A stretch of DNA of 64,000 nucleotides from Escherichia virus TH43. The notes below the pieces were generated by a model. It was not told the origin of the DNA, ran no database searches, and worked only from the letters and a program-made list of their open reading frames with translations. This document shows positions 1 to 64,000 of the stretch, one piece after another. Position 1 is the first letter of the stretch. Each line of letters starts with the position of its first letter. A program made the position numbers and the translations under genes. The stretch lies in sequence record MT446414.1; one strand, 5' to 3'.

Positions 1-2
1 TA

Positions 3-599
3 ATGAGTAAACCATTAGTAGTAATTCTGAATGGACCTCCGGGTTGTGGTAAAGACACAATCGCTAATGCTTGGCTAGAATTCACTAAAGAGAACATCGA
101 ATTTAAGCCACATATAAAGGCTTTTAAGGAGCCTATGTACCGAGTTGCTGCTGCTGCATTAGGTATTCCTATTGACGAGTTCATGGAGCTGTATAGCGAC
201 CGTGAGTGGAAAGAACGAAGCCGTCCTGAATGGGGCGGTAAGTCAGTTCGAGATTTAATGATTGCAACTAGTGAGAGCTACTTGAAGCCAATGTTTGGTG
301 ACACCTGTATGGGTAAATTGGCTGTTAGTAGTATCAAACAACAACTGTTAGGACAGAAAGATGTTATCGTCTTCTCTGATGGTGGATTCAAAGCAGAGGT
401 TTCAGAACTGGAAGAACAATTCCATGTTCAAGTAGTTCAGATTCTTCGTGATGGTTGCACTTTTGAAGGAGACTCTCGTTCTTACATCGAAGGCAGTCAG
501 AGAAACACATATTACCTAGTAAACGATTCTACTGTAGAAGATGCAATAGACTATTTAAATTGGATTGTTGTACGGACACGGAGAGATCTCTATGTCTGA
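3..599 (+). CDS. P-loop kinase, deoxynucleoside monophosphate kinase-like
   Basis: Walker A GPPGCGKDT at residues 11-19 and overall pattern resembling T4-type dNMP kinases; motif-level only. Confidence 0.55.
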   Translation: MSKPLVVILNGPPGCGKDTIANAWLEFTKENIEFKPHIKAFKEPMYRVAAAALGIPIDEFMELYSDREWKERSRPEWGGKSVRDLMIATSESYLKPMFGDTCMGKLAVSSIKQQLLGQKDVIVFSDGGFKAEVSELEEQFHVQVVQILRDGCTFEGDSRSYIEGSQRNTYYLVNDSTVEDAIDYLNWIVVRTRRDLYV

Positions 600-1413
600 T
601 GTAATTTATCCTGAAGTAGCAATTGTGGATGCAGATGTTCTGCGATATGAAGTCGGTGCTCTTACACAAGAGCATCCTTTTCTAGACACAGGTCGTGTTC
701 CAGTTGATTATGGATTCTTGATTGAACGACTTCAACATAAAATAGATGTAATCATTGCAAGGTCTGGTTGCGAGAAAACAATCTTTTACTTCAGCGAAGG
801 TGGTAATTTTCGGTTTGATATTGCTAAGCAGCAAGGTTATAAAGCTAATCGACCACCGGGAGAAAGACCTCACCACTGGCAAAATGTTAGTGATTACATT
901 AAAGAGAATTATGAATTCGTTGAAGTTTTTGGGAGAGAGGCAGATGACGCCTTAGCTGAAAGACAGAGACGTGATAAGAACACTATCATTTGCACCCGTG
1001 ATAAAGATTTGTTAATCACCCCCGGATGGCATTACCGTTGGGCTTGCGGGGAGAGACAGAAAGAAGTACCTCCTCACTATGTACCAGAGGAAGTAGCATG
1101 GCAGAACTTCTTCTATCAGATGTTGATTGGGGACAGTACAGATAACATCCCCGGATGTGGTGAGAAAGTTGAAATGATGTGGGGCGGTAACTTAGTTATG
1201 CGTCGTAAGGGTATTGGTAGCAAAGCTGCTATCAAGCTTATTGAGAAGGTATTCGATAAGTGGACTCTTTATCATATTATACGAATGGAATACTATAAGA
1301 GGTTCGAGGAAGAAGCAGAAGCTAAGATGTTAGAAAATGCTCGATTGCTCTTCGTTGGACAAGCTGAAGGCGACCTCTTTGATTGGTCGTGGTTAGATAA
1401 ATCTTGGGAATAA
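592..1413 (+). CDS. 5'-3' exonuclease / flap endonuclease (FEN family)
   Basis: Motifs GREADDALA and GDSTDNIPG...GIGSKAAIKL (H3TH) typical of T5 D15 / T7 gp6-type FENs; ATG 592 preceded by GGAGAG; track start 565 is TTG. Confidence 0.75.
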   Translation: MSDVIYPEVAIVDADVLRYEVGALTQEHPFLDTGRVPVDYGFLIERLQHKIDVIIARSGCEKTIFYFSEGGNFRFDIAKQQGYKANRPPGERPHHWQNVSDYIKENYEFVEVFGREADDALAERQRRDKNTIICTRDKDLLITPGWHYRWACGERQKEVPPHYVPEEVAWQNFFYQMLIGDSTDNIPGCGEKVEMMWGGNLVMRRKGIGSKAAIKLIEKVFDKWTLYHIIRMEYYKRFEEEAEAKMLENARLLFVGQAEGDLFDWSWLDKSWE

Positions 1414-1423
1414 GGATATTATA

Positions 1424-1615
1424 ATGGGTAAATTTGACTATCGTTCGTATGATGAAAATTCCTCTAATCGTGAGTCTCGTAAAGACCAGAAGATTAAACA
1501 TCAAGCATTTGATCGTCGTACTGGACGTATCCCTCGTGCTGAAAAAGAATCACATCGTATTAACAAACGTATTTGGGAAGATGCTGATATGGATGTAGGT
1601 TATGGCGAAAGCTGA
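1424..1615 (+). CDS. hypothetical basic protein
   Basis: ORF with AAGGA upstream of ATG; no recognisable motif. Confidence 0.35.
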   Translation: MGKFDYRSYDENSSNRESRKDQKIKHQAFDRRTGRIPRAEKESHRINKRIWEDADMDVGYGES

Positions 1616-2006
1616 GAAAACTAGATGCTCCGGTCAGTGGACTGAAGCACGATATAACTCCTTCATCAAATCAGGGATTCGTTCTCTGACTAGAAAATGG
1701 AAGCCTATGTTTGACTCTCTTAAAGAGGCTCAGACAGAGCGTAAGATCAACCCTAAAACTGGCAAGCTGGCAATGCACTATAAGTGTGCCTTGTGTGGTA
1801 ATGACTCTCCTCTGAAAGAGGTAGCTGTCGACCATATAGAACCTATTGTTCCAGTGGACCATGAAGCTACTTGGGATGAAATTATCGAGAGAGCTTTGGT
1901 TGAAGTAGATGGCTTTCAAGTCTTGTGTAAAGAACCTTGTCATAAGATTAAAACTAAGGAAGAGAATGATGCAAGACGAGAATTTAAAAAATCTAGAGAC
2001 TCCTGA
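1602..2006 (+). CDS. HNH endonuclease
   Basis: CxxC ... DHIEP ... H ... N ... LC..CH pattern of the HNH metal finger. Confidence 0.55.
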   Translation: MAKAEKTRCSGQWTEARYNSFIKSGIRSLTRKWKPMFDSLKEAQTERKINPKTGKLAMHYKCALCGNDSPLKEVAVDHIEPIVPVDHEATWDEIIERALVEVDGFQVLCKEPCHKIKTKEENDARREFKKSRDS

Positions 2007-2028
2007 AGAAAGAGAAGTCTTTGAATCT

Positions 2029-2268
2029 ATGAATAAGGAAAACACCTATGATCAAGTATCTACGAAACAAGTTCTTCGCTTTAGCTATCGTAATTGGAGA
2101 GGTGAAATTGCAGACCGCTCCGTTGTTCCTATACGAACCTCAGTTGCTTCTTCCCGTTATCATAATGGGGGCAAACCTTGTTGGATAATGACCGCTTGGG
2201 ACAACGATAAGAATGACATTAGAGAGTTTAAGCTCTCTGATATTATTAAGTATTATGATTTAATCTAG
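2029..2268 (+). CDS. hypothetical protein
   Basis: In-frame ATG at 2029 just after the HNH stop; track ORF 1909-2268 trimmed. Confidence 0.4.
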   Translation: MNKENTYDQVSTKQVLRFSYRNWRGEIADRSVVPIRTSVASSRYHNGGKPCWIMTAWDNDKNDIREFKLSDIIKYYDLI

Positions 2269-2276
2269 GAGAACAA

Positions 2277-2543
2277 ATGGATTTTAGTTCAGCACTTGTT
2301 AAAGTAAAAGAAGGGAAAAAGATCACCCGCTCTGGTTGGAATGGTGCAAACCAGTTCGTCTTTAAAGCAGGTGGTTATGAAGTAGAGGAAGCTCGACCGG
2401 GTTCTCTTTATGAAAAAGCTGATATTGTAGGTCAATTCTATATTGCCCCTCATTTAGTTTTAAAGAATGCTCAAGGTATTATACAGCCCGGATGGGTTCC
2501 ATCTCAAGGCGACCTGTTTGCAAACGATTGGGAGATTTTATGA
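2277..2543 (+). CDS. hypothetical protein
   Basis: ORF with GGAGAA upstream of ATG. Confidence 0.45.
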   Translation: MDFSSALVKVKEGKKITRSGWNGANQFVFKAGGYEVEEARPGSLYEKADIVGQFYIAPHLVLKNAQGIIQPGWVPSQGDLFANDWEIL

Positions 2544-2737
2544 TTGACTTCGAAGAAGAAAATTGGGATGTATGATGAATTCGATGGATTCTAGTAGCCT
2601 TGGGTTTTCTCTTTGTTCTAATAACTTCTATTAAGAGCAAGGACACACCCCTACTGTACAGTAGATATGGCAAGAGAAGTGGAAAAGGTTTGATATTTAA
2701 GTGTCGAATCTTTTCTTATTTATATCTAGAAATAAAG

Positions 2738-2776
2738 AAGCCCCCTTCCTTTTCAGGTTGGGGGCTTTTCTCGTTT
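2738..2776. terminator. bidirectional intrinsic terminator between convergent gene blocks
   Basis: Stem AAGCCCCC / GGGGGCTT with 14-nt loop, T-run downstream on + and T-rich tract on the complement; lies between + genes ending 2543 and - gene ending 2775. Confidence 0.6.
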
Positions 2777-5700
2777 ACTCTTTAGCTCGAACTCTAACCC
2801 GGAGTTTAGCTTGACGCTTACTTCTCTCCAACTTGTCAGACAGAGAACCACGTTTGACTTTCAACTCTCCCTCGTCATTATACTTCTCCAAGAACTGTAA
2901 ATACTCTTGTCGAGTAGTTGTCTTGTAAGAAGGAATCTTAACATCAGGATTCTCTTCAATCACACGTCTAATCTTCGCTACATCATCCCGCCCTAAAAGT
3001 TTCCCTTTAGCTTGTTCAGCAGTAGAACCAAAGATTTTCTCCAGTGCTCTAGATTTGTTACCACCCGCTGAAGCAGCACCAAGTTTCGCAATAGCAGAGT
3101 AATCGTCAGCACTAAACCAAGCCACTGGATTATCTCCATATTGTTTCTTGTTCTCCGCAGCAGTTTGTAAAGCACGCACAAAGCGACGGTTATTACCAGC
3201 TTTGTCAGCACCATGAACCCTATCTAGAACTTCTGCTACACTAGCCAGCTCCTGCAAGTCTTTCCCTTCGATAAAAGCTTTCTCTGCTTTGTTAGCAAAG
3301 TCATCTTCCTGCTTCTTAATACTTTCCAGTATATCAGAGGAGGCTTGAGACCTTTCATCTTCCGGCAACGCCGAACGAACTTTCTCCATTTCCAACTCTT
3401 CATCCTGAAGTTTCTTCAACTCAGAATCTACCTTCCTAGCATCTTCGATAGCTTTCGAAGTATCTGCATCCACCTCTACCTTCCCATCCATATCACCAGT
3501 TGCCTTAGCAATATCTTTCTCGATTGGTGTCATCTTCTCAAAATCCTTAGCAAACTTTGAAATATCCGATTCAATACGAGAACGAGCATTCTGGTGCTCA
3601 GTAGGAGTCATAGGTTTCTCCAGAAGAGAGTAACGGTTATCCATATAAGAACCTGCAAAGATTTCTGCATCTTCTTTAGGAATCCCTTTATCCTCCATAG
3701 AACGCATCAGGCGCTTATGAATGTCATCACGTTGGCGTTGTATTGCCATGCGATCGTTCTCTGCTTCCTGAGCTTCTTTGAGCTTCTTGTCACGTTGTAC
3801 ACGGGAATCAATGTCGTATTTACGGTTCATCTCTTCCGCCTGTTCGTACATCTTATTCCACTTAGCTTCTCGAGCATCTTCTTCCGCTTCAGTGAGACGA
3901 CGCTTACGGTCAATGTAATCACTTTCTGCGTTGTGGATACGTTCGATAATACTACGGAAACGCTCCGGTGGCACAGGAGAGTTCTTATCGTGGTGAGCTG
4001 CTAACTGTTTCAGTGTACGACCTTCCTGAGACTCACGTACCGACTCTGGTAAATCTTTCAACAGGTTCTCCATCTCCGATTTCTGAGCCGCTATAGCTTC
4101 GAGAGACTGTCTTTCTGTCTCTACTGCTGCCTTGGCATCACTACGAGCTTTAGCCCTGTTACGGAGCGTCTCAAGACGTTCTTGACGTGCTTGCAAATGT
4201 TTAGCTGCTGCTTCGTACTGAGAGTTCTTATTAGCTTTGTTGAACATGTTAACTTCACGGTTATATGTGTTAATGAAGCCATCCCATATATCCTTCATCT
4301 GTCCCACTTCCAAAGCATCTTCCCTTCCAGCCTTCTCTGAAGCTTTAAACTTCCCATCTACAAAGTCTTCCATCAACTTACGCATAGCATCTTTTTGAGC
4401 TGGACGTAATGGCTCTGCATCAAGAAGTAAATTGATTTCGCTGTGTAACTCTTTCTTCTGGTCAACCAGCTTAGGAGCATCAGCTTTATCAAGCTTCTTA
4501 TTCTCTGCAAGAGCTTCTTCATACATCCTATTAAATTCATCATCACGTTGTTTCTGATACAGACGTTCAGACCTACGCTTCAGTGAGTCTAGACTAGTCA
4601 CGTTCCCACCAATACCTTTCTCCTCAGCACGTAATGCCTTGGTAGCAATATCAGAAGGTAGACCACGTTCCTTAACCCAATCAGCAAACGAAGAACGAAC
4701 ACGTTGTGACTTAGCAGCAGCAATACCCTGTTGAGAAGCAAGTTGGTTACGAGCCATCTCAGCATGACGTTCAGCATTGTTGGCTTGGTCTTCCTGACGG
4801 ATACGACGCATCAACTCTTTCGGGTCACCTTTATAAGAAAGGAAGTTCTCAGCTGTGGCTTTAGCCTTAGCACCTGCCGTATACAGAGAACGAGCAAAGC
4901 GATCTGCACGATCTTTAGTAGCTTGACGGGCAGCACTTGACATAGCAGCCAGACGCTCTATTCCAGTAGCTGGTTTAACAGGCTCAGGCTCAACCTCAGG
5001 AGCTTTAGGAGCACGGGTAGGTAATGGCTCGGCTTGAACGATAGGCTCCTCAGGAACGCTCTCAGCAGCCTTGCTAGCCTCTTCTGCTTCTTGACGTTTA
5101 CGAGCTTCTGCAACAGCACGACGCTGAGCAACTAAATCCCTTGCGGTAGTAACTGGTTCTTGTGGAACTGGCTCTGGAGTTGGTTCTTCCTGAACCCTGT
5201 TAGCTTCGGCTTCTTGACGTCTAGCTTCAGCTTCCTTCAAAGCACGTCTCTGTGCGACCAAATCACGAGCAGTTAAAGGAGAGGTTTCTGGAGAGGAAAT
5301 TTCTTCCGTCACAGTAGTAGCAGAAGGCTCCCGAACCGGTTCGATTTCCGTGTCATTTTGAGTCTTAAATTTAATGTCATCAACTTCAGGTTCTTTCTCC
5401 ATCGCAGCACGGGCTTCATCAGCCTGAGCACGAGCACGAGTTACTTCCATATCACTACGAGCAAGAGAACGAATAGCTTCACTGTTAGCAGCCTGCTGGC
5501 TTTCACGTTGAGAGCGAGCACGGTCAGAACGGAAACGGTTAAGAACATGCTTAGCAGCACCAAGAGGATTCTTAATCAGAACTGGAGGAGCAGCTTCTTT
5601 AAAACCATCAGCAGTCAGAGAAGTCCAACCACGGTCTTGGTTACTCATTAACTTAGCTGTGTTATTCAGAGTGAAAGCATCTTGGATTGGGTTGAAACCT

Positions 5701-7193
5701 TCAGGCATTCCTTTAAGTTTCTTCAAACCACCAATAGCAGTTTTCATTTCTGGAGATACATTATCAGCCAGTTTCTGAAGCTCTGTAGCTTTCTCTATGA
5801 AGTTATTAAAGTCTTCACCATCACGAGCTTTGAATCGATTAGCTTCGTTATAGAAAGTTTTATAAGCATCAATGAAATCACGATCTGCTTGGGTACGATT
5901 CTTAATGTCCATAGCACTACCAGTAAAATCACCACTGGCACGAGCAGCTGTTAATTCACGATCAAGGTTATCCAGAACATCAGACAAAGATTTAGTGTTG
6001 TCTTTTGTATAATCAGCCATTGCATCTTTCATTGCCACAGCTTGTTTCTGGTTATGTTCGTTGTCTGCGTTAGCTTTACCTTGCTTCTTATTAGGAGCAG
6101 CAAGAGGATTTAAACCCGGAACATTAGAACGATCTTCCAGAATAGTAGCAGCCTTCTCGGCACGACTTTGATCAGTATTAAGGATACGCTGAGCAGCAGG
6201 AGAGTCCATAGCCACAGCATCAGTAACACGGAAACCGTTCTCATCGAGGAGATTAAGAGCAGAAGCTGTGTTAGCGTTATCAGCTTTAGAGTAAGCCTCT
6301 CTTAGTTCGTCTGCATTTTTAGCTGAGCGAATAGCTTCATCTTCAGCGGCAATGTCAGTCTTAACGTGTTCTGGAGTACGGTCAAAGACTTGAGGACTAG
6401 GACGACTTATCAATCCATGAACCCCACCAATAGCCCCACCGTAAGCAGCACCCATCGCACCTTCTTCTACAGCACCTTCAATGATATTAGCAAGAGTAGT
6501 GTCATCACCATATTTGTTCTGTGCTTCAGCAGCACCTACAAGAGCACCACCTTTAGCACCAGCCACTGCGTTAGATGCTACACTCTGACCAACACGACCT
6601 AGGGTAGTAGAAGCAGTGCCTGTCATCCCCGGAAGAATCTTCTGAGCTGCAAAGTTAGCACCACCAACTAAACCAGCATCAAGAACAGACTTCTCTTCAC
6701 CCTCTTCTGGAGTTTGGTCTGCATAAGCTCTACCTGTTTCACGAGCTGCAATAACAGCAGCAGCTACAGCTGGGTTAGCAACCGTAAGACCAATATCAGC
6801 GGCAACGCCAGCATACTGACCTACAGATTTACCTACACCATCTTCGATTTGAGAGAGACGTTCTTCTAGTAAGTTTTTAGAGTTGTCTTGAATACGCTTA
6901 CCGTAACTTGTCTGTGTACCAGCTAGATTTTCTCCAATCTCAACTAATCCACCAATACCTCTAGCAGCACTGGCTGCAATGTTTGCACCACCTGATTGAA
7001 TAGCGTTGGACACACCTTGGGCAAAATCACCAACCAACCCCGGTTGCTCTTCTTGTTTAGGAGCTGGAGCAGCCTCAGGAATCGTTCCACCCGCTGCTTT
7101 ATACTGTTCTCGCATCTGAGACTGTTGCTCAGGGGAGGCATTCAAATACGCAGGGCTTTTAGAAGCTTCTTCCCACGGTTTTAAGTTCGCCAT
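2775..7193 (-). CDS. large virion protein, 1472 aa (tape-measure-like or internal ejection protein)
   Basis: Very long Ala/Glu/Lys/Arg-rich coiled-coil-type protein with internal tandem repeat (ARDLVAQRRA... twice); last gene of the structural operon. Confidence 0.6.
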   Translation of the reverse strand: MANLKPWEEASKSPAYLNASPEQQSQMREQYKAAGGTIPEAAPAPKQEEQPGLVGDFAQGVSNAIQSGGANIAASAARGIGGLVEIGENLAGTQTSYGKRIQDNSKNLLEERLSQIEDGVGKSVGQYAGVAADIGLTVANPAVAAAVIAARETGRAYADQTPEEGEEKSVLDAGLVGGANFAAQKILPGMTGTASTTLGRVGQSVASNAVAGAKGGALVGAAEAQNKYGDDTTLANIIEGAVEEGAMGAAYGGAIGGVHGLISRPSPQVFDRTPEHVKTDIAAEDEAIRSAKNADELREAYSKADNANTASALNLLDENGFRVTDAVAMDSPAAQRILNTDQSRAEKAATILEDRSNVPGLNPLAAPNKKQGKANADNEHNQKQAVAMKDAMADYTKDNTKSLSDVLDNLDRELTAARASGDFTGSAMDIKNRTQADRDFIDAYKTFYNEANRFKARDGEDFNNFIEKATELQKLADNVSPEMKTAIGGLKKLKGMPEGFNPIQDAFTLNNTAKLMSNQDRGWTSLTADGFKEAAPPVLIKNPLGAAKHVLNRFRSDRARSQRESQQAANSEAIRSLARSDMEVTRARAQADEARAAMEKEPEVDDIKFKTQNDTEIEPVREPSATTVTEEISSPETSPLTARDLVAQRRALKEAEARRQEAEANRVQEEPTPEPVPQEPVTTARDLVAQRRAVAEARKRQEAEEASKAAESVPEEPIVQAEPLPTRAPKAPEVEPEPVKPATGIERLAAMSSAARQATKDRADRFARSLYTAGAKAKATAENFLSYKGDPKELMRRIRQEDQANNAERHAEMARNQLASQQGIAAAKSQRVRSSFADWVKERGLPSDIATKALRAEEKGIGGNVTSLDSLKRRSERLYQKQRDDEFNRMYEEALAENKKLDKADAPKLVDQKKELHSEINLLLDAEPLRPAQKDAMRKLMEDFVDGKFKASEKAGREDALEVGQMKDIWDGFINTYNREVNMFNKANKNSQYEAAAKHLQARQERLETLRNRAKARSDAKAAVETERQSLEAIAAQKSEMENLLKDLPESVRESQEGRTLKQLAAHHDKNSPVPPERFRSIIERIHNAESDYIDRKRRLTEAEEDAREAKWNKMYEQAEEMNRKYDIDSRVQRDKKLKEAQEAENDRMAIQRQRDDIHKRLMRSMEDKGIPKEDAEIFAGSYMDNRYSLLEKPMTPTEHQNARSRIESDISKFAKDFEKMTPIEKDIAKATGDMDGKVEVDADTSKAIEDARKVDSELKKLQDEELEMEKVRSALPEDERSQASSDILESIKKQEDDFANKAEKAFIEGKDLQELASVAEVLDRVHGADKAGNNRRFVRALQTAAENKKQYGDNPVAWFSADDYSAIAKLGAASAGGNKSRALEKIFGSTAEQAKGKLLGRDDVAKIRRVIEENPDVKIPSYKTTTRQEYLQFLEKYNDEGELKVKRGSLSDKLERSKRQAKLRVRVRAKE

Positions 7194-7258
7194 AATTTCT
7201 CCTTATAAATAAAAATGTCCTACCTCCTATATACATTATAAGAGATAGGACTTAGGTC

Positions 7259-8890
7259 TTACTGAGTCATCCAATCAGTGTTAGAAGACAAAGCACCGTT
7301 AAGTTTAGGATTGGTTGCTGAACCACCAACAGCTGCTTCAGACTCTGCTTCGAATACACCGAGAGGGTCATAGAAACCAGCAGAAGGAATAGCTCGGTTA
7401 ACAAGAGCAGTTGCACGTTTCTTGTCCATACCAGAACCAACATAAGCTTCAATAGTTGCTTTCTTAGAATCTTTAACACCTTTCTCAGCAGAAGTAGCAC
7501 CGACCGTCGCTTGTTTACGAGCATAAGACAGAGCAGCATCAGATGGACGATAACCAGCTTTAAGAGACCAAGTGTTACCTACCTTAACAAGAATGGATGG
7601 GTCTTCTGCGAAGTGTGACAAGTCATCAGCTTGCAGAGAACGGTTAGCTCCAATCTCAGCTCTTGCGGAGTTCATAATAGCCTGCATGTAAGCAGAACGA
7701 GCAGTCTGATAATCACCATCCTTAACTGCTTTGTCTGCCAAATCCAAATCTTTATGAGACTGGTTAAACAGTCCTGCCTTCTCTGCCCACTGTTTAGCAA
7801 CCGTACCTTCAGCAGTGTTCTGAGCAAGACGAACTTCTTTCGGGTTAAAGTTAAAACTTTGAGCAGCTTGTTCTGCACGGTCTGCCTTAACTTGATCACG
7901 ATAACCAATCAACTCTTTCTGTTTCTCAAACTGAGCATCAGCACGTTGTTCAGCAGCACGACGAGTTTCAGCAGCACGTTCCCGCATCGAATTCTCTTGA
8001 ATCTGTTGACGTCTGTCCCACTCTTGATTAGCACGAGCTTCGTCTTGAGCGGCTAGAGCCATCTTCTCTTGAGGACTAATCTGACGCATCTTCAGAAGAG
8101 AAGGATCACCAGCAGCTACAGCAGCAGCTACAGAATCCTGAGAGTAACCTTGTTCGATCAGGTTATCACGGTTCAGTTCTAATTGTTGTTTAGCTTCATC
8201 CTGAGATGCCATACCAGAGCCAATCTGGAATGCTTCAATCGGAGATTTACCAGACATAATAGAAAGACCCACACCCATCAATCCTGTATAGAAACTAGAG
8301 TTTTGATAGAAAGGTTGTTTCTGCATAGTCTTCCAAGCTTCTGCTGGATTCTTGGACTGTGCAACTTTAAGAATATCCTGATTCACACGTTCCTGATCAG
8401 CAGCACGAGTAGCACCACCCATACCTTCACCCTGAGGAACACCAGAAGCGATAGTATTCATGACACCTTGGGCCTGTTGTACTTGCTCAGGGGCAAACTC
8501 TTTATCTGACTCTTCAATTGGTTTAGCAGGAGCTGTAACCGGAAGAGGGTTAGAAGCAGGAGCTACGTCAGCAGGCATCATAGAGCCTTCATCACCCGGA
8601 TTAATGCCAGCATCAATACCAGCCAAACTAGTAGGAGTAGAAATACCCTGCTGTTCATAAAGACGTTGCTTGAATCCCGGATTCATCATAGCTTCTTGGT
8701 CAGCCTGTGCTTGTTCGACTGTAGCTCCTAAGACAGCAGGAAGAGCTGGACGCTGATACATAGATAAGTCAGCTGCTGGACCAGCAGGTCTGGACATGTA
8801 AGGAGAGGCCGTAACCCCTCTCTGACGATCACCATAAATCTGATTTCGCGGGTCTTGACTACGAAGATACGCGTAAGATGTTTGTTGCAT
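7259..8890 (-). CDS. virion structural protein, 543 aa
   Basis: Long ORF in the structural operon; Ala/Gln-rich; no specific motif. Confidence 0.5.
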   Translation of the reverse strand: MQQTSYAYLRSQDPRNQIYGDRQRGVTASPYMSRPAGPAADLSMYQRPALPAVLGATVEQAQADQEAMMNPGFKQRLYEQQGISTPTSLAGIDAGINPGDEGSMMPADVAPASNPLPVTAPAKPIEESDKEFAPEQVQQAQGVMNTIASGVPQGEGMGGATRAADQERVNQDILKVAQSKNPAEAWKTMQKQPFYQNSSFYTGLMGVGLSIMSGKSPIEAFQIGSGMASQDEAKQQLELNRDNLIEQGYSQDSVAAAVAAGDPSLLKMRQISPQEKMALAAQDEARANQEWDRRQQIQENSMRERAAETRRAAEQRADAQFEKQKELIGYRDQVKADRAEQAAQSFNFNPKEVRLAQNTAEGTVAKQWAEKAGLFNQSHKDLDLADKAVKDGDYQTARSAYMQAIMNSARAEIGANRSLQADDLSHFAEDPSILVKVGNTWSLKAGYRPSDAALSYARKQATVGATSAEKGVKDSKKATIEAYVGSGMDKKRATALVNRAIPSAGFYDPLGVFEAESEAAVGGSATNPKLNGALSSNTDWMTQ

Positions 8891-8904
8891 AATTAATCTC
8901 CTAA

Positions 8905-9873
8905 TTAAGAACTAGCCAACCCACCGATAACCCCACCTGCTAACGCACCCCAAGGTCCGAAGGAAGAGCCTGCTGCTGCGCCACTCATAGCACCACCTAA
9001 GAAACCACTCCCACCACCTGAAACCTTATTAGTAGTTGTAGTACCTAAAGCACCGTTGAGAACACCAGCTGCACCGAGTTGGTTGTTAATGTCTTGCCAG
9101 CCCCAATTGGCTGCATTCTGAGCATTTGTATAAGCATTATCCAGACCAGCTTGTTGCTGTTGCTGTTGCTGCAAACCTGCTGCCCACTGATTCTGCATCT
9201 GCTGCTGGGATAGTTGACCTGCTTGGGTTCCTAGATTAGATAAAGAACTACCAATTCCAGAGAGTCCACTTAGAGCAGAAGCTTGAGATTGTCTATTACC
9301 TGACAGAATGCTTTGAGCTTGATTAAGAGCTGAATCATAAGCACTGTTGGTAATATTGGTTGCTGTGTTCTGCATCTGATTAAGAGCATCACCTTGAGCA
9401 AAAGATTTAGCCATTCTAGCACCTGAACCTTGCTGTCCAGCATATTGCTGAGCCAACTGAGGTAGAGCATTACGAGCCAAATCCTGTTGTGTCTGTTCAT
9501 TGTTAGCTGTAATAGCAGCCTGAACAGCTTCATCGTCATAGAGCTGACCAGCCAAGGCACCAATCTGTTCACCAGTAATTTGACCAGAGTTAGATAGGTT
9601 GTTATATCCTGAATTGGCTTGGTCGAGATACCCCAGACCAGATTGAGCAGCATCCATATATTGAGAAGACAGAGCACCAAGTGCTCCTGATTGAGAAAGG
9701 TTATTCAGAGCCTCAGTTTGGTTCTGATTGAAACCTACATTATCTCTATAAACATAATCGCCTGAACTTGTGTTATTCACCTGATTAACCAGTTGGTCAA
9801 TATAGGATTGAATATATTCAGGTCTTGTCATTTTGGAAGTAGAAGAGCTACTCCCTCCACCGAATAAAGCCAT
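8905..9873 (-). CDS. Gln/Asn/Gly-rich virion protein, paralog 1
   Basis: Low-complexity Q/N/S/G-rich protein with Gly-rich hydrophobic C-terminus; N-terminus MALFGGGSS matches neighbour MSLFGSASK. Confidence 0.5.
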   Translation of the reverse strand: MALFGGGSSSSTSKMTRPEYIQSYIDQLVNQVNNTSSGDYVYRDNVGFNQNQTEALNNLSQSGALGALSSQYMDAAQSGLGYLDQANSGYNNLSNSGQITGEQIGALAGQLYDDEAVQAAITANNEQTQQDLARNALPQLAQQYAGQQGSGARMAKSFAQGDALNQMQNTATNITNSAYDSALNQAQSILSGNRQSQASALSGLSGIGSSLSNLGTQAGQLSQQQMQNQWAAGLQQQQQQQAGLDNAYTNAQNAANWGWQDINNQLGAAGVLNGALGTTTTNKVSGGGSGFLGGAMSGAAAGSSFGPWGALAGGVIGGLASS

Positions 9874-9882
9874 AAACCCTCC

Positions 9883-10932
9883 TTAGTTTGCCCCGAAGGC
9901 ACCTAGAACACCACCCAAAATATTACTCCCAGCTGTAGACAACCAGTTATTCTGATTACTCTGATTGGACAGGTTAGACCCACCGATCATAGGACCAGCC
10001 ATACCAGATTGACCACCCGAAGCATTATAAGAGTTCCAAGCATTCTGAGTTTGTTGACTAGGAGTGAAAGCACCCAATCTACCAGCAATACCTAGACCAG
10101 TCACTCCAGCACCGAGAATTTGCTGGGATGTGTTAGGAGAGGCTCCTTTATTAGTAATTGTATAACCAGCCATAGGGCTTACTGAGTTTAATACATTTAA
10201 TTGGTTGTTGAGTTGATTCCATCCGTACTGTTGACTACCAATAGCATTCTGCCAATTAAGGTCAGCTTGAGTCTGATCTTGCTGCTGCTGTAAGTTACCA
10301 GCAGTAAGTTGATTCTGGATAGCCTGTTGAGCTGCCTGAGTGCCTTGAGAGCCGAGGTTAAGGTTTTGTCCAGCCAACCCTGTTTGTGCGTTCAGAAGGC
10401 CTTGCTGGAAGGAACTGTTAGACCTTAAAGCGTCAACACCTAAGTTCTTACCAGAGATAGTACGAGACAGGTTGGTATTAGCAGAATTCAAAGCAGCACC
10501 CTGAGCAGCAGCCCTACGAAGAGACCCTGAATCAGAACCATTACCAAGAGATACGTTAGATGCAGCCTTTCCTGTTGCCTGAGCCAGTGCAGAACTGTTT
10601 AGACCAGAACTGAACTTGTTAACATCACTAGCACTGATTGAACTATTAGCCAAGTCTTGATATCTCTGAGCCAAAGTGTTCATCTGATCCAGACCTTGTT
10701 GTGTCCGAGGAGTATACATATTACTCAGTTGATTCAAGGTGGAAGAGTTAGCTAAGTTAGATAGAGCAGCTTGTTGGTTAGGGTTAAGGCCAGCTAGTTG
10801 CTGAGAAATAAATCCAGCATCATTGCTGTTCATATTCTGAGCATTAGCCACAATCTGTTTTAACAGAGCATCAACCTGAGAGGATGGAGCCACTGTAGTT
10901 TTAGTCTTAGAAGCAGACCCGAATAAAGACAT
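9883..10932 (-). CDS. Gln/Asn/Gly-rich virion protein, paralog 2
   Basis: Same composition and termini as 8905-9873; tandem paralog. Confidence 0.5.
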   Translation of the reverse strand: MSLFGSASKTKTTVAPSSQVDALLKQIVANAQNMNSNDAGFISQQLAGLNPNQQAALSNLANSSTLNQLSNMYTPRTQQGLDQMNTLAQRYQDLANSSISASDVNKFSSGLNSSALAQATGKAASNVSLGNGSDSGSLRRAAAQGAALNSANTNLSRTISGKNLGVDALRSNSSFQQGLLNAQTGLAGQNLNLGSQGTQAAQQAIQNQLTAGNLQQQQDQTQADLNWQNAIGSQQYGWNQLNNQLNVLNSVSPMAGYTITNKGASPNTSQQILGAGVTGLGIAGRLGAFTPSQQTQNAWNSYNASGGQSGMAGPMIGGSNLSNQSNQNNWLSTAGSNILGGVLGAFGAN

Positions 10933-10944
10933 ACGTCCTCCTTA

Positions 10945-11739
10945 TTATTTAATAACACCAACACTTGCCAAACGTCTAAGAACGGCTTGTGTCTGTGGGC
11001 TGTATTGAGAACCTGCTTGAGTTGGTGCATGTGCTCTCTGAACTGTTTGAGACTTAGGAGCCTTTCCTGCTAACATCGCAGCAGCAGCTAGTGCAGCATT
11101 ACCGAAGTTCTGTTGTGGTTTCTGATCTTCCCCAGCCTCTTCTGCATCGTCAGAATAGAACTCAGCAGGAGAACCTCCTAGAGCGCCTGTCTTAGCAGCA
11201 GCAATCTCAGCTTGAGTAGGAGCATTAGCAGCACCTTCTTTAGTAACCAACTCAGGAGAGAATTGGTTCACTGGCTGTGCTGATTGTAAAGCCCCAACAG
11301 GATTAGCCACCTGACCAGCAGCATCATTAGCTGTATAGAAAGGAAGGAAGTTCTTATTGTTCATAGAATCCAAGGCTTGAGGTGTAAACCCCTTCTTACC
11401 AGCGAACATTTGTTTTGCTCCACCAGTCCCTTCAGAGTATCCCACCATAGCTTTCTTCACATCACCATTAAAAGCTTTCAAATTATCACGAATATATCTA
11501 GCACCCATGTCAATGTTTTTGGCTGGGTCTAAACGATCTTCTAGTTTGTATCCATAGTCTTTAGCCAACCCTTTACTAATTTGCATTAAACCTACTGGCC
11601 CTGTACCTGATGCAACAGAAGGTCTACCACTAGACTCCCTCTGAATGACCGCATGGATAAGAGCAGCAGGAATGCCATACTTCTTAGAAGCTTGCTGGAC
11701 CATAGGGTCAAGCTCGGACACTCCCATGCGTATTGTCAT
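10945..11739 (-). CDS. lytic transglycosylase (SLT domain) virion protein
   Basis: SLT-like motif ESSGRPSVASGTGPVGLMQI near the N-terminus. Confidence 0.65.
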   Translation of the reverse strand: MTIRMGVSELDPMVQQASKKYGIPAALIHAVIQRESSGRPSVASGTGPVGLMQISKGLAKDYGYKLEDRLDPAKNIDMGARYIRDNLKAFNGDVKKAMVGYSEGTGGAKQMFAGKKGFTPQALDSMNNKNFLPFYTANDAAGQVANPVGALQSAQPVNQFSPELVTKEGAANAPTQAEIAAAKTGALGGSPAEFYSDDAEEAGEDQKPQQNFGNAALAAAAMLAGKAPKSQTVQRAHAPTQAGSQYSPQTQAVLRRLASVGVIK

Positions 11740-11751
11740 AAATCCTCCTTA

Positions 11752-12783
11752 TTATAGACCCGCAAAAACTTTAGCCGCATTTATTACCGGAATTGATATA
11801 TTAATGGCAGAGTTAGAACCTAGGTCATAATTGGTAGACCACTGGAACATATACCTACCATAGCCAGTACCTATAGAAGATCCTGTCATTACATGAGATC
11901 TCATTTGCTGATAGTACCAACCACTACCACTACCCCGAATAGCACCTACACCAGAGGAGAGTGGTATCATTGGGTATGCCATACCAGTATCACCTCCAGC
12001 AGAACCTACAAAATTATCAACAGTAAAAGGTGTTCTATTAGTAGAGAACACACACTGAGTTGTTCCGGGAGAATAAATATTTAATCCACCATTGTGCTCA
12101 GGAACTCCTGCTCCATTACAGAATACTGCGACCCTAGCAAATACAGAACCGCCTTCGTTAGAGTTTCCGTTATTATAAGATCTGTTCTGATATACACGGA
12201 TCACTCTATCTCCAGATGTATAAGAAAGGCCAACCCCTCCGTCAGACCAGTTAGCAAAGACTACAGCATTAGGCATATAAAACCCACCAATGTCAGGAAT
12301 CTGTAAAGCGCCGTTTATAGTCCCTTGCCAAGCCCAAATACACTGACCAACAACACCAGCATCAGAGATAGAGAAGTAATCAGCTGTATTAGAGAAGGTA
12401 ATACCATAATTTCTGTCAGCTCTTGGGTAGATTTGGTAAACGTTAAACCCACAATCAAACAGGGGGTTACTTCCGGGATTCTGGTTTAAGTTAACTCTGA
12501 AAGAGGAGTTATTCTCTACATAAATGTTATTAACACAATAAACATCAGGAACCAAGTTAGGAGGAACTTCCCACTGCCAGCACAGAGACCCAGTAGGGAC
12601 GATAATTATCTGACCGCTACCATCCCAACCATTAATAGGGAAAGATCTCCCACCCCCGTTAAAGTTGAAACTCCCACTAATAGAGTTCTTAATCTGAGGG
12701 AATGTACTCCCACTATCAATAAACAAAGGAGCCGGAGAGGCTGGCCCCGGTCCTACAGGTTGACACCATATTCCATATGCCAT
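11752..12783 (-). CDS. structural protein (tail-associated), 343 aa
   Basis: ORF in the tail module; no specific motif. Confidence 0.45.
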   Translation of the reverse strand: MAYGIWCQPVGPGPASPAPLFIDSGSTFPQIKNSISGSFNFNGGGRSFPINGWDGSGQIIIVPTGSLCWQWEVPPNLVPDVYCVNNIYVENNSSFRVNLNQNPGSNPLFDCGFNVYQIYPRADRNYGITFSNTADYFSISDAGVVGQCIWAWQGTINGALQIPDIGGFYMPNAVVFANWSDGGVGLSYTSGDRVIRVYQNRSYNNGNSNEGGSVFARVAVFCNGAGVPEHNGGLNIYSPGTTQCVFSTNRTPFTVDNFVGSAGGDTGMAYPMIPLSSGVGAIRGSGSGWYYQQMRSHVMTGSSIGTGYGRYMFQWSTNYDLGSNSAINISIPVINAAKVFAGL

Positions 12784-12784
12784 A

Positions 12785-13807
12785 TTACCAACTCCCTATT
12801 CTAATTCTCAAAGCACCACCACCGTCATAGAAATCAATCCTGTTACCATTCATCCACAGCTGTGCCCCACCTGTACCACCCATAACAAAATCCCCACCAA
12901 CTGTAAGTCTCCAGTTAGAACCACTCATAGAGCCAGCAGTAATCTTGTTAGCAGTAAGGTTAGCAATCTGTCCATCTTGAATCCACACGTTATCAATCTG
13001 AGCAAACTGGATTCGAGCATTAGCAATCTGAGCAGTTGTAATGTTGACATTCTTGATATCAGCGAATTCCATTCTAGCTCTACCACCTTCAAAAACAAAA
13101 GGAGTATTACCAGAGTTGCCATCACCAACAATAAACTTATTAGCCGTTACTTGGAATTGGCTGTTCGTGCCGTTGTTAGTTAGTTTAACACCAGCGTACT
13201 GACCATTAACAGAAGAGTTGACACCCCATGTAGCTTCGTAACTATCTAGTCTCATGTATTGAGAAAGAGAGTTCTGTACAGTAGTAACCTTACCATCCAC
13301 TTCGGCAATCTGAGTACCTTGAGCAGTAAGTTCTGTCTGAACTAAAGCAATCTCTTGTCCTTGTTCATTCACAATACCTTGTACTGTCTGAATCTTTAAA
13401 TCATTACCTTCAATAGAAGTTTTGAAACCTGCAACTGTACCATCTAGTTTAGTCGGAGGGTTAGTGCTTCTATCCCAAATATCTTCAGTAGAAAGATTAC
13501 CCATCTGTGTTTGGATATCAGCAATAGCTGTTTCAATCTCTGTAGTAATTCGGTTCTCAAGTTCATCAAACTGTAGGTTCATTGCATTAAGAGCTTTAAT
13601 ACGAACATCTATCTCTTCATGAATCTCGTCGATTGCTTGGAACATCTGGTTAGTTGCTGTACTGACTTTCTGTAATTCATCATAAACTGCAACGTTGTAT
13701 TTATCCGTATCCTCTACATTGTTTAGAAACCCAACGTTGTAGGGAAGTGTGGTGTTGTTTCTTCCAGTATTCTTACGAAAACCTCCAGCACCCATAAGTA
13801 CCTCCAA
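12785..13807 (-). CDS. tail fibre-like protein, 340 aa
   Basis: N-terminal coiled-coil segment followed by Gly/Asn-rich C-terminal region; tail-module position. Confidence 0.45.
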   Translation of the reverse strand: MEVLMGAGGFRKNTGRNNTTLPYNVGFLNNVEDTDKYNVAVYDELQKVSTATNQMFQAIDEIHEEIDVRIKALNAMNLQFDELENRITTEIETAIADIQTQMGNLSTEDIWDRSTNPPTKLDGTVAGFKTSIEGNDLKIQTVQGIVNEQGQEIALVQTELTAQGTQIAEVDGKVTTVQNSLSQYMRLDSYEATWGVNSSVNGQYAGVKLTNNGTNSQFQVTANKFIVGDGNSGNTPFVFEGGRARMEFADIKNVNITTAQIANARIQFAQIDNVWIQDGQIANLTANKITAGSMSGSNWRLTVGGDFVMGGTGGAQLWMNGNRIDFYDGGGALRIRIGSW

Positions 13808-13844
13808 TTATAAACAATAAAAGGGAGCCGAAGCTCCCTAGTTG

Positions 13845-16800
13845 TTATCTTCGACCGCCAACAGCAAACTCTATGGTTAAACCATTCATAGACGCATTAC
13901 TGTTAACATCATTATCTATAACATTATAGAATAGGTATGGATGGTTCAGTCTGACTGCTACGTGACGATCTACACCAACCCTAAACTCTTTAGTAGAATG
14001 GTTGTGTCCATACTCGTTAGAGAATTGACTACCACCTGCTTCAAAAGTATAAGTCCCTGTTCCTGTTACTTGAGGTCTAAATCGGTTAATGTGTTTCTGA
14101 TTCCATTCATTAGTGACGTTATCAAAATCAATCCCCGTTCTCTCTAGTCTCATTTCCAGAGGCTTCTCTATAACCACATCATTTGTTCTGTCATAGATAT
14201 AATCCAAAGCTCCTATATCAACTTGGTAGAATCCTTTCAAGAAAGAACCTATGATTGTAACTCTCTGACGGAAGTTAGTTGCATCTTTTCTCCACACCAG
14301 TTTGTCAATCGAAGGGTCATCCCAAGTGATCTCTTGGAAATCAGCCCAGATAGGACCACGTTCCAGAACCGGAGGATCAACCAGACCAATACAGTAAGAG
14401 TAAGGAATCGTACGGAAAGACCAAGTATCGAACTCATAATTCCATACTGCTGCTTTAGTACAGGCAAAACTTTCCTTAGGCTCACCCGGACCTACATAAA
14501 GAACCCATACTTCTTTCTTATCCTGATGAAGATGAACTCGTGTAGCAATTGGGTTCACCAGACAAATCTCATTAATGAGCATGTTCTTCACTCGGTTAGA
14601 AGCAATAGATTTCTTAGAAGCACCATTGTGCAGAATGACGTCGTTCTGAGTTACCACAAAGTGACCACCTTCAACTTCCACCACACACTCAGGAGCAAGT
14701 ATCCCTGAATCATTAAACAGCTTTTTAAACATCAAAGGCTGATATGTGTTGTTAGTAGGAGAGCCGATATAAGTTTCAAACTCAGTGTAAACGAACAGAT
14801 AATCTTTCAGAGGAAGAACATCTAACAAACTACCATTAGAGTCAGCCAAATCAATATATCCTGCATAACCATTCTCAAGAGCTTCTGTCTGTCCTACGAT
14901 GTTAGCTGCTAGGTCAGAACTCACTGCTCGGTCATATGCATAATCATCCCAAAGCTGAGGGGCTTTGTTTTCCTCTGCAAAGTTAGACCAACGCAAACGA
15001 AGAGGGTAGTGAGTAGTAACACCAGAGGCATTAGACTCTCTCATATTCAGAGCAAACAGTCTATTGTTAAAAGCTCTCACTCGTTCACATTTCCAGTTAT
15101 ACTTCTTAACAGAAGGATTACCATCTGCATCAACAACCGTCTGCTCACCCCATCCCGGAAGGTCAGTGAAGTATTCAGAATCGAATTCCTTAACCTGAGG
15201 AGTTTCGTAGTGAGTAGTTGCTACTGCACAGTTAGAGATGATCGCATGATACCAAGGATAATCTTCAAACGCATCATAGTCTTTCTGAACCATCTGGCTT
15301 ACAGTACAAGTCACTTTAACCTCACCCTTACGAATAGCAGTAAGTTTCAAAGTTGAGTTAGTTGTAGAAGTAGTAGAAACATAACCACTCTTATCAACTG
15401 TCCACTTGTAAGTATAGCTTCCAGTAGGAGATGCTGTAGCTGTGATAACAATCTCTTCACCTACATCAAGAGAGGCATCAATAACATCAAGAGTAACTCC
15501 AGTCAAAGGTGGATCATTAGCAAGCATTGCTGCTCTACCAAAACCTTCCAAGTCCATGACGTTAGAGTAGTCGTAGAAGTTGTTTCCTTCCGCCATCCCT
15601 GTTGTATCAATGCCAATTGTATCAGCGTCAAAATAAGTAACTTCTTCTGACTCAACAATTGGTTCTTCTACAGGAGCTTCTGTAGTGATAGTCATTGCTG
15701 ACATAGCCCTACTTGCCAGACGAGAAGATAAATCAACACGTACAGTACAAACTGCTGAACGACCTCCTTCCGCTGTAACTGCTGTAATCTCTGTATACCC
15801 CGCAAGCAATCCAGTTATTGTAGCTTCTGTACCTGTACCACTTACTGTAGCAATGTTGGTGTTAGAAGAAGTCCAAGTGATCGTTTGGTTGGGTGCGTTA
15901 GCTGGACTAACTGTTGCAGTTAAGATGTACTGAGTACCACGACTCATTTGAATATCTGTCTGACTTAATGTGATGCTATCAATTTGAGGTATTGCTGTTA
16001 CTGTACAAGATGCAGTCTTTGTTCCATTATCAGCAGTTATAGTTACCTGTCCTTCTCCAAGAGCTGTAAGAACAACTGTCTTTGTATTAGCATTAGGAGA
16101 AACAGAAACTAAGGATGGGTTAGAGGAAGACCAAGTTACAGACGGTTTGCCTGTAATTGCTGTAAGGGTTGATGTACCACCTTTACGCACAGTCAAAGTG
16201 TCTTGGCTCAAATAGATACCTGAATCACTATCAAGGATGTTAACTGCAATCTGAGCTGAGATAGATTCATCAGATGTGCTCACTGTCACAACTAAATTAC
16301 CTTCAACAGACTTAGAAGTTAGGGTAGCCTTCTTGGAGTCAGTAGGGTCAACTTCAATACTACCATAAGAAGAGTTGCTTACTTCCCAAACTAGATTAGC
16401 ATTTTGAGCATCTGTAGGGGTGACTTCAACTTCGAGAATCTTGGTCTGGTTAAAATTCATAGATACAGAAGTCTCTTTAGGAACAATATTTGAGACTACT
16501 GGATAAATCTTAATTGTCGCTGATGCTTTCTTTGTCGCTGTAGCAACCTTACGGCTGATATCAGTTAAACTCTCGTCGGTAAGTTTATACAGTTTCTTAT
16601 CTGTACCTACCACAAGAAAGCTATTACCTGCGCTATAATAATCGAAAGGCATTGAAAGGAATGAGAGAGGAGTCAGATCTTTATCTTCGTCTACATAAGA
16701 AAGAGGGGCATTGCCCCCCGTCTTAAAGACTCTCTGCTCAACAAACCGAGCATTAATAGCGTTAGTGAAAGCATTTGGTGCTAAGTCAGTAGGTGCTTGG

Positions 16801-16850
16801 TCAGCGATAACCCCAACTGCGCCTAGTGATTTAATTGGATAGAGAGCCAT
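13845..16850 (-). CDS. tail protein with Ig-like (Big_2-type) repeats, 1001 aa
   Basis: Repeated Thr/Ser/Val-rich ~80-aa segments resembling bacterial Ig-like domains. Confidence 0.55.
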   Translation of the reverse strand: MALYPIKSLGAVGVIADQAPTDLAPNAFTNAINARFVEQRVFKTGGNAPLSYVDEDKDLTPLSFLSMPFDYYSAGNSFLVVGTDKKLYKLTDESLTDISRKVATATKKASATIKIYPVVSNIVPKETSVSMNFNQTKILEVEVTPTDAQNANLVWEVSNSSYGSIEVDPTDSKKATLTSKSVEGNLVVTVSTSDESISAQIAVNILDSDSGIYLSQDTLTVRKGGTSTLTAITGKPSVTWSSSNPSLVSVSPNANTKTVVLTALGEGQVTITADNGTKTASCTVTAIPQIDSITLSQTDIQMSRGTQYILTATVSPANAPNQTITWTSSNTNIATVSGTGTEATITGLLAGYTEITAVTAEGGRSAVCTVRVDLSSRLASRAMSAMTITTEAPVEEPIVESEEVTYFDADTIGIDTTGMAEGNNFYDYSNVMDLEGFGRAAMLANDPPLTGVTLDVIDASLDVGEEIVITATASPTGSYTYKWTVDKSGYVSTTSTTNSTLKLTAIRKGEVKVTCTVSQMVQKDYDAFEDYPWYHAIISNCAVATTHYETPQVKEFDSEYFTDLPGWGEQTVVDADGNPSVKKYNWKCERVRAFNNRLFALNMRESNASGVTTHYPLRLRWSNFAEENKAPQLWDDYAYDRAVSSDLAANIVGQTEALENGYAGYIDLADSNGSLLDVLPLKDYLFVYTEFETYIGSPTNNTYQPLMFKKLFNDSGILAPECVVEVEGGHFVVTQNDVILHNGASKKSIASNRVKNMLINEICLVNPIATRVHLHQDKKEVWVLYVGPGEPKESFACTKAAVWNYEFDTWSFRTIPYSYCIGLVDPPVLERGPIWADFQEITWDDPSIDKLVWRKDATNFRQRVTIIGSFLKGFYQVDIGALDYIYDRTNDVVIEKPLEMRLERTGIDFDNVTNEWNQKHINRFRPQVTGTGTYTFEAGGSQFSNEYGHNHSTKEFRVGVDRHVAVRLNHPYLFYNVIDNDVNSNASMNGLTIEFAVGGRR

Positions 16851-16859
16851 GCTACCTCC

Positions 16860-17663
16860 TTAGCTAATACGTCTCCAAATATGTGCTGCTCGGAATGGCG
16901 GTAATGTGTTGATAGGCTGACGAGAAATGTCATCATAACCAAAACTAACAGAACCTGAGATTGAGTGTGAGTGAGTGTTTGTGTCAGTTACTTGAGTATA
17001 ACCACCACCCGGACTATACCAGTTAGGGCTGCTGTTATGACCACTAGCATCCCCTCGGCCCATCGTAATGTTATGTGCGTGAGAGTAGGAGCTAACTTGG
17101 AAACTAGAACCATTGATTGTAGTTAGAGGCATATTCTCAGTACGAACTGTATTAAACACACGACCACCTGTACCGCCTGCTTGGAACTCAACACGCTGGG
17201 CGTTAGGAACAGACCCATCGGGGTTGACAACACCAGTACCCATAACAACACCAGTAACTTTAGCCCAAGAGCCAAAGCCGAGAGAGCTAGAATCACCGGG
17301 GTTGATATCTTCTTCAGTGATGTAGTAAGCACCAATACGATACAGCTTGTTCTGCATCCAATTCAACATGAAAGCTTCCATCTGACCTTTGGTTACAGCG
17401 TCTTTATCACCAGTGCCCGGAGTCAGGTTTTTAATCATCAGATTACCAACATCCATAGCATCGCCAGTAAAAGTGATTTTCTCTGACAAAGCCTTAAAAG
17501 ATTCAGAAGAAAGGTTCACTGGTTCAGTAATGTTAGGGAATGTGTTAATCAAGACTTGTTTGATAAGGCGGAGTTGAGCCGCCCCTTCATAAATATAATC
17601 CCTGTCACGAGGGTACAGGGGGTTTAAATCGGTAGTGACTACCGCTGTAGTTTCAATAGCCAA
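16860..17663 (-). CDS. tail fibre / collar-domain protein
   Basis: Gly-rich C-terminal half with SLGFGSWAK and NTLPPFRAAHIW, reminiscent of tail-collar domains. Confidence 0.45.
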   Translation of the reverse strand: MAIETTAVVTTDLNPLYPRDRDYIYEGAAQLRLIKQVLINTFPNITEPVNLSSESFKALSEKITFTGDAMDVGNLMIKNLTPGTGDKDAVTKGQMEAFMLNWMQNKLYRIGAYYITEEDINPGDSSSLGFGSWAKVTGVVMGTGVVNPDGSVPNAQRVEFQAGGTGGRVFNTVRTENMPLTTINGSSFQVSSYSHAHNITMGRGDASGHNSSPNWYSPGGGYTQVTDTNTHSHSISGSVSFGYDDISRQPINTLPPFRAAHIWRRIS

Positions 17664-17675
17664 AAGGCACCTCCA

Positions 17676-18167
17676 TTAGTATTTACCTGTGGTGTATAGG
17701 TCTGCTTCTGCAACCCTTCGGTTGTGAAGTCCCGGACTCTGTTGTTTTACACCTCTGACTGTTATTTTATCCCAACGGAGGAATTCAGAATAAACATCAC
17801 CCTTCACATCTCCGTTAATAACTTTCCTAAGTTTAGAAGTTGATAAAGCCCCACCACCAACGTTGAAATTGAAAGAGGTGAGAGCATCAAACTCGTGGGT
17901 TAACAAAGGAACCCTAATATTTTTCTGAGTAGCACGAACAGAGTCTTGTGTGTCTCTATCTAGCAGAGCTAGACAATCCTCTATAGAATACGTTAATCCC
18001 TGTCTAACTGGATACCCATTCATATCGCGCGTAGCCCCAACACATATCGTCCAGATACCTGCGGAATCTCGGTAAGCACGAGTTCTCATACCTTCATGCT
18101 TCATGATGAATTCCATCCCTTCTGGGCTTAAGCTCAGTTGTATCGGTGGCAATGCGACATTATCCAT
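17676..18167 (-). CDS. lysozyme (glycoside hydrolase family 24-like endolysin)
   Basis: HEGMRTRAYRDSAGIWTICVGAT matches the catalytic E ... D ... T region of T4-type lysozymes. Confidence 0.75.
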   Translation of the reverse strand: MDNVALPPIQLSLSPEGMEFIMKHEGMRTRAYRDSAGIWTICVGATRDMNGYPVRQGLTYSIEDCLALLDRDTQDSVRATQKNIRVPLLTHEFDALTSFNFNVGGGALSTSKLRKVINGDVKGDVYSEFLRWDKITVRGVKQQSPGLHNRRVAEADLYTTGKY

Positions 18168-18197
18168 TTTTCACCTCCCTTTCCAGTCAGCCCTAAA

Positions 18198-18416
18198 TTA
18201 CTGAAGCATATTTCTCAGAGCACTAGAATCAGAGTCCGGACAAATAACCACAAGATTATTTTGAATTGTACGCTGCTTACATAATGCACTCAATTTCTCA
18301 ATTGGTGCAGGTTGTGTTACCAGAGGATGCACTGCGTTAACAGGAACAGCCACTGACACAGCAAAACCGGTAGCAACACAAGCTAGCCCATAACTGATTT
18401 GTTTCATCATTTTCAT
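18198..18416 (-). CDS. small secreted / membrane-anchored protein (possible lysis accessory)
   Basis: N-terminal hydrophobic signal-like segment; adjacent to the lysozyme gene. Confidence 0.4.
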   Translation of the reverse strand: MKMMKQISYGLACVATGFAVSVAVPVNAVHPLVTQPAPIEKLSALCKQRTIQNNLVVICPDSDSSALRNMLQ

Positions 18417-18487
18417 CTTTGTATCTCCTATGTGTATTCCTTTTGTGATATAGTAGTTTCATTACTTCTTGAACATACTCACTACTA

Positions 18488-18508
18488 AAGCCCCCCGAAG
18501 GGGCTATT
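18488..18508 (-). terminator. GC-rich hairpin (putative terminator or stability element) after the tail-spike gene
   Basis: AGCCCC ... GGGGCT stem with 4-nt loop just 3' of the stop at 18512; weak U-tract. Confidence 0.4.
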
Positions 18509-18511
18509 AGA

Positions 18512-20686
18512 TTACTTCTCTGCTAACTTAGCTTCCAACAACTCAATACGCTTAAGCAAATCTTGAACAACCTGCATGGTATCTAAAAGCATCGGAGTTG
18601 CATCCAACTCTTTCTGTTCCTGCTCTACCCCATCGTTGCCATGGAAGTTACGAGTCTTAACATAAAGAGGTTCAACTTTCTCTGCCTGTTGTGCAATGAT
18701 ACCACGACGAGTTCTTCCTTGTTCATCGTTGTTGTACACAAACGATTTGAAATCCAAACCTTTTATCGCACGAATTGCTTCATCAGGTGAGATATCTTGG
18801 ATGTTATGTTTCAACCTTTCATCAGATACAGGATTCATAGCAAGAGTATAAGTTCCAGCGGAACCGGGCTGCCATGTGTAATAGAAAATCTCATTTCTGT
18901 TTGGTCGAAGGGTTAAACGACAACCGTACTTGTTGTCTTCATTCCCCGAAATATGCCAGCAGGAGTCAGCAAAAGTTCCATTATCATTATGAATCATACC
19001 AATGTGAGTTGAGGTTTTATACCCACCACTAGATGATTGAGCTGCACTCAGTATAGAATTGAAAGAGTAGGTATTTCCTATTGCTTGATTGTCTATAGAG
19101 AAGGTGCCTTTTTTGAATCCAGTCTCATTCCAACCCATCGATGTCCCAAACCGAGCAACATATCTATCAGAGTTCAGGGTTCCAGAATCGTCAAAAGCTA
19201 ATTGCTTAGTAACTCCTTTGGTTTTATTATAAACATTGATAATCCCATAATAAGCTCCGTCGATATAAGCATCAGTTTGGAGCGTAGTAGAAGCCTCTAC
19301 TTCTGAACCAATTTTATATTCAGCAACAACAGAACCACTAGAAGCTCTGGTTCCACCAGCAGGGCGATTTGCATCACTGTTAATAACACTCCAAGAAGTG
19401 TTAGCAGCAGTAAAACCGCCATTAGCACGGATAGTCCAAACACCTATAAAGTTACGAGGTATTACGTTTGATGTAATTCCATATCTACCATAGGTAGGAT
19501 CAGATTGATTAGCATCAAAACGAATGTTAGTATAAAGACCAGCCCCTCCACTAACAGGCCATACACCTTGAGTTGATGTGGTTGAAGTGAAAGCTCCATC
19601 AGTTGCCACCTGTCCTTGAGAGCTCGCCGCTGTTAGCAGGGTATGTGCGGTATAGCCCACGATATTAGGAAGAGCTGCATCATACATCATACCGTTATTA
19701 GAAGAATTACCACCGTCGCCACGGGCAAACAATTCTTTAAGAGACCCTGCTTGTACGCCGTTTCTATCCGGAACCCTGAAAGTGGTTGTACCATCACCAG
19801 TAGAGTATTTACCCCTCTGCTGTGCATCCGCCAACCAAGCAGCGTCACTGATTGGAGTTAAGAGTTGAGCATAAGCCCATAAATCTGGGTAGTCAGCGCG
19901 ATTCAAAAGCTGTCCATCAGAGACTACCTCAAAAGCGGGGATGAAAGCACGACTGTCACGTAGGTGAAAATCACCAATACCAAAGTTAGAAATACCACTC
20001 ATGGTAGGACCACCAGAACCACCACTATTACGAAGCTGTCTCAAAGTTACTGCATCATAATCACCTACAGCATCTGCAACAGTTACTGGTTGAGTGAAGG
20101 TTACTTTCTGAGTCATCTGAGTTATATCAGAGTTAATGCCAGTACGAGTTACACCAATAGTGCGACCCTTGGAATCCTTAACATATGAACCAATAGCTGC
20201 AAAAGGGAGTTCATCAATCTCAGGACGATAGCGTTTGGAGTAGATAGGATATTTAGTTTCTACACCACCGTCATTCAAATCTACAACCTGAAGACGACCA
20301 GCAGTGTGAACTTCTACTCCCTGAACAGAAGAAGCGTAGCTACCGATTTTGATAGTGTTCTCTGGTGTAACTTTAATCATATCGACAGACTCTACACCAT
20401 TAGCCCCAGCAGCGCGGAATGGTACATCGTTAGCTACAAAAGGGTCAGATTTAAACAGAGCACCTTCCATAATAGGAGCAATAGAGTCTGCAACATAAAC
20501 CTTAGTAGCACCTTCAGTTTTTGTCATATAGGTGTTTTCAGCTGCAGTCTTCTGTAAATATTTATTAGTTAGGTCGATAGCGCCAGCAACACCATCAACA
20601 GTTGAGACACCCACCACCGCAGCATCTCGGTTAATAACAACATGAGGCATCATTATGCCAGATTTGGGCATTAATTCTCTAGACAT
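18512..20686 (-). CDS. tail spike / fibre with C-terminal peptidase S74-type chaperone domain
   Basis: C-terminal DERLKHNIQDI ... GLDFKSFVYN segment typical of the self-cleaving chaperone of endosialidase-type tail spikes; start moved to ATG 20686 preceded by AAGGAG. Confidence 0.7.
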   Translation of the reverse strand: MSRELMPKSGIMMPHVVINRDAAVVGVSTVDGVAGAIDLTNKYLQKTAAENTYMTKTEGATKVYVADSIAPIMEGALFKSDPFVANDVPFRAAGANGVESVDMIKVTPENTIKIGSYASSVQGVEVHTAGRLQVVDLNDGGVETKYPIYSKRYRPEIDELPFAAIGSYVKDSKGRTIGVTRTGINSDITQMTQKVTFTQPVTVADAVGDYDAVTLRQLRNSGGSGGPTMSGISNFGIGDFHLRDSRAFIPAFEVVSDGQLLNRADYPDLWAYAQLLTPISDAAWLADAQQRGKYSTGDGTTTFRVPDRNGVQAGSLKELFARGDGGNSSNNGMMYDAALPNIVGYTAHTLLTAASSQGQVATDGAFTSTTSTQGVWPVSGGAGLYTNIRFDANQSDPTYGRYGITSNVIPRNFIGVWTIRANGGFTAANTSWSVINSDANRPAGGTRASSGSVVAEYKIGSEVEASTTLQTDAYIDGAYYGIINVYNKTKGVTKQLAFDDSGTLNSDRYVARFGTSMGWNETGFKKGTFSIDNQAIGNTYSFNSILSAAQSSSGGYKTSTHIGMIHNDNGTFADSCWHISGNEDNKYGCRLTLRPNRNEIFYYTWQPGSAGTYTLAMNPVSDERLKHNIQDISPDEAIRAIKGLDFKSFVYNNDEQGRTRRGIIAQQAEKVEPLYVKTRNFHGNDGVEQEQKELDATPMLLDTMQVVQDLLKRIELLEAKLAEK

Positions 20687-20700
20687 TAAAATCTCCTTAA

Positions 20701-20717
20701 AGCTCCCCGAAGGGAGC
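20701..20717 (-). terminator. hairpin between the tail-fibre and tail-spike genes
   Basis: GCTCCC cgaa GGGAGC stem-loop followed on the - strand by T-run, then RBS and ATG of the spike gene. Confidence 0.45.
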
Positions 20718-20726
20718 ATATATTAT

Positions 20727-23504
20727 TTACTCGGTTGGCATCTCTACACGAAGATCTACCCAACGGCCCTCTGGAATGTCAACAGGTTCTCCATCAACAA
20801 CCCCTTCTTTTTCATTACTAGCAAAAGAAGGAACCTCACTGTGAACTCTGTGGTAAGTCTTAAGGGTTATATCACCAATCTCATCCACTTCATAATCCAC
20901 CCACAGTAAAGGGAGTCCATTAGAGTTTTGAGGAATAGAGAATCCACCCCCATTACCACCCCAAGAAGGGTCGGAGTTAAAACCTAAGACTCCAGAGATC
21001 TTATAAACACCAACATCTAATCTTTCTGTGATTACGCCTTGTGCTTGATCATTAACTTCAGAGGAGCCATCTGGTTTAAGCTTGACAATAGGGGATGCTA
21101 TTTTAACAAAACCGTTAACATCCACAGTTGTGTTTAAGTCTCTGACCAAGAAGTCTCTCCAGTTAGTAATCAAAGCTGGGTCATTAGTTCTTTGACGATA
21201 CCGAGGAGCTTGGTTGGTGATGGTAGAGAAACCAATCTGAGACCAATTCCCACCACGACCTCCTTCAGAGATGGTCATAATCTCTGCATAGGAGTAGGGT
21301 GCTCCATTACCCCCGGGGAACGGGGAAACATCTTGACTGTAGAATCCAATACCTGTTGGCAAATCTTCACTACCATAAAAAGTCGATTGACCATACTGAT
21401 AGTGCATAGCTCCTAGTTTTTCAGAACCCTCGGCTGGAGTCTTCCCTCCTGTACCACCACTTATTACCGGCAAAGCTATTCGAGAAGAATCGGAGTTATT
21501 GAAATACCCCCAATCTGCATCTGTAATAAAGAAGGTGTGTTCTCCAGAACCGTCCAGAAGTTTTGTGTCTGTTGAACTTTGAACAAGCTTATCCACCTTC
21601 AGATTGACACGAGCAGCAGCTTCAGAGGTCGCTCCTGTACCTCCTTGAGCAATATTCAAAGCTACGGTCCCTTTTGATGCACTGTAACACCCCCAAGATA
21701 CGTCATTGATATAGATGTACGATCCGTAGTCAGGAGAAATAACTTTGGTTTCCCCAACCTCTTCCCTAAATCTCCCCAAACCTAAAGAAATACGGGCATC
21801 ATAAGCAGAGGTAGCTCCTGTTCCACCGGAATCTAAAGAAACAGGCACTGTAGAGCCATCAGAAACTTTGATTACTTGAGCAATGCCAGAGTTATTCATC
21901 TTCCACGCATATTGTGTATTCGGGGAATGGAAACTATTATAACTCTCTGGTCCCGTCTGATCGTTACACTCTACACCTTGGACCAAGGTGGCCCTACGGA
22001 GTGCACCAATATCAGTAACACCTGTACCTCCCTGAGCAACAGAAAGAGGGGTAGTCAATCCACTAAGGGATGTGATATCAGAGTTAGCGCCTGAAGATGC
22101 TGCCCCAACATTAGCTGCTGTTAGAATCACATTCCCGTTAGCATCATCAGGAGCTTTACCGTTAACTGTAACAATATAAGGAACCTGAGACAAAACACGA
22201 CCTTTGTAGTTAGCATCTTTATCAGAGTCAGGGGAGCGAATAGCTTCGCCACCTGTCCAATCAGGAAGTCTTATGTTAATAAAATTAGAAGAATCAGCAT
22301 CAGTAATACCATCAGCCAATTTACCCCAAGAAAAATATTGACGAGCACCAGCTTGCCACTCTGTTTCAGAAACTACAGGCAATTGACCACTGACTAAAGA
22401 GGGTCCAAGGTCTGCTGCGGTTGCTTTCGGAACAAGACGACCGTCCGCAGGAAGAACTCCCGGATATGAAACAGTTTTAGCTGGGTCATAAGGGAACATC
22501 ACCATCTCACCTAGATATAAAGATGGGTTTCCTGTTGGAATGGTAATGTCGATGTTACCTGTTGAATCAGGAGCACGAGAGTTAACAGTTAGGATACGGC
22601 CTTCTGTTTTAACTGGAGTGAGGGTCTTATCCGCTGCAACAGTATAGAATTCATACTTCGTTGAGTCCCACACCAAAACCTTTTCCCCTACCTGTCGGTA
22701 TTGAGCATCTAAATCAGCTTCAGCTTTCGATTGGTATGTTTTAGTTGTTTTATCAAACTTATCGTTAATCTCTTGGCGACTATACTGAGCCACGTTCAAA
22801 ACATTACCAAGACCTACAGTTTCTTTGTTGATCGTAAGAGATACTTCACCGTCAAGTGTAGGGCCTCCGTTAACAGAAATAGAACGAACAGATGGTATCA
22901 AGTTGGCAATATCTTCGAGAGTTGTTTTGTGAACAGTATTATCATCTTTGTCAACATAGAAACCAATGTCCCCCAATTCTGGTGTACCGGTAGGAGCAGT
23001 AGATAGGTCAGTAACAGAACCATCTGCACCTTTCTCACCTTCAGGAATACCAAGTTTGATTTCACCAGTTTGGTTATTGAAAGAACCAGTAGCTTCAGAA
23101 CCCGGAGGAAGGGTAGTCACTGTAACTTTCATAGCCAACAGGATATCAAGTTGCTGATCGACTTCAATCAGTTTTTGGTTAATCAAAGCAATAGAGTTGT
23201 TAGCATTAGCAACAGCTGCGTTAGTCTGTGCAATCAGTTGCATCAGTCGAGCATCTTGATCTTTAAAGTCCTGTTTCAGATCTTCAATATCTTGCTGTAA
23301 TAGAATACCTTGCTTATAAAGTTTCTCCACTTCAGCAATAAGATCATCAACTGTACCAAACTTAGACTCAGCTAAAAGTGCCCAATATTTAGAATCAGCA
23401 GCATACTCAGCTGCTTGTTTATAGGCTCCGATAGAGCCTTCTGTTGCACCAAATTGGCCTACATTATTTACTGTAGTAGGTTCTTGGTTGTTATAAACGA
23501 TCAT
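20727..23504 (-). CDS. tail fibre protein, 925 aa
   Basis: N-terminal coiled coil followed by long Gly/Thr/Ser-rich region; adjacent to the spike gene. Confidence 0.6.
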   Translation of the reverse strand: MIVYNNQEPTTVNNVGQFGATEGSIGAYKQAAEYAADSKYWALLAESKFGTVDDLIAEVEKLYKQGILLQQDIEDLKQDFKDQDARLMQLIAQTNAAVANANNSIALINQKLIEVDQQLDILLAMKVTVTTLPPGSEATGSFNNQTGEIKLGIPEGEKGADGSVTDLSTAPTGTPELGDIGFYVDKDDNTVHKTTLEDIANLIPSVRSISVNGGPTLDGEVSLTINKETVGLGNVLNVAQYSRQEINDKFDKTTKTYQSKAEADLDAQYRQVGEKVLVWDSTKYEFYTVAADKTLTPVKTEGRILTVNSRAPDSTGNIDITIPTGNPSLYLGEMVMFPYDPAKTVSYPGVLPADGRLVPKATAADLGPSLVSGQLPVVSETEWQAGARQYFSWGKLADGITDADSSNFINIRLPDWTGGEAIRSPDSDKDANYKGRVLSQVPYIVTVNGKAPDDANGNVILTAANVGAASSGANSDITSLSGLTTPLSVAQGGTGVTDIGALRRATLVQGVECNDQTGPESYNSFHSPNTQYAWKMNNSGIAQVIKVSDGSTVPVSLDSGGTGATSAYDARISLGLGRFREEVGETKVISPDYGSYIYINDVSWGCYSASKGTVALNIAQGGTGATSEAAARVNLKVDKLVQSSTDTKLLDGSGEHTFFITDADWGYFNNSDSSRIALPVISGGTGGKTPAEGSEKLGAMHYQYGQSTFYGSEDLPTGIGFYSQDVSPFPGGNGAPYSYAEIMTISEGGRGGNWSQIGFSTITNQAPRYRQRTNDPALITNWRDFLVRDLNTTVDVNGFVKIASPIVKLKPDGSSEVNDQAQGVITERLDVGVYKISGVLGFNSDPSWGGNGGGFSIPQNSNGLPLLWVDYEVDEIGDITLKTYHRVHSEVPSFASNEKEGVVDGEPVDIPEGRWVDLRVEMPTE

Positions 23505-23513
23505 ATGTTCTCC

Positions 23514-24260
23514 TTATCTGTATCTACGAATGCCGTACACTTCTCGTGAGCTATTAAGACGGCTAATAGTATTAGGGATTACTAGAGGGGAACCTGAGTA
23601 TTCTGCTTTCTTACTCTGCTCCACAATCTCGTCAAGGATTGCTTTACCAAGTGCTGACCACTTTTGAACTCCATTATCATCTTGAACGAATAAAGAAGCA
23701 TGACGCAGCGTAAAATATAGAAGCAGCTCAGGAGCAATAGTTAGAATAGCACTGGTATCTTCATCAGAGTGGAACTCCGGTGGGTCTGCATAATAACTTA
23801 AAACTACAGCATTCTCAGCAGGGATTTCAGGTGCTCCATCATCAGGATAAACAGGAGTATCTGCATCAATTAGAGGGTAGAACATAAACCGACTACCTAA
23901 ACGAGCAAAAACAACTTCCCCTTGATTCCAATTGGATGGGTTGACTGAGTTATTTCTCTTCAACCAGTCAAGTTCTTCAGGAGAGGTTACTCTGAACATC
24001 ATCCCATTTGAAGCTCTCATAATCCATTGTGCTTCTAAAAAGTCAGGAGGGATAAAAGCAATACCATCCTTGATATCTAAATATACTTCTTTTTCCAGAG
24101 GAGGAATTCGTAAGTTACGATAAATTTCCTTCTCTGCAAAGTTGATGAAATTTGGAATTTGATTAACAAATTCGTCGTCATCCCTATCGGCCCAGAGTGA
24201 CACAGCCTTTTTAAGCCAGCCATAGGTGTTGATAGGATACTGAACTTCAGGCATTGCCAT
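23514..24260 (-). CDS. hypothetical structural protein (possible head-tail adaptor)
   Basis: Position between capsid module and tail fibres; no motif. Confidence 0.4.
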   Translation of the reverse strand: MAMPEVQYPINTYGWLKKAVSLWADRDDDEFVNQIPNFINFAEKEIYRNLRIPPLEKEVYLDIKDGIAFIPPDFLEAQWIMRASNGMMFRVTSPEELDWLKRNNSVNPSNWNQGEVVFARLGSRFMFYPLIDADTPVYPDDGAPEIPAENAVVLSYYADPPEFHSDEDTSAILTIAPELLLYFTLRHASLFVQDDNGVQKWSALGKAILDEIVEQSKKAEYSGSPLVIPNTISRLNSSREVYGIRRYR

Positions 24261-24360
24261 AGTGTGTCCTCCTAATTATGTATAGACAAAGAGAGTACAT
24301 TACATATCTCCTTATAAGGGTCTTAAAATGAGAAAAGGCCACCCGAAGGCAGCCTTAGTT

Positions 24361-25479
24361 TTAAGCACCAGATTTAACGGTGTAGGTTTTGAACACTGTA
24401 GAACCTGGGTCAGTTCTCAGGGTTACTTTAGTATCTTCACTAGTGATAGCACCAGAGAGCGTAATTGTTAAAGCATCACCAGAAATGGTAATACTCAATT
24501 TGTCTGCATCTGTGCCTTCTACATCATATACGATAGTTCCTAGTGGAGCACCTTGAGGAACAGAAGCTATGTTAAAAACTCCTGGTTGGCTTGGGTCTGA
24601 GATTGTCAAAGTATCACCAGCTACTGACCCATCAGACACTGCTGAAACAACTAAACCAGTAAGTTTAGGTATTACGTCTTCTATGGTAGAAGTTGCAGTT
24701 ACTGAAGTCTGGGTTTTATGAGTAGCCTTAACAGTTACATTGTCATTCGCTGTATCTGACAAGGTTAACAAGCCAGAGGTAGCATTAACAGAACCGGCAG
24801 CAGTAGGGGTTACTACAAAATTATAGTCACTAGCAGCTGAGCGTTGAACAGTAAACATATCTGTAAAAGCGACACTGTCTCCACCAGATTTTCCAGTAAT
24901 AGCAGCTTTAGCCGCGATAGTTGGAGGCTGAGGGTTGACAACAACGTTAATCACTTTAGTGACAGAAGGTTTAGTAGAAGATTTAACTGTAAGAGTAGTA
25001 CTACCTGCTGCAACAGCAGTTACACGACCAGCAGTTGTTACCGTAGCCTTAGTCGGATCTGCAATTTCCCAAGTAACACCTTGAGGTGCACCAGCAGGAG
25101 ATACAGAAGCAGTCAGATTGGTAGCATCTGGAACAGTTATGGTAAGAGTATCACCAGTTAGACCACCACCAGTTACAGCAATGGAAGCTGGGTCAGGGAT
25201 TGGAGCTTTAATTTCCGAGATAACGGCAGTACCTGATACATCTTTAAGAGTAGCAGTCACTGTAATATCAGCGGTTTGAGGCGAACCCGGAGCAGTGAAC
25301 AGTCCAGAAACAGAAATGGCCCCACCACCGGCTACTGACCAATCGAAGCCTGTAGTAGATGTGGAGCCATCGCTTAGTTCTGCTTCAGCTGTAAACTGTT
25401 GGGTAGCCCCGGTCAGCAGACTAGCCACTGACGCGGGACTAACAGTTACGCTGTCAACTGTTACGCCCCCGCCTTTCCC
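24361..25479 (-). CDS. Ig-like domain ORF, predicted C-terminal extension of the major capsid protein via -1 frameshift
   Basis: Thr/Ser/Val-rich Ig-like repeats; frame overlaps the capsid gene 3' end by 90 nt; no ATG or Shine-Dalgarno near its 5' end; slippery heptamer sits in the overlap. Confidence 0.55.
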   Translation of the reverse strand, partial: GKGGGVTVDSVTVSPASVASLLTGATQQFTAEAELSDGSTSTTGFDWSVAGGGAISVSGLFTAPGSPQTADITVTATLKDVSGTAVISEIKAPIPDPASIAVTGGGLTGDTLTITVPDATNLTASVSPAGAPQGVTWEIADPTKATVTTAGRVTAVAAGSTTLTVKSSTKPSVTKVINVVVNPQPPTIAAKAAITGKSGGDSVAFTDMFTVQRSAASDYNFVVTPTAAGSVNATSGLLTLSDTANDNVTVKATHKTQTSVTATSTIEDVIPKLTGLVVSAVSDGSVAGDTLTISDPSQPGVFNIASVPQGAPLGTIVYDVEGTDADKLSITISGDALTITLSGAITSEDTKVTLRTDPGSTVFKTYTVKSGA

Positions 25480-26519
25480 GCAGCGGTGAACAGTACACCA
25501 GAAGCATACGGGTTGCGGTGACGCAGACCAACTTCCATTTCGATCATCCACTTCTCGTAAGAACCATCTTTAGCCAGTTCAGTACGCTTCGGAGCACGAA
25601 GGACCATCTGAGTCCAGTCAGAGCTGCGGAAGAAGTAAACTGCATCAGTAGGCATCCAACGGTTAACGATGATTTTATAGCTCTGACCCAGCGGGTCGGT
25701 GATGCTGTTAACTTCGTAGATGAATTGTTTAGTGTTCTCAAAGATACGCTGACGAGAACCAACAGAGTTTTCCTGCAGCTTAGCAAAAATGCTAGCGTGA
25801 GCAGGGTTAATCATGATGATATCAGCTTCAGAACCTGCGGTATACAGCTGAAGAGTCATATCAAAGATATCTGCTTCATCAAAGCCTACGTTAGTGGTAG
25901 GGTTAGATGCGTTCTGTGCAACTTTAACAGTTACTGCACCGGTATCCGGGTCAGCAGGGCCGTTCTTAGTCTTATCAACAACGCTACCAGACAGACCACC
26001 ATGAGCACACAGGAACTGGAAAGCACCAGTCTTACGAGCTGCATGAGTATCATTCAGACCAGCCAGAGCAGGATCAGCTGCTGAGTTAGTCAGATACTGG
26101 TCAGCCAGAACGTCGGTACGAGCCTGACCGGACAGCAAGATTTTCTCGAGATCACGTTTAATCTCTTTACCTTTCTTCTCCAGCTGATACATCAGTTCAC
26201 GACCACGACCGTAGTTAGCGGTGGTGTTAGCAGTATCAGAAACACGAACTACTTTACGCAGGATCTGAGTTACGTTAGATTTGATAACAGTCGGTTGCAT
26301 TTCACCGTCATCAGCGCGAGAGCCTTCAACGTGTGCGTTGTTAGCATCAACACTTGCCAGTGCATCGGTCTGCCAGCTGAAAATAGTCTGGTTGATAGAC
26401 TCTTTACCAGTCATAGACACAAACGGAGTATCTTGCGGAGAGAGGACAGAAATCCAGTTAGCAAAAGAAAGTTTTTTACCGTTCTGGTCGTAAGATACAA
26501 ATAAAGTTGGATTTGCCAT
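25461..26519 (-). CDS. major capsid protein
   Basis: 352-aa protein directly downstream of the acidic scaffold gene; GGAG upstream of ATG; order terminase-portal-scaffold-capsid. Confidence 0.65.
   Translation of the reverse strand: MANPTLFVSYDQNGKKLSFANWISVLSPQDTPFVSMTGKESINQTIFSWQTDALASVDANNAHVEGSRADDGEMQPTVIKSNVTQILRKVVRVSDTANTTANYGRGRELMYQLEKKGKEIKRDLEKILLSGQARTDVLADQYLTNSAADPALAGLNDTHAARKTGAFQFLCAHGGLSGSVVDKTKNGPADPDTGAVTVKVAQNASNPTTNVGFDEADIFDMTLQLYTAGSEADIIMINPAHASIFAKLQENSVGSRQRIFENTKQFIYEVNSITDPLGQSYKIIVNRWMPTDAVYFFRSSDWTQMVLRAPKRTELAKDGSYEKWMIEMEVGLRHRNPYASGVLFTAAGKAGA
25473..25479 (-). other. candidate -1 programmed ribosomal frameshift site G_GGA_AAG
   Basis: X_XXY_YYZ heptamer in the capsid frame 4 codons before its stop; the -1 frame continues GKGGGVTVD into the Ig-like ORF; nested hairpin immediately downstream (25432-25472). 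Confidence 0.55.
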
Positions 26520-26559
26520 GTTATGTTAGCTCCTATACTATTTAAAAATAATTTGTCGA

Positions 26560-27639
26560 TTAATCTACGAGATACTTAAATGCATCTTCGTGACGAATGC
26601 GACCCTCTGAAAATGCCTTGGCAACCTTAGCGTTGTCTGGCGTATTGGAAGTACGAGACTTAGAAGAGTCGGACTTCACAACCTTACGTGGAGAACCCGG
26701 ACGTTTAATCTTAGCCATTACCTGTTGCTTACCTTTATCGAATTGGTATGCTTTGTGCAAAGCTAGGAAAATAGACGGACGATTCTCTTTCAAGACTTCT
26801 TCTTCTGTAGCACCGAGATCAATTGCATATTGCATCAGATTCTGATAAACACTGTCATCCCAATTAGGAATTTCACGTTTCAATACATTAACACATTCGG
26901 TACATTTAGCTTGGAAGGCTTGCTGTTCTTTTGCTGCTGCATCTTGCTTGATCTTAACTTGCGCTTGTTCAAGCTGCTGACGACGAGCAGTGTACTTCTC
27001 TAAAAAGCGTTTGTTTTCAACATAGGCTTGTGGATCTTCAACTGCTAGCTTGTCCCAATCAAAACCGTTATAATCTTCAATTACTCGGTCTGCTTCTAAG
27101 GACGCTAATTCTAATACATCCGCTAAACCACCTACACGCTCTTCAAAAGCTTCAACATGACGCTGAAGAACAGCTTCCCGTTCAGTCATATCGGAGCCAG
27201 TAACATAGCCATTTGATAACTCTTCAATAGTCATCTCACGACCATCAGGAAGGGTGATAACAGTTTCATAATCTACGTCGAAAGCATCACCTTCTTCGTA
27301 TTCACTGTCAGTAGAATCATCGTGATCTACATCACTTGGTTCTTCATCTTCAACAACTTCATCAGAGTCGTCGTCTGAATCACCTTCATCGTCTTCTCCT
27401 TCCTCTTCTGAATCATCCCATCCTTCTTCATCTTCGAACGTGAGTTCATCACCCTTACCGAGAAGGTCGGAATCAAAGTCAAAGTTATCTCCAGTATCTT
27501 CTGGAAACTCACTGTCAATGTCCACTTCTGGTTCTTGTTCAGATTCTAATCGACTTAGGTCTTCTTTAAAAGATCCTTTCAAGTCATCAAGTTGGAGGAA
27601 TGATTTAAAATCGTTTGGGTCTAAAAATTCATTTGCCAT
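26560..27639 (-). CDS. scaffolding protein
   Basis: Extremely Asp/Glu-rich protein with coiled-coil C-terminus, between portal and capsid genes. Confidence 0.5.
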   Translation of the reverse strand: MANEFLDPNDFKSFLQLDDLKGSFKEDLSRLESEQEPEVDIDSEFPEDTGDNFDFDSDLLGKGDELTFEDEEGWDDSEEEGEDDEGDSDDDSDEVVEDEEPSDVDHDDSTDSEYEEGDAFDVDYETVITLPDGREMTIEELSNGYVTGSDMTEREAVLQRHVEAFEERVGGLADVLELASLEADRVIEDYNGFDWDKLAVEDPQAYVENKRFLEKYTARRQQLEQAQVKIKQDAAAKEQQAFQAKCTECVNVLKREIPNWDDSVYQNLMQYAIDLGATEEEVLKENRPSIFLALHKAYQFDKGKQQVMAKIKRPGSPRKVVKSDSSKSRTSNTPDNAKVAKAFSEGRIRHEDAFKYLVD

Positions 27640-27875
27640 TAGGAATTATCTCCTGCACTATTGATAGCAGCTTTTATGACCTCTTTTAAGCTACCAACCA
27701 TTTTATACTTTTGATAACACTCTTCGCGTTTCTTTGACTCATGCACATCAGTTAAAACTATGTCTTTCATGAGGGTTTCTTTTAATGCCTCTAATGCTGC
27801 GTCAAGAATGCCGTTATGATTGAGAGCCGCCAAAGCGGCGGCATGCTCTTTATTGAATTGTTGTCTAGTATTCAT
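27639..27875 (-). CDS. hypothetical protein, 78 aa
   Basis: Small ORF between portal and scaffold, stop/start overlap. Confidence 0.4.
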   Translation of the reverse strand: MNTRQQFNKEHAAALAALNHNGILDAALEALKETLMKDIVLTDVHESKKREECYQKYKMVGSLKEVIKAAINSAGDNS

Positions 27876-27884
27876 TTAGTGTCC

Positions 27885-30128
27885 TTATTTTCTACTACCA
27901 AGCTTTCTATTAGGAATCCTAGAATCTTTGAGAGAACTCTGTTGTTCTTTCTTAGTTTCATTTGCTTCTTTCTTTTGGAGTTCCAAAGTCTTATCTTGAA
28001 TTTTAGCTTGCTGGTCTACCTTCTCAAGATCAACCTGATGATTCATGGTCATCTGAAGTTCTTTCAGTATAGATTCATATTGACGAACCTGTTGCTGAAG
28101 GAGAGAAAGCTTATGCTTAGCTTGTTCAAGAGTAGCTGAGTTATCTTCCTTACGATTTTCAAGAGTCATCTGATCAGCAGCATTCTCTTGCTTGAATTGC
28201 AATTCTTCTTGACGTAAGCTGAACTCGTCCGCAGCTTTCTGCTGTTCAAACGTAGTACGTTCACGCTGGTCGAATGCATCAGCAATCATCTTCTGAGAAG
28301 AAGCCTGTACGTTCTCAACCTGAGCTTTAGTCATCTCGAGCTGGAGGATTTCCATCGGAGAAGGCTGAGGAGGTTGATACTGTTCAAGAGGCATAAGATA
28401 TTTATGAGTGTCTTTAATACCCATCAACTCAAAGATCTGTGCAGTCATATAACGATCTTGCTCCAGAGTAAAGAGAGGTGCAAGCTGAGCATCAGCAGCA
28501 ATCAATTGCTTCAGGCTAATCAGTTTCTGTGCACGTTCTGATTTCTCAGTAGGAGAGATAGCTACAACAACTTGTAAATTATGACGAGCTGGTAATTGTT
28601 TAGGATTTACTTCAACCATACCACGAGGGGTTTGAACCTGTAAAGGAACTTCACCATTTTCTCTGATAAGGTTGTAAATACCACGCATTAATTCAACCAT
28701 ACCATTATGAGCAATGTTACGACAGACCATACGGAGACGGTTCTGTGCAGCATTCATCATTAGACCTACGGTTGCATATGCGTTATCATTCTTAAATACA
28801 TCAGGGTTAATACCCATACCAAGTTTAGTAACACCTGTACGAGTTTCTTTCAACTCTTCAGACATTCCTAACAGACCATCAATACCTTGAGGTAGATTGT
28901 GGTAAGGGAAGAGATCAATCGCATCCTGACGCTCCATTTCAACTACACCACCCGGACGGTTGTCTAGTAAAGAACGACGGTCATAGGCTCCTACAATGGC
29001 TTTATATCGACCATAGTTTGCGTTGTTAACGTTATCAATGTAACCACGGACAAGTGCTGTACGTAGGTCTTGAATATCTTTAGTAATGTCATACACGGAT
29101 TGACCATAGAAGGAACCCGGAATAGGATAAGGACAGAAAGTAACAAACGGAATGCTAGTTACTTCTTCACAAGAGAGAATATGCTCACCTGCTTGGATTA
29201 CTTGATAGAGTTTAGATTCTTTGTTATTATCCAATACACCTGTACGGATGTAATGCTCATAAACCCAAACCATGCAAGCCACATCTTCAGTGTCCACACC
29301 AATGTCTGCATCAATGTCCTGTCTCCAGTCAGTACGTGACCAAGCAACTGTAGACTGAGTGGTGTCCATTGTATCAGTCCAGTCGTTAAACGCTTCGATC
29401 TCGTCTTTAGGGAAGCCCATTGCTAATAAATCATCTTTAGATTTACGTGTGCGATGACAGAAATACTGAGCATCTGCAAAAGAGGTAGCATGTTCATCAA
29501 CAAAGATTTGCTCTGAAGGAACATATTCTACTTTAACACGTTTTACTGTTTGTTTGTAAGTTACTTTAACATCCACTGTTCCATCATCGTTTTCAGTGGT
29601 AAAAATTTCTAAATCTTGAAGTCCGCCTGCTTCCATACCTTGTACGTATGCAGCCAAAGCTTCTGGAGGTACGCCCTCAGCCTCTTCTGTTTGAGTGGAG
29701 GTTTGTTCATCCCAATAGTATTTGATAAAAGAGTTACGTGTAACCAAACATTCCTGAGCCGCTGAGGAAATGATGTTATATCCCGGATTATCACGAAGCA
29801 AAATTTGGTTTACCAGCTTAGTTGCTACATCAGCTGCATCAGAATCTGCTTGGTTGTCCGCAACAAACGTCACCGCTTCATCGCCTGAACAGAATACGTT
29901 AATGATATCTTGGAGAGTTCCGTTAACAGACTCCCATACTGTACGGTCTACCCAACTAGAGCTTCCAGCAGTTACTGGAGCTGGTAAGTTTCCGTAGAAA
30001 TATTCCCATGCTTCACGAGAATAGCCTTTTACAGCGAGGTCTACATAACCTTGTGCATAATTGAATCGACGTTGAAGGTCAACGCGTAATTCATCCAAAA
30101 TATCTTCACTAAATTTCTTCTTAGCCAT
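27885..30128 (-). CDS. portal protein
   Basis: 747-aa protein directly downstream of the terminase large subunit; C-terminal coiled coil; assigned by size and synteny. Confidence 0.6.
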   Translation of the reverse strand: MAKKKFSEDILDELRVDLQRRFNYAQGYVDLAVKGYSREAWEYFYGNLPAPVTAGSSSWVDRTVWESVNGTLQDIINVFCSGDEAVTFVADNQADSDAADVATKLVNQILLRDNPGYNIISSAAQECLVTRNSFIKYYWDEQTSTQTEEAEGVPPEALAAYVQGMEAGGLQDLEIFTTENDDGTVDVKVTYKQTVKRVKVEYVPSEQIFVDEHATSFADAQYFCHRTRKSKDDLLAMGFPKDEIEAFNDWTDTMDTTQSTVAWSRTDWRQDIDADIGVDTEDVACMVWVYEHYIRTGVLDNNKESKLYQVIQAGEHILSCEEVTSIPFVTFCPYPIPGSFYGQSVYDITKDIQDLRTALVRGYIDNVNNANYGRYKAIVGAYDRRSLLDNRPGGVVEMERQDAIDLFPYHNLPQGIDGLLGMSEELKETRTGVTKLGMGINPDVFKNDNAYATVGLMMNAAQNRLRMVCRNIAHNGMVELMRGIYNLIRENGEVPLQVQTPRGMVEVNPKQLPARHNLQVVVAISPTEKSERAQKLISLKQLIAADAQLAPLFTLEQDRYMTAQIFELMGIKDTHKYLMPLEQYQPPQPSPMEILQLEMTKAQVENVQASSQKMIADAFDQRERTTFEQQKAADEFSLRQEELQFKQENAADQMTLENRKEDNSATLEQAKHKLSLLQQQVRQYESILKELQMTMNHQVDLEKVDQQAKIQDKTLELQKKEANETKKEQQSSLKDSRIPNRKLGSRK

Positions 30129-30195
30129 CTAATCTCTCCCTCGGTTGATAGCTTGGAGTAAACTACTAAAGGGAGGACTAGCCTCCCCACTATAT

Positions 30196-31737
30196 TTAGT
30201 AGCTTTGATTCCATCTGTTAATATTTTCTTGATAAAGCGACGAGCTACCATAGCTAGCGTCATGCTTAGACCGACCTCTGTGTGTAACAGAACAAGCTGA
30301 ATATCGCATTGCGTCCATAAGGTCATCATGTTCTTTAATAATCTTACCAACTTTTCGATGGTAACGTGCTTTCTCTTCAAAGAGCTTAGCACATGCGGTA
30401 GTATTAAAGACTTTGAATCGACCTGACATCATACGCTCACGAATATCAGTAATTCCTGGCTCCACAAAGAAGTTCTTCTTACCATCCATTCCGATCTTGT
30501 TATGGAAGGTATCATTTTGTACGTTTACTCCTGCATTTTTATAGAATTGTGCTACAGAAGCACCACTTCCCTTCTCAATGTTATCAGCATCGTGAGGAAG
30601 AATGACTGGAATCCACTGACCACGACCATTAATAGCTGGTGCATGATACACTGGAGTAAAGCCACTTTCTTTATAGCAGTCATAAATGTAGATTGTATCG
30701 GTGTTAGCATCATAAGCTGACCATACAGCTGCCGTCGGGTGATCAATACCAATATCAATGGCACAAACACGTTTCCACGTATCAGGAATTTCAAACGGGT
30801 CACACTTAATTGAATCATCAGATACATCATAAATCAAACCTGAACCCAACAGAGGCATACCTTTAGAGCGCATCTCTAGCTGCCATGCCGGAATACCTTC
30901 TGTCATATCCTTTATGTCTTGGTCAGAGATGTGACCACCTAGGTCCACATGAGCATCCCACCAAGAAGCATTTTGGAAATATAGAGAACCTGTGTTCTCG
31001 TCCCCTTCACCTTTCATAAACTTGTCCACCAGCTCTGTTAATCCGTTCTCTGGTGTAGCTGTAATCGTAACTAAACCTTTAGTAGTAAGTGTACGTGTTA
31101 CGCACTGAGAGAAGATTGCCATACTTTCATAAGGATCTTCTTCGTCCAGCCAAATGTAATCCACTGTAGCACCCATTAATGTGTGTTCACCCTGTTGGGT
31201 AGAACGAAACTCTAACGTACTCAGCCCATCAAATTCGCCTCTAGCATTTTGGTGCTTGATTTGTACGATCTGTAATTTGTTTCCATCTCGTTCTATCGTG
31301 TCAATGACGATAGCGTCACGAGGAATAACACCCGTCCCTAATAAGTTTGTATCCTTTCCGATAGGTGTTCCAAATAATTCCTTTTGCAATACCTTTCTTG
31401 TAGAGTCCCCTGTAATCCCTACTGCCCAAGCCAATATGGGTCGATTAAATCTATATCCTGTCCACCAAGTTGGGTAGCGACCTGTGACATGACAAGCAAA
31501 CTCGTATGCCTCGCTGTAAGATTTACCAACACGGTTAGCTGCACACAGGAATCTAAAGCGATGCTTCAGTCCCGCTGCATAAAAGTCTTTCTGAAACTGG
31601 TATGCTTTAAAAGAAAGAATCCTATTATACTTTCTCCATTGATCTCTATCCTTCAGCATTTCAAGCAGAGCCTTCTTCTCCTCTACCGATAGCTTGTCTC
31701 CAGTTAGTGCTTCATATATTTCTTTATCTAATGACAT
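30196..31737 (-). CDS. terminase large subunit
   Basis: N-terminal ATPase region (CAANRVGKS Walker A-like, WLDEED Walker B-like) and C-terminal nuclease-like region with conserved acidic residues. Confidence 0.75.
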   Translation of the reverse strand: MSLDKEIYEALTGDKLSVEEKKALLEMLKDRDQWRKYNRILSFKAYQFQKDFYAAGLKHRFRFLCAANRVGKSYSEAYEFACHVTGRYPTWWTGYRFNRPILAWAVGITGDSTRKVLQKELFGTPIGKDTNLLGTGVIPRDAIVIDTIERDGNKLQIVQIKHQNARGEFDGLSTLEFRSTQQGEHTLMGATVDYIWLDEEDPYESMAIFSQCVTRTLTTKGLVTITATPENGLTELVDKFMKGEGDENTGSLYFQNASWWDAHVDLGGHISDQDIKDMTEGIPAWQLEMRSKGMPLLGSGLIYDVSDDSIKCDPFEIPDTWKRVCAIDIGIDHPTAAVWSAYDANTDTIYIYDCYKESGFTPVYHAPAINGRGQWIPVILPHDADNIEKGSGASVAQFYKNAGVNVQNDTFHNKIGMDGKKNFFVEPGITDIRERMMSGRFKVFNTTACAKLFEEKARYHRKVGKIIKEHDDLMDAMRYSACSVTHRGRSKHDASYGSSSLYQENINRWNQSY

Positions 31738-31803
31738 GTTTCCTCCAATTAAAACAGAAAAGGGAGAGATCCCTCGCGAAAAGAACCCTCCCCTTTATTC
31801 CTA

Positions 31804-32271
31804 TTAACTCTCGTCCGCTTCCTCCTCCTTTTCAGCGTCCTCAGAGTCCTCTGGAGGTAGCACATCTGCACCTAATGCTCCAGCCAAGAAGTCCTTGATT
31901 TGTGCGTTCAATGAATCTTCATTAATTACATTCTCTTCCTCAATCTTAATCTCAACAGAAGCTGCCTTCGGATATACCAGATCTGCAACTTTACTTGCAG
32001 CCTTGAATCTAAGATCAGGTGGAATATTTGGATCTTCATAAATTTGAATCAACACTTCATCAGGGGACAGATGACTTGAAGCAACTCGGTCCAACATGAG
32101 CTGTGTCAACTTACCTCTACTACCTTTGGGTCGTCCGAACTTATTTCCCTTTTGGAACTTCCCTGTGCTTGGCTCCATACCACGGTTTTCCAATTCATCA
32201 GTTACACCGGGCAATCTTCCTGTAACCTCAGCTACCTGTGCAGGCGTGAGTTCTCCTTTTTCTCCAAACAT
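31804..32271 (-). CDS. putative terminase small subunit
   Basis: Small protein immediately upstream of the large subunit with basic central segment and acidic tail; positional inference. Confidence 0.4.
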   Translation of the reverse strand: MFGEKGELTPAQVAEVTGRLPGVTDELENRGMEPSTGKFQKGNKFGRPKGSRGKLTQLMLDRVASSHLSPDEVLIQIYEDPNIPPDLRFKAASKVADLVYPKAASVEIKIEEENVINEDSLNAQIKDFLAGALGADVLPPEDSEDAEKEEEADES

Positions 32272-32336
32272 CTTATACTCCTTCTACATTATCGTTATAA
32301 CAAAAAGCCTCCCACTAGAGGAGGCAACACTTTTTA

Positions 32337-33023
32337 TTAATCTACATTACCTACGTGCAGGTTGAACAAAGTCTGGAGAGCTACGGTTTCACCTTCCCAA
32401 GTCACTGGAACAGATTTGTCATTCTCTACATCAAAAGAAGAGGACGCCAAAAATTTTTTGTATTCTTCAAGCTCGGGGTCCAGAGCTTGTTCACTAGCAT
32501 GTACCCACGTAACTACTTCATTACCTTCTTCATCAATTACTACATTACGTGACCATTGATCTTTTGAATTTAAATAATTATTCAGAGCCTCATACTCGGC
32601 TTCTTCAATCATCTCAATCATCTCACGGGCATAATCCGGTAGGTGTGCATGTTTGTCAGCTACATACGGAACAACTTCTAAATTGGATGGACACTTACGT
32701 TTAACTTCTTTTGCTACAGTGAAATAGTCTTTCACATCTTTAGCTTCTGTACGAGGAATCAAACCTTCCCATAGTTCACGGGTTGAAGGAGCGTGACCAT
32801 ACACAGAACCATGAGCCAATTGTTTTACCATCTCAACTCGGGATTTACCTCCAGTGGTTTCATGAACACGATTCAGATAGAGAGTGTCCTCTGATAAAGG
32901 ACGGAGATTACCATTGTAAACAACCTCACCTTTACATCCCATGTTCTCGTAGATTGCGTTCAGTGTACTAGTTCCTGTCATATTGTTATTCATCATTCTC
33001 TCCTTCAGTGTCAGTGTTATCAC
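32337..33023 (-). CDS. hypothetical protein
   Basis: ORF at the head of the late operon; start uncertain (several in-frame Met). Confidence 0.4.
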   Translation of the reverse strand: MITLTLKERMMNNNMTGTSTLNAIYENMGCKGEVVYNGNLRPLSEDTLYLNRVHETTGGKSRVEMVKQLAHGSVYGHAPSTRELWEGLIPRTEAKDVKDYFTVAKEVKRKCPSNLEVVPYVADKHAHLPDYAREMIEMIEEAEYEALNNYLNSKDQWSRNVVIDEEGNEVVTWVHASEQALDPELEEYKKFLASSSFDVENDKSVPVTWEGETVALQTLFNLHVGNVD

Positions 33024-33252
33024 TATAACGATAGTCTTTATAAGTCTCAGCTTTGTAGGTTACAAAGCATCTCATGTACAACCAGCCCAATGAACTCAGG
33101 TCTATTGTAACATCAAAATCTTCATCATCGTCTAGGTCTACTAATCTACCCAAACAAGTTATTACTTCAGTGTCCCCAACTTCTTCAACTTTAAATGCAC
33201 ATTTTTCAGTGCGGAAGTAAGGAATCAACTCTGATAAAAAGTCTAGAATCAT
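32986..33252 (-). CDS. hypothetical protein, 88 aa
   Basis: Small ORF, weak evidence. Confidence 0.3.
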   Translation of the reverse strand: MILDFLSELIPYFRTEKCAFKVEEVGDTEVITCLGRLVDLDDDEDFDVTIDLSSLGWLYMRCFVTYKAETYKDYRYSDNTDTEGENDE

Positions 33253-33282
33253 TTTTATATCTCCTCTGATAAACGAGAGTGG

Positions 33283-34410
33283 CTAACCCATAAAGGCGTA
33301 TTCATCTAAAGGCCCACCCATGTATGAACCCATGTACGCTGATGTAAAGGGGACTCTATAAAGGCATACCCATAAAGGCCATGTCACATTAAGGCCACCT
33401 CATACCCATGAGCATGTCTCCACTCTACTTCATAATCCTCTTCGGTGAAGCTACCGTAGTCTTCTTCAGTCATGTTAAGGCCTATCCACCCATTTACTAT
33501 TCCTCACCTTACCACAGTCTGCACATCTCCATGTACTCTTGTAATAAGCGTGTAATCGTTCATCACCTCTTGATATCCGGATTGGATAGTACTCGTGATT
33601 ACATTTGAATTGCTTAACTAGTAACTTAATCTTCCACATAAAGTTGTTCCTCACTCTTAAATCCACAACTAACGTTGGGGCATATAGTTATATATAAGGG
33701 TTTTAAATTCTGATTTGACCGAGTGGACCTAGCCCCTCCGAGCGCGTTTCCTAAAAAGGGGGAGTCCTCATTTAAAAAAGGGTTATTACCAATGCAATTG
33801 CCTTTAGGAAATCAATCAGCCTTTAAGCTCTAAGCCTTGCCCTACCTGCTATCAGTGGCATGCCTACCCATAAATACCCTACCCATTAATATAAGCCATC
33901 TATTTAATACCCATGTATATCTAACCAGTGATTTCCTACCCGTATTTCTCTTACTCATATTGAGAAGGGATGAAAGGCTAGACTCTGATGCACTGTTAAG
34001 GGGTTATAATAAGAGGGCTAATAGTAAGGGCTATTATAGTAAGGTTAGTGATGGTAACACCATGCAATTATATCAATCCTCACACTACCCCACGTTTAAT
34101 AGTAATAACCTATGTTAATGTTTCATGAGTGGATTATTGATGTATGTATCATTAGACTGGAAGTAATAACTTTCTTTTATTATTCTCTTTTAATCTTTTC
34201 TTTTTCAGCGTGCTGTTGGTCTTTTTCTTTTGTTGTTTGAGTAAATTATTTGACTGGTAATTAACTCCCGCATGGTCTGGTCTGTCATCTGTAACTAACT
34301 TACATTATACCCTACCCGTTTCCCCTTCCTCGTTAGGCTTCTTACCCATTGGCTAACCTATGCGGCACGTTCTACCCATCTGTCGTTGCCGTTGGTCTGC
34401 TACCCGTTCT
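33283..34410. repeat. array of about 13 short ACCC[AG]T-core motifs in the divergent control region
   Basis: Repeated CTACCCAT / CTACCCGT / ACCCATAAAGG copies around 33285, 33316, 33329, 33368, 33404, 33867, 33880, 33910, 33938, 34312, 34343, 34374, 34401. Confidence 0.6.
33475..33666 (-). CDS. small Cys-rich (zinc-ribbon-like) protein
   Basis: CNHEY ... CADCGK spacing suggests a zinc ribbon. Confidence 0.3.
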   Translation of the reverse strand: MDLRVRNNFMWKIKLLVKQFKCNHEYYPIRISRGDERLHAYYKSTWRCADCGKVRNSKWVDRP

Positions 34411-34524
34411 ATAAGTGTTATAAAGTAACATTCTGTTAGTAAGCTGTACCTCTGAGTAAGAAAGTTTAGTAAATTAAATTCCTTTTAGATTCAATGAGTT
34501 ATGAAATAGTTTGAAAATAAGTGG

Positions 34525-34552
34525 TTGACATGTTTTTCCTTTAATATATAGT
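34525..34552 (+). promoter_or_regulatory. sigma70-like promoter upstream of the first early gene
   Basis: TTGACA, 16-nt spacer, TATAGT, about 40 nt upstream of ATG 34591. Confidence 0.5.
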
Positions 34553-34590
34553 TGCGACTGTAGTTCACATCAACCGAAAGGATTAATGAA

Positions 34591-35454
34591 ATGTCAAAGT
34601 TAGCAATTAAATACTTGAATCAGGCAAATGATGTACTTTCTCTGTTAGGTCTTTCCGTTGGTGTGCCTTCTCAATGGATGGATAACCAGCAAGCTCGTAC
34701 CAGCTTTAAAAACTCTGTCATTCTGGCTTGTCTTATCATAGATTCCGCTGCGAACGCCTTACAGTGTGAAGATGAGCAGTCAATGAAAGAGAATGGTTTT
34801 ACAGATATGCAAGATGCTATCAACTGTTACATTCAGGCTAATTTAGATAGTTGGACTCAGAATGATTGGCCTGAATCTTGCCGCGATGTTAACGCAGTAT
34901 TATCCCGCTTGTCTGCTATGGTTGAAGCTGTTCAGAACAAGAAGAAGAAAGATAGCAAGCCTTCTATTGCAAGTAAGATTATGAAGTCTGTCAACCTTGC
35001 AAGTTATGCACTGGTTGCAGCTATCGGTGTCAGTGCTATCGCTCCCAATGTGCAGGCAAAAGACTCTCTTTCTACTGGTCTGCAATCCTTTGTTAGCACG
35101 TTTAAGAATGCTCCTGATATGGCTTGCCGTGACGTTGGCAGTGATGGTAATGATTCATTCTGGAAGGTGCATTTTAACTCTGTAACCGTAAAAGATGTGC
35201 GTGTCACTCTTACCCCGTTAGGTGAGAAATCAGGCATTCAGTCGGTTATTAATTTAAAGCGTGCTGACAGTGATCATGATATGGTTACTTATTCTCTATA
35301 TCAGAAGATTGAGAAAGAGAAATTACAGTTTGTAACTAATCTCGTTAGTTATGGTGATGTGAGTGAAACTGTACTCGCTACCACTGCTTACAATGACGGT
35401 GTAGCAGTTTATACAACCTTTATTAACTTTGCTAATTGCGAGGCTATCCAGTGA
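34591..35454 (+). CDS. hypothetical early protein, 287 aa
   Basis: ORF with AGGA upstream; one hydrophobic segment. Confidence 0.5.
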   Translation: MSKLAIKYLNQANDVLSLLGLSVGVPSQWMDNQQARTSFKNSVILACLIIDSAANALQCEDEQSMKENGFTDMQDAINCYIQANLDSWTQNDWPESCRDVNAVLSRLSAMVEAVQNKKKKDSKPSIASKIMKSVNLASYALVAAIGVSAIAPNVQAKDSLSTGLQSFVSTFKNAPDMACRDVGSDGNDSFWKVHFNSVTVKDVRVTLTPLGEKSGIQSVINLKRADSDHDMVTYSLYQKIEKEKLQFVTNLVSYGDVSETVLATTAYNDGVAVYTTFINFANCEAIQ

Positions 35455-35699
35455 ACGAATCATTTGCAACCGTAATAAACTCTCATATGTGCATTCAGCA
35501 TGGTGATTTGGTTATCAGCGGTAAATATGGGCTTGTACTGATCCCTATCCGTGCGCTAGTGTCTTTATCTTCATTGCGTGCACGCATGACCATCGCTCAG
35601 TTGTCCGGCCTTGATCCGATGGATGCTAACGAATATCGTGATTTGCTGGTTAAATCTGGTCTATCGCTGGAAGAATTACTAACCATTGAGGATAATTAA
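35451..35699 (+). CDS. hypothetical protein
   Basis: GTG start overlapping the upstream stop (GTGA); track start 35436 is TTG. Confidence 0.4.
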   Translation: MNESFATVINSHMCIQHGDLVISGKYGLVLIPIRALVSLSSLRARMTIAQLSGLDPMDANEYRDLLVKSGLSLEELLTIEDN

Positions 35700-35701
35700 C
35701 G

Positions 35702-35974
35702 ATGGAAACTATTGCCATTATTGAAACACATAATTACGGCGTAGGCATTACACTGAATTATGATGCTATGGCTGACGTTGGTAATTTGTTATTGATCACC
35801 CCTAGCGATATGAAAATTATTGCCTTCACTGGTATTATGCTTATTGGTGCGGATTATCTTGAGCTAGCCCAATTCTTTGCCCGTAATGGCCTACTATTGG
35901 ACGTTGACGAGGTGCAAGCCATTTGTGAAACCTTTGATAACTATCTAGATAAGGTAGTAAGTGGTGAGCAATGA
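35702..35974 (+). CDS. hypothetical protein, 90 aa
   Basis: ATG two nt after the preceding stop. Confidence 0.45.
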   Translation: METIAIIETHNYGVGITLNYDAMADVGNLLLITPSDMKIIAFTGIMLIGADYLELAQFFARNGLLLDVDEVQAICETFDNYLDKVVSGEQ

Positions 35975-36073
35975 TTCATAAATATTTCTTGCATTGCCTG
36001 ATTGCTTTCTGTATCATGTTATTTACCTATGACATGATTTCTTATGTTGCACGTTCCTTGTAAGGGTTGGATT

Positions 36074-36400
36074 ATGAAAATTAAATTAGCTGTATGTGCT
36101 GCCTTGTTCGCTGTTTCTTCCGTGTCACATGCTGCCGTATTCAATGAGGCTAGCCTTGATGGTCTGCAATGCACCTATCTAATGGAAAATTACGACACTG
36201 GCAAAAAGTCTAGCAAGGTAGTATTGATTGACCTGAATGATTATGATCATCGTGTCGTTGATGGCAAGCATGCAATGCTAGTCAATGAAACTACAGGCAA
36301 GCAAATTACTATTGATCACATGATGCGGTCTAGCATGACGTTGTTCGATGAGTCGATGAACGAAATAGCATCAGGTAACGGCACTTGCACCAATCCGTAA
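36074..36400 (+). CDS. secreted protein (N-terminal signal peptide)
   Basis: MKIKLAVCAALFAVSSVSHA is a signal-peptide-like N-terminus; start moved to ATG 36074. Confidence 0.5.
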   Translation: MKIKLAVCAALFAVSSVSHAAVFNEASLDGLQCTYLMENYDTGKKSSKVVLIDLNDYDHRVVDGKHAMLVNETTGKQITIDHMMRSSMTLFDESMNEIASGNGTCTNP

Positions 36401-36419
36401 CCAACCCGTAAGACTCTCT

Positions 36420-36446
36420 AAGCGCCCTTTTGAGGCGCTTTTTTCA
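36420..36446 (+). terminator. intrinsic terminator
   Basis: AGCGCC cttttga GGCGCT stem-loop followed by TTTTTC. Confidence 0.6.
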
Positions 36447-36694
36447 TTTCTAAGGTGATTGCACATCTTGCCCCTGTTTATCTCGTTAGAACGCCTCCTA
36501 CATGCCTAGCTTTTGATTATAATGCTTGTTTTCTTCCTCCCTTGATGTTATTCGTGCGCGTGCTCATCTATACCTAAAAGAAAGTGAAATTATTTTAGAA
36601 AAAGGTATTGCTTTCTTTGCTTGATAGATTTATATTTGAATCTCAGGTTTAGTTATGCAGTCGGTAGCAAGCCTGATAGGCTAGACTTTTAGCC

Positions 36695-36708
36695 TTGCTC
36701 TTTAAAAA
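36695..36708 (+). promoter_or_regulatory. boxA-like element (copy 0)
   Basis: TTGCTCTTTAAAAA compared with rrn boxA GCTCTTTAACAA; preceded by hairpin GCCTgatAGGC. Confidence 0.45.
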
Positions 36709-36723
36709 CTCGATTAGTGTATC

Positions 36724-36750
36724 TTGATAAACTCCCAACCATGCCATAAT
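36724..36750 (+). promoter_or_regulatory. sigma70-like promoter (extended -10 type)
   Basis: TTGATA ... TGcCATAAT with short 15-nt spacer, upstream of ATG 36763. Confidence 0.35.
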
Positions 36751-36762
36751 GAGGATTTATCA

Positions 36763-36963
36763 ATGAACATCTATACCTTCTCAAGCAAAGACACACAAAT
36801 CACTTGCACTAGCATTAACGTTACTAACATGATTATGAGAATAGTCGGTAGTACATTACAGCAAGCGAAAGAAATGGTAGCCGATGCCGATAAAGGTAAA
36901 GCTATCGCGGTCTTATCGCTGGTAAGTACAGATAAAGATTTAACCTTTAAACGTATGAACTAG
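36763..36963 (+). CDS. hypothetical protein, 66 aa
   Basis: ATG with GAGGA upstream; track ORF 36724 trimmed. Confidence 0.35.
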   Translation: MNIYTFSSKDTQITCTSINVTNMIMRIVGSTLQQAKEMVADADKGKAIAVLSLVSTDKDLTFKRMN

Positions 36964-37030
36964 GGTAAGGTAAGGTTAGCGGCCTTAATGGTCGCTAGTT
37001 TATCAAGATGCATTAATCGAAAAATAGTTG

Positions 37031-37058
37031 TTGACACGTCGAATCGTTATGATAAGAT
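37031..37058 (+). promoter_or_regulatory. strong sigma70-like early promoter P1
   Basis: TTGACA (37031-37036), 16-nt spacer, TAAGAT (37053-37058); A-rich tract upstream. Confidence 0.6.
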
Positions 37059-37104
37059 GTGCACATGGTCAGCGATGACATAAAACATCCGGCACTAAGT
37101 GCCC

Positions 37105-37117
37105 CGCTCTTTAATAA
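37105..37117 (+). promoter_or_regulatory. boxA-like antitermination element (copy 1)
   Basis: CGCTCTTTAATAA, one mismatch to rrn boxA core; preceded by hairpin GGCACtaaGTGCC (37091-37103), i.e. rrn-like boxB-then-boxA order. Confidence 0.55.
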
Positions 37118-37192
37118 TTTATCGTCTTGCCCTTTCGCAAAGATTCACGCGAGATAAGGGAAGAGAACAAAAAGAAGACGATAAAAAAAGAG

Positions 37193-37220
37193 TTGACAAG
37201 GTGAAACGTTCTGATAGAAT
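37193..37220 (+). promoter_or_regulatory. strong sigma70-like early promoter P2
   Basis: TTGACA (37193-37198), 16-nt spacer, TAGAAT (37215-37220); A-rich tract upstream. Confidence 0.6.
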
Positions 37221-37243
37221 GTTCACTAAGCAGTAAGAAACAC

Positions 37244-37256
37244 CGCTCTTTAAAAA
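37244..37256 (+). promoter_or_regulatory. boxA-like antitermination element (copy 2)
   Basis: CGCTCTTTAAAAA about 25 nt downstream of the P2 -10. Confidence 0.5.
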
Positions 37257-37360
37257 TATGAATCAGAAAGTTAAGCGCAACCGCTTACAATCTTGTTAAT
37301 CCAATACGTGATTAACTGGTCATTCGAAAGAATAGACGAGAAAAAGATTTAAAAAAGTGG

Positions 37361-37389
37361 TTGACACGCTAAACAGGATGATTCATAAT
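37361..37389 (+). promoter_or_regulatory. strong sigma70-like early promoter P3
   Basis: TTGACA (37361-37366), 17-nt spacer, CATAAT (37384-37389); A-rich tract upstream. Confidence 0.6.
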
Positions 37390-37478
37390 GAGCACTCACT
37401 AAGCAAATCACCGCGAAGTGAACAGCGTAACAACGGCTAACAGTTGCATAGTGTGAGAAAGCACACTGATAGATTTAC

Positions 37479-37491
37479 CGCTCTTTAACAA
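37479..37491 (+). promoter_or_regulatory. boxA-like antitermination element (copy 3)
   Basis: CGCTCTTTAACAA followed by TTTA matches the rrn boxA consensus as recalled; preceded by hairpin GTGTGagaaagCACAC (37451-37466). Confidence 0.6.
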
Positions 37492-38305
37492 TTTAAACAT
37501 TCTCCTATATCGGTTGAATATGCTAGATGATAATAACCATCGGATAGCATACCAGATAAAACGGTGTAAGATTCTCTAAGTTATCAGAGTAAACAATCTC
37601 ACAATCCCTTACTGGAAACGTCACCACTGATAAGCAGATTCATCGAGTGCACGCAAAGACTTAAGCTAATCGCCCACGGTTAAGGGTAGCGGCGGTCATC
37701 GCTAACAAGGCGCTACGGTGAAAGAAGTTAATCAGGGTAGACAAGCCCGACTAATTAACGCTCAATTGAGAGCGGCGGGGAGTGGTTAAAAAGTGGCAAA
37801 TTGCTATTTAACAATAAGGTTTAGTGTGAACGTTTACGAAGTGAATGATTTGAGGCCACTATTGATGGCGTACATAATCAGTTTATGTAGTAAACCTGCT
37901 GAAAGATATAAAACGTCAATGTATCAGGCGGCTAATGACTCTTTCGCAATAACCTCCCGTAGTGGGCGATGGTTAGCGATTGAGAGTTGGTATAAAAGGA
38001 TAGGCGGGAGCGAAAGCAAAGTAAACGATATTACCGACGGTTACAATAAAGTAACTAATTAGAGTCGGGCACACTGCCTTATTGTGATGATTGATCATCG
38101 CTATCAGGTCGGCTTCGTTTATAGCGACTAATTAAAGATACCAGATGAAACATCACGGATAATGGGGCGGCTAGGTTAACTCCTGATAAGACCGCCCCAC
38201 TTACCTATAACTACTTAATAACGAGCGGTTATAGTTAAGTCATTGTGACTTGAATAGCTCATAGAGAGCGGCGCATAGAGCGTTTCAATTAAAAGGTAAA
38301 TTATC

Positions 38306-39208
38306 ATGGCTAAATCTTTCAATCTGGTTAACGAATCTGGCTTTAACGCACTGGCTAACAACATTCGTAGCAACAACGCAGCGATTAAGCAAGATGTTTC
38401 TAACTTCCTGTTAGGTCACTTACAGCACTTCCGTGCTAACGGTAAGAAGTTAGATGTATTGCAGGCGGCAGTAGACTTCCTGTTAACCGAGCGTTACCGT
38501 GATTTAGATGTGATTGCGGTTGCAATCTCTTTCCTCACTCCTATCAAGTACAACAGCGACGGGGCGAACGGTAAAAAGAAATGGATTAATCTGGAAGGTG
38601 AAGCGAAAGCGAAAGAAGACGCTAAGCCGGAACAAGTTAAGGCCAAAATGGAACAAAACCGTGCCCGCTGGTCTAACTCCTTTGAACGCTTTGCGAAAGG
38701 TGAAGACGTGCAGGTTGATAATCCAGCTTTCTATAAAGGTTGCAATGACAACGTGCCAGTTGCCAACCAAATCAACCAGAAAGTTGGCGAAAACTTCAGC
38801 CAGGATATTTACGCCTTAACTGATCGTTTGGCTGCAATCCGTATTGAAGCGGCCTTACTGGCTGATGAGCGCAACGGTGCATCTTCTGATAACACTATCG
38901 CATTGAGTGAAGAGGTAGGCAAAGTTAAGAAAACTTTTGATTCACTCCTTAAGAAAGTAACCGCATCAACTGTATCTATCAGCGATGACTATCTGATCAA
39001 TGCCTCAGCCAAAGAGCTTGAATCTCTGGATTCATACGCTGATGAAATGGAGAAAGCGATCAACGAAATGACTGAAAAATTGTCTAACCTTCGCGGTCGT
39101 ATCTCAAATGCTTCAACTGTCAAAGCGAACGAGAAGGCGGCGGCAGATGAGGAAGAAGTATTGCGCAAAGCTGCCGCAATCATGGCAGCACGCCAACAAG
39201 CTGCATAA
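38306..39208 (+). CDS. hypothetical early protein, 300 aa
   Basis: First substantial ORF downstream of the promoter/boxA block; ATG with AAAGG upstream; Ala/Lys/Glu-rich. Confidence 0.55.
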   Translation: MAKSFNLVNESGFNALANNIRSNNAAIKQDVSNFLLGHLQHFRANGKKLDVLQAAVDFLLTERYRDLDVIAVAISFLTPIKYNSDGANGKKKWINLEGEAKAKEDAKPEQVKAKMEQNRARWSNSFERFAKGEDVQVDNPAFYKGCNDNVPVANQINQKVGENFSQDIYALTDRLAAIRIEAALLADERNGASSDNTIALSEEVGKVKKTFDSLLKKVTASTVSISDDYLINASAKELESLDSYADEMEKAINEMTEKLSNLRGRISNASTVKANEKAAADEEEVLRKAAAIMAARQQAA

Positions 39209-39228
39209 CTTACAATAAAGAACATATA

Positions 39229-39262
39229 AGGCGCTATTCGAAAGGGTAGCGCCTTTTCTTTT
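39229..39262 (+). terminator. intrinsic terminator
   Basis: AGGCGCTA ... TAGCGCC stem with 10-nt loop followed by TTTTCTTTT. Confidence 0.6.
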
Positions 39263-39316
39263 ACTAGTGCATTGATTCAGTGTACTAATCAAAGAAGCTA
39301 AAAAGAGATAAACACC

Positions 39317-39541
39317 ATGCCAAAATTGAAAACAGAAGTTAAGATGTATCGTAATATCTTAAACAACATGACCTATCGTAAAACCGATAAGTATGGAATC
39401 GAGTGTAAATGCATCCTTACCGGTGAATGGTATCCGTCACCGATTCAAGAACAAGCATTGATTGAAAACTCTGTTACTTACACCATCACGCAGGAAACTA
39501 AGCTAGGCCGATTCCTTCGTAAGTTAGGGCTACGCAAATGA
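39317..39541 (+). CDS. hypothetical protein, 74 aa
   Basis: ATG with AAGAGA upstream. Confidence 0.4.
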   Translation: MPKLKTEVKMYRNILNNMTYRKTDKYGIECKCILTGEWYPSPIQEQALIENSVTYTITQETKLGRFLRKLGLRK

Positions 39542-39759
39542 TCTTAACTCAATCCCACCTTTGCCCTATCTGTAAGAAAGCGCGTGCTAATAACAACCAT
39601 CGCAAGTGTAGTAGAATCTTACAACGACGTCGTAATGATGCCGAGATGGATAAGCTGCACAAAAATCAGCATGAGCACGAAAGAAAACAAGCGGCGATTA
39701 GTGCATCTTCTGTAATGTATCGTCGTGTAAGATCACTCCAATATAGGGAGGTTATTTAA
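39538..39759 (+). CDS. hypothetical basic protein, 73 aa
   Basis: ATGA overlap with upstream gene; CPICKK ... HRKC Cys/His cluster. Confidence 0.4.
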   Translation: MILTQSHLCPICKKARANNNHRKCSRILQRRRNDAEMDKLHKNQHEHERKQAAISASSVMYRRVRSLQYREVI

Positions 39760-39968
39760 TGACCAGCTTAAGCACGTTAGAGAAGAAAGCTACTCGTTTG
39801 TTAGGGCGTCGTGTCCGCTATCACTACCTGAATAAAGGCAAGGCATTAACCGGACGTATTACCACGGTATCCAGTTGTCGCGGTAAACTGATCTCTGTAA
39901 GTGTTCTCTTTGATGGCGAACGGGTAGCAATTACGCGTAGCTGGAAGTCGTTTAGTTTGATTGATTAA
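39759..39968 (+). CDS. small protein with SH3/KOW-like barrel signature
   Basis: LGRRVRYHY ... GRITTV ... V.FDGERV pattern; shares the GRRV core with 40039 and 41664 ORFs. Confidence 0.4.
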   Translation: MTSLSTLEKKATRLLGRRVRYHYLNKGKALTGRITTVSSCRGKLISVSVLFDGERVAITRSWKSFSLID

Positions 39969-40038
39969 GTTATTTGGTTAAGCCTTGCTATGTGGTAAGG
40001 CTTGCACGATATAATTTATCAGCGAAAGGAATAAAGCA

Positions 40039-40482
40039 ATGGCTAAATCTAAAATCAGCATGAAAGGCGGGCGTGTGTTCTCGATGAGTGAACTGGAAAA
40101 AGATAAGCCAGTCGCCACTAACCACGTTAGCAAACGTAGCCTTAAACGTAGAGCTATCAAACAAGCCGCTCAAGAACATAAACCGTCTACCGTAGCAAAG
40201 GTGTTAGGGCGTCGTGTTCACCGTGCTGATGCGCTTCTTCTTGCTGATCATAAGCGTTCCTTGTTAACCAACGGTGCAGCGAAAACAGAAGAAGAGAAAC
40301 GTTTAGAAATCTTCTGTAATGGTCGCACTAAGGGTAAGCAAAAGAATAAAGGTAGCACTAAGCCACCGAAAGCTTTCCCTACTACCAGCCAATGTGCACC
40401 TGATGTTTTCTACGCTGACAGTCAGCATAAATGGGGAGTCGAAAAATACATCGACCCCATCAAGGAAGCGAGAGTGAAGTAA
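40039..40482 (+). CDS. basic, probably nucleic-acid-binding protein, 147 aa
   Basis: Lys/Arg-rich; AAAGGA upstream of ATG. Confidence 0.45.
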   Translation: MAKSKISMKGGRVFSMSELEKDKPVATNHVSKRSLKRRAIKQAAQEHKPSTVAKVLGRRVHRADALLLADHKRSLLTNGAAKTEEEKRLEIFCNGRTKGKQKNKGSTKPPKAFPTTSQCAPDVFYADSQHKWGVEKYIDPIKEARVK

Positions 40483-40514
40483 GCCTCTTCTCTGTACCAG
40501 TAGTCAACTACTAT

Positions 40515-40540
40515 GACGCTCTTCTTGAGCGTCTTTGTGT
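40515..40540 (+). terminator. intrinsic terminator 1 of a cluster
   Basis: GACGCTC ttctt GAGCGTC followed by TTTGTGT. Confidence 0.5.
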
Positions 40541-40542
40541 CT

Positions 40543-40564
40543 GCCGCCTTTGTGCGGCTTTTTG
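40543..40564 (+). terminator. intrinsic terminator 2 of a cluster
   Basis: GCCGC ctttgt GCGGC followed by TTTTTG. Confidence 0.5.
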
Positions 40565-40713
40565 CGTAGCTAGTGATGCCTAAAGGGAAAGCCCTTTGTG
40601 AATCATTGGCATGGTTCAATCCCTATTGGATGGTCATTTGACCGGGCCTTTAACGAGGCCGCTTTTTTAAGAGTCTTTACGAGGATTCTTAAATGAGTGA
40701 GGTCATGTTCACT

Positions 40714-40741
40714 CTTTCAGGTCGCCCCGTCTTCGGATGGG
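40714..40741 (+). terminator. intrinsic terminator 3 (strongest)
   Basis: GCCCC gtcttcggat GGGGC followed by TTTTTTAT. Confidence 0.65.
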
Positions 40742-40801
40742 GCTTTTTTATGCCCGTAAAACAGGAGGTAGTAAGTTCTGATAACGACAGCCCAGCTACT
40801 T

Positions 40802-41188
40802 TTGACATTGACTATTTATTATGAGGCAGGGAATCAGCCAACCGCTTGCAAAGCATTAGTAGCGGATACCGTAATAAACAGAATGTCACAACGAAAACTG
40901 ACTGCCGAGCAGGTTATAAACCAACGAAACCAGTTCGAGTGGATACCCGTCTTATTAAAGAAGGAGAAACCTTTCAAACGTTATGTAAAGCTAATTCGTG
41001 ATGATAACCCTCTGACGAAGAAGTCAATCAGGGAGAGCGAGCAGCTTGCAAGACGTGCACTGAAGAAAAGTTATGTGCCTTTGTATAGCGGTACATACTT
41101 TCAGAGTAAGAGCGAAGGGGTGCCAAAGTGGTATACCAATCCAATGTATTGTGGTGATTTAGTGTTCAATAATAGTGCCCGTGACTGA
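40802..41188 (+). CDS. putative SleB-like cell-wall hydrolase domain protein
   Basis: LTIYYEAGNQ ... LVADTVINR ... NQFEW resembles the Hydrolase_2 signature as recalled; strong AGGAGGT at 40762-40768 implies a non-AUG start upstream of the track TTG start. Confidence 0.4.
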   Translation: MTLTIYYEAGNQPTACKALVADTVINRMSQRKLTAEQVINQRNQFEWIPVLLKKEKPFKRYVKLIRDDNPLTKKSIRESEQLARRALKKSYVPLYSGTYFQSKSEGVPKWYTNPMYCGDLVFNNSARD

Positions 41189-41389
41189 TTCATAGGTGCC
41201 AAGATTGACAAACTAAATTCCCTTATAAATCACCTACTTATGATTTTCTCTGCAAAAAGTGGTAGTGATTCGGAACCAGAGGTAATGACTGTATATAGAC
41301 CTCTGAAAATTATTGATAGAAATTAAGTTTAGAAATAATAAATTCTAAATAATATTTCTTATAATATCTTACTTTAAGAGGATAAAGAT

Positions 41390-41695
41390 ATGACTTTAGA
41401 GGTTTATAAGCTCCTTCTCGTACTCACTGTAACGATTTCTACTCTAGGATTTATTGCTTTAAGTAATAAGTCAGCAAGCTGGAAGCGTCGTTATGAGTTC
41501 CTTCTTAAGCAAGAGGAAGTCTTTAATGCTGATATTCGTTCCAAGTTGGTCAAGATGCAGGAGCAAATTGAAGCACGTAATGATCGTTTGGCTTCTTTGG
41601 GTTGGGAGATTAAGCGTATTCAAGATCTCAATAAGCAACTCACTGAAGAAATTAAACGCCAGAATGAGGAAACAGAGGATGCGCTCAAGGGTTAA
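41390..41695 (+). CDS. membrane-anchored coiled-coil protein, 101 aa
   Basis: N-terminal transmembrane segment LLLVLTVTISTLGFIAL then charged coiled coil; AGAGGA upstream. Confidence 0.45.
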   Translation: MTLEVYKLLLVLTVTISTLGFIALSNKSASWKRRYEFLLKQEEVFNADIRSKLVKMQEQIEARNDRLASLGWEIKRIQDLNKQLTEEIKRQNEETEDALKG

Positions 41696-41855
41696 GTTCA
41701 CCACTGGTCACACTGTTCGCCTTGTTGGCGGTACTCAAACAGGTGTTATTCGTCGGAGAACAACGATTGATGGTGTTCTCTGTTATCTTGTTCAGTGGAA
41801 TGGTGAATCCTCTCCTTCCTTCGAACGTCGTACTGATTTGGTGTTAATCAAATGA
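41664..41855 (+). CDS. small SH3/KOW-like protein
   Basis: HTVRLVGGTQTGVIRRRT ... YLVQWNG pattern; start uncertain (ATG 41664 or 41679). Confidence 0.35.
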   Translation: MRKQRMRSRVKFTTGHTVRLVGGTQTGVIRRRTTIDGVLCYLVQWNGESSPSFERRTDLVLIK

Positions 41856-42082
41856 AAATTAATCTCCCATCTTTAGTTGTTACTAAAAAGCTCAGCGATC
41901 TACGTCCGGGTGATGTATTCCGTCTACCAACTAACTCTGAACACCTCTATCTAAAGACAGACACCTGCCTGAATGATATGCATCGTGTGGTTGGTCTTCG
42001 TCAGGGAACACTATTCCAGTTACAGGAACATCATGAAGTTATCCCTGTATTTGATGTTCAAGTGACTAATATTGGTGGTTAA
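41852..42082 (+). CDS. small protein, PGDVF-motif family member 1
   Basis: LSDLRPGDVFRL motif; ATGA overlap with upstream gene. Confidence 0.5.
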   Translation: MKINLPSLVVTKKLSDLRPGDVFRLPTNSEHLYLKTDTCLNDMHRVVGLRQGTLFQLQEHHEVIPVFDVQVTNIGG

Positions 42083-42307
42083 ATGAAGATTGACATTGAT
42101 AGTACGCCAGAGGTTGTAACTCTCGGAGACCTAAATCCGGGTGAAGTCTTCCAGTTTAACTACAATGAAACTCAATACTACATGCGTACTGCGTGTTATG
42201 GTGAAAACAAAAGTTATTTTGTTAACCTTTATACAGGTAAGCGTGATTCTGAGTGTAAATCGACTGTAGTCAGACCTGTACCTAACGCACAACTAACCAA
42301 CAAGTAA
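42083..42307 (+). CDS. small protein, PGDVF-motif family member 2
   Basis: LGDLNPGEVFQF motif; tandem to member 1. Confidence 0.5.
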   Translation: MKIDIDSTPEVVTLGDLNPGEVFQFNYNETQYYMRTACYGENKSYFVNLYTGKRDSECKSTVVRPVPNAQLTNK

Positions 42308-42431
42308 CATCGACTTATAGCCCTTGTGCTTATCAGAGGGCTATGTGAGGATGTTCCTCAATTAACTATAATCTCAATGCCATATGGCTCACCGCTAGGG
42401 CGAGACTTGTCTCAAACATCCGGTGATAGAC
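42308..42431 (+). repeat. conserved structured intergenic element, copy A
   Basis: Hairpin ATAGCCCT-12nt-AGGGCTAT (42317-42344), then GCTAGGG and second hairpin GAGAC..GTCTC, then AACATCCGgtGATAG; near-identical copy at 48221. Confidence 0.6.
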
Positions 42432-42609
42432 TAAAACCTGTTAATTTTCGAATGGCATTCCGATATGTAGGGGTATGTATCGGTTTGGGATAGAGAACAA
42501 TCTAGGGGTAGAAAGTTCTCGACAGTTTGTACAAGCGGAAGCCTTAACGTGTAGGGCTTCCCTTTATATTAACTGGCAATCCTGCCTCCATTAACAAAGA
42601 GAGAACGTT

Positions 42610-42750
42610 ATGAAAAAGACAACCAAACGTATGAACCGTCCTGAACGTATGGATGCAGTAGCAAATGGTGCTCTGAAGATTGAGTCTGCCATGCTCCGTC
42701 TGACAACTAACATCCGTAAACGTCAGGGTGATTGGTTCTATGGCGGCTGA
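42610..42750 (+). CDS. small basic ORF, 46 aa
   Basis: ATG with AGAGAG upstream; below the track length cutoff. Confidence 0.3.
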   Translation: MKKTTKRMNRPERMDAVANGALKIESAMLRLTTNIRKRQGDWFYGG

Positions 42751-42943
42751 GCATGACATTGGTATTCGTGAGATTATTCGTCTTGCGATAATTGACCATC
42801 CTAATAGTCGTGATGGTTTGTTGTTACAGATCTCTAAATGTCTCAATTGCGATCGGGATGTAGCAAAAGAGTTGTTCTATGCATTCCTGTATAATGCAGA
42901 AGATCGCTTCTTGAATAACAAACTGCGTAGTGCTTGCACTTAA
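42740..42943 (+). CDS. hypothetical protein, 67 aa
   Basis: ATG at 42740; track start 42728 is GTG. Confidence 0.35.
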   Translation: MAAEHDIGIREIIRLAIIDHPNSRDGLLLQISKCLNCDRDVAKELFYAFLYNAEDRFLNNKLRSACT

Positions 42944-42949
42944 ATAAGA

Positions 42950-42980
42950 GGCTGCCCTTCGGGGTGGCCTTTGTTGTTTT
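42950..42980 (+). terminator. intrinsic terminator
   Basis: GGCTGCCC ttcg GGGTGGCC followed by TTTGTTGTTTT. Confidence 0.55.
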
Positions 42981-43023
42981 AATTAAGGGGCAACTCTTAC
43001 TTAAACTAACAAGAGAGGTTGGT

Positions 43024-43233
43024 ATGAACATTCGTTTAGTTCGTAAACAAGATGGCAGACAGGTTGTGCTAGGTGAGATTGTTTGTGCTGCACACAACCT
43101 ACTCCCTGAAAAAGATGAAACTATCTGGTTTGATGGAGAACAGCGCCGAGTATTATCGGTTGTTAAATCCTTTGAGCCAAAACGCAACAATGAAAAAGCT
43201 CTTACCTGTTGGTTTGAGGTTGACATTACATAA
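43024..43233 (+). CDS. hypothetical protein, 69 aa
   Basis: ATG with GAGG upstream; track ORF 42934 trimmed. Confidence 0.45.
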   Translation: MNIRLVRKQDGRQVVLGEIVCAAHNLLPEKDETIWFDGEQRRVLSVVKSFEPKRNNEKALTCWFEVDIT

Positions 43234-43242
43234 GGGGTTGAT

Positions 43243-43494
43243 GTGTTCAATCGTTTATTTGACCGTAAAGGTCGCACTGACATACTGATACCTTCTATCG
43301 GTGTGCCAGCTAAGTTCGGTGAGATACGTGCTGGTGACTTCTTCATGGAATCAGGTCGTCTTCATCTGAAGATCAACCTCGATCACGCTGTTGAAATCCT
43401 CAGTGATGATAAGCCAATCATCGGCACTTCGGTGTACAGTGCAAACCATACTGTATTTGTTGTCAATGTTCAGATTGAGATTAAATCACCATGA
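43243..43494 (+). CDS. small protein, PGDVF-motif family member 3 (divergent)
   Basis: GEIRAGDFFME motif; GTG start with AAGGGG upstream. Confidence 0.45.
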   Translation: MFNRLFDRKGRTDILIPSIGVPAKFGEIRAGDFFMESGRLHLKINLDHAVEILSDDKPIIGTSVYSANHTVFVVNVQIEIKSP

Positions 43495-43748
43495 AGACAA
43501 ACTTCCGAGCAGCAGTTATTACGAAAGTAATAGCAGTTGGCGATGTAATGATGCAGGTTCCTCTGAACACTCGTTACATTGCCATTGACCGAATGGGTTA
43601 TGTGTGGGCTTGGAAGTGGAAGCCTACTTATAACGAACTGTTCGACGAATACCAGTGCGCTGGACCTTACATGCCAACCTTAATCGGTGTGTATGAAGAT
43701 GGTCCTTGTCGTACTCCTCAGTTAATCGAACTACCGGCGTGTGCTTAA
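43491..43748 (+). CDS. hypothetical protein, 85 aa
   Basis: ATGA overlap with upstream gene. Confidence 0.45.
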   Translation: MKTNFRAAVITKVIAVGDVMMQVPLNTRYIAIDRMGYVWAWKWKPTYNELFDEYQCAGPYMPTLIGVYEDGPCRTPQLIELPACA

Positions 43749-43749
43749 T

Positions 43750-43911
43750 ATGATTAAGTGGCTAAAGCGTGTCTTCCATTGTCATGATTGGAAGATTATT
43801 AACACCCGTCCTCTGGTCTATACAGATTCAGATGGGAACAATGACAAGGGCACACGTTACGTTATTCAGTGTAAGGTGTGTGGTGATGTTAGTCATCGTG
43901 ATGTAATCTAA
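43750..43911 (+). CDS. small zinc-ribbon-like protein, paralog 1 (53 aa)
   Basis: MIKWLKRVFHCHDW ... CKVCGD; below track cutoff. Confidence 0.45.
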   Translation: MIKWLKRVFHCHDWKIINTRPLVYTDSDGNNDKGTRYVIQCKVCGDVSHRDVI

Positions 43912-43920
43912 GGAATCATT

Positions 43921-44085
43921 ATGATTAAATGGTTCAAACGTCTATTTCATTTCCATGAGTGGGAAGATCTTTCTACTTATGAACTGACGATCACAAATAA
44001 ACTTACTGACAGAGAGCGACAAGGGTTGCGTATCTACTCTCGCTGTAAAGTGTGTGGTCTGCACAAGAAAACAGACCTGATTTAA
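43921..44085 (+). CDS. small zinc-ribbon-like protein, paralog 2 (54 aa)
   Basis: MIKWFKRLFHFHEW ... CKVCGL; AAGGA upstream. Confidence 0.45.
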   Translation: MIKWFKRLFHFHEWEDLSTYELTITNKLTDRERQGLRIYSRCKVCGLHKKTDLI

Positions 44086-44093
44086 GGGGTGTT

Positions 44094-44303
44094 ATGTTCT
44101 TTCGTAAGAAAAAGCCCGAAGATTCTGGATGTAAACACGAGTGGGTGATCACTGAAAACCTTCAAATCACTCACGCTAAAGACACTCCAGTCGAGAGAAA
44201 AGAGTCTCGTGTATCTCGTATCTGTAAACGCTGTTTGAAAATAGAACAGCATAAAGTTCCCGGTCATATCGGTCACGATGTGGCCTTGCGTATCTTCAGT
44301 TAA
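44094..44303 (+). CDS. small zinc-ribbon-like protein, paralog 3 (69 aa)
   Basis: CKHEW ... CKRC; AAGGGG upstream; track start 44052 trimmed. Confidence 0.45.
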   Translation: MFFRKKKPEDSGCKHEWVITENLQITHAKDTPVERKESRVSRICKRCLKIEQHKVPGHIGHDVALRIFS

Positions 44304-44337
44304 ACAAACTCAGCATCCTTAGCTCAATGGAGGGGTT

Positions 44338-44760
44338 TTGAAGATAGAGTTAGAATACCCCTTCGTTAATGACTGGCGATTGGGCTACTTAAGAACAAGC
44401 AGAGACGGTAGGAAGCGTGTTGATTTGTATAATACCGACACGGAGAGGACAACCATTTCTTACGCAAGATATTTAATGTCTTGTCACATAGGCAGGTACC
44501 TAACTGAAGACGAGGAGGTTGATCATATTGACAGAAATAAAACTAATGATGACATATCTAATCTTCAGATACTTTCCATAGAAAATCACAGAAAGAAGTC
44601 AACATTAGAAGCAACTACTGGAAGAACAATGATTTCAGTTGTTTGCTCTTATTGTGGAAGATCTTTTGAAAAAGAAAAGCGAAATGTTAAATATGCAAAT
44701 TCTTTTTGTAACAGATCATGTGCAGGTAAGTATAACGGTTTCAAATCTATCGGGGCGTAG
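44338..44760 (+). CDS. HNH homing endonuclease
   Basis: EVDHIDRNKTNDDISNLQILSIENHRKK is a classic HNH core, plus C-terminal CxxC ... C...C; TTG start with GGAGGGG upstream. Confidence 0.65.
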   Translation: MKIELEYPFVNDWRLGYLRTSRDGRKRVDLYNTDTERTTISYARYLMSCHIGRYLTEDEEVDHIDRNKTNDDISNLQILSIENHRKKSTLEATTGRTMISVVCSYCGRSFEKEKRNVKYANSFCNRSCAGKYNGFKSIGA

Positions 44761-44826
44761 TCTAGTGGAACAGGCAGCGAGCTTCTAACTCGCCTTACGA
44801 GGGTTCGAATCCTTCCGTCCCGACCA
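44751..44826 (+). tRNA. tRNA-Arg (anticodon UCU)
   Basis: Manual cloverleaf: acceptor CGGGGCG/CGTCCCG, D-arm GTCT-AGTGGAAC-AGGC, anticodon arm GCGAG-CTTCTAA-CTCGC, T-arm GAGGG-TTCGAAT-CCTTC, discriminator A, encoded CCA; 76 nt. Confidence 0.8.
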
Positions 44827-44837
44827 ATTTTAAACAA

Positions 44838-44952
44838 GGGCTAGTATGGGTACGGCACCAGAGTTAGTGTATCCCTGTTGAGGCAAGTGCTTTTATAACA
44901 GTGGGAATTGCTTTCTTAGTGAGCTTCTGGTTCGATTCCAGATAGTCCACCA
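44838..44952 (+). ncRNA. tRNA-like element of aberrant length (about 115 nt)
   Basis: Canonical T-arm TCTGG-TTCGATT-CCAGA and CCA end; acceptor pairing GGGCTA/TAGTCC only if the 5' end is at 44838; internal hairpin 44872-44906; no standard cloverleaf found by hand. Confidence 0.35.
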
Positions 44953-44971
44953 AATCAAATAGGAGGTGCTT

Positions 44972-45298
44972 ATGAGTTGGGGTGGTGTAATTACCTTAAC
45001 CTGTATCTTTATCGCCTGTGTAGCTCTTACAGGCTGCGTACAGCATCGTCCTGATGGATGGTGTGCATTATCGGTAGAAGGTGTCTGTGTTTCCCGTTGG
45101 CATAGCGGGGAGAAGATTCCTAGTGGTGAAATTGATATGCGTTATGCTGGTGCTTCTTGTTCCAATGGCGGTGCTGTTGACGAGAAGGCTTATGCAAAGC
45201 GTGATATGGCTACCCAAGGTGATTGGTCACGTTATGACTTCATCTCCCGTGGTGAGCTGTGTGGTGGCTCTGTGACAACAACAGGTAAGGAGTGGTGA
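44972..45298 (+). CDS. putative lipoprotein (Cys-rich)
   Basis: Signal peptide ending in lipobox-like LTGC; AGGAGGT upstream of ATG 44972. Confidence 0.5.
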   Translation: MSWGGVITLTCIFIACVALTGCVQHRPDGWCALSVEGVCVSRWHSGEKIPSGEIDMRYAGASCSNGGAVDEKAYAKRDMATQGDWSRYDFISRGELCGGSVTTTGKEW

Positions 45299-45299
45299 T

Positions 45300-45554
45300 A
45301 TGTCCGGTCATTATTCTGATACGAAAGCTCTACTTGAAACAGCGGCTCAAACTTCATGCCAACAGCAAGTAAAAATGCTGTTGGTTGATATCCGTAATCT
45401 TCGTTGGCTTATTAAAGAAGGTCATCTCGGTAACGCTGCCTATTACAACGTTAAAGATATCCTTCGCCGCCAGCACTTTCTTATCCACGGAAACGTGGTA
45501 ACTCGCAACTATCAATGGAACGGTGAATGGTTACAGCAGCGTATGTCCTCCTGA
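45300..45554 (+). CDS. hypothetical protein, 84 aa
   Basis: ATG two nt after the upstream stop. Confidence 0.4.
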   Translation: MSGHYSDTKALLETAAQTSCQQQVKMLLVDIRNLRWLIKEGHLGNAAYYNVKDILRRQHFLIHGNVVTRNYQWNGEWLQQRMSS

Positions 45555-45781
45555 TTTATGTTATTGGTTGGTGGTTGGCAGCCATTGTAGTTAAATGGTG
45601 CTTCAAAACCAATACACTCTACAACTTCTTCCATTCCTCATGGAGTGGTAAGCCTGATGAATACTCTATTTGGACGGTGATATTCTTCTGGCCTTTTATG
45701 CTGATCTTTATCCTCTTCTTACCTTTACTTATGTTGATAGGCTGGGTAATGGATAAGGTGACAGTCTTTATTACTAAGTAA
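45527..45781 (+). CDS. small integral membrane protein
   Basis: Two or three hydrophobic helices (WWLAAIVV..., IFFWPFMLIFILFLPLLMLIGWV). Confidence 0.4.
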   Translation: MVTAAYVLLIYVIGWWLAAIVVKWCFKTNTLYNFFHSSWSGKPDEYSIWTVIFFWPFMLIFILFLPLLMLIGWVMDKVTVFITK

Positions 45782-45800
45782 TATCATCCTTGGAGTTTTT

Positions 45801-46049
45801 ATGTCTTCTAAAAAGAAAGAACTGTTCAACAAACGCCTTTCTGATGCCCTTCAGTGGCGTCGTGATGTTGCTAATGGCTGCGTAAAAGCAAGCTATGAAA
45901 CATTCAGTGGGTTTGATGAAACCTATGCAGGGTTCAAAGGAAGCATCTCCTGTGATGATCTCGATAAGATTTGTGAAAAGTCTTATGAGATGGAAGATAA
46001 TCTTTGTATTGGCTGGAGCATGGGGGAGCTTCGTCCCAACACTAAGTAA
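45801..46049 (+). CDS. hypothetical protein, 82 aa
   Basis: ATG with GGAG upstream. Confidence 0.45.
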   Translation: MSSKKKELFNKRLSDALQWRRDVANGCVKASYETFSGFDETYAGFKGSISCDDLDKICEKSYEMEDNLCIGWSMGELRPNTK

Positions 46050-46325
46050 TATCGTGAAGGATTCTTACGAGAGTCCTTTGAGATAGGACTTCAGATCTCC
46101 TATCAACTAACCGCTCAATGTTGAGCATTTTAATCACATAAGCCCCTCATGGGCTGGGTTTAATGCCGGTAAGCGTTTTATGCTATCCACTACAGCATCG
46201 GATTGTTAGGTCTTACATGCAACATTAATTAATAGGATATGGGAGGATTCGTCCCCTCCCCCTATTTATGAAAGCATTCTTCCGAGAGTTCTCTCATAAA
46301 TTGGTCCATAACTAAAGGTGGTAAA

Positions 46326-46580
46326 ATGAAAGTTAACATGCCAGCAGGTAAAAATTCAATACCCCTCAGTGCTTTGCGACTTGGGGATTGCTTCATGTAC
46401 CCTAACAGTGAAGATGGTGATTTGTACATCTTACTGTCTACCGAGTTCTCAACTCGCTTGTGCATTAAGGGTGCGGACGAGCACAGACTTGTAGCCTGTC
46501 TTAACACAGGCCGAGCGACAGCGCCTCGTAAAGATGTTGCTGTTATTCCTATTAAAGCTGAAGCAATTATTAAGGAATAA
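46326..46580 (+). CDS. small protein, PGDVF-motif family member 4
   Basis: LSALRLGDCFMY motif; AAGGTGG upstream. Confidence 0.45.
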   Translation: MKVNMPAGKNSIPLSALRLGDCFMYPNSEDGDLYILLSTEFSTRLCIKGADEHRLVACLNTGRATAPRKDVAVIPIKAEAIIKE

Positions 46581-46583
46581 GCA

Positions 46584-46850
46584 ATGACAGTTCTTACTAT
46601 CAATAAGACTCGTGTTGCAGATATCCCTCTGACTGTTCAGGGGATTCTTCCCGGCTCTTTCTTTACCCTTAAAGAAGATAAAGAACAAACCCTTTACATG
46701 AAGGTAAACAAAAGCTCTAACGGTTCTGAATACTCTCGAGCCGTGTCTATGCAGAGTGGGTACGTTCGTAATATGGCACCTAATATGCCAGTTGGTGTTG
46801 TATTTGAATCAGCAACTCTGGATTTAGTGGAGAAGGTTAGTGAAACGTAA
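46584..46850 (+). CDS. small protein, PGDVF-motif family member 5 (divergent)
   Basis: GILPGSFFTL motif; tandem to member 4. Confidence 0.4.
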   Translation: MTVLTINKTRVADIPLTVQGILPGSFFTLKEDKEQTLYMKVNKSSNGSEYSRAVSMQSGYVRNMAPNMPVGVVFESATLDLVEKVSET

Positions 46851-47112
46851 AGATCATCCAAAATATGTGTCACTATTGGATGCAGCCCTTCTCTGCACAT
46901 ATTGGCTCCTCATTGTTGTTGGTGTCGTGCTAATAATATGTGGTGTCGTACAGTTCTTTATGTATCTGCAAAGCGTGTTAGATATCACATTAGCTAACAC
47001 TATAATCCTTGCAATTCTCGGTATTATTGCTTTCTGTGTGATTGTCTTCTTCGTTTGGTTATCTATGAACGACGACTCTACACACCTTCTATTGACAGGA
47101 GAAAATCAGTGA
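46840..47112 (+). CDS. small membrane protein (two transmembrane helices)
   Basis: Two hydrophobic helices; GTG start overlapping upstream gene. Confidence 0.4.
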   Translation: MKRKDHPKYVSLLDAALLCTYWLLIVVGVVLIICGVVQFFMYLQSVLDITLANTIILAILGIIAFCVIVFFVWLSMNDDSTHLLLTGENQ

Positions 47113-47293
47113 GAAAACGTGCCTACTCTGAAGAAGAAATGGTTAACCTGAAAGGCTTTGGTCAGCGACAGCCTGATGGCTCAGTTATCTGGTACATTAA
47201 CGGACAGAAAAAGGCAAGTAAATAAGCCCTCTTCTCTCCTCCCTTTAGCTACTATGACGCCTCTCTTTTCGGCGCTGTTTTGGAGCTTCAAAA

Positions 47294-47707
47294 ATGGCTG
47301 GGAAACTCCCCAACGTAAGCAAGAAATTGGCCTACCTCACGTATAAAGAAAACATTGATCTTCTGGTCAAGCTTTATCCGGCTTCATTCAACAAGCAATT
47401 CCCTCTTCCTTTGGAGCTTAACATCCATAAGGAAATAGCCCGTAAGACCGGTTGGTCAGCGGAGAAAACAAGCATGGTGCTCAACATCTGGACTACTCGT
47501 ATGGAGTATGTGATGATGGCCTGTAGCACTGGTAAACGCTTCAAGCTGCACTCTGTAGCTATGAAGATTCGTAGTCCTATTGACCCTGAGCCAATGGCTG
47601 GGTTCAGCAGCCGTCTGAAATCTTTCCGTGATCGTGGTCGTGTAGTGAAGTTTAAGCACGACTTCTCTTATAAGTTTGGATACGAAGCGTTCCAATTCGT
47701 TGTTTAA
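47294..47707 (+). CDS. FinO/ProQ-like RNA-binding protein
   Basis: LYPASFNKQFPLPLELNIHKEIA ... LNIWTT ... GKRFKLHS parallels the ProQ N-terminal FinO-domain pattern; GGAG upstream of ATG. Confidence 0.5.
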   Translation: MAGKLPNVSKKLAYLTYKENIDLLVKLYPASFNKQFPLPLELNIHKEIARKTGWSAEKTSMVLNIWTTRMEYVMMACSTGKRFKLHSVAMKIRSPIDPEPMAGFSSRLKSFRDRGRVVKFKHDFSYKFGYEAFQFVV

Positions 47708-47735
47708 TCTCTCTTTAATATAAGGTAATAGAAAC

Positions 47736-47969
47736 ATGTCTAAAGTTAGCGCAATTGATGCCATCCGCCAGCCGTTCCAGTTCCAGTCCAAATCAACCCA
47801 AACCTTCAGCGAACCTCGCCAGATTCGTCTGGGCGGCACAGAGAAATCTGTGTTTGATATTGCGAAAAATAAAAGCGTGACCATCGTCGAAGGTGGTGAG
47901 CTGGTTAATGTTTCCCATCGTATCCGCACTGGTAAAACTGCCAAAGATCGTGCTAAGAAAGGTCTGTAA
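47736..47969 (+). CDS. hypothetical protein, 77 aa
   Basis: ATG with AAGGTAA upstream. Confidence 0.45.
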   Translation: MSKVSAIDAIRQPFQFQSKSTQTFSEPRQIRLGGTEKSVFDIAKNKSVTIVEGGELVNVSHRIRTGKTAKDRAKKGL

Positions 47970-48220
47970 TGCAAATTGCTAATAAAACCCCTCCTGAATC
48001 AATTATCCAAGTAAAGGATATGTCACCGGGAGATGTATTTCGTGCAACGGAATATCCGGGGGATTTCTTTATTCGAATCCCCTCAGCATCTGTTGGTGGT
48101 ATCGCTAAACCGGTAACAGCAGTTCAGCTAAGTACGGGTCATCTCTTCCGTTTAGAGATTGATATGATTGTGATTCCTGTTCCAACAGCAATCCTCCGCT
48201 TCGACGGAGCCACAGAGTAA
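47969..48220 (+). CDS. small protein, PGDVF-motif family member 6
   Basis: VKDMSPGDVFRA motif; followed by repeat copy B, as member 2 is followed by copy A. Confidence 0.5.
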   Translation: MQIANKTPPESIIQVKDMSPGDVFRATEYPGDFFIRIPSASVGGIAKPVTAVQLSTGHLFRLEIDMIVIPVPTAILRFDGATE

Positions 48221-48354
48221 CATCTATAGCCCTTGTGAGTATCAGAGGGCTATGTGAGCTATTCTGGCTCAACTAACCTAAACTTAATTTAATCTTACCC
48301 GTATGGGGCCGATGCTAGGGAGAGGAACAGTCCTCGAACATCCGTCGGATAGAA
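48221..48354 (+). repeat. conserved structured intergenic element, copy B
   Basis: Hairpin ATAGCCCT-12nt-AGGGCTAT (48226-48253) nearly identical to copy A; second hairpin GAGGA..TCCTC covaries with GAGAC..GTCTC of copy A. Confidence 0.6.
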
Positions 48355-48461
48355 TATTTTAAGAGCAGGTTATCCACAGATATTGGGTGATATCTATTTA
48401 ATTGGCCTTAAAGCTTGGCTCTCTTAGGAGAGTCCTTTTTTAAGTTCAAAGAAGAGGTTGT

Positions 48462-48629
48462 ATGGATAATAAGTTGAAAGTTAAGTTCTTATTGGCAGCA
48501 ATCTTTATTTGCTTAGCCACCGTGGGGTTTGCCCGTGTGACTTCCTTTGTATCTTGTGAATTAAGCAAGAACAACAGAGGGTCTTATAACTGGCTTACCA
48601 ATCAATGTGATAAACAGGAGAAGTTATGA
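48462..48629 (+). CDS. small secreted protein, 55 aa
   Basis: Signal-peptide-like N-terminus; GAAGAGG upstream; ATGA-type overlap with next gene. Confidence 0.35.
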   Translation: MDNKLKVKFLLAAIFICLATVGFARVTSFVSCELSKNNRGSYNWLTNQCDKQEKL

Positions 48630-48988
48630 ACCTACGCCCCATCAAAGGCCATGTGAACCTGTCTACGCTGCATAAAGTAGCAAATGATTTGGGTGGCATG
48701 GACGAGAATGATTTGGAGCAGCAATTGCTCTGGATTGCTCATGGCATCAAGGCGGCAAAGGCCAAAATGGCTCGTGCACAAAGCAAGTTAAAGGCGAATA
48801 AATATCTTATTCGTCGTCGTAATACCTTACCTCAGGATGTGGTGAGTTTGGCTGTGGCAGGATACAATGCAGCAGAGGTAGAACTTCAGGAAGCAGAATT
48901 CGAAAAAATGCGCTTCCAAGAAAACTACCGAAACTTCCGTAGCATTGCCTACATTCGCAAATCTCTGGGCCTTCTGGTAGCAGAGTAA
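48626..48988 (+). CDS. hypothetical protein, 120 aa
   Basis: ORF with GGAG upstream. Confidence 0.5.
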   Translation: MNLRPIKGHVNLSTLHKVANDLGGMDENDLEQQLLWIAHGIKAAKAKMARAQSKLKANKYLIRRRNTLPQDVVSLAVAGYNAAEVELQEAEFEKMRFQENYRNFRSIAYIRKSLGLLVAE

Positions 48989-48999
48989 AGAGGTAAAAG

Positions 49000-50220
49000 A
49001 TGTTCCCTGTAACACTTCAAAGCTGGAAAGAATCAGAAGATGTTGTAACCGTCTGGCCTCCTTGTTATGGTTTCCTTAAAGCAGGTTACTATCAGGGTGG
49101 TGATTATGATGAAGATGATGAAGACGGTGATCCTGACTACTACAACACGTATGACAGCAACTACGGCTGGAATATCCGCATCAAGGTGTGGAGTACAAAT
49201 ATGATGGTTCGTCAAGGCACTGCTGAAGAGAATGTTCTTGAGAATATGTTGCCTATGTCTGAAATCAAGTATATCTGGAACTCCGGAACACATCTTCCAG
49301 CTCACGGTGTAAGACGTTATGGTGATACTGAATATATCGCTACTCAGTATTTCCGTGAAGGGTTAGAAAATGAAGACCCTCGTCCTCCTTCTCATGTAGA
49401 AACATGGGCAGAAGAAAACAACCGTCCTGACATCACTGATCGTGTTGTTATGGAAACCTTTGCAGCATTTATGGACAAAGACTCTGACTCATGTCTGGTG
49501 TGGCATGAAGTGGGGTTCATGGGTGTTTGCACTGATGGCTGTCCCGCTGATCGTGCTCTGTTCTATCTGATGTTGAATCGCACATTCTATACAGATGATG
49601 AAAAATCTGCTGTGTATGAAATGTTGAACAAGATGTATAAGAAGGGCTGGTCTCCTTTAGCCTCTCTTGCATTCAGCCGACTGATCAACTCTTCAGTGGA
49701 TGTGTTCGGTAACGAACGTGTTGCTTTAACAGGGAATGATTACGATTCCTGTATCTTCCAAGCATCTCTGTATACAGTGGGTGTTGGTAGTACAATGGTT
49801 GAGCCTCGCCAGACCAAATGGCGACAGTGTGAATACACTGAAGGTGAAGGTCATCTTCGTGATGAAGACTTCTCCAGTCTGATCTATCGCAGTGAAGGTG
49901 TTCGTGATTGTCGAGTGAACAACTCGATGTTCTTGCCAATCCTTTTGCCTCAATATTGCCATCTGTCGGAAGATACCCGCCCAATCATCACAGAAAAGTC
50001 ACTCTTGGTTGAATTTATCCGAGAGGTGGCTGAATCTGAAACATCTTTTGCTAAAATTGTGTTCGGTTATAACTGGAACAATGAAACAGCTTCAGCTCGA
50101 AGCTACAACATGTATAACATTATCAGTAGTATGTCCAATGGACTGACAGGTAGTAATTATACAGTACGTCCCTCAGAAGAGTGGGAAAACATTTTGGAAA
50201 AATTATTCTTCAATAAATAG
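49000..50220 (+). CDS. hypothetical protein, 406 aa (first gene of enzyme cluster)
   Basis: Acidic N-terminal stretch; AAAGAGG upstream; no motif recognised. Confidence 0.55.
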   Translation: MFPVTLQSWKESEDVVTVWPPCYGFLKAGYYQGGDYDEDDEDGDPDYYNTYDSNYGWNIRIKVWSTNMMVRQGTAEENVLENMLPMSEIKYIWNSGTHLPAHGVRRYGDTEYIATQYFREGLENEDPRPPSHVETWAEENNRPDITDRVVMETFAAFMDKDSDSCLVWHEVGFMGVCTDGCPADRALFYLMLNRTFYTDDEKSAVYEMLNKMYKKGWSPLASLAFSRLINSSVDVFGNERVALTGNDYDSCIFQASLYTVGVGSTMVEPRQTKWRQCEYTEGEGHLRDEDFSSLIYRSEGVRDCRVNNSMFLPILLPQYCHLSEDTRPIITEKSLLVEFIREVAESETSFAKIVFGYNWNNETASARSYNMYNIISSMSNGLTGSNYTVRPSEEWENILEKLFFNK

Positions 50221-50228
50221 AGGCGAAT

Positions 50229-51179
50229 ATGTCAATCTCCGCATCGACTGCTCCGGTAACACCATCAGAGGACTTTGGTGAGTCAGTGTTCAGAGGGCGA
50301 GCTTGTTTTGGTACTTTCAACTGTCAGCATATGTATGCTGTTACAGACATTAATGGCGACAGTATCAATCTCTCAAGCCTTCGTGATAGAACTTCAGAAG
50401 TTGGAGTTATCAACTTCTGGCCTCACAATTTTTATGGCGTACCAGCTAAAGATATCGAAAGAGCTTTAGTTGAAGCAACAGACATTTTTAACTCAATGTC
50501 TTGCTATAAAAACATGTTCTCTGTCACTTCGGTGAACTCAGTTGCCGTGAACCTTCGAGACCACCCAGCAGACAAGGTGTTTACTGGATTAATGACCCTC
50601 CGTAGTTATCTGGATGGGGATTTTATGGGAATGGAGTTCCTTCAGGAAGGCGTTCAAGACAAGGAAGAGTTACTCAAGCGACAACGAATCGGCTTAGCTT
50701 TACGCTTAGCTGGTTTAAGTCGTAACTTCTTTGGTCGTTGGGATTATTCACATGATGTGGATACTGATGATGAATCAGCAGCGACCTATTTTACTGGCGA
50801 AATGAGTGCAATTGCATTCTTGCCACTGGTCTGTACCACTGACGAATTTTCTGAAAACGTATGGGTTCAGAACGTGTTCGGTGTTGGTGATAACAGAGAT
50901 GGTTATGTACGAAACCATAATGACGGAGTTCTTCGTAGTATGGCTCGTCGTCGTGACCAAGACCCTGACTATTACGAGAGTATGAGTGAGTGGTTGCGTC
51001 TCTGGTCAATGTGTGCAGGCCATAAACGTGAAGTATTAGATCAGCGTATGGACAGAATTACTGTTCGCAGTTTTATTGAACGCTTGATGCAAGCAGTACC
51101 TTCCTCAATGACACCAGAAGAAGCTGGTGCCCGTGTTGTTTCCCTTTTTGATGAACTTGTGGAGTATTACAATGACTAA
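50229..51179 (+). CDS. hypothetical protein, 316 aa
   Basis: Co-linear, tightly spaced with neighbours; no motif. Confidence 0.55.
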   Translation: MSISASTAPVTPSEDFGESVFRGRACFGTFNCQHMYAVTDINGDSINLSSLRDRTSEVGVINFWPHNFYGVPAKDIERALVEATDIFNSMSCYKNMFSVTSVNSVAVNLRDHPADKVFTGLMTLRSYLDGDFMGMEFLQEGVQDKEELLKRQRIGLALRLAGLSRNFFGRWDYSHDVDTDDESAATYFTGEMSAIAFLPLVCTTDEFSENVWVQNVFGVGDNRDGYVRNHNDGVLRSMARRRDQDPDYYESMSEWLRLWSMCAGHKREVLDQRMDRITVRSFIERLMQAVPSSMTPEEAGARVVSLFDELVEYYND

Positions 51180-51978
51180 GCGTGCTTTCCTTATTGGTTC
51201 TGACCCTGAAATGTTTGTTCGTACTGCTTCTGGTGTTATCACCTCTGTGGCTGGTAAGCTGGGCTGTTCTAAAGATAACAAAATTGATCTGGCCCCTGAT
51301 GTTCGTCTTCAAGAAGACAACGTTCTGGCTGAATTCGATATTAACCCACAGAAAGGGTTCGAAGCGTTTGATGATAACATCCAGCGTGGTATTGATCTGA
51401 CCAACAAAGTTCTTAATGAACGTGGTATGGAAGCTGCACTTGGGATTAGTTCTCATGTGTACACTTCTGAAGAGCTGCAATCATTCCATCCATCAGCCTT
51501 TGTGTTTGGCTGTACTCCTGATTTCAACGCCTTCACTGGTCAGAAAAACCCATCTCCGGTAGCGACAGACAAAGGTCTTCGTACTGCTGGCGGTCACGTA
51601 CACCTCGGTGTTGCAGGGTCTTTGGAAGTAACTCGACAGACTCAGATGATGCTGGGTGTTCTGTGTGATTACTTCTTGTCACTTCCAGCGGTAATTATGG
51701 ATAAGGACACTCGTCGTAAAGAGCTTTACGGCAAGGCATCTGCTATTCGTTATAAAGATTATGGTATTGAATACCGTTCTCTGTCGAACTTCTGGATTGG
51801 TGAACAGTCCACTCGTAAGTTTGTTTACGATCAAGTTGATAAGGTTATTCAGGGCTGTGATATGGAAATTCTCATGTCTCTGCACTCCCGTCTGCCTATC
51901 GAAAAGCTTCACAACATCATCAATAGCAACGATGTTAAAGAAGCGGATAAGTTCTCCTCTAAACTCCAGATTATCTAA
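51172..51978 (+). CDS. amidoligase-like protein (GCS2 / glutamine-synthetase-like fold), paralog A
   Basis: N-terminal LIGSDPEMFV and central GGHVHLGV resemble carboxylate-amine ligase metal/ATP motifs; ATG 51172 with GGAG upstream. Confidence 0.45.
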   Translation: MTKRAFLIGSDPEMFVRTASGVITSVAGKLGCSKDNKIDLAPDVRLQEDNVLAEFDINPQKGFEAFDDNIQRGIDLTNKVLNERGMEAALGISSHVYTSEELQSFHPSAFVFGCTPDFNAFTGQKNPSPVATDKGLRTAGGHVHLGVAGSLEVTRQTQMMLGVLCDYFLSLPAVIMDKDTRRKELYGKASAIRYKDYGIEYRSLSNFWIGEQSTRKFVYDQVDKVIQGCDMEILMSLHSRLPIEKLHNIINSNDVKEADKFSSKLQII

Positions 51979-51987
51979 GGTGTTATC

Positions 51988-52614
51988 GTGAGCCTGTTAA
52001 GAGATTTTCAGCATTATTATTGCGGAACATGGATTGCCCAACGTGCAGAACGAGGGATTAATTTACCTCTTTATGTACTCAACGTGAACCAAGCAAACCG
52101 CTTTGGAGAAGATGACTTCTCTCACGAAGCAGAAATGGCCTTAACTTTTGAAGTTGAACGCTGGTCTAAGAACGCCGAAGGGCAGTTTGAACGACAGGTT
52201 GTTCAGGGCATTCCTGTGTTTGATCAAAGCCTTATTCTGGAATCTCCAGATGTGGGATACTTACAACACGGCAACAACATGGTAAGCTGGACTCATATCA
52301 ACCCTGTTCGTCAGCGAGCTAAAGGTCTGATGGGGAACAAATTACGTGGTGCACCTCCTTCAATGGGTCGTTCGATTCCGGGAGAGCTGGTGTATAATCT
52401 GTTTAATCCTGACTTCGAAGGTCTGGTTACTCGCTTCATCTACATCAACCCTGTCGATGGTAAAGTTTATTACAAAGGGGCACTTGTAGGTCAAGTTGAT
52501 CTTTCTGCTGGTTACGGCGACAATGGTCGTCAATCTTTAAATCTTCTGGAGAAGTTCAAGCATATTTCTTCAGATCTGTCATCATATAATGTAGAGTTGG
52601 TGGAAACGTTATGA
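51988..52614 (+). CDS. hypothetical protein, 208 aa
   Basis: GTG start with AAGGTG upstream; stop overlaps next start. Confidence 0.5.
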   Translation: MSLLRDFQHYYCGTWIAQRAERGINLPLYVLNVNQANRFGEDDFSHEAEMALTFEVERWSKNAEGQFERQVVQGIPVFDQSLILESPDVGYLQHGNNMVSWTHINPVRQRAKGLMGNKLRGAPPSMGRSIPGELVYNLFNPDFEGLVTRFIYINPVDGKVYYKGALVGQVDLSAGYGDNGRQSLNLLEKFKHISSDLSSYNVELVETL

Positions 52615-53711
52615 CAACCGTAGCACAAGTTTTTGGATACCGTAATGCTCGTCTGGCTGAGCCGCACCCAAGCATCGCTTTTCAGTGTGGTATTGGCATC
52701 GAGCTGGAAGTTGAAGGAACCTCTGAAATTGATGCAGACCTTTGGGTTTGTACTGAAGATGGTTCACTTCGTGATGGCTGTGAGATGGTTTGTGCACGGC
52801 CTTATAACGGTGTAGAATTGCTTAGTGCTATTAACAATCTGAGTGAAGCAGTACAAGACTCTGAAGCTGAAGGGACTTGGCGCTGCTCTACTCACGTTCA
52901 TATGGATATGCGTGACGCTGATAGTAACATCCTGAAGAAAGTAATTCTTGGATGGACGTTCTATGAAAAGATGATGTTCAAATGTTCTGGATACCATCGC
53001 TATCGTAGCAACTTCTGTCCTGCCTTTGCTGTTGTTCAAGCACAGGTAATGAATGCTTCCGCAGCGTTCAACCGAGATGGTGAAGCCTTCTTCAATACTC
53101 TTGTTAATAGCTGGGACAAGTACACCTCCCTTAACCTATTACCTCTGGCTCAGTTTGGTTCTGTTGAATTTCGTATCTCAGAGCCAAAGTGGAAGAAAAG
53201 CCAACTCCTTAATCTGGTCAACCGCTTCTTGGTTCTCAAGAAACTAGCTGTTGAGTATGCAGATTTGGACAATGAAGCATATGTTGAGAAACTGAATGAG
53301 CTACGCTTCGCTCCTATGATTCAGTATCTGCCTCTGGACTACACACCTAATGATGATGACCTGACTGGCGGTTATCGTTTGGCTCGTGATATTCTGTTCT
53401 GTCGTGAACATTCTGTTACTCTGGTTGGTCGTGTTCGTGTACAGCAGACTGGACCTGATGGTGAAATCCTTATCAACTTGCGTGACATGGGTGACTTCTA
53501 CGGTTTCTTGGGATATGTACGAGGTAATGCTAACTCTGTTTATGAAGAGATCATGACCTATTACACCCCTCAGATTGAAAACACTCGAATCGCAACGGTT
53601 CGTGAAATTCGTCACATGTTTGCTCTGATGCGTGAATCAGGTAGCAGTGATAATAACATCACCGATTACATTCCAGACCATCTGGAAATGCAATTAGAAC
53701 GACTGCTGTAA
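52611..53711 (+). CDS. amidoligase (GCS2-like carboxylate-amine ligase), paralog B
   Basis: GIGIELEVEG near N-terminus and CSTHVHMDM downstream, the E-x-E ... H-V-H arrangement of GCS2-type ligases. Confidence 0.5.
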   Translation: MTTVAQVFGYRNARLAEPHPSIAFQCGIGIELEVEGTSEIDADLWVCTEDGSLRDGCEMVCARPYNGVELLSAINNLSEAVQDSEAEGTWRCSTHVHMDMRDADSNILKKVILGWTFYEKMMFKCSGYHRYRSNFCPAFAVVQAQVMNASAAFNRDGEAFFNTLVNSWDKYTSLNLLPLAQFGSVEFRISEPKWKKSQLLNLVNRFLVLKKLAVEYADLDNEAYVEKLNELRFAPMIQYLPLDYTPNDDDLTGGYRLARDILFCREHSVTLVGRVRVQQTGPDGEILINLRDMGDFYGFLGYVRGNANSVYEEIMTYYTPQIENTRIATVREIRHMFALMRESGSSDNNITDYIPDHLEMQLERLL

Positions 53712-53818
53712 CACAATGGGCGCTCTGATAAAGGGCGCATTTAAAGGTTAATTAGATGAAAGGGTTTACCCTTCAGGTGGATTAGAAAATTTGTGGTATC
53801 GTATTAGCTGGGGGCAAC

Positions 53819-55822
53819 ATGACCTCCACAGACTTAGACGTATTCAACCAGCTTCTGTATGCTGGGGTCTTCCGTGGTCAGCACTCAACTGGTGTGTTCG
53901 GTCAGCGTAAAGGTGATGAAAAAGTATTTTCTTATAAAGAAGCACTTCCTTCCTATGCCTTCATGCTCCAGACAGGGTACACGAATCTTACTAAGGGGCT
54001 TACGAACTATGTAGTTCCTCCATCGTGGATTGTTGGTCATAGCCGACATGCCACACGTGGTGCTGTCAATGCTCGAAATGCTCACCCATTCTCTCATGGT
54101 GACATTACTCTGGTTCATAATGGTACACTGTTAGATCAGGAACTGTTACCAGATCATAAGAATTTCGAAGTTGATAGCGAAAACATCTGTCATTCAATCA
54201 ACACCATCGGCGCAGCAGAGACTATCCAGAAGTTGGATGGTGCGTTCACTTTAATCTGGCATGACGCCAAAGACAATACTCTGCATATCATTCGTAACGA
54301 TGAACGTCCTTTCCATCTGGCCCGTTGTGGTCTGGATTGGTTTGGTGCTTCTGAAGAAGATATGTTGATGTGGATTCTTAATCGTTCCAAGTCACACAAG
54401 AACCGTATCAATGATCACTTTGAGTGTAAAGTGGGAACTGAATACATCTTTGATTTGTCTGGCAACCGTATGACTCTGACTCAAGAGGTGGAGCACAAGC
54501 TTCCGGTTTTTACGGTAACGAGTCGCTGGGGCGGCTATTACTCGAACTCCTCTCTATATCAGAACCAACAGACAAACAAGTCAAGCAGCAGCACAAGCGA
54601 CATTTACGGAAACAAAGACGACAAGCCCGGCGTGACAAGCGGGGACATTCGTCGTCGTAAAGCGATTGAAGATCAGAATAAACTGGCTGCCGATCGTGGT
54701 CTTCCGTATCGTCGTGACGGTCGTGTGGATATCATCCCTCACGAGTTCCACGCTTACAACAACACTGACCGTGGTAAGATGGTTGGTTATATTTATGATG
54801 ATGCTGCTCAAGAGTATGTTGAGGGTGATGTTCATAATGTAGCCAAGAGTGAATACTTGAAGGCTCTCGAAAACCCAAAGGTGGTGTATCGCGGGACGGT
54901 TGCTTGTATCTCCGAAGTGGACAGTATGATTCGCCTCGTACTCACTTCAGGGCTGTTTGTTGATGCTACCGATAAGGAGCCTCAAAGCACCACCGCTGAT
55001 TTTGATGATGATATCCCTTTTGATTTAGAAGACTCCTTCATCACTAAGAATGGTGTGGAAGTCACCCGTAAGTTCTGGGAATCACATTCTCATGGTGATT
55101 GTGGCGGTTGTGACAAGCACATTGAATGGAAAGATGCTAAGAAAGCTGTGTTCGCTTACCAAGCATATTGGCATCCGGCCTGTTTCGAAGCATTGTCCAA
55201 ACCGTCTGAAGAAGATGAAGACATTCCTTTGGGTGTCTGTGCTGTATGTGGCAATGTTAAAACTGATTTCGAGTTTGATAACGAAATGAGTAAACTTCGT
55301 GGTGAAGATATTTGTTATGTCTGTGCCAAAGAGATCAAAGACAAAGTGACTAACACTACATTGTCTGAAGGTTACATTTGGACTAAAGCAGTTGACACAA
55401 CCAACCCACGTCGCCCTGAAGTAGCAGTTCGTGTTGATCAGCGTATGCTTAGCCGAATGACTGTAATGGCTAGTTCAGCTAAACGTTCTGGTGATATTGA
55501 GCTGTCTGATGTTCCAAACTCTTATTTGGAAAAACGTGGTGGCGATACCTATGCCATCTCTGTTTATGGTCCAAAGAATGCCCCAAAGGAGGTGCCCGCT
55601 GAGAAAGCGGAAACATTTCCAGAAAAGCAAACAACTCTCCGAAAAACAGTTGTCAGTTACGACGGACAACGAACAGCTGAGTTCACAAAAGCCCTCTGGA
55701 CTTCAATTGGGTTTTGTGCAGTCTGTTATAAACAAATTCCGTGGCGTGATGCAGAAGTTTGCTCACTAAACAAAGAAAACAGGGTGATCTGTAATTCAGA
55801 TTACTGTAAAGGTAAACATTAA
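53819..55822 (+). CDS. class-II glutamine amidotransferase-like (Ntn fold) domain fused to a Cys-rich C-terminal module
   Basis: FRGQHSTG, GHSRHATRGAVNARNAHPF, VHNGTL, DSENICH align to conserved blocks of GlmS/AsnB-type GATase domains, but no N-terminal Cys; C-terminal half has several CxxC clusters. Confidence 0.55.
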   Translation: MTSTDLDVFNQLLYAGVFRGQHSTGVFGQRKGDEKVFSYKEALPSYAFMLQTGYTNLTKGLTNYVVPPSWIVGHSRHATRGAVNARNAHPFSHGDITLVHNGTLLDQELLPDHKNFEVDSENICHSINTIGAAETIQKLDGAFTLIWHDAKDNTLHIIRNDERPFHLARCGLDWFGASEEDMLMWILNRSKSHKNRINDHFECKVGTEYIFDLSGNRMTLTQEVEHKLPVFTVTSRWGGYYSNSSLYQNQQTNKSSSSTSDIYGNKDDKPGVTSGDIRRRKAIEDQNKLAADRGLPYRRDGRVDIIPHEFHAYNNTDRGKMVGYIYDDAAQEYVEGDVHNVAKSEYLKALENPKVVYRGTVACISEVDSMIRLVLTSGLFVDATDKEPQSTTADFDDDIPFDLEDSFITKNGVEVTRKFWESHSHGDCGGCDKHIEWKDAKKAVFAYQAYWHPACFEALSKPSEEDEDIPLGVCAVCGNVKTDFEFDNEMSKLRGEDICYVCAKEIKDKVTNTTLSEGYIWTKAVDTTNPRRPEVAVRVDQRMLSRMTVMASSAKRSGDIELSDVPNSYLEKRGGDTYAISVYGPKNAPKEVPAEKAETFPEKQTTLRKTVVSYDGQRTAEFTKALWTSIGFCAVCYKQIPWRDAEVCSLNKENRVICNSDYCKGKH

Positions 55823-55833
55823 GAGGTGAAGTT

Positions 55834-56067
55834 ATGGAAGTTCGTAAATTGATGTTGGATAACGTTGTAACCACTCGACGTATCCCAATGACAAGCACAG
55901 GATGTGACAACCTTCGAGCTATTCAGAAATGGATGCAAGAGGGTATTGGGGGACTGGTTAACTCTCCAGTTGAAATCCCTTTCCCAACCGTTATCAACAA
56001 CGTGTTGGCTGACTATGTGAAATTGAAGGGGATTAAAGTTGAGCCTCATGTCAAGCAAGGGAGCTAA
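55834..56067 (+). CDS. hypothetical protein, 77 aa
   Basis: ATG with GAGGTG upstream. Confidence 0.45.
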   Translation: MEVRKLMLDNVVTTRRIPMTSTGCDNLRAIQKWMQEGIGGLVNSPVEIPFPTVINNVLADYVKLKGIKVEPHVKQGS

Positions 56068-56269
56068 GCCTCACCTGACAATGCTGGAGTATCAACAACT
56101 CCGACTTCAACAACTGGTAACGGAGCAGCGAAAGCTGTATCCGTTTGCTTTTAACCTAATTGATTCACCAAGCGATGACCAAGAAGACGAGATGTTCGCC
56201 AAGTATTGGGAAATCGAAGTTAAAATTCAATCCTGTCGTAACGAAATTCTTAAACTAAAAGGTATCTAA
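56048..56269 (+). CDS. hypothetical acidic protein, about 73 aa
   Basis: Overlaps the previous ORF by 20 nt in another frame; start uncertain. Confidence 0.35.
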   Translation: MSSKGAKPHLTMLEYQQLRLQQLVTEQRKLYPFAFNLIDSPSDDQEDEMFAKYWEIEVKIQSCRNEILKLKGI

Positions 56270-56271
56270 AA

Positions 56272-57519
56272 ATGACTACTCGTATCCGTGTTCTTCCGTA
56301 TGGCCCTTCTGATTCTGTTAACGCTCTGGTAACTGCCATTAACGATACTATCCGTGATGAACGTATCAACGCTAACGTAATGGGTCTTCTTTCAGAGAAC
56401 AGTCGCTGGCGTTCTCGTGAGGGTGATGTGGTTGTGAACTACGGGAACCGTCGCTATCCTGAATCCTTCTTTGGTTCTGCAACTGTTCTTAACCGTACCG
56501 CAGCCTTACATATGGCAGCGAACAAACGTCGCGCTTTCAGTGTGATGGACCAAGCAGGTGTTAAAACTGTTGAGTATACAGATGTTCAATCAACTGCTCA
56601 GGAGTGGTCAAACTCTGGCAACATTGTGTATGAACGTCATGAACTGACTGGTCACTCTGGTTCAGGTATCATTGTTGTAGAGCCTCGTGATTCAGTTGGT
56701 CAAGCTGAACTGTACACCAAAGGTATTCTAGGCCCACGTCGTGAATGGCGTGTCCATGTGTTCAAAGGTGCTATCACCTATGTTCAGAAAAAGATTCGTC
56801 GTAACGGTTATCGTGAAGACCCTAACTATCGTGAAGATGTTCGTAACCATCACACTGGTTGGGTTTACTCAAGTTCCTTCACAGACGTTCCGAACGATGC
56901 CTCTCTGATCAACGCAGTGAAAGCTGTTGAATCAATGGGTCTAGATTTCGGTGCAGTTGATATCATCACCAAAGGTCAAGAAGCATGGGTACTGGAAGTT
57001 AATACAGCACCGGGCCTAACTGGCACAACTCTGGATATCTACCGTCACAATATCCTTGAGTTTGTTAAAGCTCAAAACCCTCTCTATACTCCTCAGTATA
57101 AAGTGGTTTATGCAACACCTGTTGAAGCTTCAATCGAAGATGGAGACGGTGAGTTGGTGGATGATATTGAAAGTGCTGGCGATGAAAACTTTGCACTGGA
57201 AGGTCAGACAGCACAACCGGTTGATTCAGTTGATGTGGTTCCTGAAGAAATGCAATTAGAAGGTCAGATGAATACTCAAACTATTCGTAATGCACCTACT
57301 GGTTATACTTTGTCTCGTGGTTACTGGATTGCAAATATTCGTCATGTTCACAACAACCTGCAACCTAATGCAATGTCTGCCAATGTCATTCTGTTCTGCG
57401 ACGGTCGTAACTTCTACCGCAGTGGTTGGAACGTTCCAGTCCATCCAGCACAGATTAATAACCCTCGTAAGTTAGAGTCTGTAACTGTTGAAGGTAGTGA
57501 AGTAGCAGTAACTCTGTAA
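56272..57519 (+). CDS. ATP-grasp ligase (RimK / glutathione-synthetase-like)
   Basis: GNIVYERHELTGHSGSGIIVV, EWRVHVFKG, LDFGAVDII ... WVLEVNTAPGL are the characteristic ATP-grasp blocks. Confidence 0.65.
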   Translation: MTTRIRVLPYGPSDSVNALVTAINDTIRDERINANVMGLLSENSRWRSREGDVVVNYGNRRYPESFFGSATVLNRTAALHMAANKRRAFSVMDQAGVKTVEYTDVQSTAQEWSNSGNIVYERHELTGHSGSGIIVVEPRDSVGQAELYTKGILGPRREWRVHVFKGAITYVQKKIRRNGYREDPNYREDVRNHHTGWVYSSSFTDVPNDASLINAVKAVESMGLDFGAVDIITKGQEAWVLEVNTAPGLTGTTLDIYRHNILEFVKAQNPLYTPQYKVVYATPVEASIEDGDGELVDDIESAGDENFALEGQTAQPVDSVDVVPEEMQLEGQMNTQTIRNAPTGYTLSRGYWIANIRHVHNNLQPNAMSANVILFCDGRNFYRSGWNVPVHPAQINNPRKLESVTVEGSEVAVTL

Positions 57520-57541
57520 TTAAAAACAAAAGGAATTTGTA

Positions 57542-57784
57542 ATGTTGTCTATCGAAGATTTGATCAGTCGTGGAATGACCGAACAAAAAGAACCTCTGAT
57601 TGTCGGTTCTCGTAAAGCTATTAACCAACTCTGTGAAGAGTTTGGAATCACAAACAAGAGAATGATTGGTAATCAGTTCTCTGCAATTATCACCTTCCTT
57701 AAACGAGGTGATAAATATTCAATGGAATGTGTTGAGCGTATCATCGCAATTGCACAAGAAGATAAGGGAGTAACAACTCTGTGA
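57542..57784 (+). CDS. hypothetical protein, 80 aa
   Basis: ATG with AAGGAA upstream. Confidence 0.45.
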   Translation: MLSIEDLISRGMTEQKEPLIVGSRKAINQLCEEFGITNKRMIGNQFSAIITFLKRGDKYSMECVERIIAIAQEDKGVTTL

Positions 57785-57966
57785 ATAAATACACAATCAT
57801 GTTTCGTACAGTAAACTCAGAAGGGAATATTCAATCTCTGGACATTCAAGCAGAACGCTTTGAATCACTTGGAACAAGTGTTAACTTCTTCCGAGGAGTA
57901 GAGTTGGTAGGTACATTCCAATCTGATGTGTTGACTGGTGTGATCAAACACTTCGAAGTAGAATAA
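57781..57966 (+). CDS. hypothetical protein, 61 aa
   Basis: GTG start overlapping upstream stop. Confidence 0.35.
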   Translation: MNKYTIMFRTVNSEGNIQSLDIQAERFESLGTSVNFFRGVELVGTFQSDVLTGVIKHFEVE

Positions 57967-58031
57967 TTTGCTTTAGCCTCTTCGAAAGAGGAGGCTAGTT
58001 CGAATTTAACTGAAACACAAAAGGTAATATA

Positions 58032-58463
58032 ATGTCTGATAAAGTATTAGTTGCAACGTATGGTTCTCTTCGTAAAGGTCAACACAACCACGCTATCAAT
58101 GCTCGTGCCGGTGGTGTGTCTATTGGTGAAGGTTGGACAGTGAACAACTGTAACCTGTATCAGTATTGCACAGCATACTTCCCAAGTGTATCTCTGGAGC
58201 ACGACAGCAATGGTAAGCCTGTTCGTGTGGAAGTGTTTGAAACAACCCAAGCGGGTTTGGAAGGTCCGTATGACGGTCTGGAAGGTTATCGTGGTAAAGA
58301 CAATCCATACACTTTCTACAATCGTACACTGATTCCAGTGGTGCTGGATAGTGGTGAGACTGTGGAAGCATGGATTTATCATATCGACGAAGAACAAGAT
58401 GTTCTGGTTGAATCTGGCGACTGGACAGCGTATCTGGCAGGTGATCAGGATGACAGTAACTGA
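58032..58463 (+). CDS. gamma-glutamyl cyclotransferase-like (AIG2/GGCT fold) protein
   Basis: N-terminal VATYGSLRKGQ (YGSL motif) and central Glu (VEVFE) in GGCT-like arrangement; AAGG upstream. Confidence 0.55.
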   Translation: MSDKVLVATYGSLRKGQHNHAINARAGGVSIGEGWTVNNCNLYQYCTAYFPSVSLEHDSNGKPVRVEVFETTQAGLEGPYDGLEGYRGKDNPYTFYNRTLIPVVLDSGETVEAWIYHIDEEQDVLVESGDWTAYLAGDQDDSN

Positions 58464-58656
58464 GCGACAGAAGCTGAGAAAGCTCGAGTCTGACTACTTA
58501 AAGTTACGGTGGAAGATCAACCGCTATGACAAGTTTGTCAGTATGCTTGACCGCAATAAACATTCTGAAGATTTTATCATGAGAACCCAATCAGCTTTAC
58601 AGGGTTTTAAAAGTCTTCAAGATGATGTGTGGGAAGAAATACGTTCGTTTTATTGA
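58450..58656 (+). CDS. hypothetical protein, 68 aa
   Basis: In-frame ATG inside track ORF 58351; overlaps the end of the GGCT-like gene. Confidence 0.35.
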   Translation: MTVTERQKLRKLESDYLKLRWKINRYDKFVSMLDRNKHSEDFIMRTQSALQGFKSLQDDVWEEIRSFY

Positions 58657-58692
58657 AGAAGTCTGCTCAAGGAATTCCAAGGAGGATAGAGC

Positions 58693-60483
58693 ATGTCAAA
58701 GATCATTTTAGGGGATACAGGTTGTAAAGAATGTATCTCTCATGGTCGTGATAAGACCCACAATCACATGATTCTCTTCCGAAACGAAGAGTCCGGTGAA
58801 GAGTGGGGCAGTTGTAATCGTTGTGGCAGTTATGAAGTTTTCGAAAAGGGAACAACTCCTACACCGAATGAAAAGAAAGAACTATCCCCTGAAGAACTCC
58901 GAGAGATCTTAGACGATTGCTTAGAGCTGCCTCAGGGTGAGCTTACTCGTCGTTTGATTCCTAAAGCTGTCTCTGAACGGTATGAATGCCGTATTGGTTT
59001 GAGTCAGACAGATGGGCAAACTCCTGATAGTTACTTCTTCCCTCGTGAACGTGATGGAAACATTGTTGGTTATGAAGTTAAGCTTCTGGACAGCAAGAAA
59101 TTCTATTACATCGGCAGTGTTAAAGAAGCTGACCTATTCGGTATGGCTCAAGCACAACGTGGTGACGTGTACAACAAGAAGCTCTTCATCTTTGAAGACC
59201 CACTCTCTTGTATGTCTGGCTTCCATGTGCTCACTGCGTTTACGAACGCTACAAACATCAAACCTGCGTGTGTATCTCTACCGTTTGGTGCAGGTTCAAT
59301 CTCTTCCGTTCTCTCACGTAACCGTGACTTCTTGAATGGTTTTGAGGAGATTGTGCTCTGCATGGACAATGATGATGCAGGTGAGATTGCATTAACTAAA
59401 GGTCGTGCATTATATCCCCATGTTAAATTTGCTCGTATTCCGAAAGGAACCTTCACTTACAATGGTCAAGAGAAGGAAATCAAAGATGCAAATGACATGT
59501 TACTCGCTGGTCGAGGTCAAGAGTTATTCAACAATCTGAAATATTCAGCGAAGCGGGAATCACCTGCTGGTGCTGTTACTGTCTTTGATTGTTTAGAAGA
59601 TGCTCTGAAGAAAGCGGAGTGGGGTATTCCTTATCCGTGGAAAACTCTGAATGAAATGACCTTCGGTATTCGTTGGGGAGAGATGGTTGCAATCGGTGGT
59701 GGTGTTGGTTCAGGTAAAACCCTGATCGCACACGAACTGGTAGCATGGCTTTGCCTTGAACATGGGTTTAATGGTGGTGGCTTCTTCTTGGAAGAGAAGG
59801 TAGGCATGTCTGTTAAAAACATTGCAGGTAAGTCAGCATCTGTACCTTTCCACCGACCTGATGTTGAATATGAGGAATCTCAGCTACGTGATGAAGCACT
59901 TCGTTATGCTGATAAATTCTTCTTGTATGATAACTTCGGTCAGAATGAGTGGGATGATATTAAGCAGTGTATTCGCTTTTGGGTAGTTGAGAATCAGTGT
60001 AAGTTTATCATTCTTGATAACATCACTGCATTGGTATCTCACCTAACTCCTTCTGAAGTGAATACAGAAATCAGTAAGATTGCCTCAGAGCTTGCTGGTA
60101 TGTGTAAGGAATTAGACTTCACTGCTTTTGTATTATCTCACTTGAATGCTCCGGCAGGTGGTGCTCCTCACGAAGAAGGTGGACAGGTGAAAGAGGTTCA
60201 GTTCACTGGTTCACGTTCACTGATGCGTTGGTGTCAATGTATCATTGGTTTTGAACGAGATAAGCAAGCAGATGGGTTAGGCAAGAATTTGTCAATCATA
60301 CGACTCCTTAAGGAGCGTAACTATGGTCAGACAGGTGTTTGCTACACCAAATACATCAACGAAACAGGTCGTCTTGTAGAACGAGAAGATCATGAAGTTG
60401 ATGAAGCTAATCCGTTTGTCTTAACCAATGGTGAAGATGCAGCTTCCCTTCTAACACAAGACGGGGAGGCACGACCTTGGTAA
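58693..60483 (+). CDS. DNA primase-helicase (zinc finger, TOPRIM, DnaB-like helicase)
   Basis: N-terminal CxxC ... CxxC; TOPRIM-like [10 protein letters not shown]; Walker [10 protein letters not shown] and Walker B FIILDN; AAGGAGGA upstream. Confidence 0.8.
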
Positions 60484-61025
60484 AGAAAATATTCGCCTTC
60501 GATATTGAGGGTGATAATCTTTATGAGGGTATCCAAAATGTCTGGTGTATCTGGATATTTGATATTCTCTCAGGAGAGCGGTGGGGGTATCGCCCTCACC
60601 AAATTGAAGAAGCTCTTCACAAACTGAAGGAAGCTGATGTAGTTGTAGGACACAATATCATAGATTTTGACCTACCAGCTCTCTTTAAATTCTACTCTCA
60701 TGTAATACCCTTCCGTTTCAATGTTTTCGATACACTTTGCCTGAGTCGTTATCTCAAGCCTGACCGTATTGGAGACAATCCAGAATATCCCAAAGGTGAC
60801 CCAAGACATGGCCCTCGCGGTCATGGCCTCAAGCAATGGGGCGAATTTCTGGGGGAGCTGAAGGGTGACTATGGTGAGCAGGAAGAAGCATGGGATGCGT
60901 TCACTGAAGACATGTTCACATATTGTGAGCAAGACGTTAACTTGACGGTTAAGGTTTACATGTGTCTTTGCCAAATGGCTGGATTTGATTATAAGAATCC
61001 CCCATCTCTCAACTGGAAAATGTAG
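60477..61025 (+). CDS. 3'-5' exonuclease (DnaQ-like, DEDD family)
   Basis: Exo I FDIEGDN, Exo [14 protein letters not shown], Exo III YCEQDV. Confidence 0.65.
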
Positions 61026-61027
61026 AA

Positions 61028-62476
61028 ATGATTAAGATTCCATTGTCTGAATTAAACCTTCAAGAAGGAGAAGCCCTCAGTGTAGGGCTTGACCTGATTC
61101 GTAACCTGATCAGAGATAACGTAGTTCCTGATGGTATCTACCCTGTTATTGCAGGTGGTGCTATTCGTGACACGTTCTTCCAGAACCGAACTCCGAATGA
61201 TGTTGATATCTTCCTAGTTCAAGGAGGGTTTCGTTGGAACACTCGTCAGGAAAACAGCCCTGCTAACGTGGGTAATGCTGCACTGTTCCTTGACAACTTC
61301 TTGTCTTGGACAGAGAGTAAGGGACTTCAAGTAACATCTCGCCTAGTTCAGCCTGTTAGTGGGACAACTTACGCTGAAGCACTTTTCACTTTCCAAGAGA
61401 TTTTGGAAGTGGAGATTGACGAAGTGAAGATTCAGATGATGATTAACCTCCCTCTGGATATGGATACTCTGAGCGGTCGCTTCCCTATGATTTGTCAAGG
61501 GTTTATGACTCTCGATGATATGTATGTGTCGAACGAAGGTATGTTTGCAATGGCATATACTAATGATATCCCTGTGGTGACAAGTCGTGACATGAAGTAT
61601 GTCCACAAAAAGTGGCCTGAAGCAACAGTTGCAGTTTACAGCAGTTCTACTGAGTATATGCACCTTGCAATGGGAGCTTTTGGTGAACCAGAAGTTCATC
61701 TGATCAGTGATTTAGTTGGACCTATGGCTGGTGTAAACTTGTATCAGAATCAACGTCGCCACTACACCTTGAAGATGATGGAAACTGTATTAAATATTCC
61801 TAAGGAAGCGGGTCGTATCTATCTGGATGAAGAAGTTAACCTACAGACAGATTGGTCTAGTGAATTAACCACTATTGGTGTTGAAGCAATTACGCAGCCT
61901 TGGACTCCGGGAACTGACAGACGTGACTCTTGGCAACAGACAAGATTCGCAGCACCTGCTACAGAGGCACCTCGTGATACTTTCACTGGTAGTTTTGGTA
62001 GTGCCCGTTCTTCTGGAATGGGTACTCGTACATGGCACGTCACTCATGATACAGGTGGAGTAACTGTTCGACCTGCTTCTTCTCCATCTATGGGTGATTT
62101 GCAGCGCTCCCGTCGTTCATGGGAAACAGTTAGCTCTGTTGTTCAGGGTCTACGTTCTAGTGATATAGAACGTGTAGAAGTTGGTGATTTGCCAACCCCT
62201 ACGGAAGATCGGGTAGCAGCTATAGCCGCTCGTGAAGCTGCTCGTATTGGTTTTGCATCTTTAGCTAATGATGCTAACAATACTCCTCGACCTGTCGGTC
62301 GTCGTAATGGTCTGGCTCATTCTAACACTGCACTTGGTGCAGAACTCCGAGCAACAGCTCGTGAATTAGTTGGTGAACTTGATAGTAACTTAGCAGGTGT
62401 TACGCTGACTCGTGAAACAGCTCGTAACATGATTAACAATTTGGCATCATCTGTACAAGGAAACAGAAACTCATGA
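61028..62476 (+). CDS. nucleotidyltransferase (Pol-beta superfamily, CCA-adding-enzyme-like head) with long low-complexity C-terminus
   Basis: AGGAIRD ... NDVDIFL matches hG[GS] ... DxD and the GGAVRD head motif of tRNA nucleotidyltransferases. Confidence 0.5.
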   Translation: MIKIPLSELNLQEGEALSVGLDLIRNLIRDNVVPDGIYPVIAGGAIRDTFFQNRTPNDVDIFLVQGGFRWNTRQENSPANVGNAALFLDNFLSWTESKGLQVTSRLVQPVSGTTYAEALFTFQEILEVEIDEVKIQMMINLPLDMDTLSGRFPMICQGFMTLDDMYVSNEGMFAMAYTNDIPVVTSRDMKYVHKKWPEATVAVYSSSTEYMHLAMGAFGEPEVHLISDLVGPMAGVNLYQNQRRHYTLKMMETVLNIPKEAGRIYLDEEVNLQTDWSSELTTIGVEAITQPWTPGTDRRDSWQQTRFAAPATEAPRDTFTGSFGSARSSGMGTRTWHVTHDTGGVTVRPASSPSMGDLQRSRRSWETVSSVVQGLRSSDIERVEVGDLPTPTEDRVAAIAAREAARIGFASLANDANNTPRPVGRRNGLAHSNTALGAELRATARELVGELDSNLAGVTLTRETARNMINNLASSVQGNRNS

Positions 62477-63006
62477 GTCTTTTAGGTTCTCAAGAATTAC
62501 ACAGCGTTATTGATAATGGCTTTTTAGATGCGGAGCATAAATATGTTAACGCTGCTAGTGTGGATATCCGTATTGGTGATACTATCCTTGTTGAAGAACA
62601 GGCTGACGGCATTGTTGACATTGATGCTAAAGAAAACCTCAAGTGGAAAGAGGTGAAAATCCCTGAAGATGGTATTGTCATCACTCCGGGACAATTCTTC
62701 TTAGCGCACTCAATGGAAGAGTTTAACCTTCCAGATAACATCTCAAGTCTGTTTGTACTTCGCTCCTCAATGGCTCGTTGTGGTTTGAACCACTTACATG
62801 CTGGTTGGGCTGATGCAGGGTTTAACAGCAGTAAGCTGACCTTTGAATTCCATAACGTTACCCACAACCACAGCTTACGAGTTCGTGCTGGGATGCGTGT
62901 TGGTCAGATGGTTATGTTTGAACACTCTCACGCTGGTGATGATTCCTATGCAGTGAAGGGTCGTTACAATGGCAGCAATGGGGTAGTTGCATCTAAAGGT
63001 GTATAA
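62473..63006 (+). CDS. dcd: dCTP deaminase
   Basis: Full-length resemblance to bacterial dCTP deaminases (dUTPase fold), conserved SSMARCG and GWAD..F blocks. Confidence 0.7.
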   Translation: MSLLGSQELHSVIDNGFLDAEHKYVNAASVDIRIGDTILVEEQADGIVDIDAKENLKWKEVKIPEDGIVITPGQFFLAHSMEEFNLPDNISSLFVLRSSMARCGLNHLHAGWADAGFNSSKLTFEFHNVTHNHSLRVRAGMRVGQMVMFEHSHAGDDSYAVKGRYNGSNGVVASKGV

Positions 63007-63011
63007 CCAAG

Positions 63012-63203
63012 ATGAAAGAAGAAAAAGCTACTTACTTAGCTATTGGTTTTGTAGTTGGGGCATTTGCTATGGGAGTATTTATATCTAACGTTGGTCCAGA
63101 TTCTAGCGTTAAGATTGAGACGAGAAGAGCCGCTTGTGAAATAAATCTCCCTCGTAATCAGGTCTGTGTAATGCAGTTTGTCCCTAAATCGGTTGACAGA
63201 TAA
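63012..63203 (+). CDS. small membrane protein, 63 aa
   Basis: N-terminal transmembrane helix YLAIGFVVGAFAMGVFI. Confidence 0.4.
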   Translation: MKEEKATYLAIGFVVGAFAMGVFISNVGPDSSVKIETRRAACEINLPRNQVCVMQFVPKSVDR

Positions 63204-63415
63204 TGGAGTTTGGAACAATGAAAAGACGTTGGGTAGTTCGTATTCACTGGAGCAGTGGTACAGAGTCAATGGGTATTAGGAATACCCGTCAAGAAGCTCG
63301 CGCTCATAAGAAGTTCTTGTTAAGTTGTGAAAGCACAATTAATAAGATCACTATCCACAAAGCTCAAGACTTTAAATCAGGTCGTTTCTATATCAGCGGA
63401 AAGGTACATTACTAA
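63203..63415 (+). CDS. small protein, NTRQEAR-motif paralog 1
   Basis: IRNTRQEARAHKK; tandem paralog of next gene. Confidence 0.45.
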   Translation: MEFGTMKRRWVVRIHWSSGTESMGIRNTRQEARAHKKFLLSCESTINKITIHKAQDFKSGRFYISGKVHY

Positions 63416-63630
63416 TGGATAAATTATGGGCAGTTCGTACTAAATGGGCTAACAAAGCTCTTGGTGGTGATTGTATTCAATTATTCAACACAAGACAAGA
63501 GGCTCGTCTTGCTAAGAAAACTATAAAAGCTACAAAAGCTTTAGGAATCGCTGAAAAGGTGGAGATTCATCGTTGGATTGAAAATATCCAGAACAGTGCT
63601 GGATTCATATCCAGCAAGGTTTATTACTAG
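63415..63630 (+). CDS. small protein, NTRQEAR-motif paralog 2
   Basis: FNTRQEARLAKK; both paralogs end in K-V-(H/Y)-Y. Confidence 0.45.
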   Translation: MDKLWAVRTKWANKALGGDCIQLFNTRQEARLAKKTIKATKALGIAEKVEIHRWIENIQNSAGFISSKVYY

Positions 63631-63700
63631 TTGGTAGTAGATATGATAACTCTCAAATGTATATACAGTATAAGAATATTGTATGAAACAGGAGAGAGTT

Positions 63701-64000
63701 ATGTTAGATTTGAGTAAAGTGGCCCCGCCATCTGAAGAGATTAGCAAAGCTAAAGTTATGCAGCAGTTCTATCATCGTGATATGCTTGGTCGTTATATCA
63801 AGAATCGTGATGTTGTTGCATGGTCTATTGGAAATCAAGGTTATCTTCTCAAAGTGTTGCAAGTTACTGGCTCAACAGCCAAGCGTGTTAAGGTGTATGA
63901 CCCTGAAATGGGGCGTTCTAAGTCTGTAGACCCACAGAACTGCCTTGTTATTACCCAGCAGGTCATGGACAACATTGCTCGTAACGTAGCCAATTCAACC
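63701..64000 (+). CDS. hypothetical protein, 3'-truncated by window end
   Basis: ATG with GGAGAGAG upstream; open frame with no stop to the window end. Confidence 0.45.
   Translation, partial: MLDLSKVAPPSEEISKAKVMQQFYHRDMLGRYIKNRDVVAWSIGNQGYLLKVLQVTGSTAKRVKVYDPEMGRSKSVDPQNCLVITQQVMDNIARNVANST

Follow-up and report, generated by a model that had tools for sequence, protein, structure and literature searches.

The gene block analysed here is the amidoligase or 'peptidoglycan modification' cassette of phiEco32-type phages, which was described computationally in 2009–2013 (Iyer et al. 2009; Hardies et al. 2013). Phages of Gram-negative bacteria widely carry the cassette, which is annotated in GenBank records; all hosts listed for the phage records that carry its ligase are Gram-negative or cyanobacterial. 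In the related phage SU10, mass spectrometry has picked up orthologues of the ATP-grasp enzyme, the amidotransferase and the cyclotransferase, all listed as early gene products.

Similar enzyme folds occur in pathways that use a gamma-glutamyl handle: putrescine catabolism (PuuA/PuuD), the ergothioneine (EgtA/EgtC) and butirosin (BtrJ/BtrG) pathways and the glutathione gamma-glutamyl cycle. These combine a ligase of the GS/GCS or ATP-grasp fold with a remover, either a class-I or class-II GATase-like hydrolase or a cyclotransferase of the GGCT fold; the three named pairs of a GS-fold ligase and a gamma-glutamyl remover act on small molecules.

Layout and identity of the block

The window, a stretch of 64,000 nt, belongs to a coliphage of the Gordonclarkvirinae (phiEco32-like). 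Positions 49000–58463 hold twelve co-linear, tightly spaced ORFs on the + strand (Table 1), as the first-pass annotation had it, and the deposited annotation of Bas88 agrees with this layout, with 98.9% nucleotide identity across the entire block. Most deposited Gordonclarkvirinae genomes are 60–80% identical to the block at the nucleotide level, and the highest value is 99%. Although first proposed as possibly novel, the block is the phiEco32-type cassette and already known. What is new here is the ATT start of the amidotransferase, the five-gene core order, the alternation of GGCT with C26 enzymes and the X1/X2 pair. A dNMP-kinase-like gene, earlier said to be nearby, is placed at ∼476–1072 of the window by mapping to Bas88. 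The Bas88 record has no signal peptide or membrane annotation for the cassette proteins, and a cytoplasmic enzyme set is part of the explanation of the block that we tentatively rank as best.

Table 1. Predicted genes of the cassette (positions in the window)
Feature	Position	Strand	Family or remark
X1, 406 aa	49000..50220	+	phrog_13063; cassette accessory, apparently lineage-restricted
X2, 316 aa	50229..51179	+	phrog_13102; probable distant paralogue of X1
COOH-NH2 ligase type 2	51172..51978	+	PF14395 'phage phiEco32-like', phrog_3815
X3, 208 aa	51988..52614	+	phrog_4877
Amidoligase_2	52611..53711	+	PF12224, phrog_7469
Class-II (Ntn) glutamine amidotransferase, 677 aa	53789..55822	+	GATase_6, phrog_4736
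DUF7195 small protein, 77 aa	55834..56067	+	PF23825
Small ORF, 76 aa	56039..56269	+	phrog_13464, clade-specific
RimK-clade ATP-grasp ligase	56272..57519	+	family profile vs RimK structures
Small clade-specific ORF, 80 aa	57542-57784	+	
Small clade-specific ORF, 61 aa	57781-57966	+	
Gamma-glutamyl cyclotransferase (GGACT/AIG2-like)	58032..58463	+	PF06094

Amide-forming ligases

Three ATP-dependent carboxylate–amine ligases are predicted: the COOH-NH2 ligase type 2 with X3 as its putative obligate partner, Amidoligase_2 and the RimK-clade ATP-grasp enzyme. Profile searches upheld the earlier enzyme-family calls, with a family profile needed for the ATP-grasp protein. The COOH-NH2 ligase matches its Pfam family COOH-NH2_lig, which takes its name from phiEco32, at 33.2 bits (cutoff 25, E 4.1e-8), and its phrog at E 2.4e-112; it occurs in 310 phage records and at least 4965 protein clusters, and its invariant residues include D11, E13, E54, R137, H142, H144, R182, E200 and R202. 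The corresponding values for Amidoligase_2 are 28.6 bits (cutoff 22, E 1.7e-6) and E 2e-143, and the invariant residues include E31, E33, E35, DGSLR (50–54), H95, H97, E186 and R188. The two ligases, described at first as paralogous, thus fall into different Pfam families, and the R..HVH motif was the only part that aligned in a profile comparison. PDB searches found no sequence relative of either; that both GS-type families are without a solved structure counts against the small-molecule pathway proposed below.

As a single sequence, the ATP-grasp protein matched RimK in Pfam at 19.9 bits, below the cutoff of 21. A seven-member family profile matched the RimK structures 5zct and 4iwx (E ∼2e-10 over ∼220 residues) and ranked RimK above cyanophycin synthetase, Ddl and LysX. 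Invariant residues include K85, E158, R160, K174, D230, E242 and N244. Beyond the ATP-grasp part (∼1–270) come an acidic linker and ∼70 aa of a C-terminal domain (phrog_20552 covers residues 340–409). RimK, the enzyme closest to it, modifies a protein, and in NCBIfam all cassette enzyme matches were far below equivalog cutoffs, with no characterised orthologue found; both observations speak against the small-molecule pathway.

Amidotransferase and its start codon

The ORF initially delimited as 53819–55822 (667 aa) matches GATase_6 in Pfam at 55.3 bits (cutoff 27, E 9e-15). The gene starts at ATT 53789, not at ATG 53819; an AGGTGG Shine–Dalgarno sequence lies 8 nt upstream of the ATT. Reading from this codon restores the catalytic N-terminal Cys of class-II Ntn enzymes, the product beginning (M)CGIVLAGGN and aligning with the GlmS profile from position 2. 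The start codon is ATT in all E. coli-clade loci and ATG or TTG in other lineages. A GAT domain (∼1–200) is followed by a middle region without assignment and a C-terminal Cys-rich module, phrog_4736 covering residues 2–505. The Cys-rich module noted earlier is thus present, with a repeated C-x2-C-x-K-x-I-x-W-[KR]-D-A at the C-terminus; its LIM-like signal is weak (E 0.006, below cutoff). Such zinc-finger-like modules could dock a macromolecule, another point against a small-molecule acceptor.

Accessory genes and a possible protein target

X1 and X2 appear to be a lineage-restricted pair and are probably distant paralogues. A PDB search with X1 found no fold neighbour; the model of X2 shows a weak similarity to PafA and Dop. 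X3 had no Pfam match even at E 5 and matches a phrog (Table 1); in P59, GAP52, Aeromonas 4_4572, PaP3 and Vibrio WD615, the gene that follows the ligase is a homologue of X3.

The DUF7195 match has an E-value of 1.4e-18, and homologues are found at the equivalent position in GAP52, P59, Aeromonas and a 189-kb contig; judged by eye, PaP3 orf44 is collinear with this gene. We considered the DUF7195 protein as a Pup-like tag and ruled this out because its C-terminus is not conserved. A Pfam search with the 76-aa ORF and family searches with the 80-aa and 61-aa ORFs gave no match. The latter two are absent from PaP3, where the cyclotransferase comes right after the ATP-grasp gene.

Small conserved ORFs inside the cassette, the match of the ATP-grasp enzyme to RimK as its nearest relative of solved structure and the weak resemblance of X2 to PafA and Dop are what one might expect if RimK-like ATP-grasp and PafA-like GS-fold ligases added glutamate or peptide to a host or phage protein, a reading we regard as quite unlikely. 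Either the LIM-like zinc modules of the amidotransferase or the extra C-terminal domain of the ATP-grasp enzyme could bind that protein. With S6 polyglutamylation, LysW-type carrier chemistry and pupylation as models, the amidotransferase and cyclotransferase would be processing or removal enzymes, a role to which we likewise give little probability.

Conserved gene order and the DNA-base alternative

The neighbourhood comparison proposed in the first-pass annotation was made on 80 diverse viral contigs (IMG/VR loci). The five-gene core order ligase–X3–amidoligase–amidotransferase–ATP-grasp is kept in most of them, upstream of the replication genes. Amidoligase_2 was found in 76 loci, typically two genes past the ligase, GAT-II in 75, ATP-grasp in 66 and GGACT in 22; an X3-type gene stands just downstream of the ligase, usually as the next gene, in ∼49. 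The order, with DUF7195 optionally before ATP-grasp, recurs in PaP3, Aeromonas 4_4572, GAP52, P59 and the 189-kb contig (L010).

The cassette always adjoins replication genes, which counts against a small-molecule product. Its position beside primase/helicase and polymerase genes would suit hypermodification of DNA or dNTPs, where a base is decorated with an amino-acid-derived group; this would explain the restriction resistance of the Gordonclarkvirinae. These phages are reported to be remarkably resistant to restriction–modification, with no modification pathway known, and this so far unexplained resistance also weighs against the small-molecule pathway. Site counts in the window are ordinary (EcoRI 15, EcoRV 26, EcoKI 9, EcoP1 120; T7 has no EcoRI or EcoRV site), and in viral contigs thymidine-hypermodification genes are found together with genes whose products have amidoligase and amidotransferase Pfam domains. 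We nevertheless disfavour DNA hypermodification, and hold it to be improbable, because no 5-hmdU machinery was found, the thymidylate synthase is ThyX, the window strongly avoids 6-bp palindromes and CCWGG (4 observed, 87 expected) as does unmodified T7, and DNA of the LUZ24-like phage U17, which has the same cassette, is cut by 11 of 16 restriction enzymes. No ThyA-like hydroxymethylase, TET/JBP, 5-HMUDK or aGPT-Pplase was seen in the cassette, the near-identical Bas88 genome or the 20 commonest neighbour clusters of the 80 loci (clusters 0–19 except the ligase itself, plus cluster 21 and u319). Moreover, phiEco32 termini were mapped via restriction profiling, and T5 is restriction-resistant in vivo without base modification. 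Among the three substrates first suggested (DNA base, protein and small metabolite), the DNA base is the one least supported by the tests made here; the published cell-wall hypothesis, taken up below, was missing from that list.

Cyclotransferase, Peptidase_C26 and the proposed pathway

The cyclotransferase matches GGACT in Pfam at 59.2 bits (cutoff 22.8, E 7.6e-16); its YG[ST]L and LEG motifs, the latter with the catalytic Glu, do not vary among five homologues, and there is a promoter-like site at 58006–58033. GGACT and the unrelated Peptidase_C26 gamma-glutamyl hydrolases are nearly mutually exclusive: 40 of the 80 loci have C26 alone, 21 GGACT alone and one both (Fisher p 1e-7). At 50% ligase identity, 17 lineages were distinguished (nine C26, four GGACT, one mixed). 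The alternation is confounded partly by phylogeny, and 18 loci show neither enzyme, some of them owing to truncation of the locus, two observations unfavourable to a handle pathway. In a Leptolyngbya phage, the C26 hydrolase occupies the X3 slot.

The gene order, conserved across distant phages, and the alternation support and strengthen the earlier idea that the block acts as one coherent machine for making and trimming amides of the gamma-glutamyl or aminoacyl type. By family membership and catalytic residues, the amidotransferase would be a class-II Ntn enzyme with its catalytic Cys kept, and the last gene a gamma-glutamyl cyclotransferase. Our leading explanation, to which we give somewhat less than an even chance, is a cytoplasmic pathway in which a small amine or peptide receives a gamma-glutamyl handle that is taken off again later. 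The gamma-carboxyl of glutamate would first be coupled to a low-molecular-weight acceptor with an amine group, namely an amine, an amino acid or a short peptide; the other ligases would add one or two more amide bonds, or use ammonia from the amidotransferase to amidate a carboxylate; finally, the cyclotransferase would take off the handle as 5-oxoproline, a reaction that requires a free alpha-amine on the gamma-glutamyl group. In other phages the C26 hydrolase would remove the handle, releasing glutamate. The most likely product of such a mechanism would be a small metabolite, an amide or peptide, rather than a modified DNA base. As was remarked earlier, the sequence does not, in essence, decide between substrates.

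The number of ligases is also the number needed by the published hypothesis that the three remake three unusual stem-peptide linkages of murein, host peptide being degraded by the amidotransferase and cyclotransferase (Iyer et al. 2009; Hardies et al. 2013). Altered peptidoglycan or precursors of the infected cell would then block superinfection or prepare lysis. The ATP-grasp profile also matches D-Ala-D-Ala ligases, more weakly than RimK; the listed hosts, Gram-negative or cyanobacterial, fit; and glutamine-dependent amidation of the stem peptide has a precedent in MurT/GatD. Yet the hypothesis is purely computational, our literature search having found no experiment on it, and the 20 commonest neighbour clusters scanned contain no Mur-ligase, transpeptidase or other cell-wall gene. 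In the murein stem, the alpha-amine of gamma-D-Glu is acylated, so that the cyclotransferase could not act on it, and remodelling the sacculus would be of doubtful benefit to a virulent phage with a short cycle. We think stem-peptide remodelling unlikely, and the same holds for the effects on superinfection and lysis.

Comparison with known systems

Pupylation (PafA ligase, Dop deamidase, Pup) likewise relies on GS-fold ligase chemistry, on a gamma-carboxylate, with the weak resemblance of X2 as the point of contact. The RimK family (RimK, MptN, CofF, LysX) is the closest solved and curated family to the phage ATP-grasp enzyme, which scores 21.8 bits against a RimK equivalog cutoff of 331 and differs in its acidic linker and extra C-terminal domain. 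Thymidine hypermodification clusters are, like the cassette, phage-encoded and adjoin DNA metabolism genes, and some uncharacterised ones have amidoligase and amidotransferase Pfam-domain genes (Lee et al. 2018, 2022); in contrast, no dUMP hydroxymethylase, TET/JBP, 5-HMUDK or aGPT-Pplase was detected in the cassette or its 20 commonest neighbour clusters, and the lineage has ThyX. With the gamma-glutamyl handle pathways the cassette shares the enzyme folds, C26 alternating with GGCT, whereas no orthology was found (every match being far below equivalog cutoffs), and three ligases and an amidotransferase stand in fixed order. The cassette of phiEco32, PaP3, LUZ24, 7-11 and RIO-1 has the same Pfam families in the same order (Iyer et al. 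2009; Hardies et al. 2013; Duhaime et al. 2017). Nothing essential differs; the TH43 lineage adds X1/X2, several small ORFs, the long Cys-rich tail of the amidotransferase and its ATT start.

Gene content of the cassette

The block of twelve co-linear genes at window positions 49000–58463 is the phiEco32-type amidoligase or 'peptidoglycan modification' cassette, which is known and annotated; its present finding is a rediscovery. All five genes tested as characteristic of this type of cassette were found (PF14395, PF12224, class-II amidotransferase, ATP-grasp and GGCT), and Pfam's own name for PF14395 is 'Phage phiEco32-like COOH.NH2 ligase-type 2'. The first-pass annotation had put the block forward as a candidate novel system, but the set has already been described and is annotated in GenBank records, for example that of Bas88. 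The window comes from a phiEco32-like podophage of E. coli (Gordonclarkvirinae). The block is 98.9% identical to that of StefiGeyer_Bas88, 96–98% identical to those of TH34, TH42 and ECBP2 and 60–90% identical to those of ∼90 further Escherichia and Shigella phages. Its twelve plus-strand ORFs, as first called, coincide with the Bas88 annotation, and every block gene was assigned to a phage family in PHROGs.

Profile searches supported the earlier family calls for the two amidoligases, the GATase and the GGCT above Pfam cutoffs, and a family profile supported the call for the ATP-grasp ligase. The two ligases, formerly described as paralogous, belong to separate Pfam families, and profile comparison aligns an R..HVH motif only. 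A dCTP deaminase gene does lie near the block (62473–63006, PF22769); the dNMP-kinase-like gene thought to be nearby lies at about 476–1072 by correspondence with Bas88. Single proteins and family profiles, searched against PDB sequences, gave no relatives except for the ATP-grasp ligase and the GAT domain, no PADLOC defence model matched in the block, and no informative domain fusions were found among longer homologues.

Taken as a single sequence, the ATP-grasp ligase scores 19.9 bits against the RimK Pfam cutoff of 21. When seven phage homologues were combined in a profile, solved RimK structures were matched over ∼220 residues (E ∼2e-10) and outranked cyanophycin synthetase, D-Ala-D-Ala ligase and LysX; no variation was seen in the Mg/ATP-binding residues. 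The equivalog cutoff for RimK, the ribosomal protein S6-glutamate ligase, was not reached (NF007764, 21.8 versus 331 bits), nor was the rimK_fam cutoff (28.1 versus 143.4).

No convincing plus-strand terminator was found between the hairpin preceding the block and the promoter-like match at the cyclotransferase gene, and the arrangement is consistent with one transcription unit.

Features of the cassette, its flanks and compared loci
Sequence	Feature	Position	Strand	Evidence or remark
Window	tRNA-Arg(TCT)	44751-44826	+	∼4 kb upstream of block
Window	ProQ/FinO RNA-chaperone family, 137-aa ORF	47294-47707	+	upstream of cassette; PF04352 E 4e-6, right at cutoff
Window	Terminator-like hairpin and T-run	48417-48434	+	just before block
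Window	X1, 406 aa	49000-50220	+	
Window	X2, 316 aa	50229-51179	+	
Window	COOH-NH2 ligase type 2 (PF14395)	51172-51978	+	33.2 bits vs cutoff 25; phrog_3815 E 2.4e-112
Window	X3, 208 aa	51988-52614	+	
Window	Amidoligase_2 (PF12224)	52611-53711	+	28.6 bits vs cutoff 22; phrog_7469 E 2.2e-143
Window	Class-II amidotransferase	53789-55822	+	GATase_6 55.3 bits vs 27; GATase_6/7/4 over N-terminal ∼190 residues
Window	DUF7195 small protein	55834-56067	+	Pfam score above cutoff
Window	ATP-grasp ligase	56272-57519	+	
Window	Sigma-70-like promoter match	58006-58033	+	immediately 5′ of cyclotransferase gene
Window	GGACT gamma-glutamyl cyclotransferase	58032-58463	+	59.2 bits vs 22.8; catalytic motifs conserved
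Window	482-aa gene annotated 'nucleotidyltransferase'	61028-62476	+	between polymerase exonuclease subunit and dCTP deaminase genes
L004	NAD-salvage-like genes	15009-16789		
L006	NAD-salvage-like genes	1-2286		
L008	NAD-salvage-like genes	3754-7963		
L010	NAD-salvage-like genes	16842-18927		

Start codon and tail of the amidotransferase

An N-terminal cysteine is the defining feature of class-II (Ntn) amidotransferases. The start first assigned to this gene, the ATG at 53819, proved untenable, as its product would be without that residue. Thirty bases upstream stands ATT TGT GGT ATC GTA, with AGGTGG, a strong Shine-Dalgarno sequence, 8 nt ahead of the ATT; translation from this ATT (53789–53791) gives (M)CGIVLAGGN, which has the N-terminal Cys nucleophile of class-II amidotransferases (GlmS, PurF, AsnB), and the alignment of the protein to the GlmS profile then opens at position 2 of the profile. 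The same ATT start is used in the Bas88 annotation and is present, together with AGGTGG, in all E. coli-clade loci including phiEco32 (the window, L012–L015 and L022); other lineages have ATG or TTG in its place, followed by the same Cys-Gly. Since the ATT restores the cysteine, is conserved and is preceded by AGGTGG, we assign the gene a product of 677 aa. The corrected start codon is among the new points of the present analysis. The conserved ATT may tune down translation of the amidotransferase gene. RNA structure around it was considered and discarded as not significant (z −1.7). ORF finders limited to ATG, GTG and TTG shorten the gene, and the catalytic Cys is lost.

Matches to GlmS, PurF and AsnB are confined to the GAT domain and far below cutoff. 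Past about residue 200 no Pfam domain was found except for a weak LIM-like signal, and there was no fused acceptor domain of a known type. The C-terminus (window 55046–55819) carries three Cys clusters, two of which repeat C-x2-C-x-K-x-I-x-W-[KR]-D-A with a WHxxCF half-LIM signature; the Pfam LIM match of this tail is below cutoff (E 0.006). The length of the tail varies by phage, with total protein lengths of 517 aa (PaP3) and 846 aa (Aeromonas 4_4572).

Proteins outside known enzyme families

For X1, X2 and X3 (the proteins of 406, 316 and 208 aa) no match was found in Pfam, PHROG functions, NCBIfam, PADLOC or PDB, an absence which does not prove absence of 5-HMUDK or aGPT-Pplase. X1 and X2 are probably a diverged paralogous pair. 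They have the motif PAD-x5-LM-x2-R in common, and a local HMM search placed the positional counterparts of each profile first and those of the other slot next. Among predicted viral structures the best matches of X2 are uncharacterised proteins of both slots upstream of the ligase, from GAP52, Aeromonas LAh_8, CW02, RIO-1 and tf. A link of the X1 and X2 profiles to the two ligase families was tried and rejected, hhalign giving no significant alignment, also when the ligase profile was built from 31 sequences. X3, in which no known domain was found, has homologues in P59, GAP52, Aeromonas, PaP3 and Vibrio phages.

Conservation of the cassette among phages

Records of 310 phages contain the ligase; among their hosts are Pseudomonas, Escherichia, Vibrio, Aeromonas, Proteus, Salmonella, Cronobacter, Klebsiella, Sinorhizobium and Leptolyngbya. 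At least 4965 metagenomic protein clusters contain it as well. Comparison of gene neighbourhoods across related phages showed that the order is kept across distant phages: it is common to phiEco32 (locus L014), PaP3 and 7-11-like phages, ahead of the replication genes. PaP3 has the order of the window (X1 slot, X2 slot, ligase, X3, amidoligase, amidotransferase, small protein, ATP-grasp, cyclotransferase), followed by primase/helicase and then the polymerase exonuclease subunit. Aeromonas 4_4572, GAP52, P59 and a 189-kb metagenomic contig have it with small variations.

We then took 80 IMG/VR loci encoding a ligase homologue, called and clustered their genes and assigned annotations to the most frequent clusters. 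Of the 80 loci, 76 have Amidoligase_2, 75 the class-II amidotransferase and 66 the RimK-like ATP-grasp; an X3-type gene lies directly or almost directly 3′ of the ligase in ∼49, and DnaB/primase and family-A polymerase genes lie downstream of the cassette. Peptidase_C26, a class-I GATase-like gamma-glutamyl hydrolase (C26), is encoded upstream in 41 loci and the GGACT cyclotransferase is present in 22, with both together in a single locus (Fisher p 1e-7). When lineages were defined at 50% ligase identity (n = 17), nine had C26 only, four GGACT only, one was mixed and three had neither. In a Leptolyngbya phage the C26 hydrolase occupies the X3 slot, and the X1/X2 pair is missing from marine-type loci with C26. 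From gene presence, order and the C26/GGACT counts in the 80 loci it follows that the conserved core is ligase-X3-amidoligase-amidotransferase-ATP-grasp plus one gamma-glutamyl-removing enzyme.

The marine and environmental loci L027–L091 have extra conserved genes between the ATP-grasp and helicase genes, in clusters of ∼248 aa (43 loci), 68 aa (21) and 266 aa (14), none with a Pfam match. Four other cassette phages carry genes resembling NAD salvage or reconstitution beside the cassette or within a few kb (see table); the pairs are PRPP-synthetase-like with NAMPT-like, PncB with PrsA, or NUDIX with AAA_28.

Candidate substrates

The earlier proposal of a machine building and trimming gamma-glutamyl or aminoacyl amides is supported by the enzyme families, their intact catalytic motifs, the conserved order and the C26/GGCT alternation; its candidate of a DNA base as substrate is disfavoured. 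Palindromes of 6 bp are strongly avoided in the window, as are CCWGG, with 4 sites observed versus 87 expected, and GATC, with 141 versus 244. Over the whole window (1–64000) many GC-rich 6-bp palindromes are depleted (BamHI 0, PstI 2, KpnI 1, SacI 1, NcoI 1, SalI 1), and EcoRI (15), EcoRV (26), HindIII (25) and BclI (26) sites are not; T7 has 0, 0, 0 and 1. AT-rich palindromes were considered as a sign of thymine modification, since avoidance falls with A+T (Spearman 0.51); the gradient in T7 is equal (0.51) and hence generic, and we dropped the idea. Because this A+T dependence is that of unmodified T7, the avoidance points to past exposure to type II restriction, which counts against hypermodification of DNA by the cassette. 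The literature also reports that 11 of 16 restriction enzymes cut the DNA of U17, a LUZ24-like phage carrying this cassette, and that restriction profiling served to map phiEco32 termini. Moreover, the lineage has ThyX, not a hydroxymethylase: ThyX is the sole thymidylate synthase of the near-identical Bas88 genome (PF02511, E 5e-43), and no source of 5-hydroxymethyl pyrimidine (ThyA-like dUMP hydroxymethylase or TET/JBP dioxygenase) was found in Bas88 or among the 20 commonest neighbour clusters of the 80 loci. Pfam searches of the block, together with those clusters, revealed no 5-hmdU machinery, and the clusters include no recognisable DNA-base transferase. Three points speak for DNA: the reported resistance of Gordonclarkvirinae to every restriction-modification system tested, with no known modification pathway; the ordinary numbers of EcoRI, EcoRV, EcoKI and EcoP1 sites in the window; and the occurrence, in some viral contigs, of thymidine-hypermodification genes together with genes that have amidoligase and amidotransferase domains (literature). 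Taken together, we regard hypermodification of DNA by the cassette as very unlikely. It is likewise highly improbable that the cassette makes a new gamma-glutamyl-derived product behind the restriction resistance of Gordonclarkvirinae, be it a non-5-hmdU adduct of DNA or nucleotides or a small molecule that inhibits host nucleases or other defences.

The selective site pattern stands beside reported in vivo resistance to EcoRI and EcoRV. The downstream 'nucleotidyltransferase', which the literature has invoked as a possible DNA-modification gene, was rejected as such: it has no Pfam or NCBIfam match, and the SU10 paper describes its orthologue as CCA-adding-enzyme-like.

The reaction of the cyclotransferase requires a free alpha-amino group on the gamma-glutamyl moiety, and the gamma-D-Glu of the murein stem is without one. 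This tells against the published idea of a peptidoglycan precursor as substrate, which nothing computed here supports specifically; the 20 commonest neighbour clusters include no Mur ligase or other cell-wall enzyme, and we consider the idea unlikely. The label 'peptidoglycan modification cassette' appears in papers citing Iyer et al. (2009) and Hardies et al. (2013), where the listed carriers are phiEco32, 7-11, LUZ24, PaP3, tf, RIO-1 and CW02 and the cassette is proposed to make three unusual murein-stem peptide linkages leading to a superinfection block or lysis preparation.

Kinship of the ATP-grasp ligase to RimK and a faint likeness of X2 to PafA would suit the modification of a protein. 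No tag protein was found among the small ORFs; in particular, none has the conserved C-terminal Gln or Glu of a pupylation-like system, and protein modification appears quite unlikely. A Pup/LysW-like tag among these ORFs was rejected as the C-termini vary across phages, including that of DUF7195, whose central motifs are kept and whose termini are variable.

Proposed mechanism and significance

No experimental test of cassette function was found in the literature searched, nor any paper on LUZ24 metabolomics, and titles and abstracts on Gordonclarkvirinae since 2024 report no cassette function or nucleoside analysis. For phage SU10, mass spectrometry revealed the orthologues of the ATP-grasp, the amidotransferase and the cyclotransferase, and these are classed as early gene products. 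Beyond the published prediction of 2009, the function of the cassette merits study: the cassette is common, phages that infect enterobacteria, Pseudomonas, Vibrio, marine bacteria or cyanobacteria share its gene order, and it includes two enzyme families without a solved structure and one accessory protein with no recognisable fold. Experiments are within reach, since Bas88 of the BASEL collection, almost the same phage as that of the window, grows on a derivative of E. coli K-12.

C26 and GGCT are unrelated enzymes, and their almost mutually exclusive occurrence argues that gamma-glutamyl removal is a required step. The cyclotransferase, where present, would act only on a gamma-glutamyl with a free alpha-amine, a pattern that points to a handle on a small molecule. 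Since the amidotransferase is retained in nearly all loci beside C26 or GGCT, it is less likely to be the enzyme that removes the gamma-glutamyl group than a true donor of ammonia or another, distinct hydrolase. We infer the following order of steps, handle and acceptor: the gamma-carboxyl of glutamate would be joined to a small acceptor bearing an amine; one or two more ATP-dependent amide bonds, or a glutamine-dependent amidation, would follow; and the handle would leave as 5-oxoproline, setting free a small amide or peptide. As a whole we favour this small-molecule mechanism tentatively, at somewhat short of an even chance.

Gamma-glutamyl 'handles' on small amines or peptides are known from PuuA/PuuD, EgtA/EgtC, BtrJ/BtrG and the glutathione cycle, and it is the handle pattern of these pathways that the C26/GGCT alternation of the cassette fits.

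Follow-up and report, generated by a model that had tools for sequence, protein, structure and literature searches.

The dcd gene of TH43 is a genuine dCTP deaminase gene of the PF22769/TIGR02274 family, and its product, Dcd, is judged from its active-site residues most likely to be bifunctional, taking dCTP straight to dUMP. We consider it probable that the gene serves ordinary DNA-precursor supply, in the order dCTP, dUMP, dTMP, dTTP; it most likely does not point to an exotic DNA base. The sequence analyzed (hereafter the window) is 64 kb of the ~77 kb genome of this phiEco32-like E. coli podophage (Gordonclarkvirinae), and the features discussed are listed in Table 1. A preliminary description of the window had offered two readings for dcd, ordinary dTTP supply and DNA modification: the former is favored here, and the latter is disfavored by the ThyX of close relatives, by the dUMP-forming signature of Dcd, and by searches that found no modification enzymes.

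Table 1. Features of the window discussed in the text.
Feature	Coordinates	Strand	Basis
Deoxynucleoside monophosphate (dNMP) kinase	3..599	+	PHROG 139, 4.3e-40
phiEco32-type amidoligase / glutamine amidotransferase / ATP-grasp / gamma-glutamyl cyclotransferase cluster	49000..58463	+	Pfam and PHROG matches
T7-like DNA primase/helicase	58693..60483	+	DnaB_C (2.1e-10) and Toprim_2; Bas87 annotation
DNA polymerase 3'-5' exonuclease subunit	60477..61025	+	PF01612, 4e-06; Bas87 annotation
Phage-restricted Pol-beta-type nucleotidyltransferase	61028..62476	+	PHROG 12715, 3.8e-161
dcd, dCTP deaminase, 177 aa; predicted bifunctional dCTP deaminase:dUTPase (dUMP-forming)	62473..63006	+	ATG-initiated ORF
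Three small ORFs directly 3' of dcd	63012-63203, 63203-63415, 63415-63630	+	phrog_7508 (one ORF), phrog_4939 (two ORFs)

Assignment of this ORF as a dCTP deaminase, as first proposed in the preliminary description, was borne out by family matches and by the modeled fold. Its product matched Pfam DCD (PF22769; E = 1.6e-34, 119.7 bits against a cut-off of 27) and the dCTP deaminase family PHROG 1663 (1.2e-58), and scored 107.1 bits with the NCBIfam equivalog TIGR02274 (dCTP_deam), above the curated cut-off of 92.8. An AlphaFold monomer model (pLDDT 94.8) has a jelly-roll, dUTPase-like fold with a C-terminal arm, and aligned with the solved structures 4a6a, 2qxx, 1xs1, and 4xjc at TM scores of 0.86-0.88 and rmsd values of 2.1-2.7 Å, the fold search giving 0.88 for 4a6a and 2qxx. 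Dcd is most likely a homotrimer of such dUTPase-fold subunits; in this family the active sites lie between subunits, and dTTP exerts feedback inhibition. The TM scores were alike for mono- and bifunctional templates (0.87 for E. coli Dcd), so the fold search does not discriminate between the two.

The gene is already known: a dCTP deaminase has been annotated from phiEco32 (EU330206) onward and in about 90 other Gordonclarkvirinae genomes (GenBank; PMC11990801 S3 Fig), at a locus syntenic with that of TH43. Dcd is 100% identical to its counterparts in Bas87, IME267, and HC-25922, and 92.7% identical to that of phiEco32. These records describe materially the same gene and are silent on whether the enzyme is mono- or bifunctional. 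The position beside replication genes, remarked on in the preliminary description, also held, dcd following directly on the genes for the primase/helicase, the exonuclease subunit, and the nucleotidyltransferase. Tight gene packing suggests that dcd forms one operon with them: the TGA stop of the nucleotidyltransferase gene shares bases with the dcd ATG in an ATGA overlap, and the gaps from dcd through the small downstream ORFs are +5, -1, and -1 nt. The last two of these ORFs are tandem paralogs.

Across 55 homologs, the deamination residues Ser98, Arg102, Ala110, and Glu125 are invariant, while His107 is invariant in one homolog alignment and nearly so in another; the E. coli counterparts are Ser111, Arg115, Ala124, Glu138, and His121. 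In bifunctional enzymes, the position of E. coli Arg126, a residue that otherwise fills the nucleophilic-water site and blocks dUTP hydrolysis, is occupied by Phe or Trp, and Ser102, Asp119, and Gln148 of the Mycobacterium tuberculosis enzyme are indispensable for dUTP hydrolysis; these criteria derive from a few characterized enzymes (PMC3360063). Dcd has Trp112 at the Arg126 position (Trp in 46, Phe in nine, and Arg in none of the 55 homologs), and its Ser98, Asp114, and Gln145 are the counterparts of the three M. tuberculosis residues, Asp114 and Gln145 being invariant in the same homologs. Because Trp112 replaces the blocking Arg, and because Ser98, Asp114, and Gln145 are present, Dcd carries a dUMP-forming signature.

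Among sequences of solved structure, the closest to Dcd are the bifunctional enzymes of B. halodurans (1e-14) and M. tuberculosis (6.5e-14), with E. coli Dcd at 3e-6. With the bifunctional enzymes (EC 3.5.4.30) of M. tuberculosis (Rv0321; 2qxx, 2qlp, 4a6a), B. halodurans (4xjc), and Methanocaldococcus jannaschii (1ogh), the phage protein shares the fold, the catalytic Ser/Arg/Glu, an aromatic residue at the Arg position, and the Ser/Asp/Gln set for dUTP hydrolysis. Unlike them, it is virus-encoded and its activity is predicted, and the identity is only 25-31%. Further, the phage clade has ADAGF where the bifunctional enzymes have (I/V)DPGF, lacks one residue ahead of His107, and has one extra residue following Gly116.

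A monofunctional Dcd, releasing dUTP for conversion to dUMP by the Dut that the host possesses, would still contribute to dTTP supply. That the blocking Arg is Trp or Phe in 55 of 55 homologs, and that Gln145 stands where E. coli Dcd has Ala, makes this version unlikely, even though the NCBIfam equivalog matched is dCTP_deam and the E. coli fold fits nearly as well as the bifunctional ones. Monofunctional E. coli Dcd (1xs1; 26% identity) has the family, the fold, the deamination residues, and the role upstream of thymidylate synthesis in common with the phage enzyme, and differs from it in having Arg126 and Ala in place of Trp112 and Gln145; it releases dUTP and depends on Dut (PMC3360063).

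The probable partner of Dcd lies just beyond the window. About 13.5 kb of the genome is outside the window. There, some 3.4 kb downstream of dcd, the closest relatives encode ThyX, a flavin-dependent thymidylate synthase; we infer ThyX for TH43 from relatives whose gap-flanking sequence is 95-97% identical. The ThyX of these relatives matched PF02511 (4e-43) and TIGR02170 (121.1 bits, cut-off 87.9), and its dUMP-binding residues are conserved (equivalents of T. maritima Gln75, Ser88, Arg90, Arg147, Arg174, and His178). The RHR of the RHRx7S signature, an FAD-binding motif (PMC6514825), is replaced by K-H-Q with a one-residue insertion, as it is in all 120 nearest homologs. A disabled or repurposed enzyme was rejected as the main reading of this variant, given that the substrate residues are intact, that RHR is a cofactor contact, and that the K-H-Q form is common to hundreds of phages. 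Linkage of Dcd to ThyX recurs elsewhere: the two lie within 2.7 kb in the distant phage L005, are linked along with NrdD/NrdG in the distant phages L006 and L008, and are encoded by adjacent genes in haloarchaeal viruses. No separate dUTPase was found in the phage annotations looked at. The dNMP-kinase-like P-loop kinase cited in the preliminary description is real, as judged by its PHROG match (Table 1); Pfam, NCBIfam, and the PDB gave P-loop-level matches only, and no informative solved relative.

We propose that a single active site of Dcd deaminates dCTP and hydrolyzes the dUTP so formed, yielding dUMP, PPi, and NH3. Phage ThyX would then methylate dUMP to dTMP, and the phage dNMP kinase, proposed for the step from dTMP to dTDP, and host Ndk would complete the path to dTTP. 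Such a route would hold free dUTP low and would convert surplus dC to dT, which would suit a phage genome of 42.7% GC in a host of 50.8% GC; the two base compositions imply that about 16% of dC has to become dT. Chlorovirus PBCV-1 offers a parallel, being a virus of lower GC content than its host that pairs a dCMP/dCTP deaminase with ThyX to shift dCTP:dTTP (PMC10142491). The PBCV-1 deaminase has a different fold, however, the host is eukaryotic, and the GC gap is much wider (66% versus 40%); the pool shifts were measured in PBCV-1, whereas those for TH43 are predicted.

It is also conceivable that Dcd is only a dUTPase, like the archaeal proteins that bear a dCTP deaminase annotation, or that it is a pool-depleting weapon for host shut-off, superinfection exclusion, or counter-defense; taken together, we hold these to be highly improbable. 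Solved archaeal dUTPases do occur among the fold matches of Dcd, but against PRK02253, the model for dUTPases of archaeal type, it scores below threshold (48 bits, cut-off 130), every deamination residue is invariant, and the curated dCTP_deam cut-off is passed while those of the dUTPase models are failed. Bacterial dCTP deaminases are described as antiviral pool depleters in one preprint (bioRxiv 10.1101/2021.04.26.441389), but the phage itself needs dCTP. In relatives, the gene is tightly linked to those for ThyX and ribonucleotide reductase, which counts against both ideas and is in keeping with precursor supply.

The preliminary description had also taken dcd, the dNMP kinase, and the amide-ligase cluster together as fitting DNA modification; the whole-genome check goes against a uracil-derived base. 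Phages with pre-replicative replacement or hypermodification of thymidine (SPO1, phiW-14, SP10, ViI, and M6) resemble TH43 in encoding a deaminase as a source of dUMP, and a dNMP kinase. The route in those phages (PMC8989533) employs a dCMP deaminase, a ThyA-family dUMP hydroxymethylase, a dTTPase/dTMPase, 5-HMUDK, and aGPT-Pplase; searches of the TH43 group recognized none of them, and ThyX is present instead. When a ThyA-fold hydroxymethylase was sought by tblastn (queries CBA120 gp055 and T4 gp42) in the window, in all of the Bas87 genome, and in the gap region of TH34, the best E was 1.4, with positive controls at 1e-119 to 1e-148 and the control recognized by Pfam as PF00303. No scanned ORF had a Pfam match to PF00303 or TET_JBP, and none, among those of about 100 aa and longer, matched 5-HMUDK or the amino-acid:DNA transferase aGPT-Pplase; the hydroxymethylase and the base-adduct transferase that the preliminary description had said to look for were thus not found in these searches. 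5-HMUDK was judged by Pfam rather than by direct reference-sequence comparison, and three ORFs of the amide-ligase cluster, at 49000-50220, 50229-51179, and 51988-52614, carry no family assignment. The sole P-loop kinase found is the dNMP kinase. No dTTPase or dTMPase that would empty the thymidine pool was recognized; the TH34 gap region does encode a calcineurin-like phosphoesterase (L003 14760-15449; PF00149, 8e-05). A thymidylate synthase with no hydroxymethylase signature, the sequence-level part of what had been named beforehand as speaking against modification, is what these sequences appear to present.

The amide-ligase cluster, reported earlier from the sequence, is itself real, with Pfam matches at about 51.1-58.5 kb to PF14395 (4.1e-08), PF12224 (1.7e-06), GATase_6 (9.2e-15), RimK (6e-04), and GGACT (7.6e-16), and with three ORFs that match lineage-specific PHROGs only. 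Examination of the cluster produced no evidence tying it to DNA or to Dcd. The nucleotidyltransferase upstream of dcd comprises a Pol-beta-type part (residues about 1-230) followed by a ~190-residue tail rich in Arg, Ala, Thr, and Ser. It has no Pfam match even at E up to 10 and accounts for about 28 clusters among 1.84 billion representatives, and a profile search of the PDB matched the class II CCA-adding enzyme 6ibp (E = 0.002) across its GGAVRD...DxD head. An AlphaFold model of residues 1-291 was of too low quality to use in fold comparison (pLDDT 47.5, from an alignment in which all sequences were at least 90% identical). In L008 the homolog is 278 aa long and lacks the tail, and in L006 the gene is absent between those for the exonuclease subunit and Dcd; the nucleotidyltransferase shares the operon with Dcd and is not an obligate partner.

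Restriction data bear on these genes as well. On strains carrying EcoRI, EcoRV, EcoKI, or EcoP1, the measured EOP of Gordonclarkvirinae is about 0.1-1 (PMC11990801), although sites for all four are present. Among the early ORFs scanned there were zero matches to an anti-restriction PHROG, and looking there for an acidic DNA mimic of the Ocr/ArdA kind turned up just one protein, mildly acidic and 90 aa long (35702-35974, pI 4.05). We found no chemical analysis of Gordonclarkvirinae virion DNA, and neither restriction-digest nor nucleoside data on this group appear in the SU10, Korf 2019, ZCEC16, or Durham-collection papers.

As a proxy for unmodified DNA, we compared palindrome avoidance among genomes. 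O/E was below 0.5 for 33% of palindromes in the window, 50% in T7, 26% in the T-hypermodified CBA120, and 8% in T4; for palindromes with one T per strand, O/E was 0.46, 0.21, 0.76, and 1.03, respectively. The window lies between T7 and CBA120 and far from T4, a placement that, with one genome per class, is suggestive only. Weaker avoidance of AT-rich sites was considered as a sign of thymine protection and dropped, as unmodified T7 shows the same gradient.

In a new hypermodification of thymidine or another base, dUMP from Dcd would pass to the K-H-Q ThyX or an unrecognized enzyme, and the amidoligase/GATase/ATP-grasp cluster and/or the nucleotidyltransferase would decorate the base. We think this very unlikely, and attach just as little probability to an undescribed Gordonclarkvirinae modification of this build as the explanation for evasion of EcoRI, EcoRV, EcoKI, and EcoP1. 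Such evasion is what DNA modification would yield, and some thymidine-hypermodification clusters do contain amidoligase and glutaminotransferase genes (PMC8989533); the cluster ORFs of no recognizable family, the atypical cofactor motif of this ThyX sub-family, and the milder depletion than in T7 of palindromes with one T per strand also fit. Yet all defining parts of the known pathways are missing from the scanned ORFs (ThyA-type hydroxymethylase, TET/JBP, 5-HMUDK, and aGPT-Pplase), the ThyX motif that is altered, RHR, is one for FAD binding and the dUMP-binding residues are intact, and in relatives Dcd travels with ThyX and NrdD/G. The nucleotidyltransferase, missing from L006, resembles RNA 3'-end enzymes, and palindrome avoidance is far stronger than that of T4. 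If true, this would be a modification pathway with no known hydroxymethylase, 5-HMUDK, or aGPT-Pplase component.

A 2025 study suggested that the deaminase and the neighboring nucleotidyltransferase mark deoxyuracil or otherwise modified DNA as the basis of evasion (PMC11990801). In the deoxyuracil version, dUTP from Dcd would replace dTTP, as in PBS1, and shield the DNA from restriction, which we regard as extremely improbable. Deoxyuracil DNA does resist thymine-reading enzymes (PMC12697855), and the evasion of sites that are present, with no known anti-restriction gene found, is in its favor. However, the phage keeps ThyX for thymidylate synthesis alongside its dNMP kinase, and Dcd carries a dUTP-hydrolyzing signature. 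Palindromes that contain T, such as AGTACT, TACGTA, ATCGAT, and ATGCAT, show 2.5- to 5-fold depletion. Ung and Dut, both present in the E. coli host, likewise speak against uracil in the DNA. Restriction profiling, along with sub-cloning, served to map the phiEco32 termini (PMC9965538), a further point against it. PBS1, PhiR1-37, and DSS3_VP1, like TH43, encode a dCTP-deaminating enzyme, but theirs has a zinc cytidine-deaminase fold, releases dUTP, and is partnered by dTMP/dTTP hydrolases (PMC12697855), whereas the TH43 enzyme has the trimeric dUTPase fold, a dUTP-hydrolysis signature, and ThyX as partner, and no such hydrolase was recognized here. The TH43 group does not show the features of that type, namely no thymidylate synthesis, a dTMP/dTTP hydrolase, and a dUTP-releasing Dcd. 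Phages of that type also have inhibitors of uracil-DNA glycosylase and of dUTPase, which are small and varied, and many small ORFs of TH43 carry no annotation. The evidence from Dcd and ThyX would thus argue against the published deoxyuracil suggestion.

Restriction evasion keeps a small door open for modification. Given the dUMP-forming signature, the retention of ThyX, and the failure to find modification enzymes, the cause of evasion should be looked for in other places, early proteins with no assigned function being one example. The useful outcome is negative and testable, in that the sequence evidence points away from deoxyuracil or modified DNA in these phages. The gene itself is routine, as a deaminase together with ThyX is a common viral route to extra dTTP.

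The gene dcd codes for a phage dCTP deaminase (Dcd) that is already known and bears the right annotation. Its product matched Pfam PF22769 'dCTP deaminase-like' (E 1.6e-34), PHROG 1663 (1.2e-58) and the NCBIfam equivalog TIGR02274 (107.1 bits, above the curated cut-off of 92.8), and an AlphaFold model built on an alignment of 55 homologues (mean pLDDT 94.8) superposed on solved dCTP deaminases with TM-scores of 0.86-0.88. Bas87, IME267 and HC-25922 encode the same protein (100% identity) and phiEco32 one with 92.7% identity; all four records already label it dCTP deaminase. Reading frame, family matches and fold thus agree with the preliminary description, which had placed such an enzyme next to replication genes. 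The genes from the primase/helicase to three small ORFs form a single operon of replication and precursor genes, with intergenic gaps of -7, +2, -4, +5, -1 and -1 nt and nothing inside it that convincingly resembles a promoter or terminator. Within the sequence ATGA, the start codon of dcd overlaps the stop codon of the nucleotidyltransferase gene, and the two genes are translationally coupled.

Features in the window and in the loci of related phages (L002, Bas87; L003, TH34; L005, L006 and L008, other relatives carrying Dcd)
Feature	Location	Strand	Remarks
P-loop kinase	3-599		dNMP kinase PHROG, 4.3e-40
Small early protein	35702-35974	+	90 aa; pI 4.05; net charge -11; phrog_16976 (unknown function)
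HNH endonuclease ORF	44338-44760		end overlaps first bases of tRNA-Arg(TCT)
tRNA-Arg(TCT)	44751-44826	+	own 3' CCA encoded
ProQ/FinO RNA-chaperone domain ORF	47294-47707	+	137 aa; PF04352, E 4e-06
Three conserved ORFs of the amide-ligase cluster	49000-50220, 50229-51179, 51988-52614	+	no Pfam family; lineage-specific PHROG matches only
Primase/helicase	58693-60483	+	upstream in dcd operon
Polymerase exonuclease subunit	60477-61025	+	upstream in dcd operon
Nucleotidyltransferase	61028-62476	+	482 aa; directly upstream of dcd
dcd	62473-63006	+	ATG start; 177 aa
Three small ORFs	downstream of dcd	+	end of operon
Adjoining tandem paralogues	63203-63415, 63415-63630	+	70-71 aa; both phrog_4939 (function unknown)
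ThyX	L002 2938-3588; L003 6424-7074		216 aa in Bas87; PF02511, 4e-43 in TH34
Ferritin-like-domain protein	L003 4498-5064; L005 1196-1717; L008 11314-11829		labelled 'DNA binding protein' in Bas87
Thioredoxin	L003 5431-5760		beside ferritin-like gene
NAD+-binding Ia domain (only) of NAD-dependent DNA ligase	L003 8168-8488		stand-alone, 106 aa; PF22745, 7.7e-34; relatives annotated 'DNA ligase'
NrdD, NrdG (anaerobic ribonucleotide reductase)	L006 10370-12487, 15387-15935; L008 14397-16520, 18291-18827		within Dcd/ThyX module

Residues that discriminate monofunctional from bifunctional enzymes have been described (PMC3360063, summarizing Johansson 2005 and Helt 2008): (i) Ser102, Asp119 and Gln148 of the Mycobacterium tuberculosis enzyme are required for dUTP hydrolysis, and (ii) an Arg (E. 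coli Arg126), salt-bridged to this Asp, fills the position of the nucleophilic water in monofunctional enzymes, whereas bifunctional ones have Phe or Trp in its place. When aligned with the M. tuberculosis enzyme and with E. coli Dcd (from MG1655), the phage protein retained the deamination residues Ser98, Arg102 and Glu125 and carried Asp114 and Gln145, the latter replaced by Ala in E. coli, as well as Trp112 in place of Arg126. Ser98, Arg102, Glu125, Asp114 and Gln145 are invariant among the 55 homologues, and the Arg126-equivalent position is occupied by Trp in 46, Phe in nine and Arg in none. The fold by itself does not separate the two classes; by sequence, the solved structures that match the phage protein best are those of the bifunctional Bacillus halodurans and M. 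tuberculosis enzymes. Because of these matches and the signature residues, the phage enzyme, given that it is a deaminase, is predicted with good confidence to form dUMP. The genome annotation lists no separate dUTPase.

Over its last 4 kb, the window shares 97% identity with Escherichia phages TH34 and TH42 and 92-95% with Bas87, ECBP2 and further phiEco32-like podophages (subfamily Gordonclarkvirinae), whose genomes are ~77 kb in size. The window starts with the dNMP kinase gene and ends ~1 kb past dcd; the ~13.5 kb joining its ends (TH34 locus L003, 4476-17977) are absent from it, so that the thymidylate synthase lay out of sight of the preliminary description. In Bas87, a 'thymidylate synthase' is encoded ~3.4 kb downstream of dcd, and its TH34 orthologue scores as a ThyX (TIGR02170, 121.1 bits; cut-off, 87.9). 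The dUMP-binding residues are kept (equivalents of Thermotoga maritima Gln75, Ser88, Arg90, Arg147, Arg174 and His178), while K-H-Q plus one inserted residue takes the place of the signature RHR, a change common to all 120 nearest homologues, including those of unrelated Yersinia, Erwinia and Salmonella phages. In FAD, RHR touches the ribityl chain and the phosphates; the first Arg of the motif makes further contacts with flavin and dUMP (PMC6514825). We read K-H-Q as a probable cofactor-binding variant of a phage ThyX sub-family. To our knowledge, no member of this sub-family has been characterized.

The known dUMP and dCMP hydroxymethylases all belong to the ThyA family (PMC8989533). In tblastn searches of the window, the entire genome of Bas87 and the TH34 gap with the CBA120 ThyA-like enzyme and T4 gp42, no match was better than E 1.4, while Dcd and ThyX controls yielded 1e-119 to 1e-148; the CBA120 enzyme was itself recognized as PF00303 by Pfam. 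Pfam and PHROG searches of essentially all non-structural ORFs of at least 100 aa found no TET/JBP, aGPT-Pplase, 5-HMUDK, glucosyltransferase or DNA methyltransferase. The P-loop kinase proved dNMP-kinase-like, as proposed, and the suggested amide-ligase cluster exists as the phiEco32-type set (PF14395, PF12224, GATase_6, RimK-like and GGACT), which is kept beside replication genes in distant relatives (L006 and L008). Amidoligase and glutaminotransferase genes do occur in some thymidine-hypermodification clusters, but always accompanied by 5-HMUDK and aGPT-Pplase (PMC8989533), neither of which was found here. A role for Dcd in DNA modification, the other possibility raised earlier, is therefore not supported by sequence evidence, with a ThyX present and no TET/JBP or ThyA-type hydroxymethylase found; we consider it very improbable, although it would account for the restriction evasion of this phage group, and the three cluster ORFs of no recognizable family are its main residual uncertainty.

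That phenotype is real. Bas87, with ~15 EcoRI and ~25 EcoRV sites, plated at efficiencies of 0.1-1.4 and 0.2-1.1 on the respective strains (BASEL raw data), whereas a control siphovirus fell to ~1e-5 on the EcoRV strain. The dCTP deaminase and nucleotidyltransferase have been taken to indicate modification, 'most simply deoxyuracil' (PMC11990801), and DNA shielded in this manner would match near-normal plating despite the sites. Deoxyuracil nevertheless fits poorly with (i) the retention of ThyX and the dNMP kinase, (ii) the dUTP-hydrolysing signature of Dcd, (iii) the zinc CDA-fold Dcds and dTMP or dTTP hydrolases of characterized deoxyuracil-DNA phages (PMC12697855), and (iv) the mapping of phiEco32 termini by restriction profiling and sub-cloning (PMC9965538). 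Only one small early protein is markedly acidic; as a DNA mimic that counters restriction, it is a weak candidate.

Site counts were compared with a Markov-4 expectation. Avoidance of restriction sites in the window is very strong: observed/expected ratios (O/E) were below 0.5 for 41% of all 6-bp palindromes, or 33% when only palindromes expected three or more times are counted, versus 0.7% of non-palindromic hexamers. CCWGG occurs four times against ~81 expected, GATC has an O/E of 0.48, and BamHI, MscI, EagI, NarI, SacII and ApaI sites are absent from the window; depleted sites containing T include AGTACT, TACGTA, ATCGAT, ATGCAT and CTGCAG. There is no depletion of EcoRI (15), EcoRV (26), EcoKI (9) or EcoP1 (120) sites, and the plating of close relatives on the corresponding strains is nearly normal (BASEL raw data). 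The genome has clearly been shaped by type II restriction pressure, which counts against global shielding of its DNA. Avoidance weakens with AT content, with the same gradient in unmodified T7. Palindromes with a single T per strand have an O/E of 0.46 in the window, between the 0.21 of T7 and the 0.76 of T-hypermodified CBA120 (T4, 1.03); with one control genome per class, this intermediate value is supporting evidence only.

The nucleotidyltransferase is an orphan from a very small phage-only family (~28 clusters among 1.84 billion representatives). Its catalytic head, GGAIRD...DVD, is similar to class II CCA-adding enzymes, at which NCBIfam faintly hints, and its profile matched PDB entry 6ibp marginally (E 0.002); this marginal resemblance may point to RNA 3' ends rather than DNA bases. 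Its ~190-residue Arg/Ala/Thr/Ser-rich tail (47.7% GC versus 43% in neighbors) occurs only in this lineage; the form in L008 has 278 aa, and L006 lacks the gene.

In the 2.8-kb contig L005, the 1.4 kb between Dcd and ThyX hold a ferritin-like gene. In a distant 52-kb phage (L006), a 52% identical Dcd directly follows the exonuclease subunit, without a nucleotidyltransferase, and precedes NrdD, Dam, ThyX and NrdG; a 101-kb relative (L008) has the order exonuclease subunit, nucleotidyltransferase homologue, Dcd, ferritin-like gene, ThyX, NrdD and NrdG. In haloarchaeal tailed viruses, dcd adjoins thyX. Dcd is thus found in the company of dNTP-supply genes, and the gene orders indicate that the nucleotidyltransferase is dispensable for it. 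Several relatives keep the ferritin-like gene in the interval from dcd to thyX. The annotation of the Bas87 genome includes no ribonucleotide reductase.

We infer a route in which Dcd would convert dCTP to dUMP, PPi and NH3, ThyX would methylate dUMP to dTMP, and the phage dNMP kinase and host Ndk would yield dTDP and then dTTP. The window has a GC content of 42.7% (T, 28.7%; C, 21.3%) compared with 50.8% in E. coli; if precursors come from host DNA or host-tuned pools, ~16% of dC must become dT. A viral precedent is PBCV-1, in which a deaminase and ThyX measurably shift the dCTP:dTTP ratio (PMC10142491). Considering the ThyX, the dUMP-forming signature and the lack of any recognized modification enzyme among the ORFs searched, we prefer the more ordinary of the two roles first envisaged: Dcd most likely serves dTTP supply, probably by forming dUMP directly.
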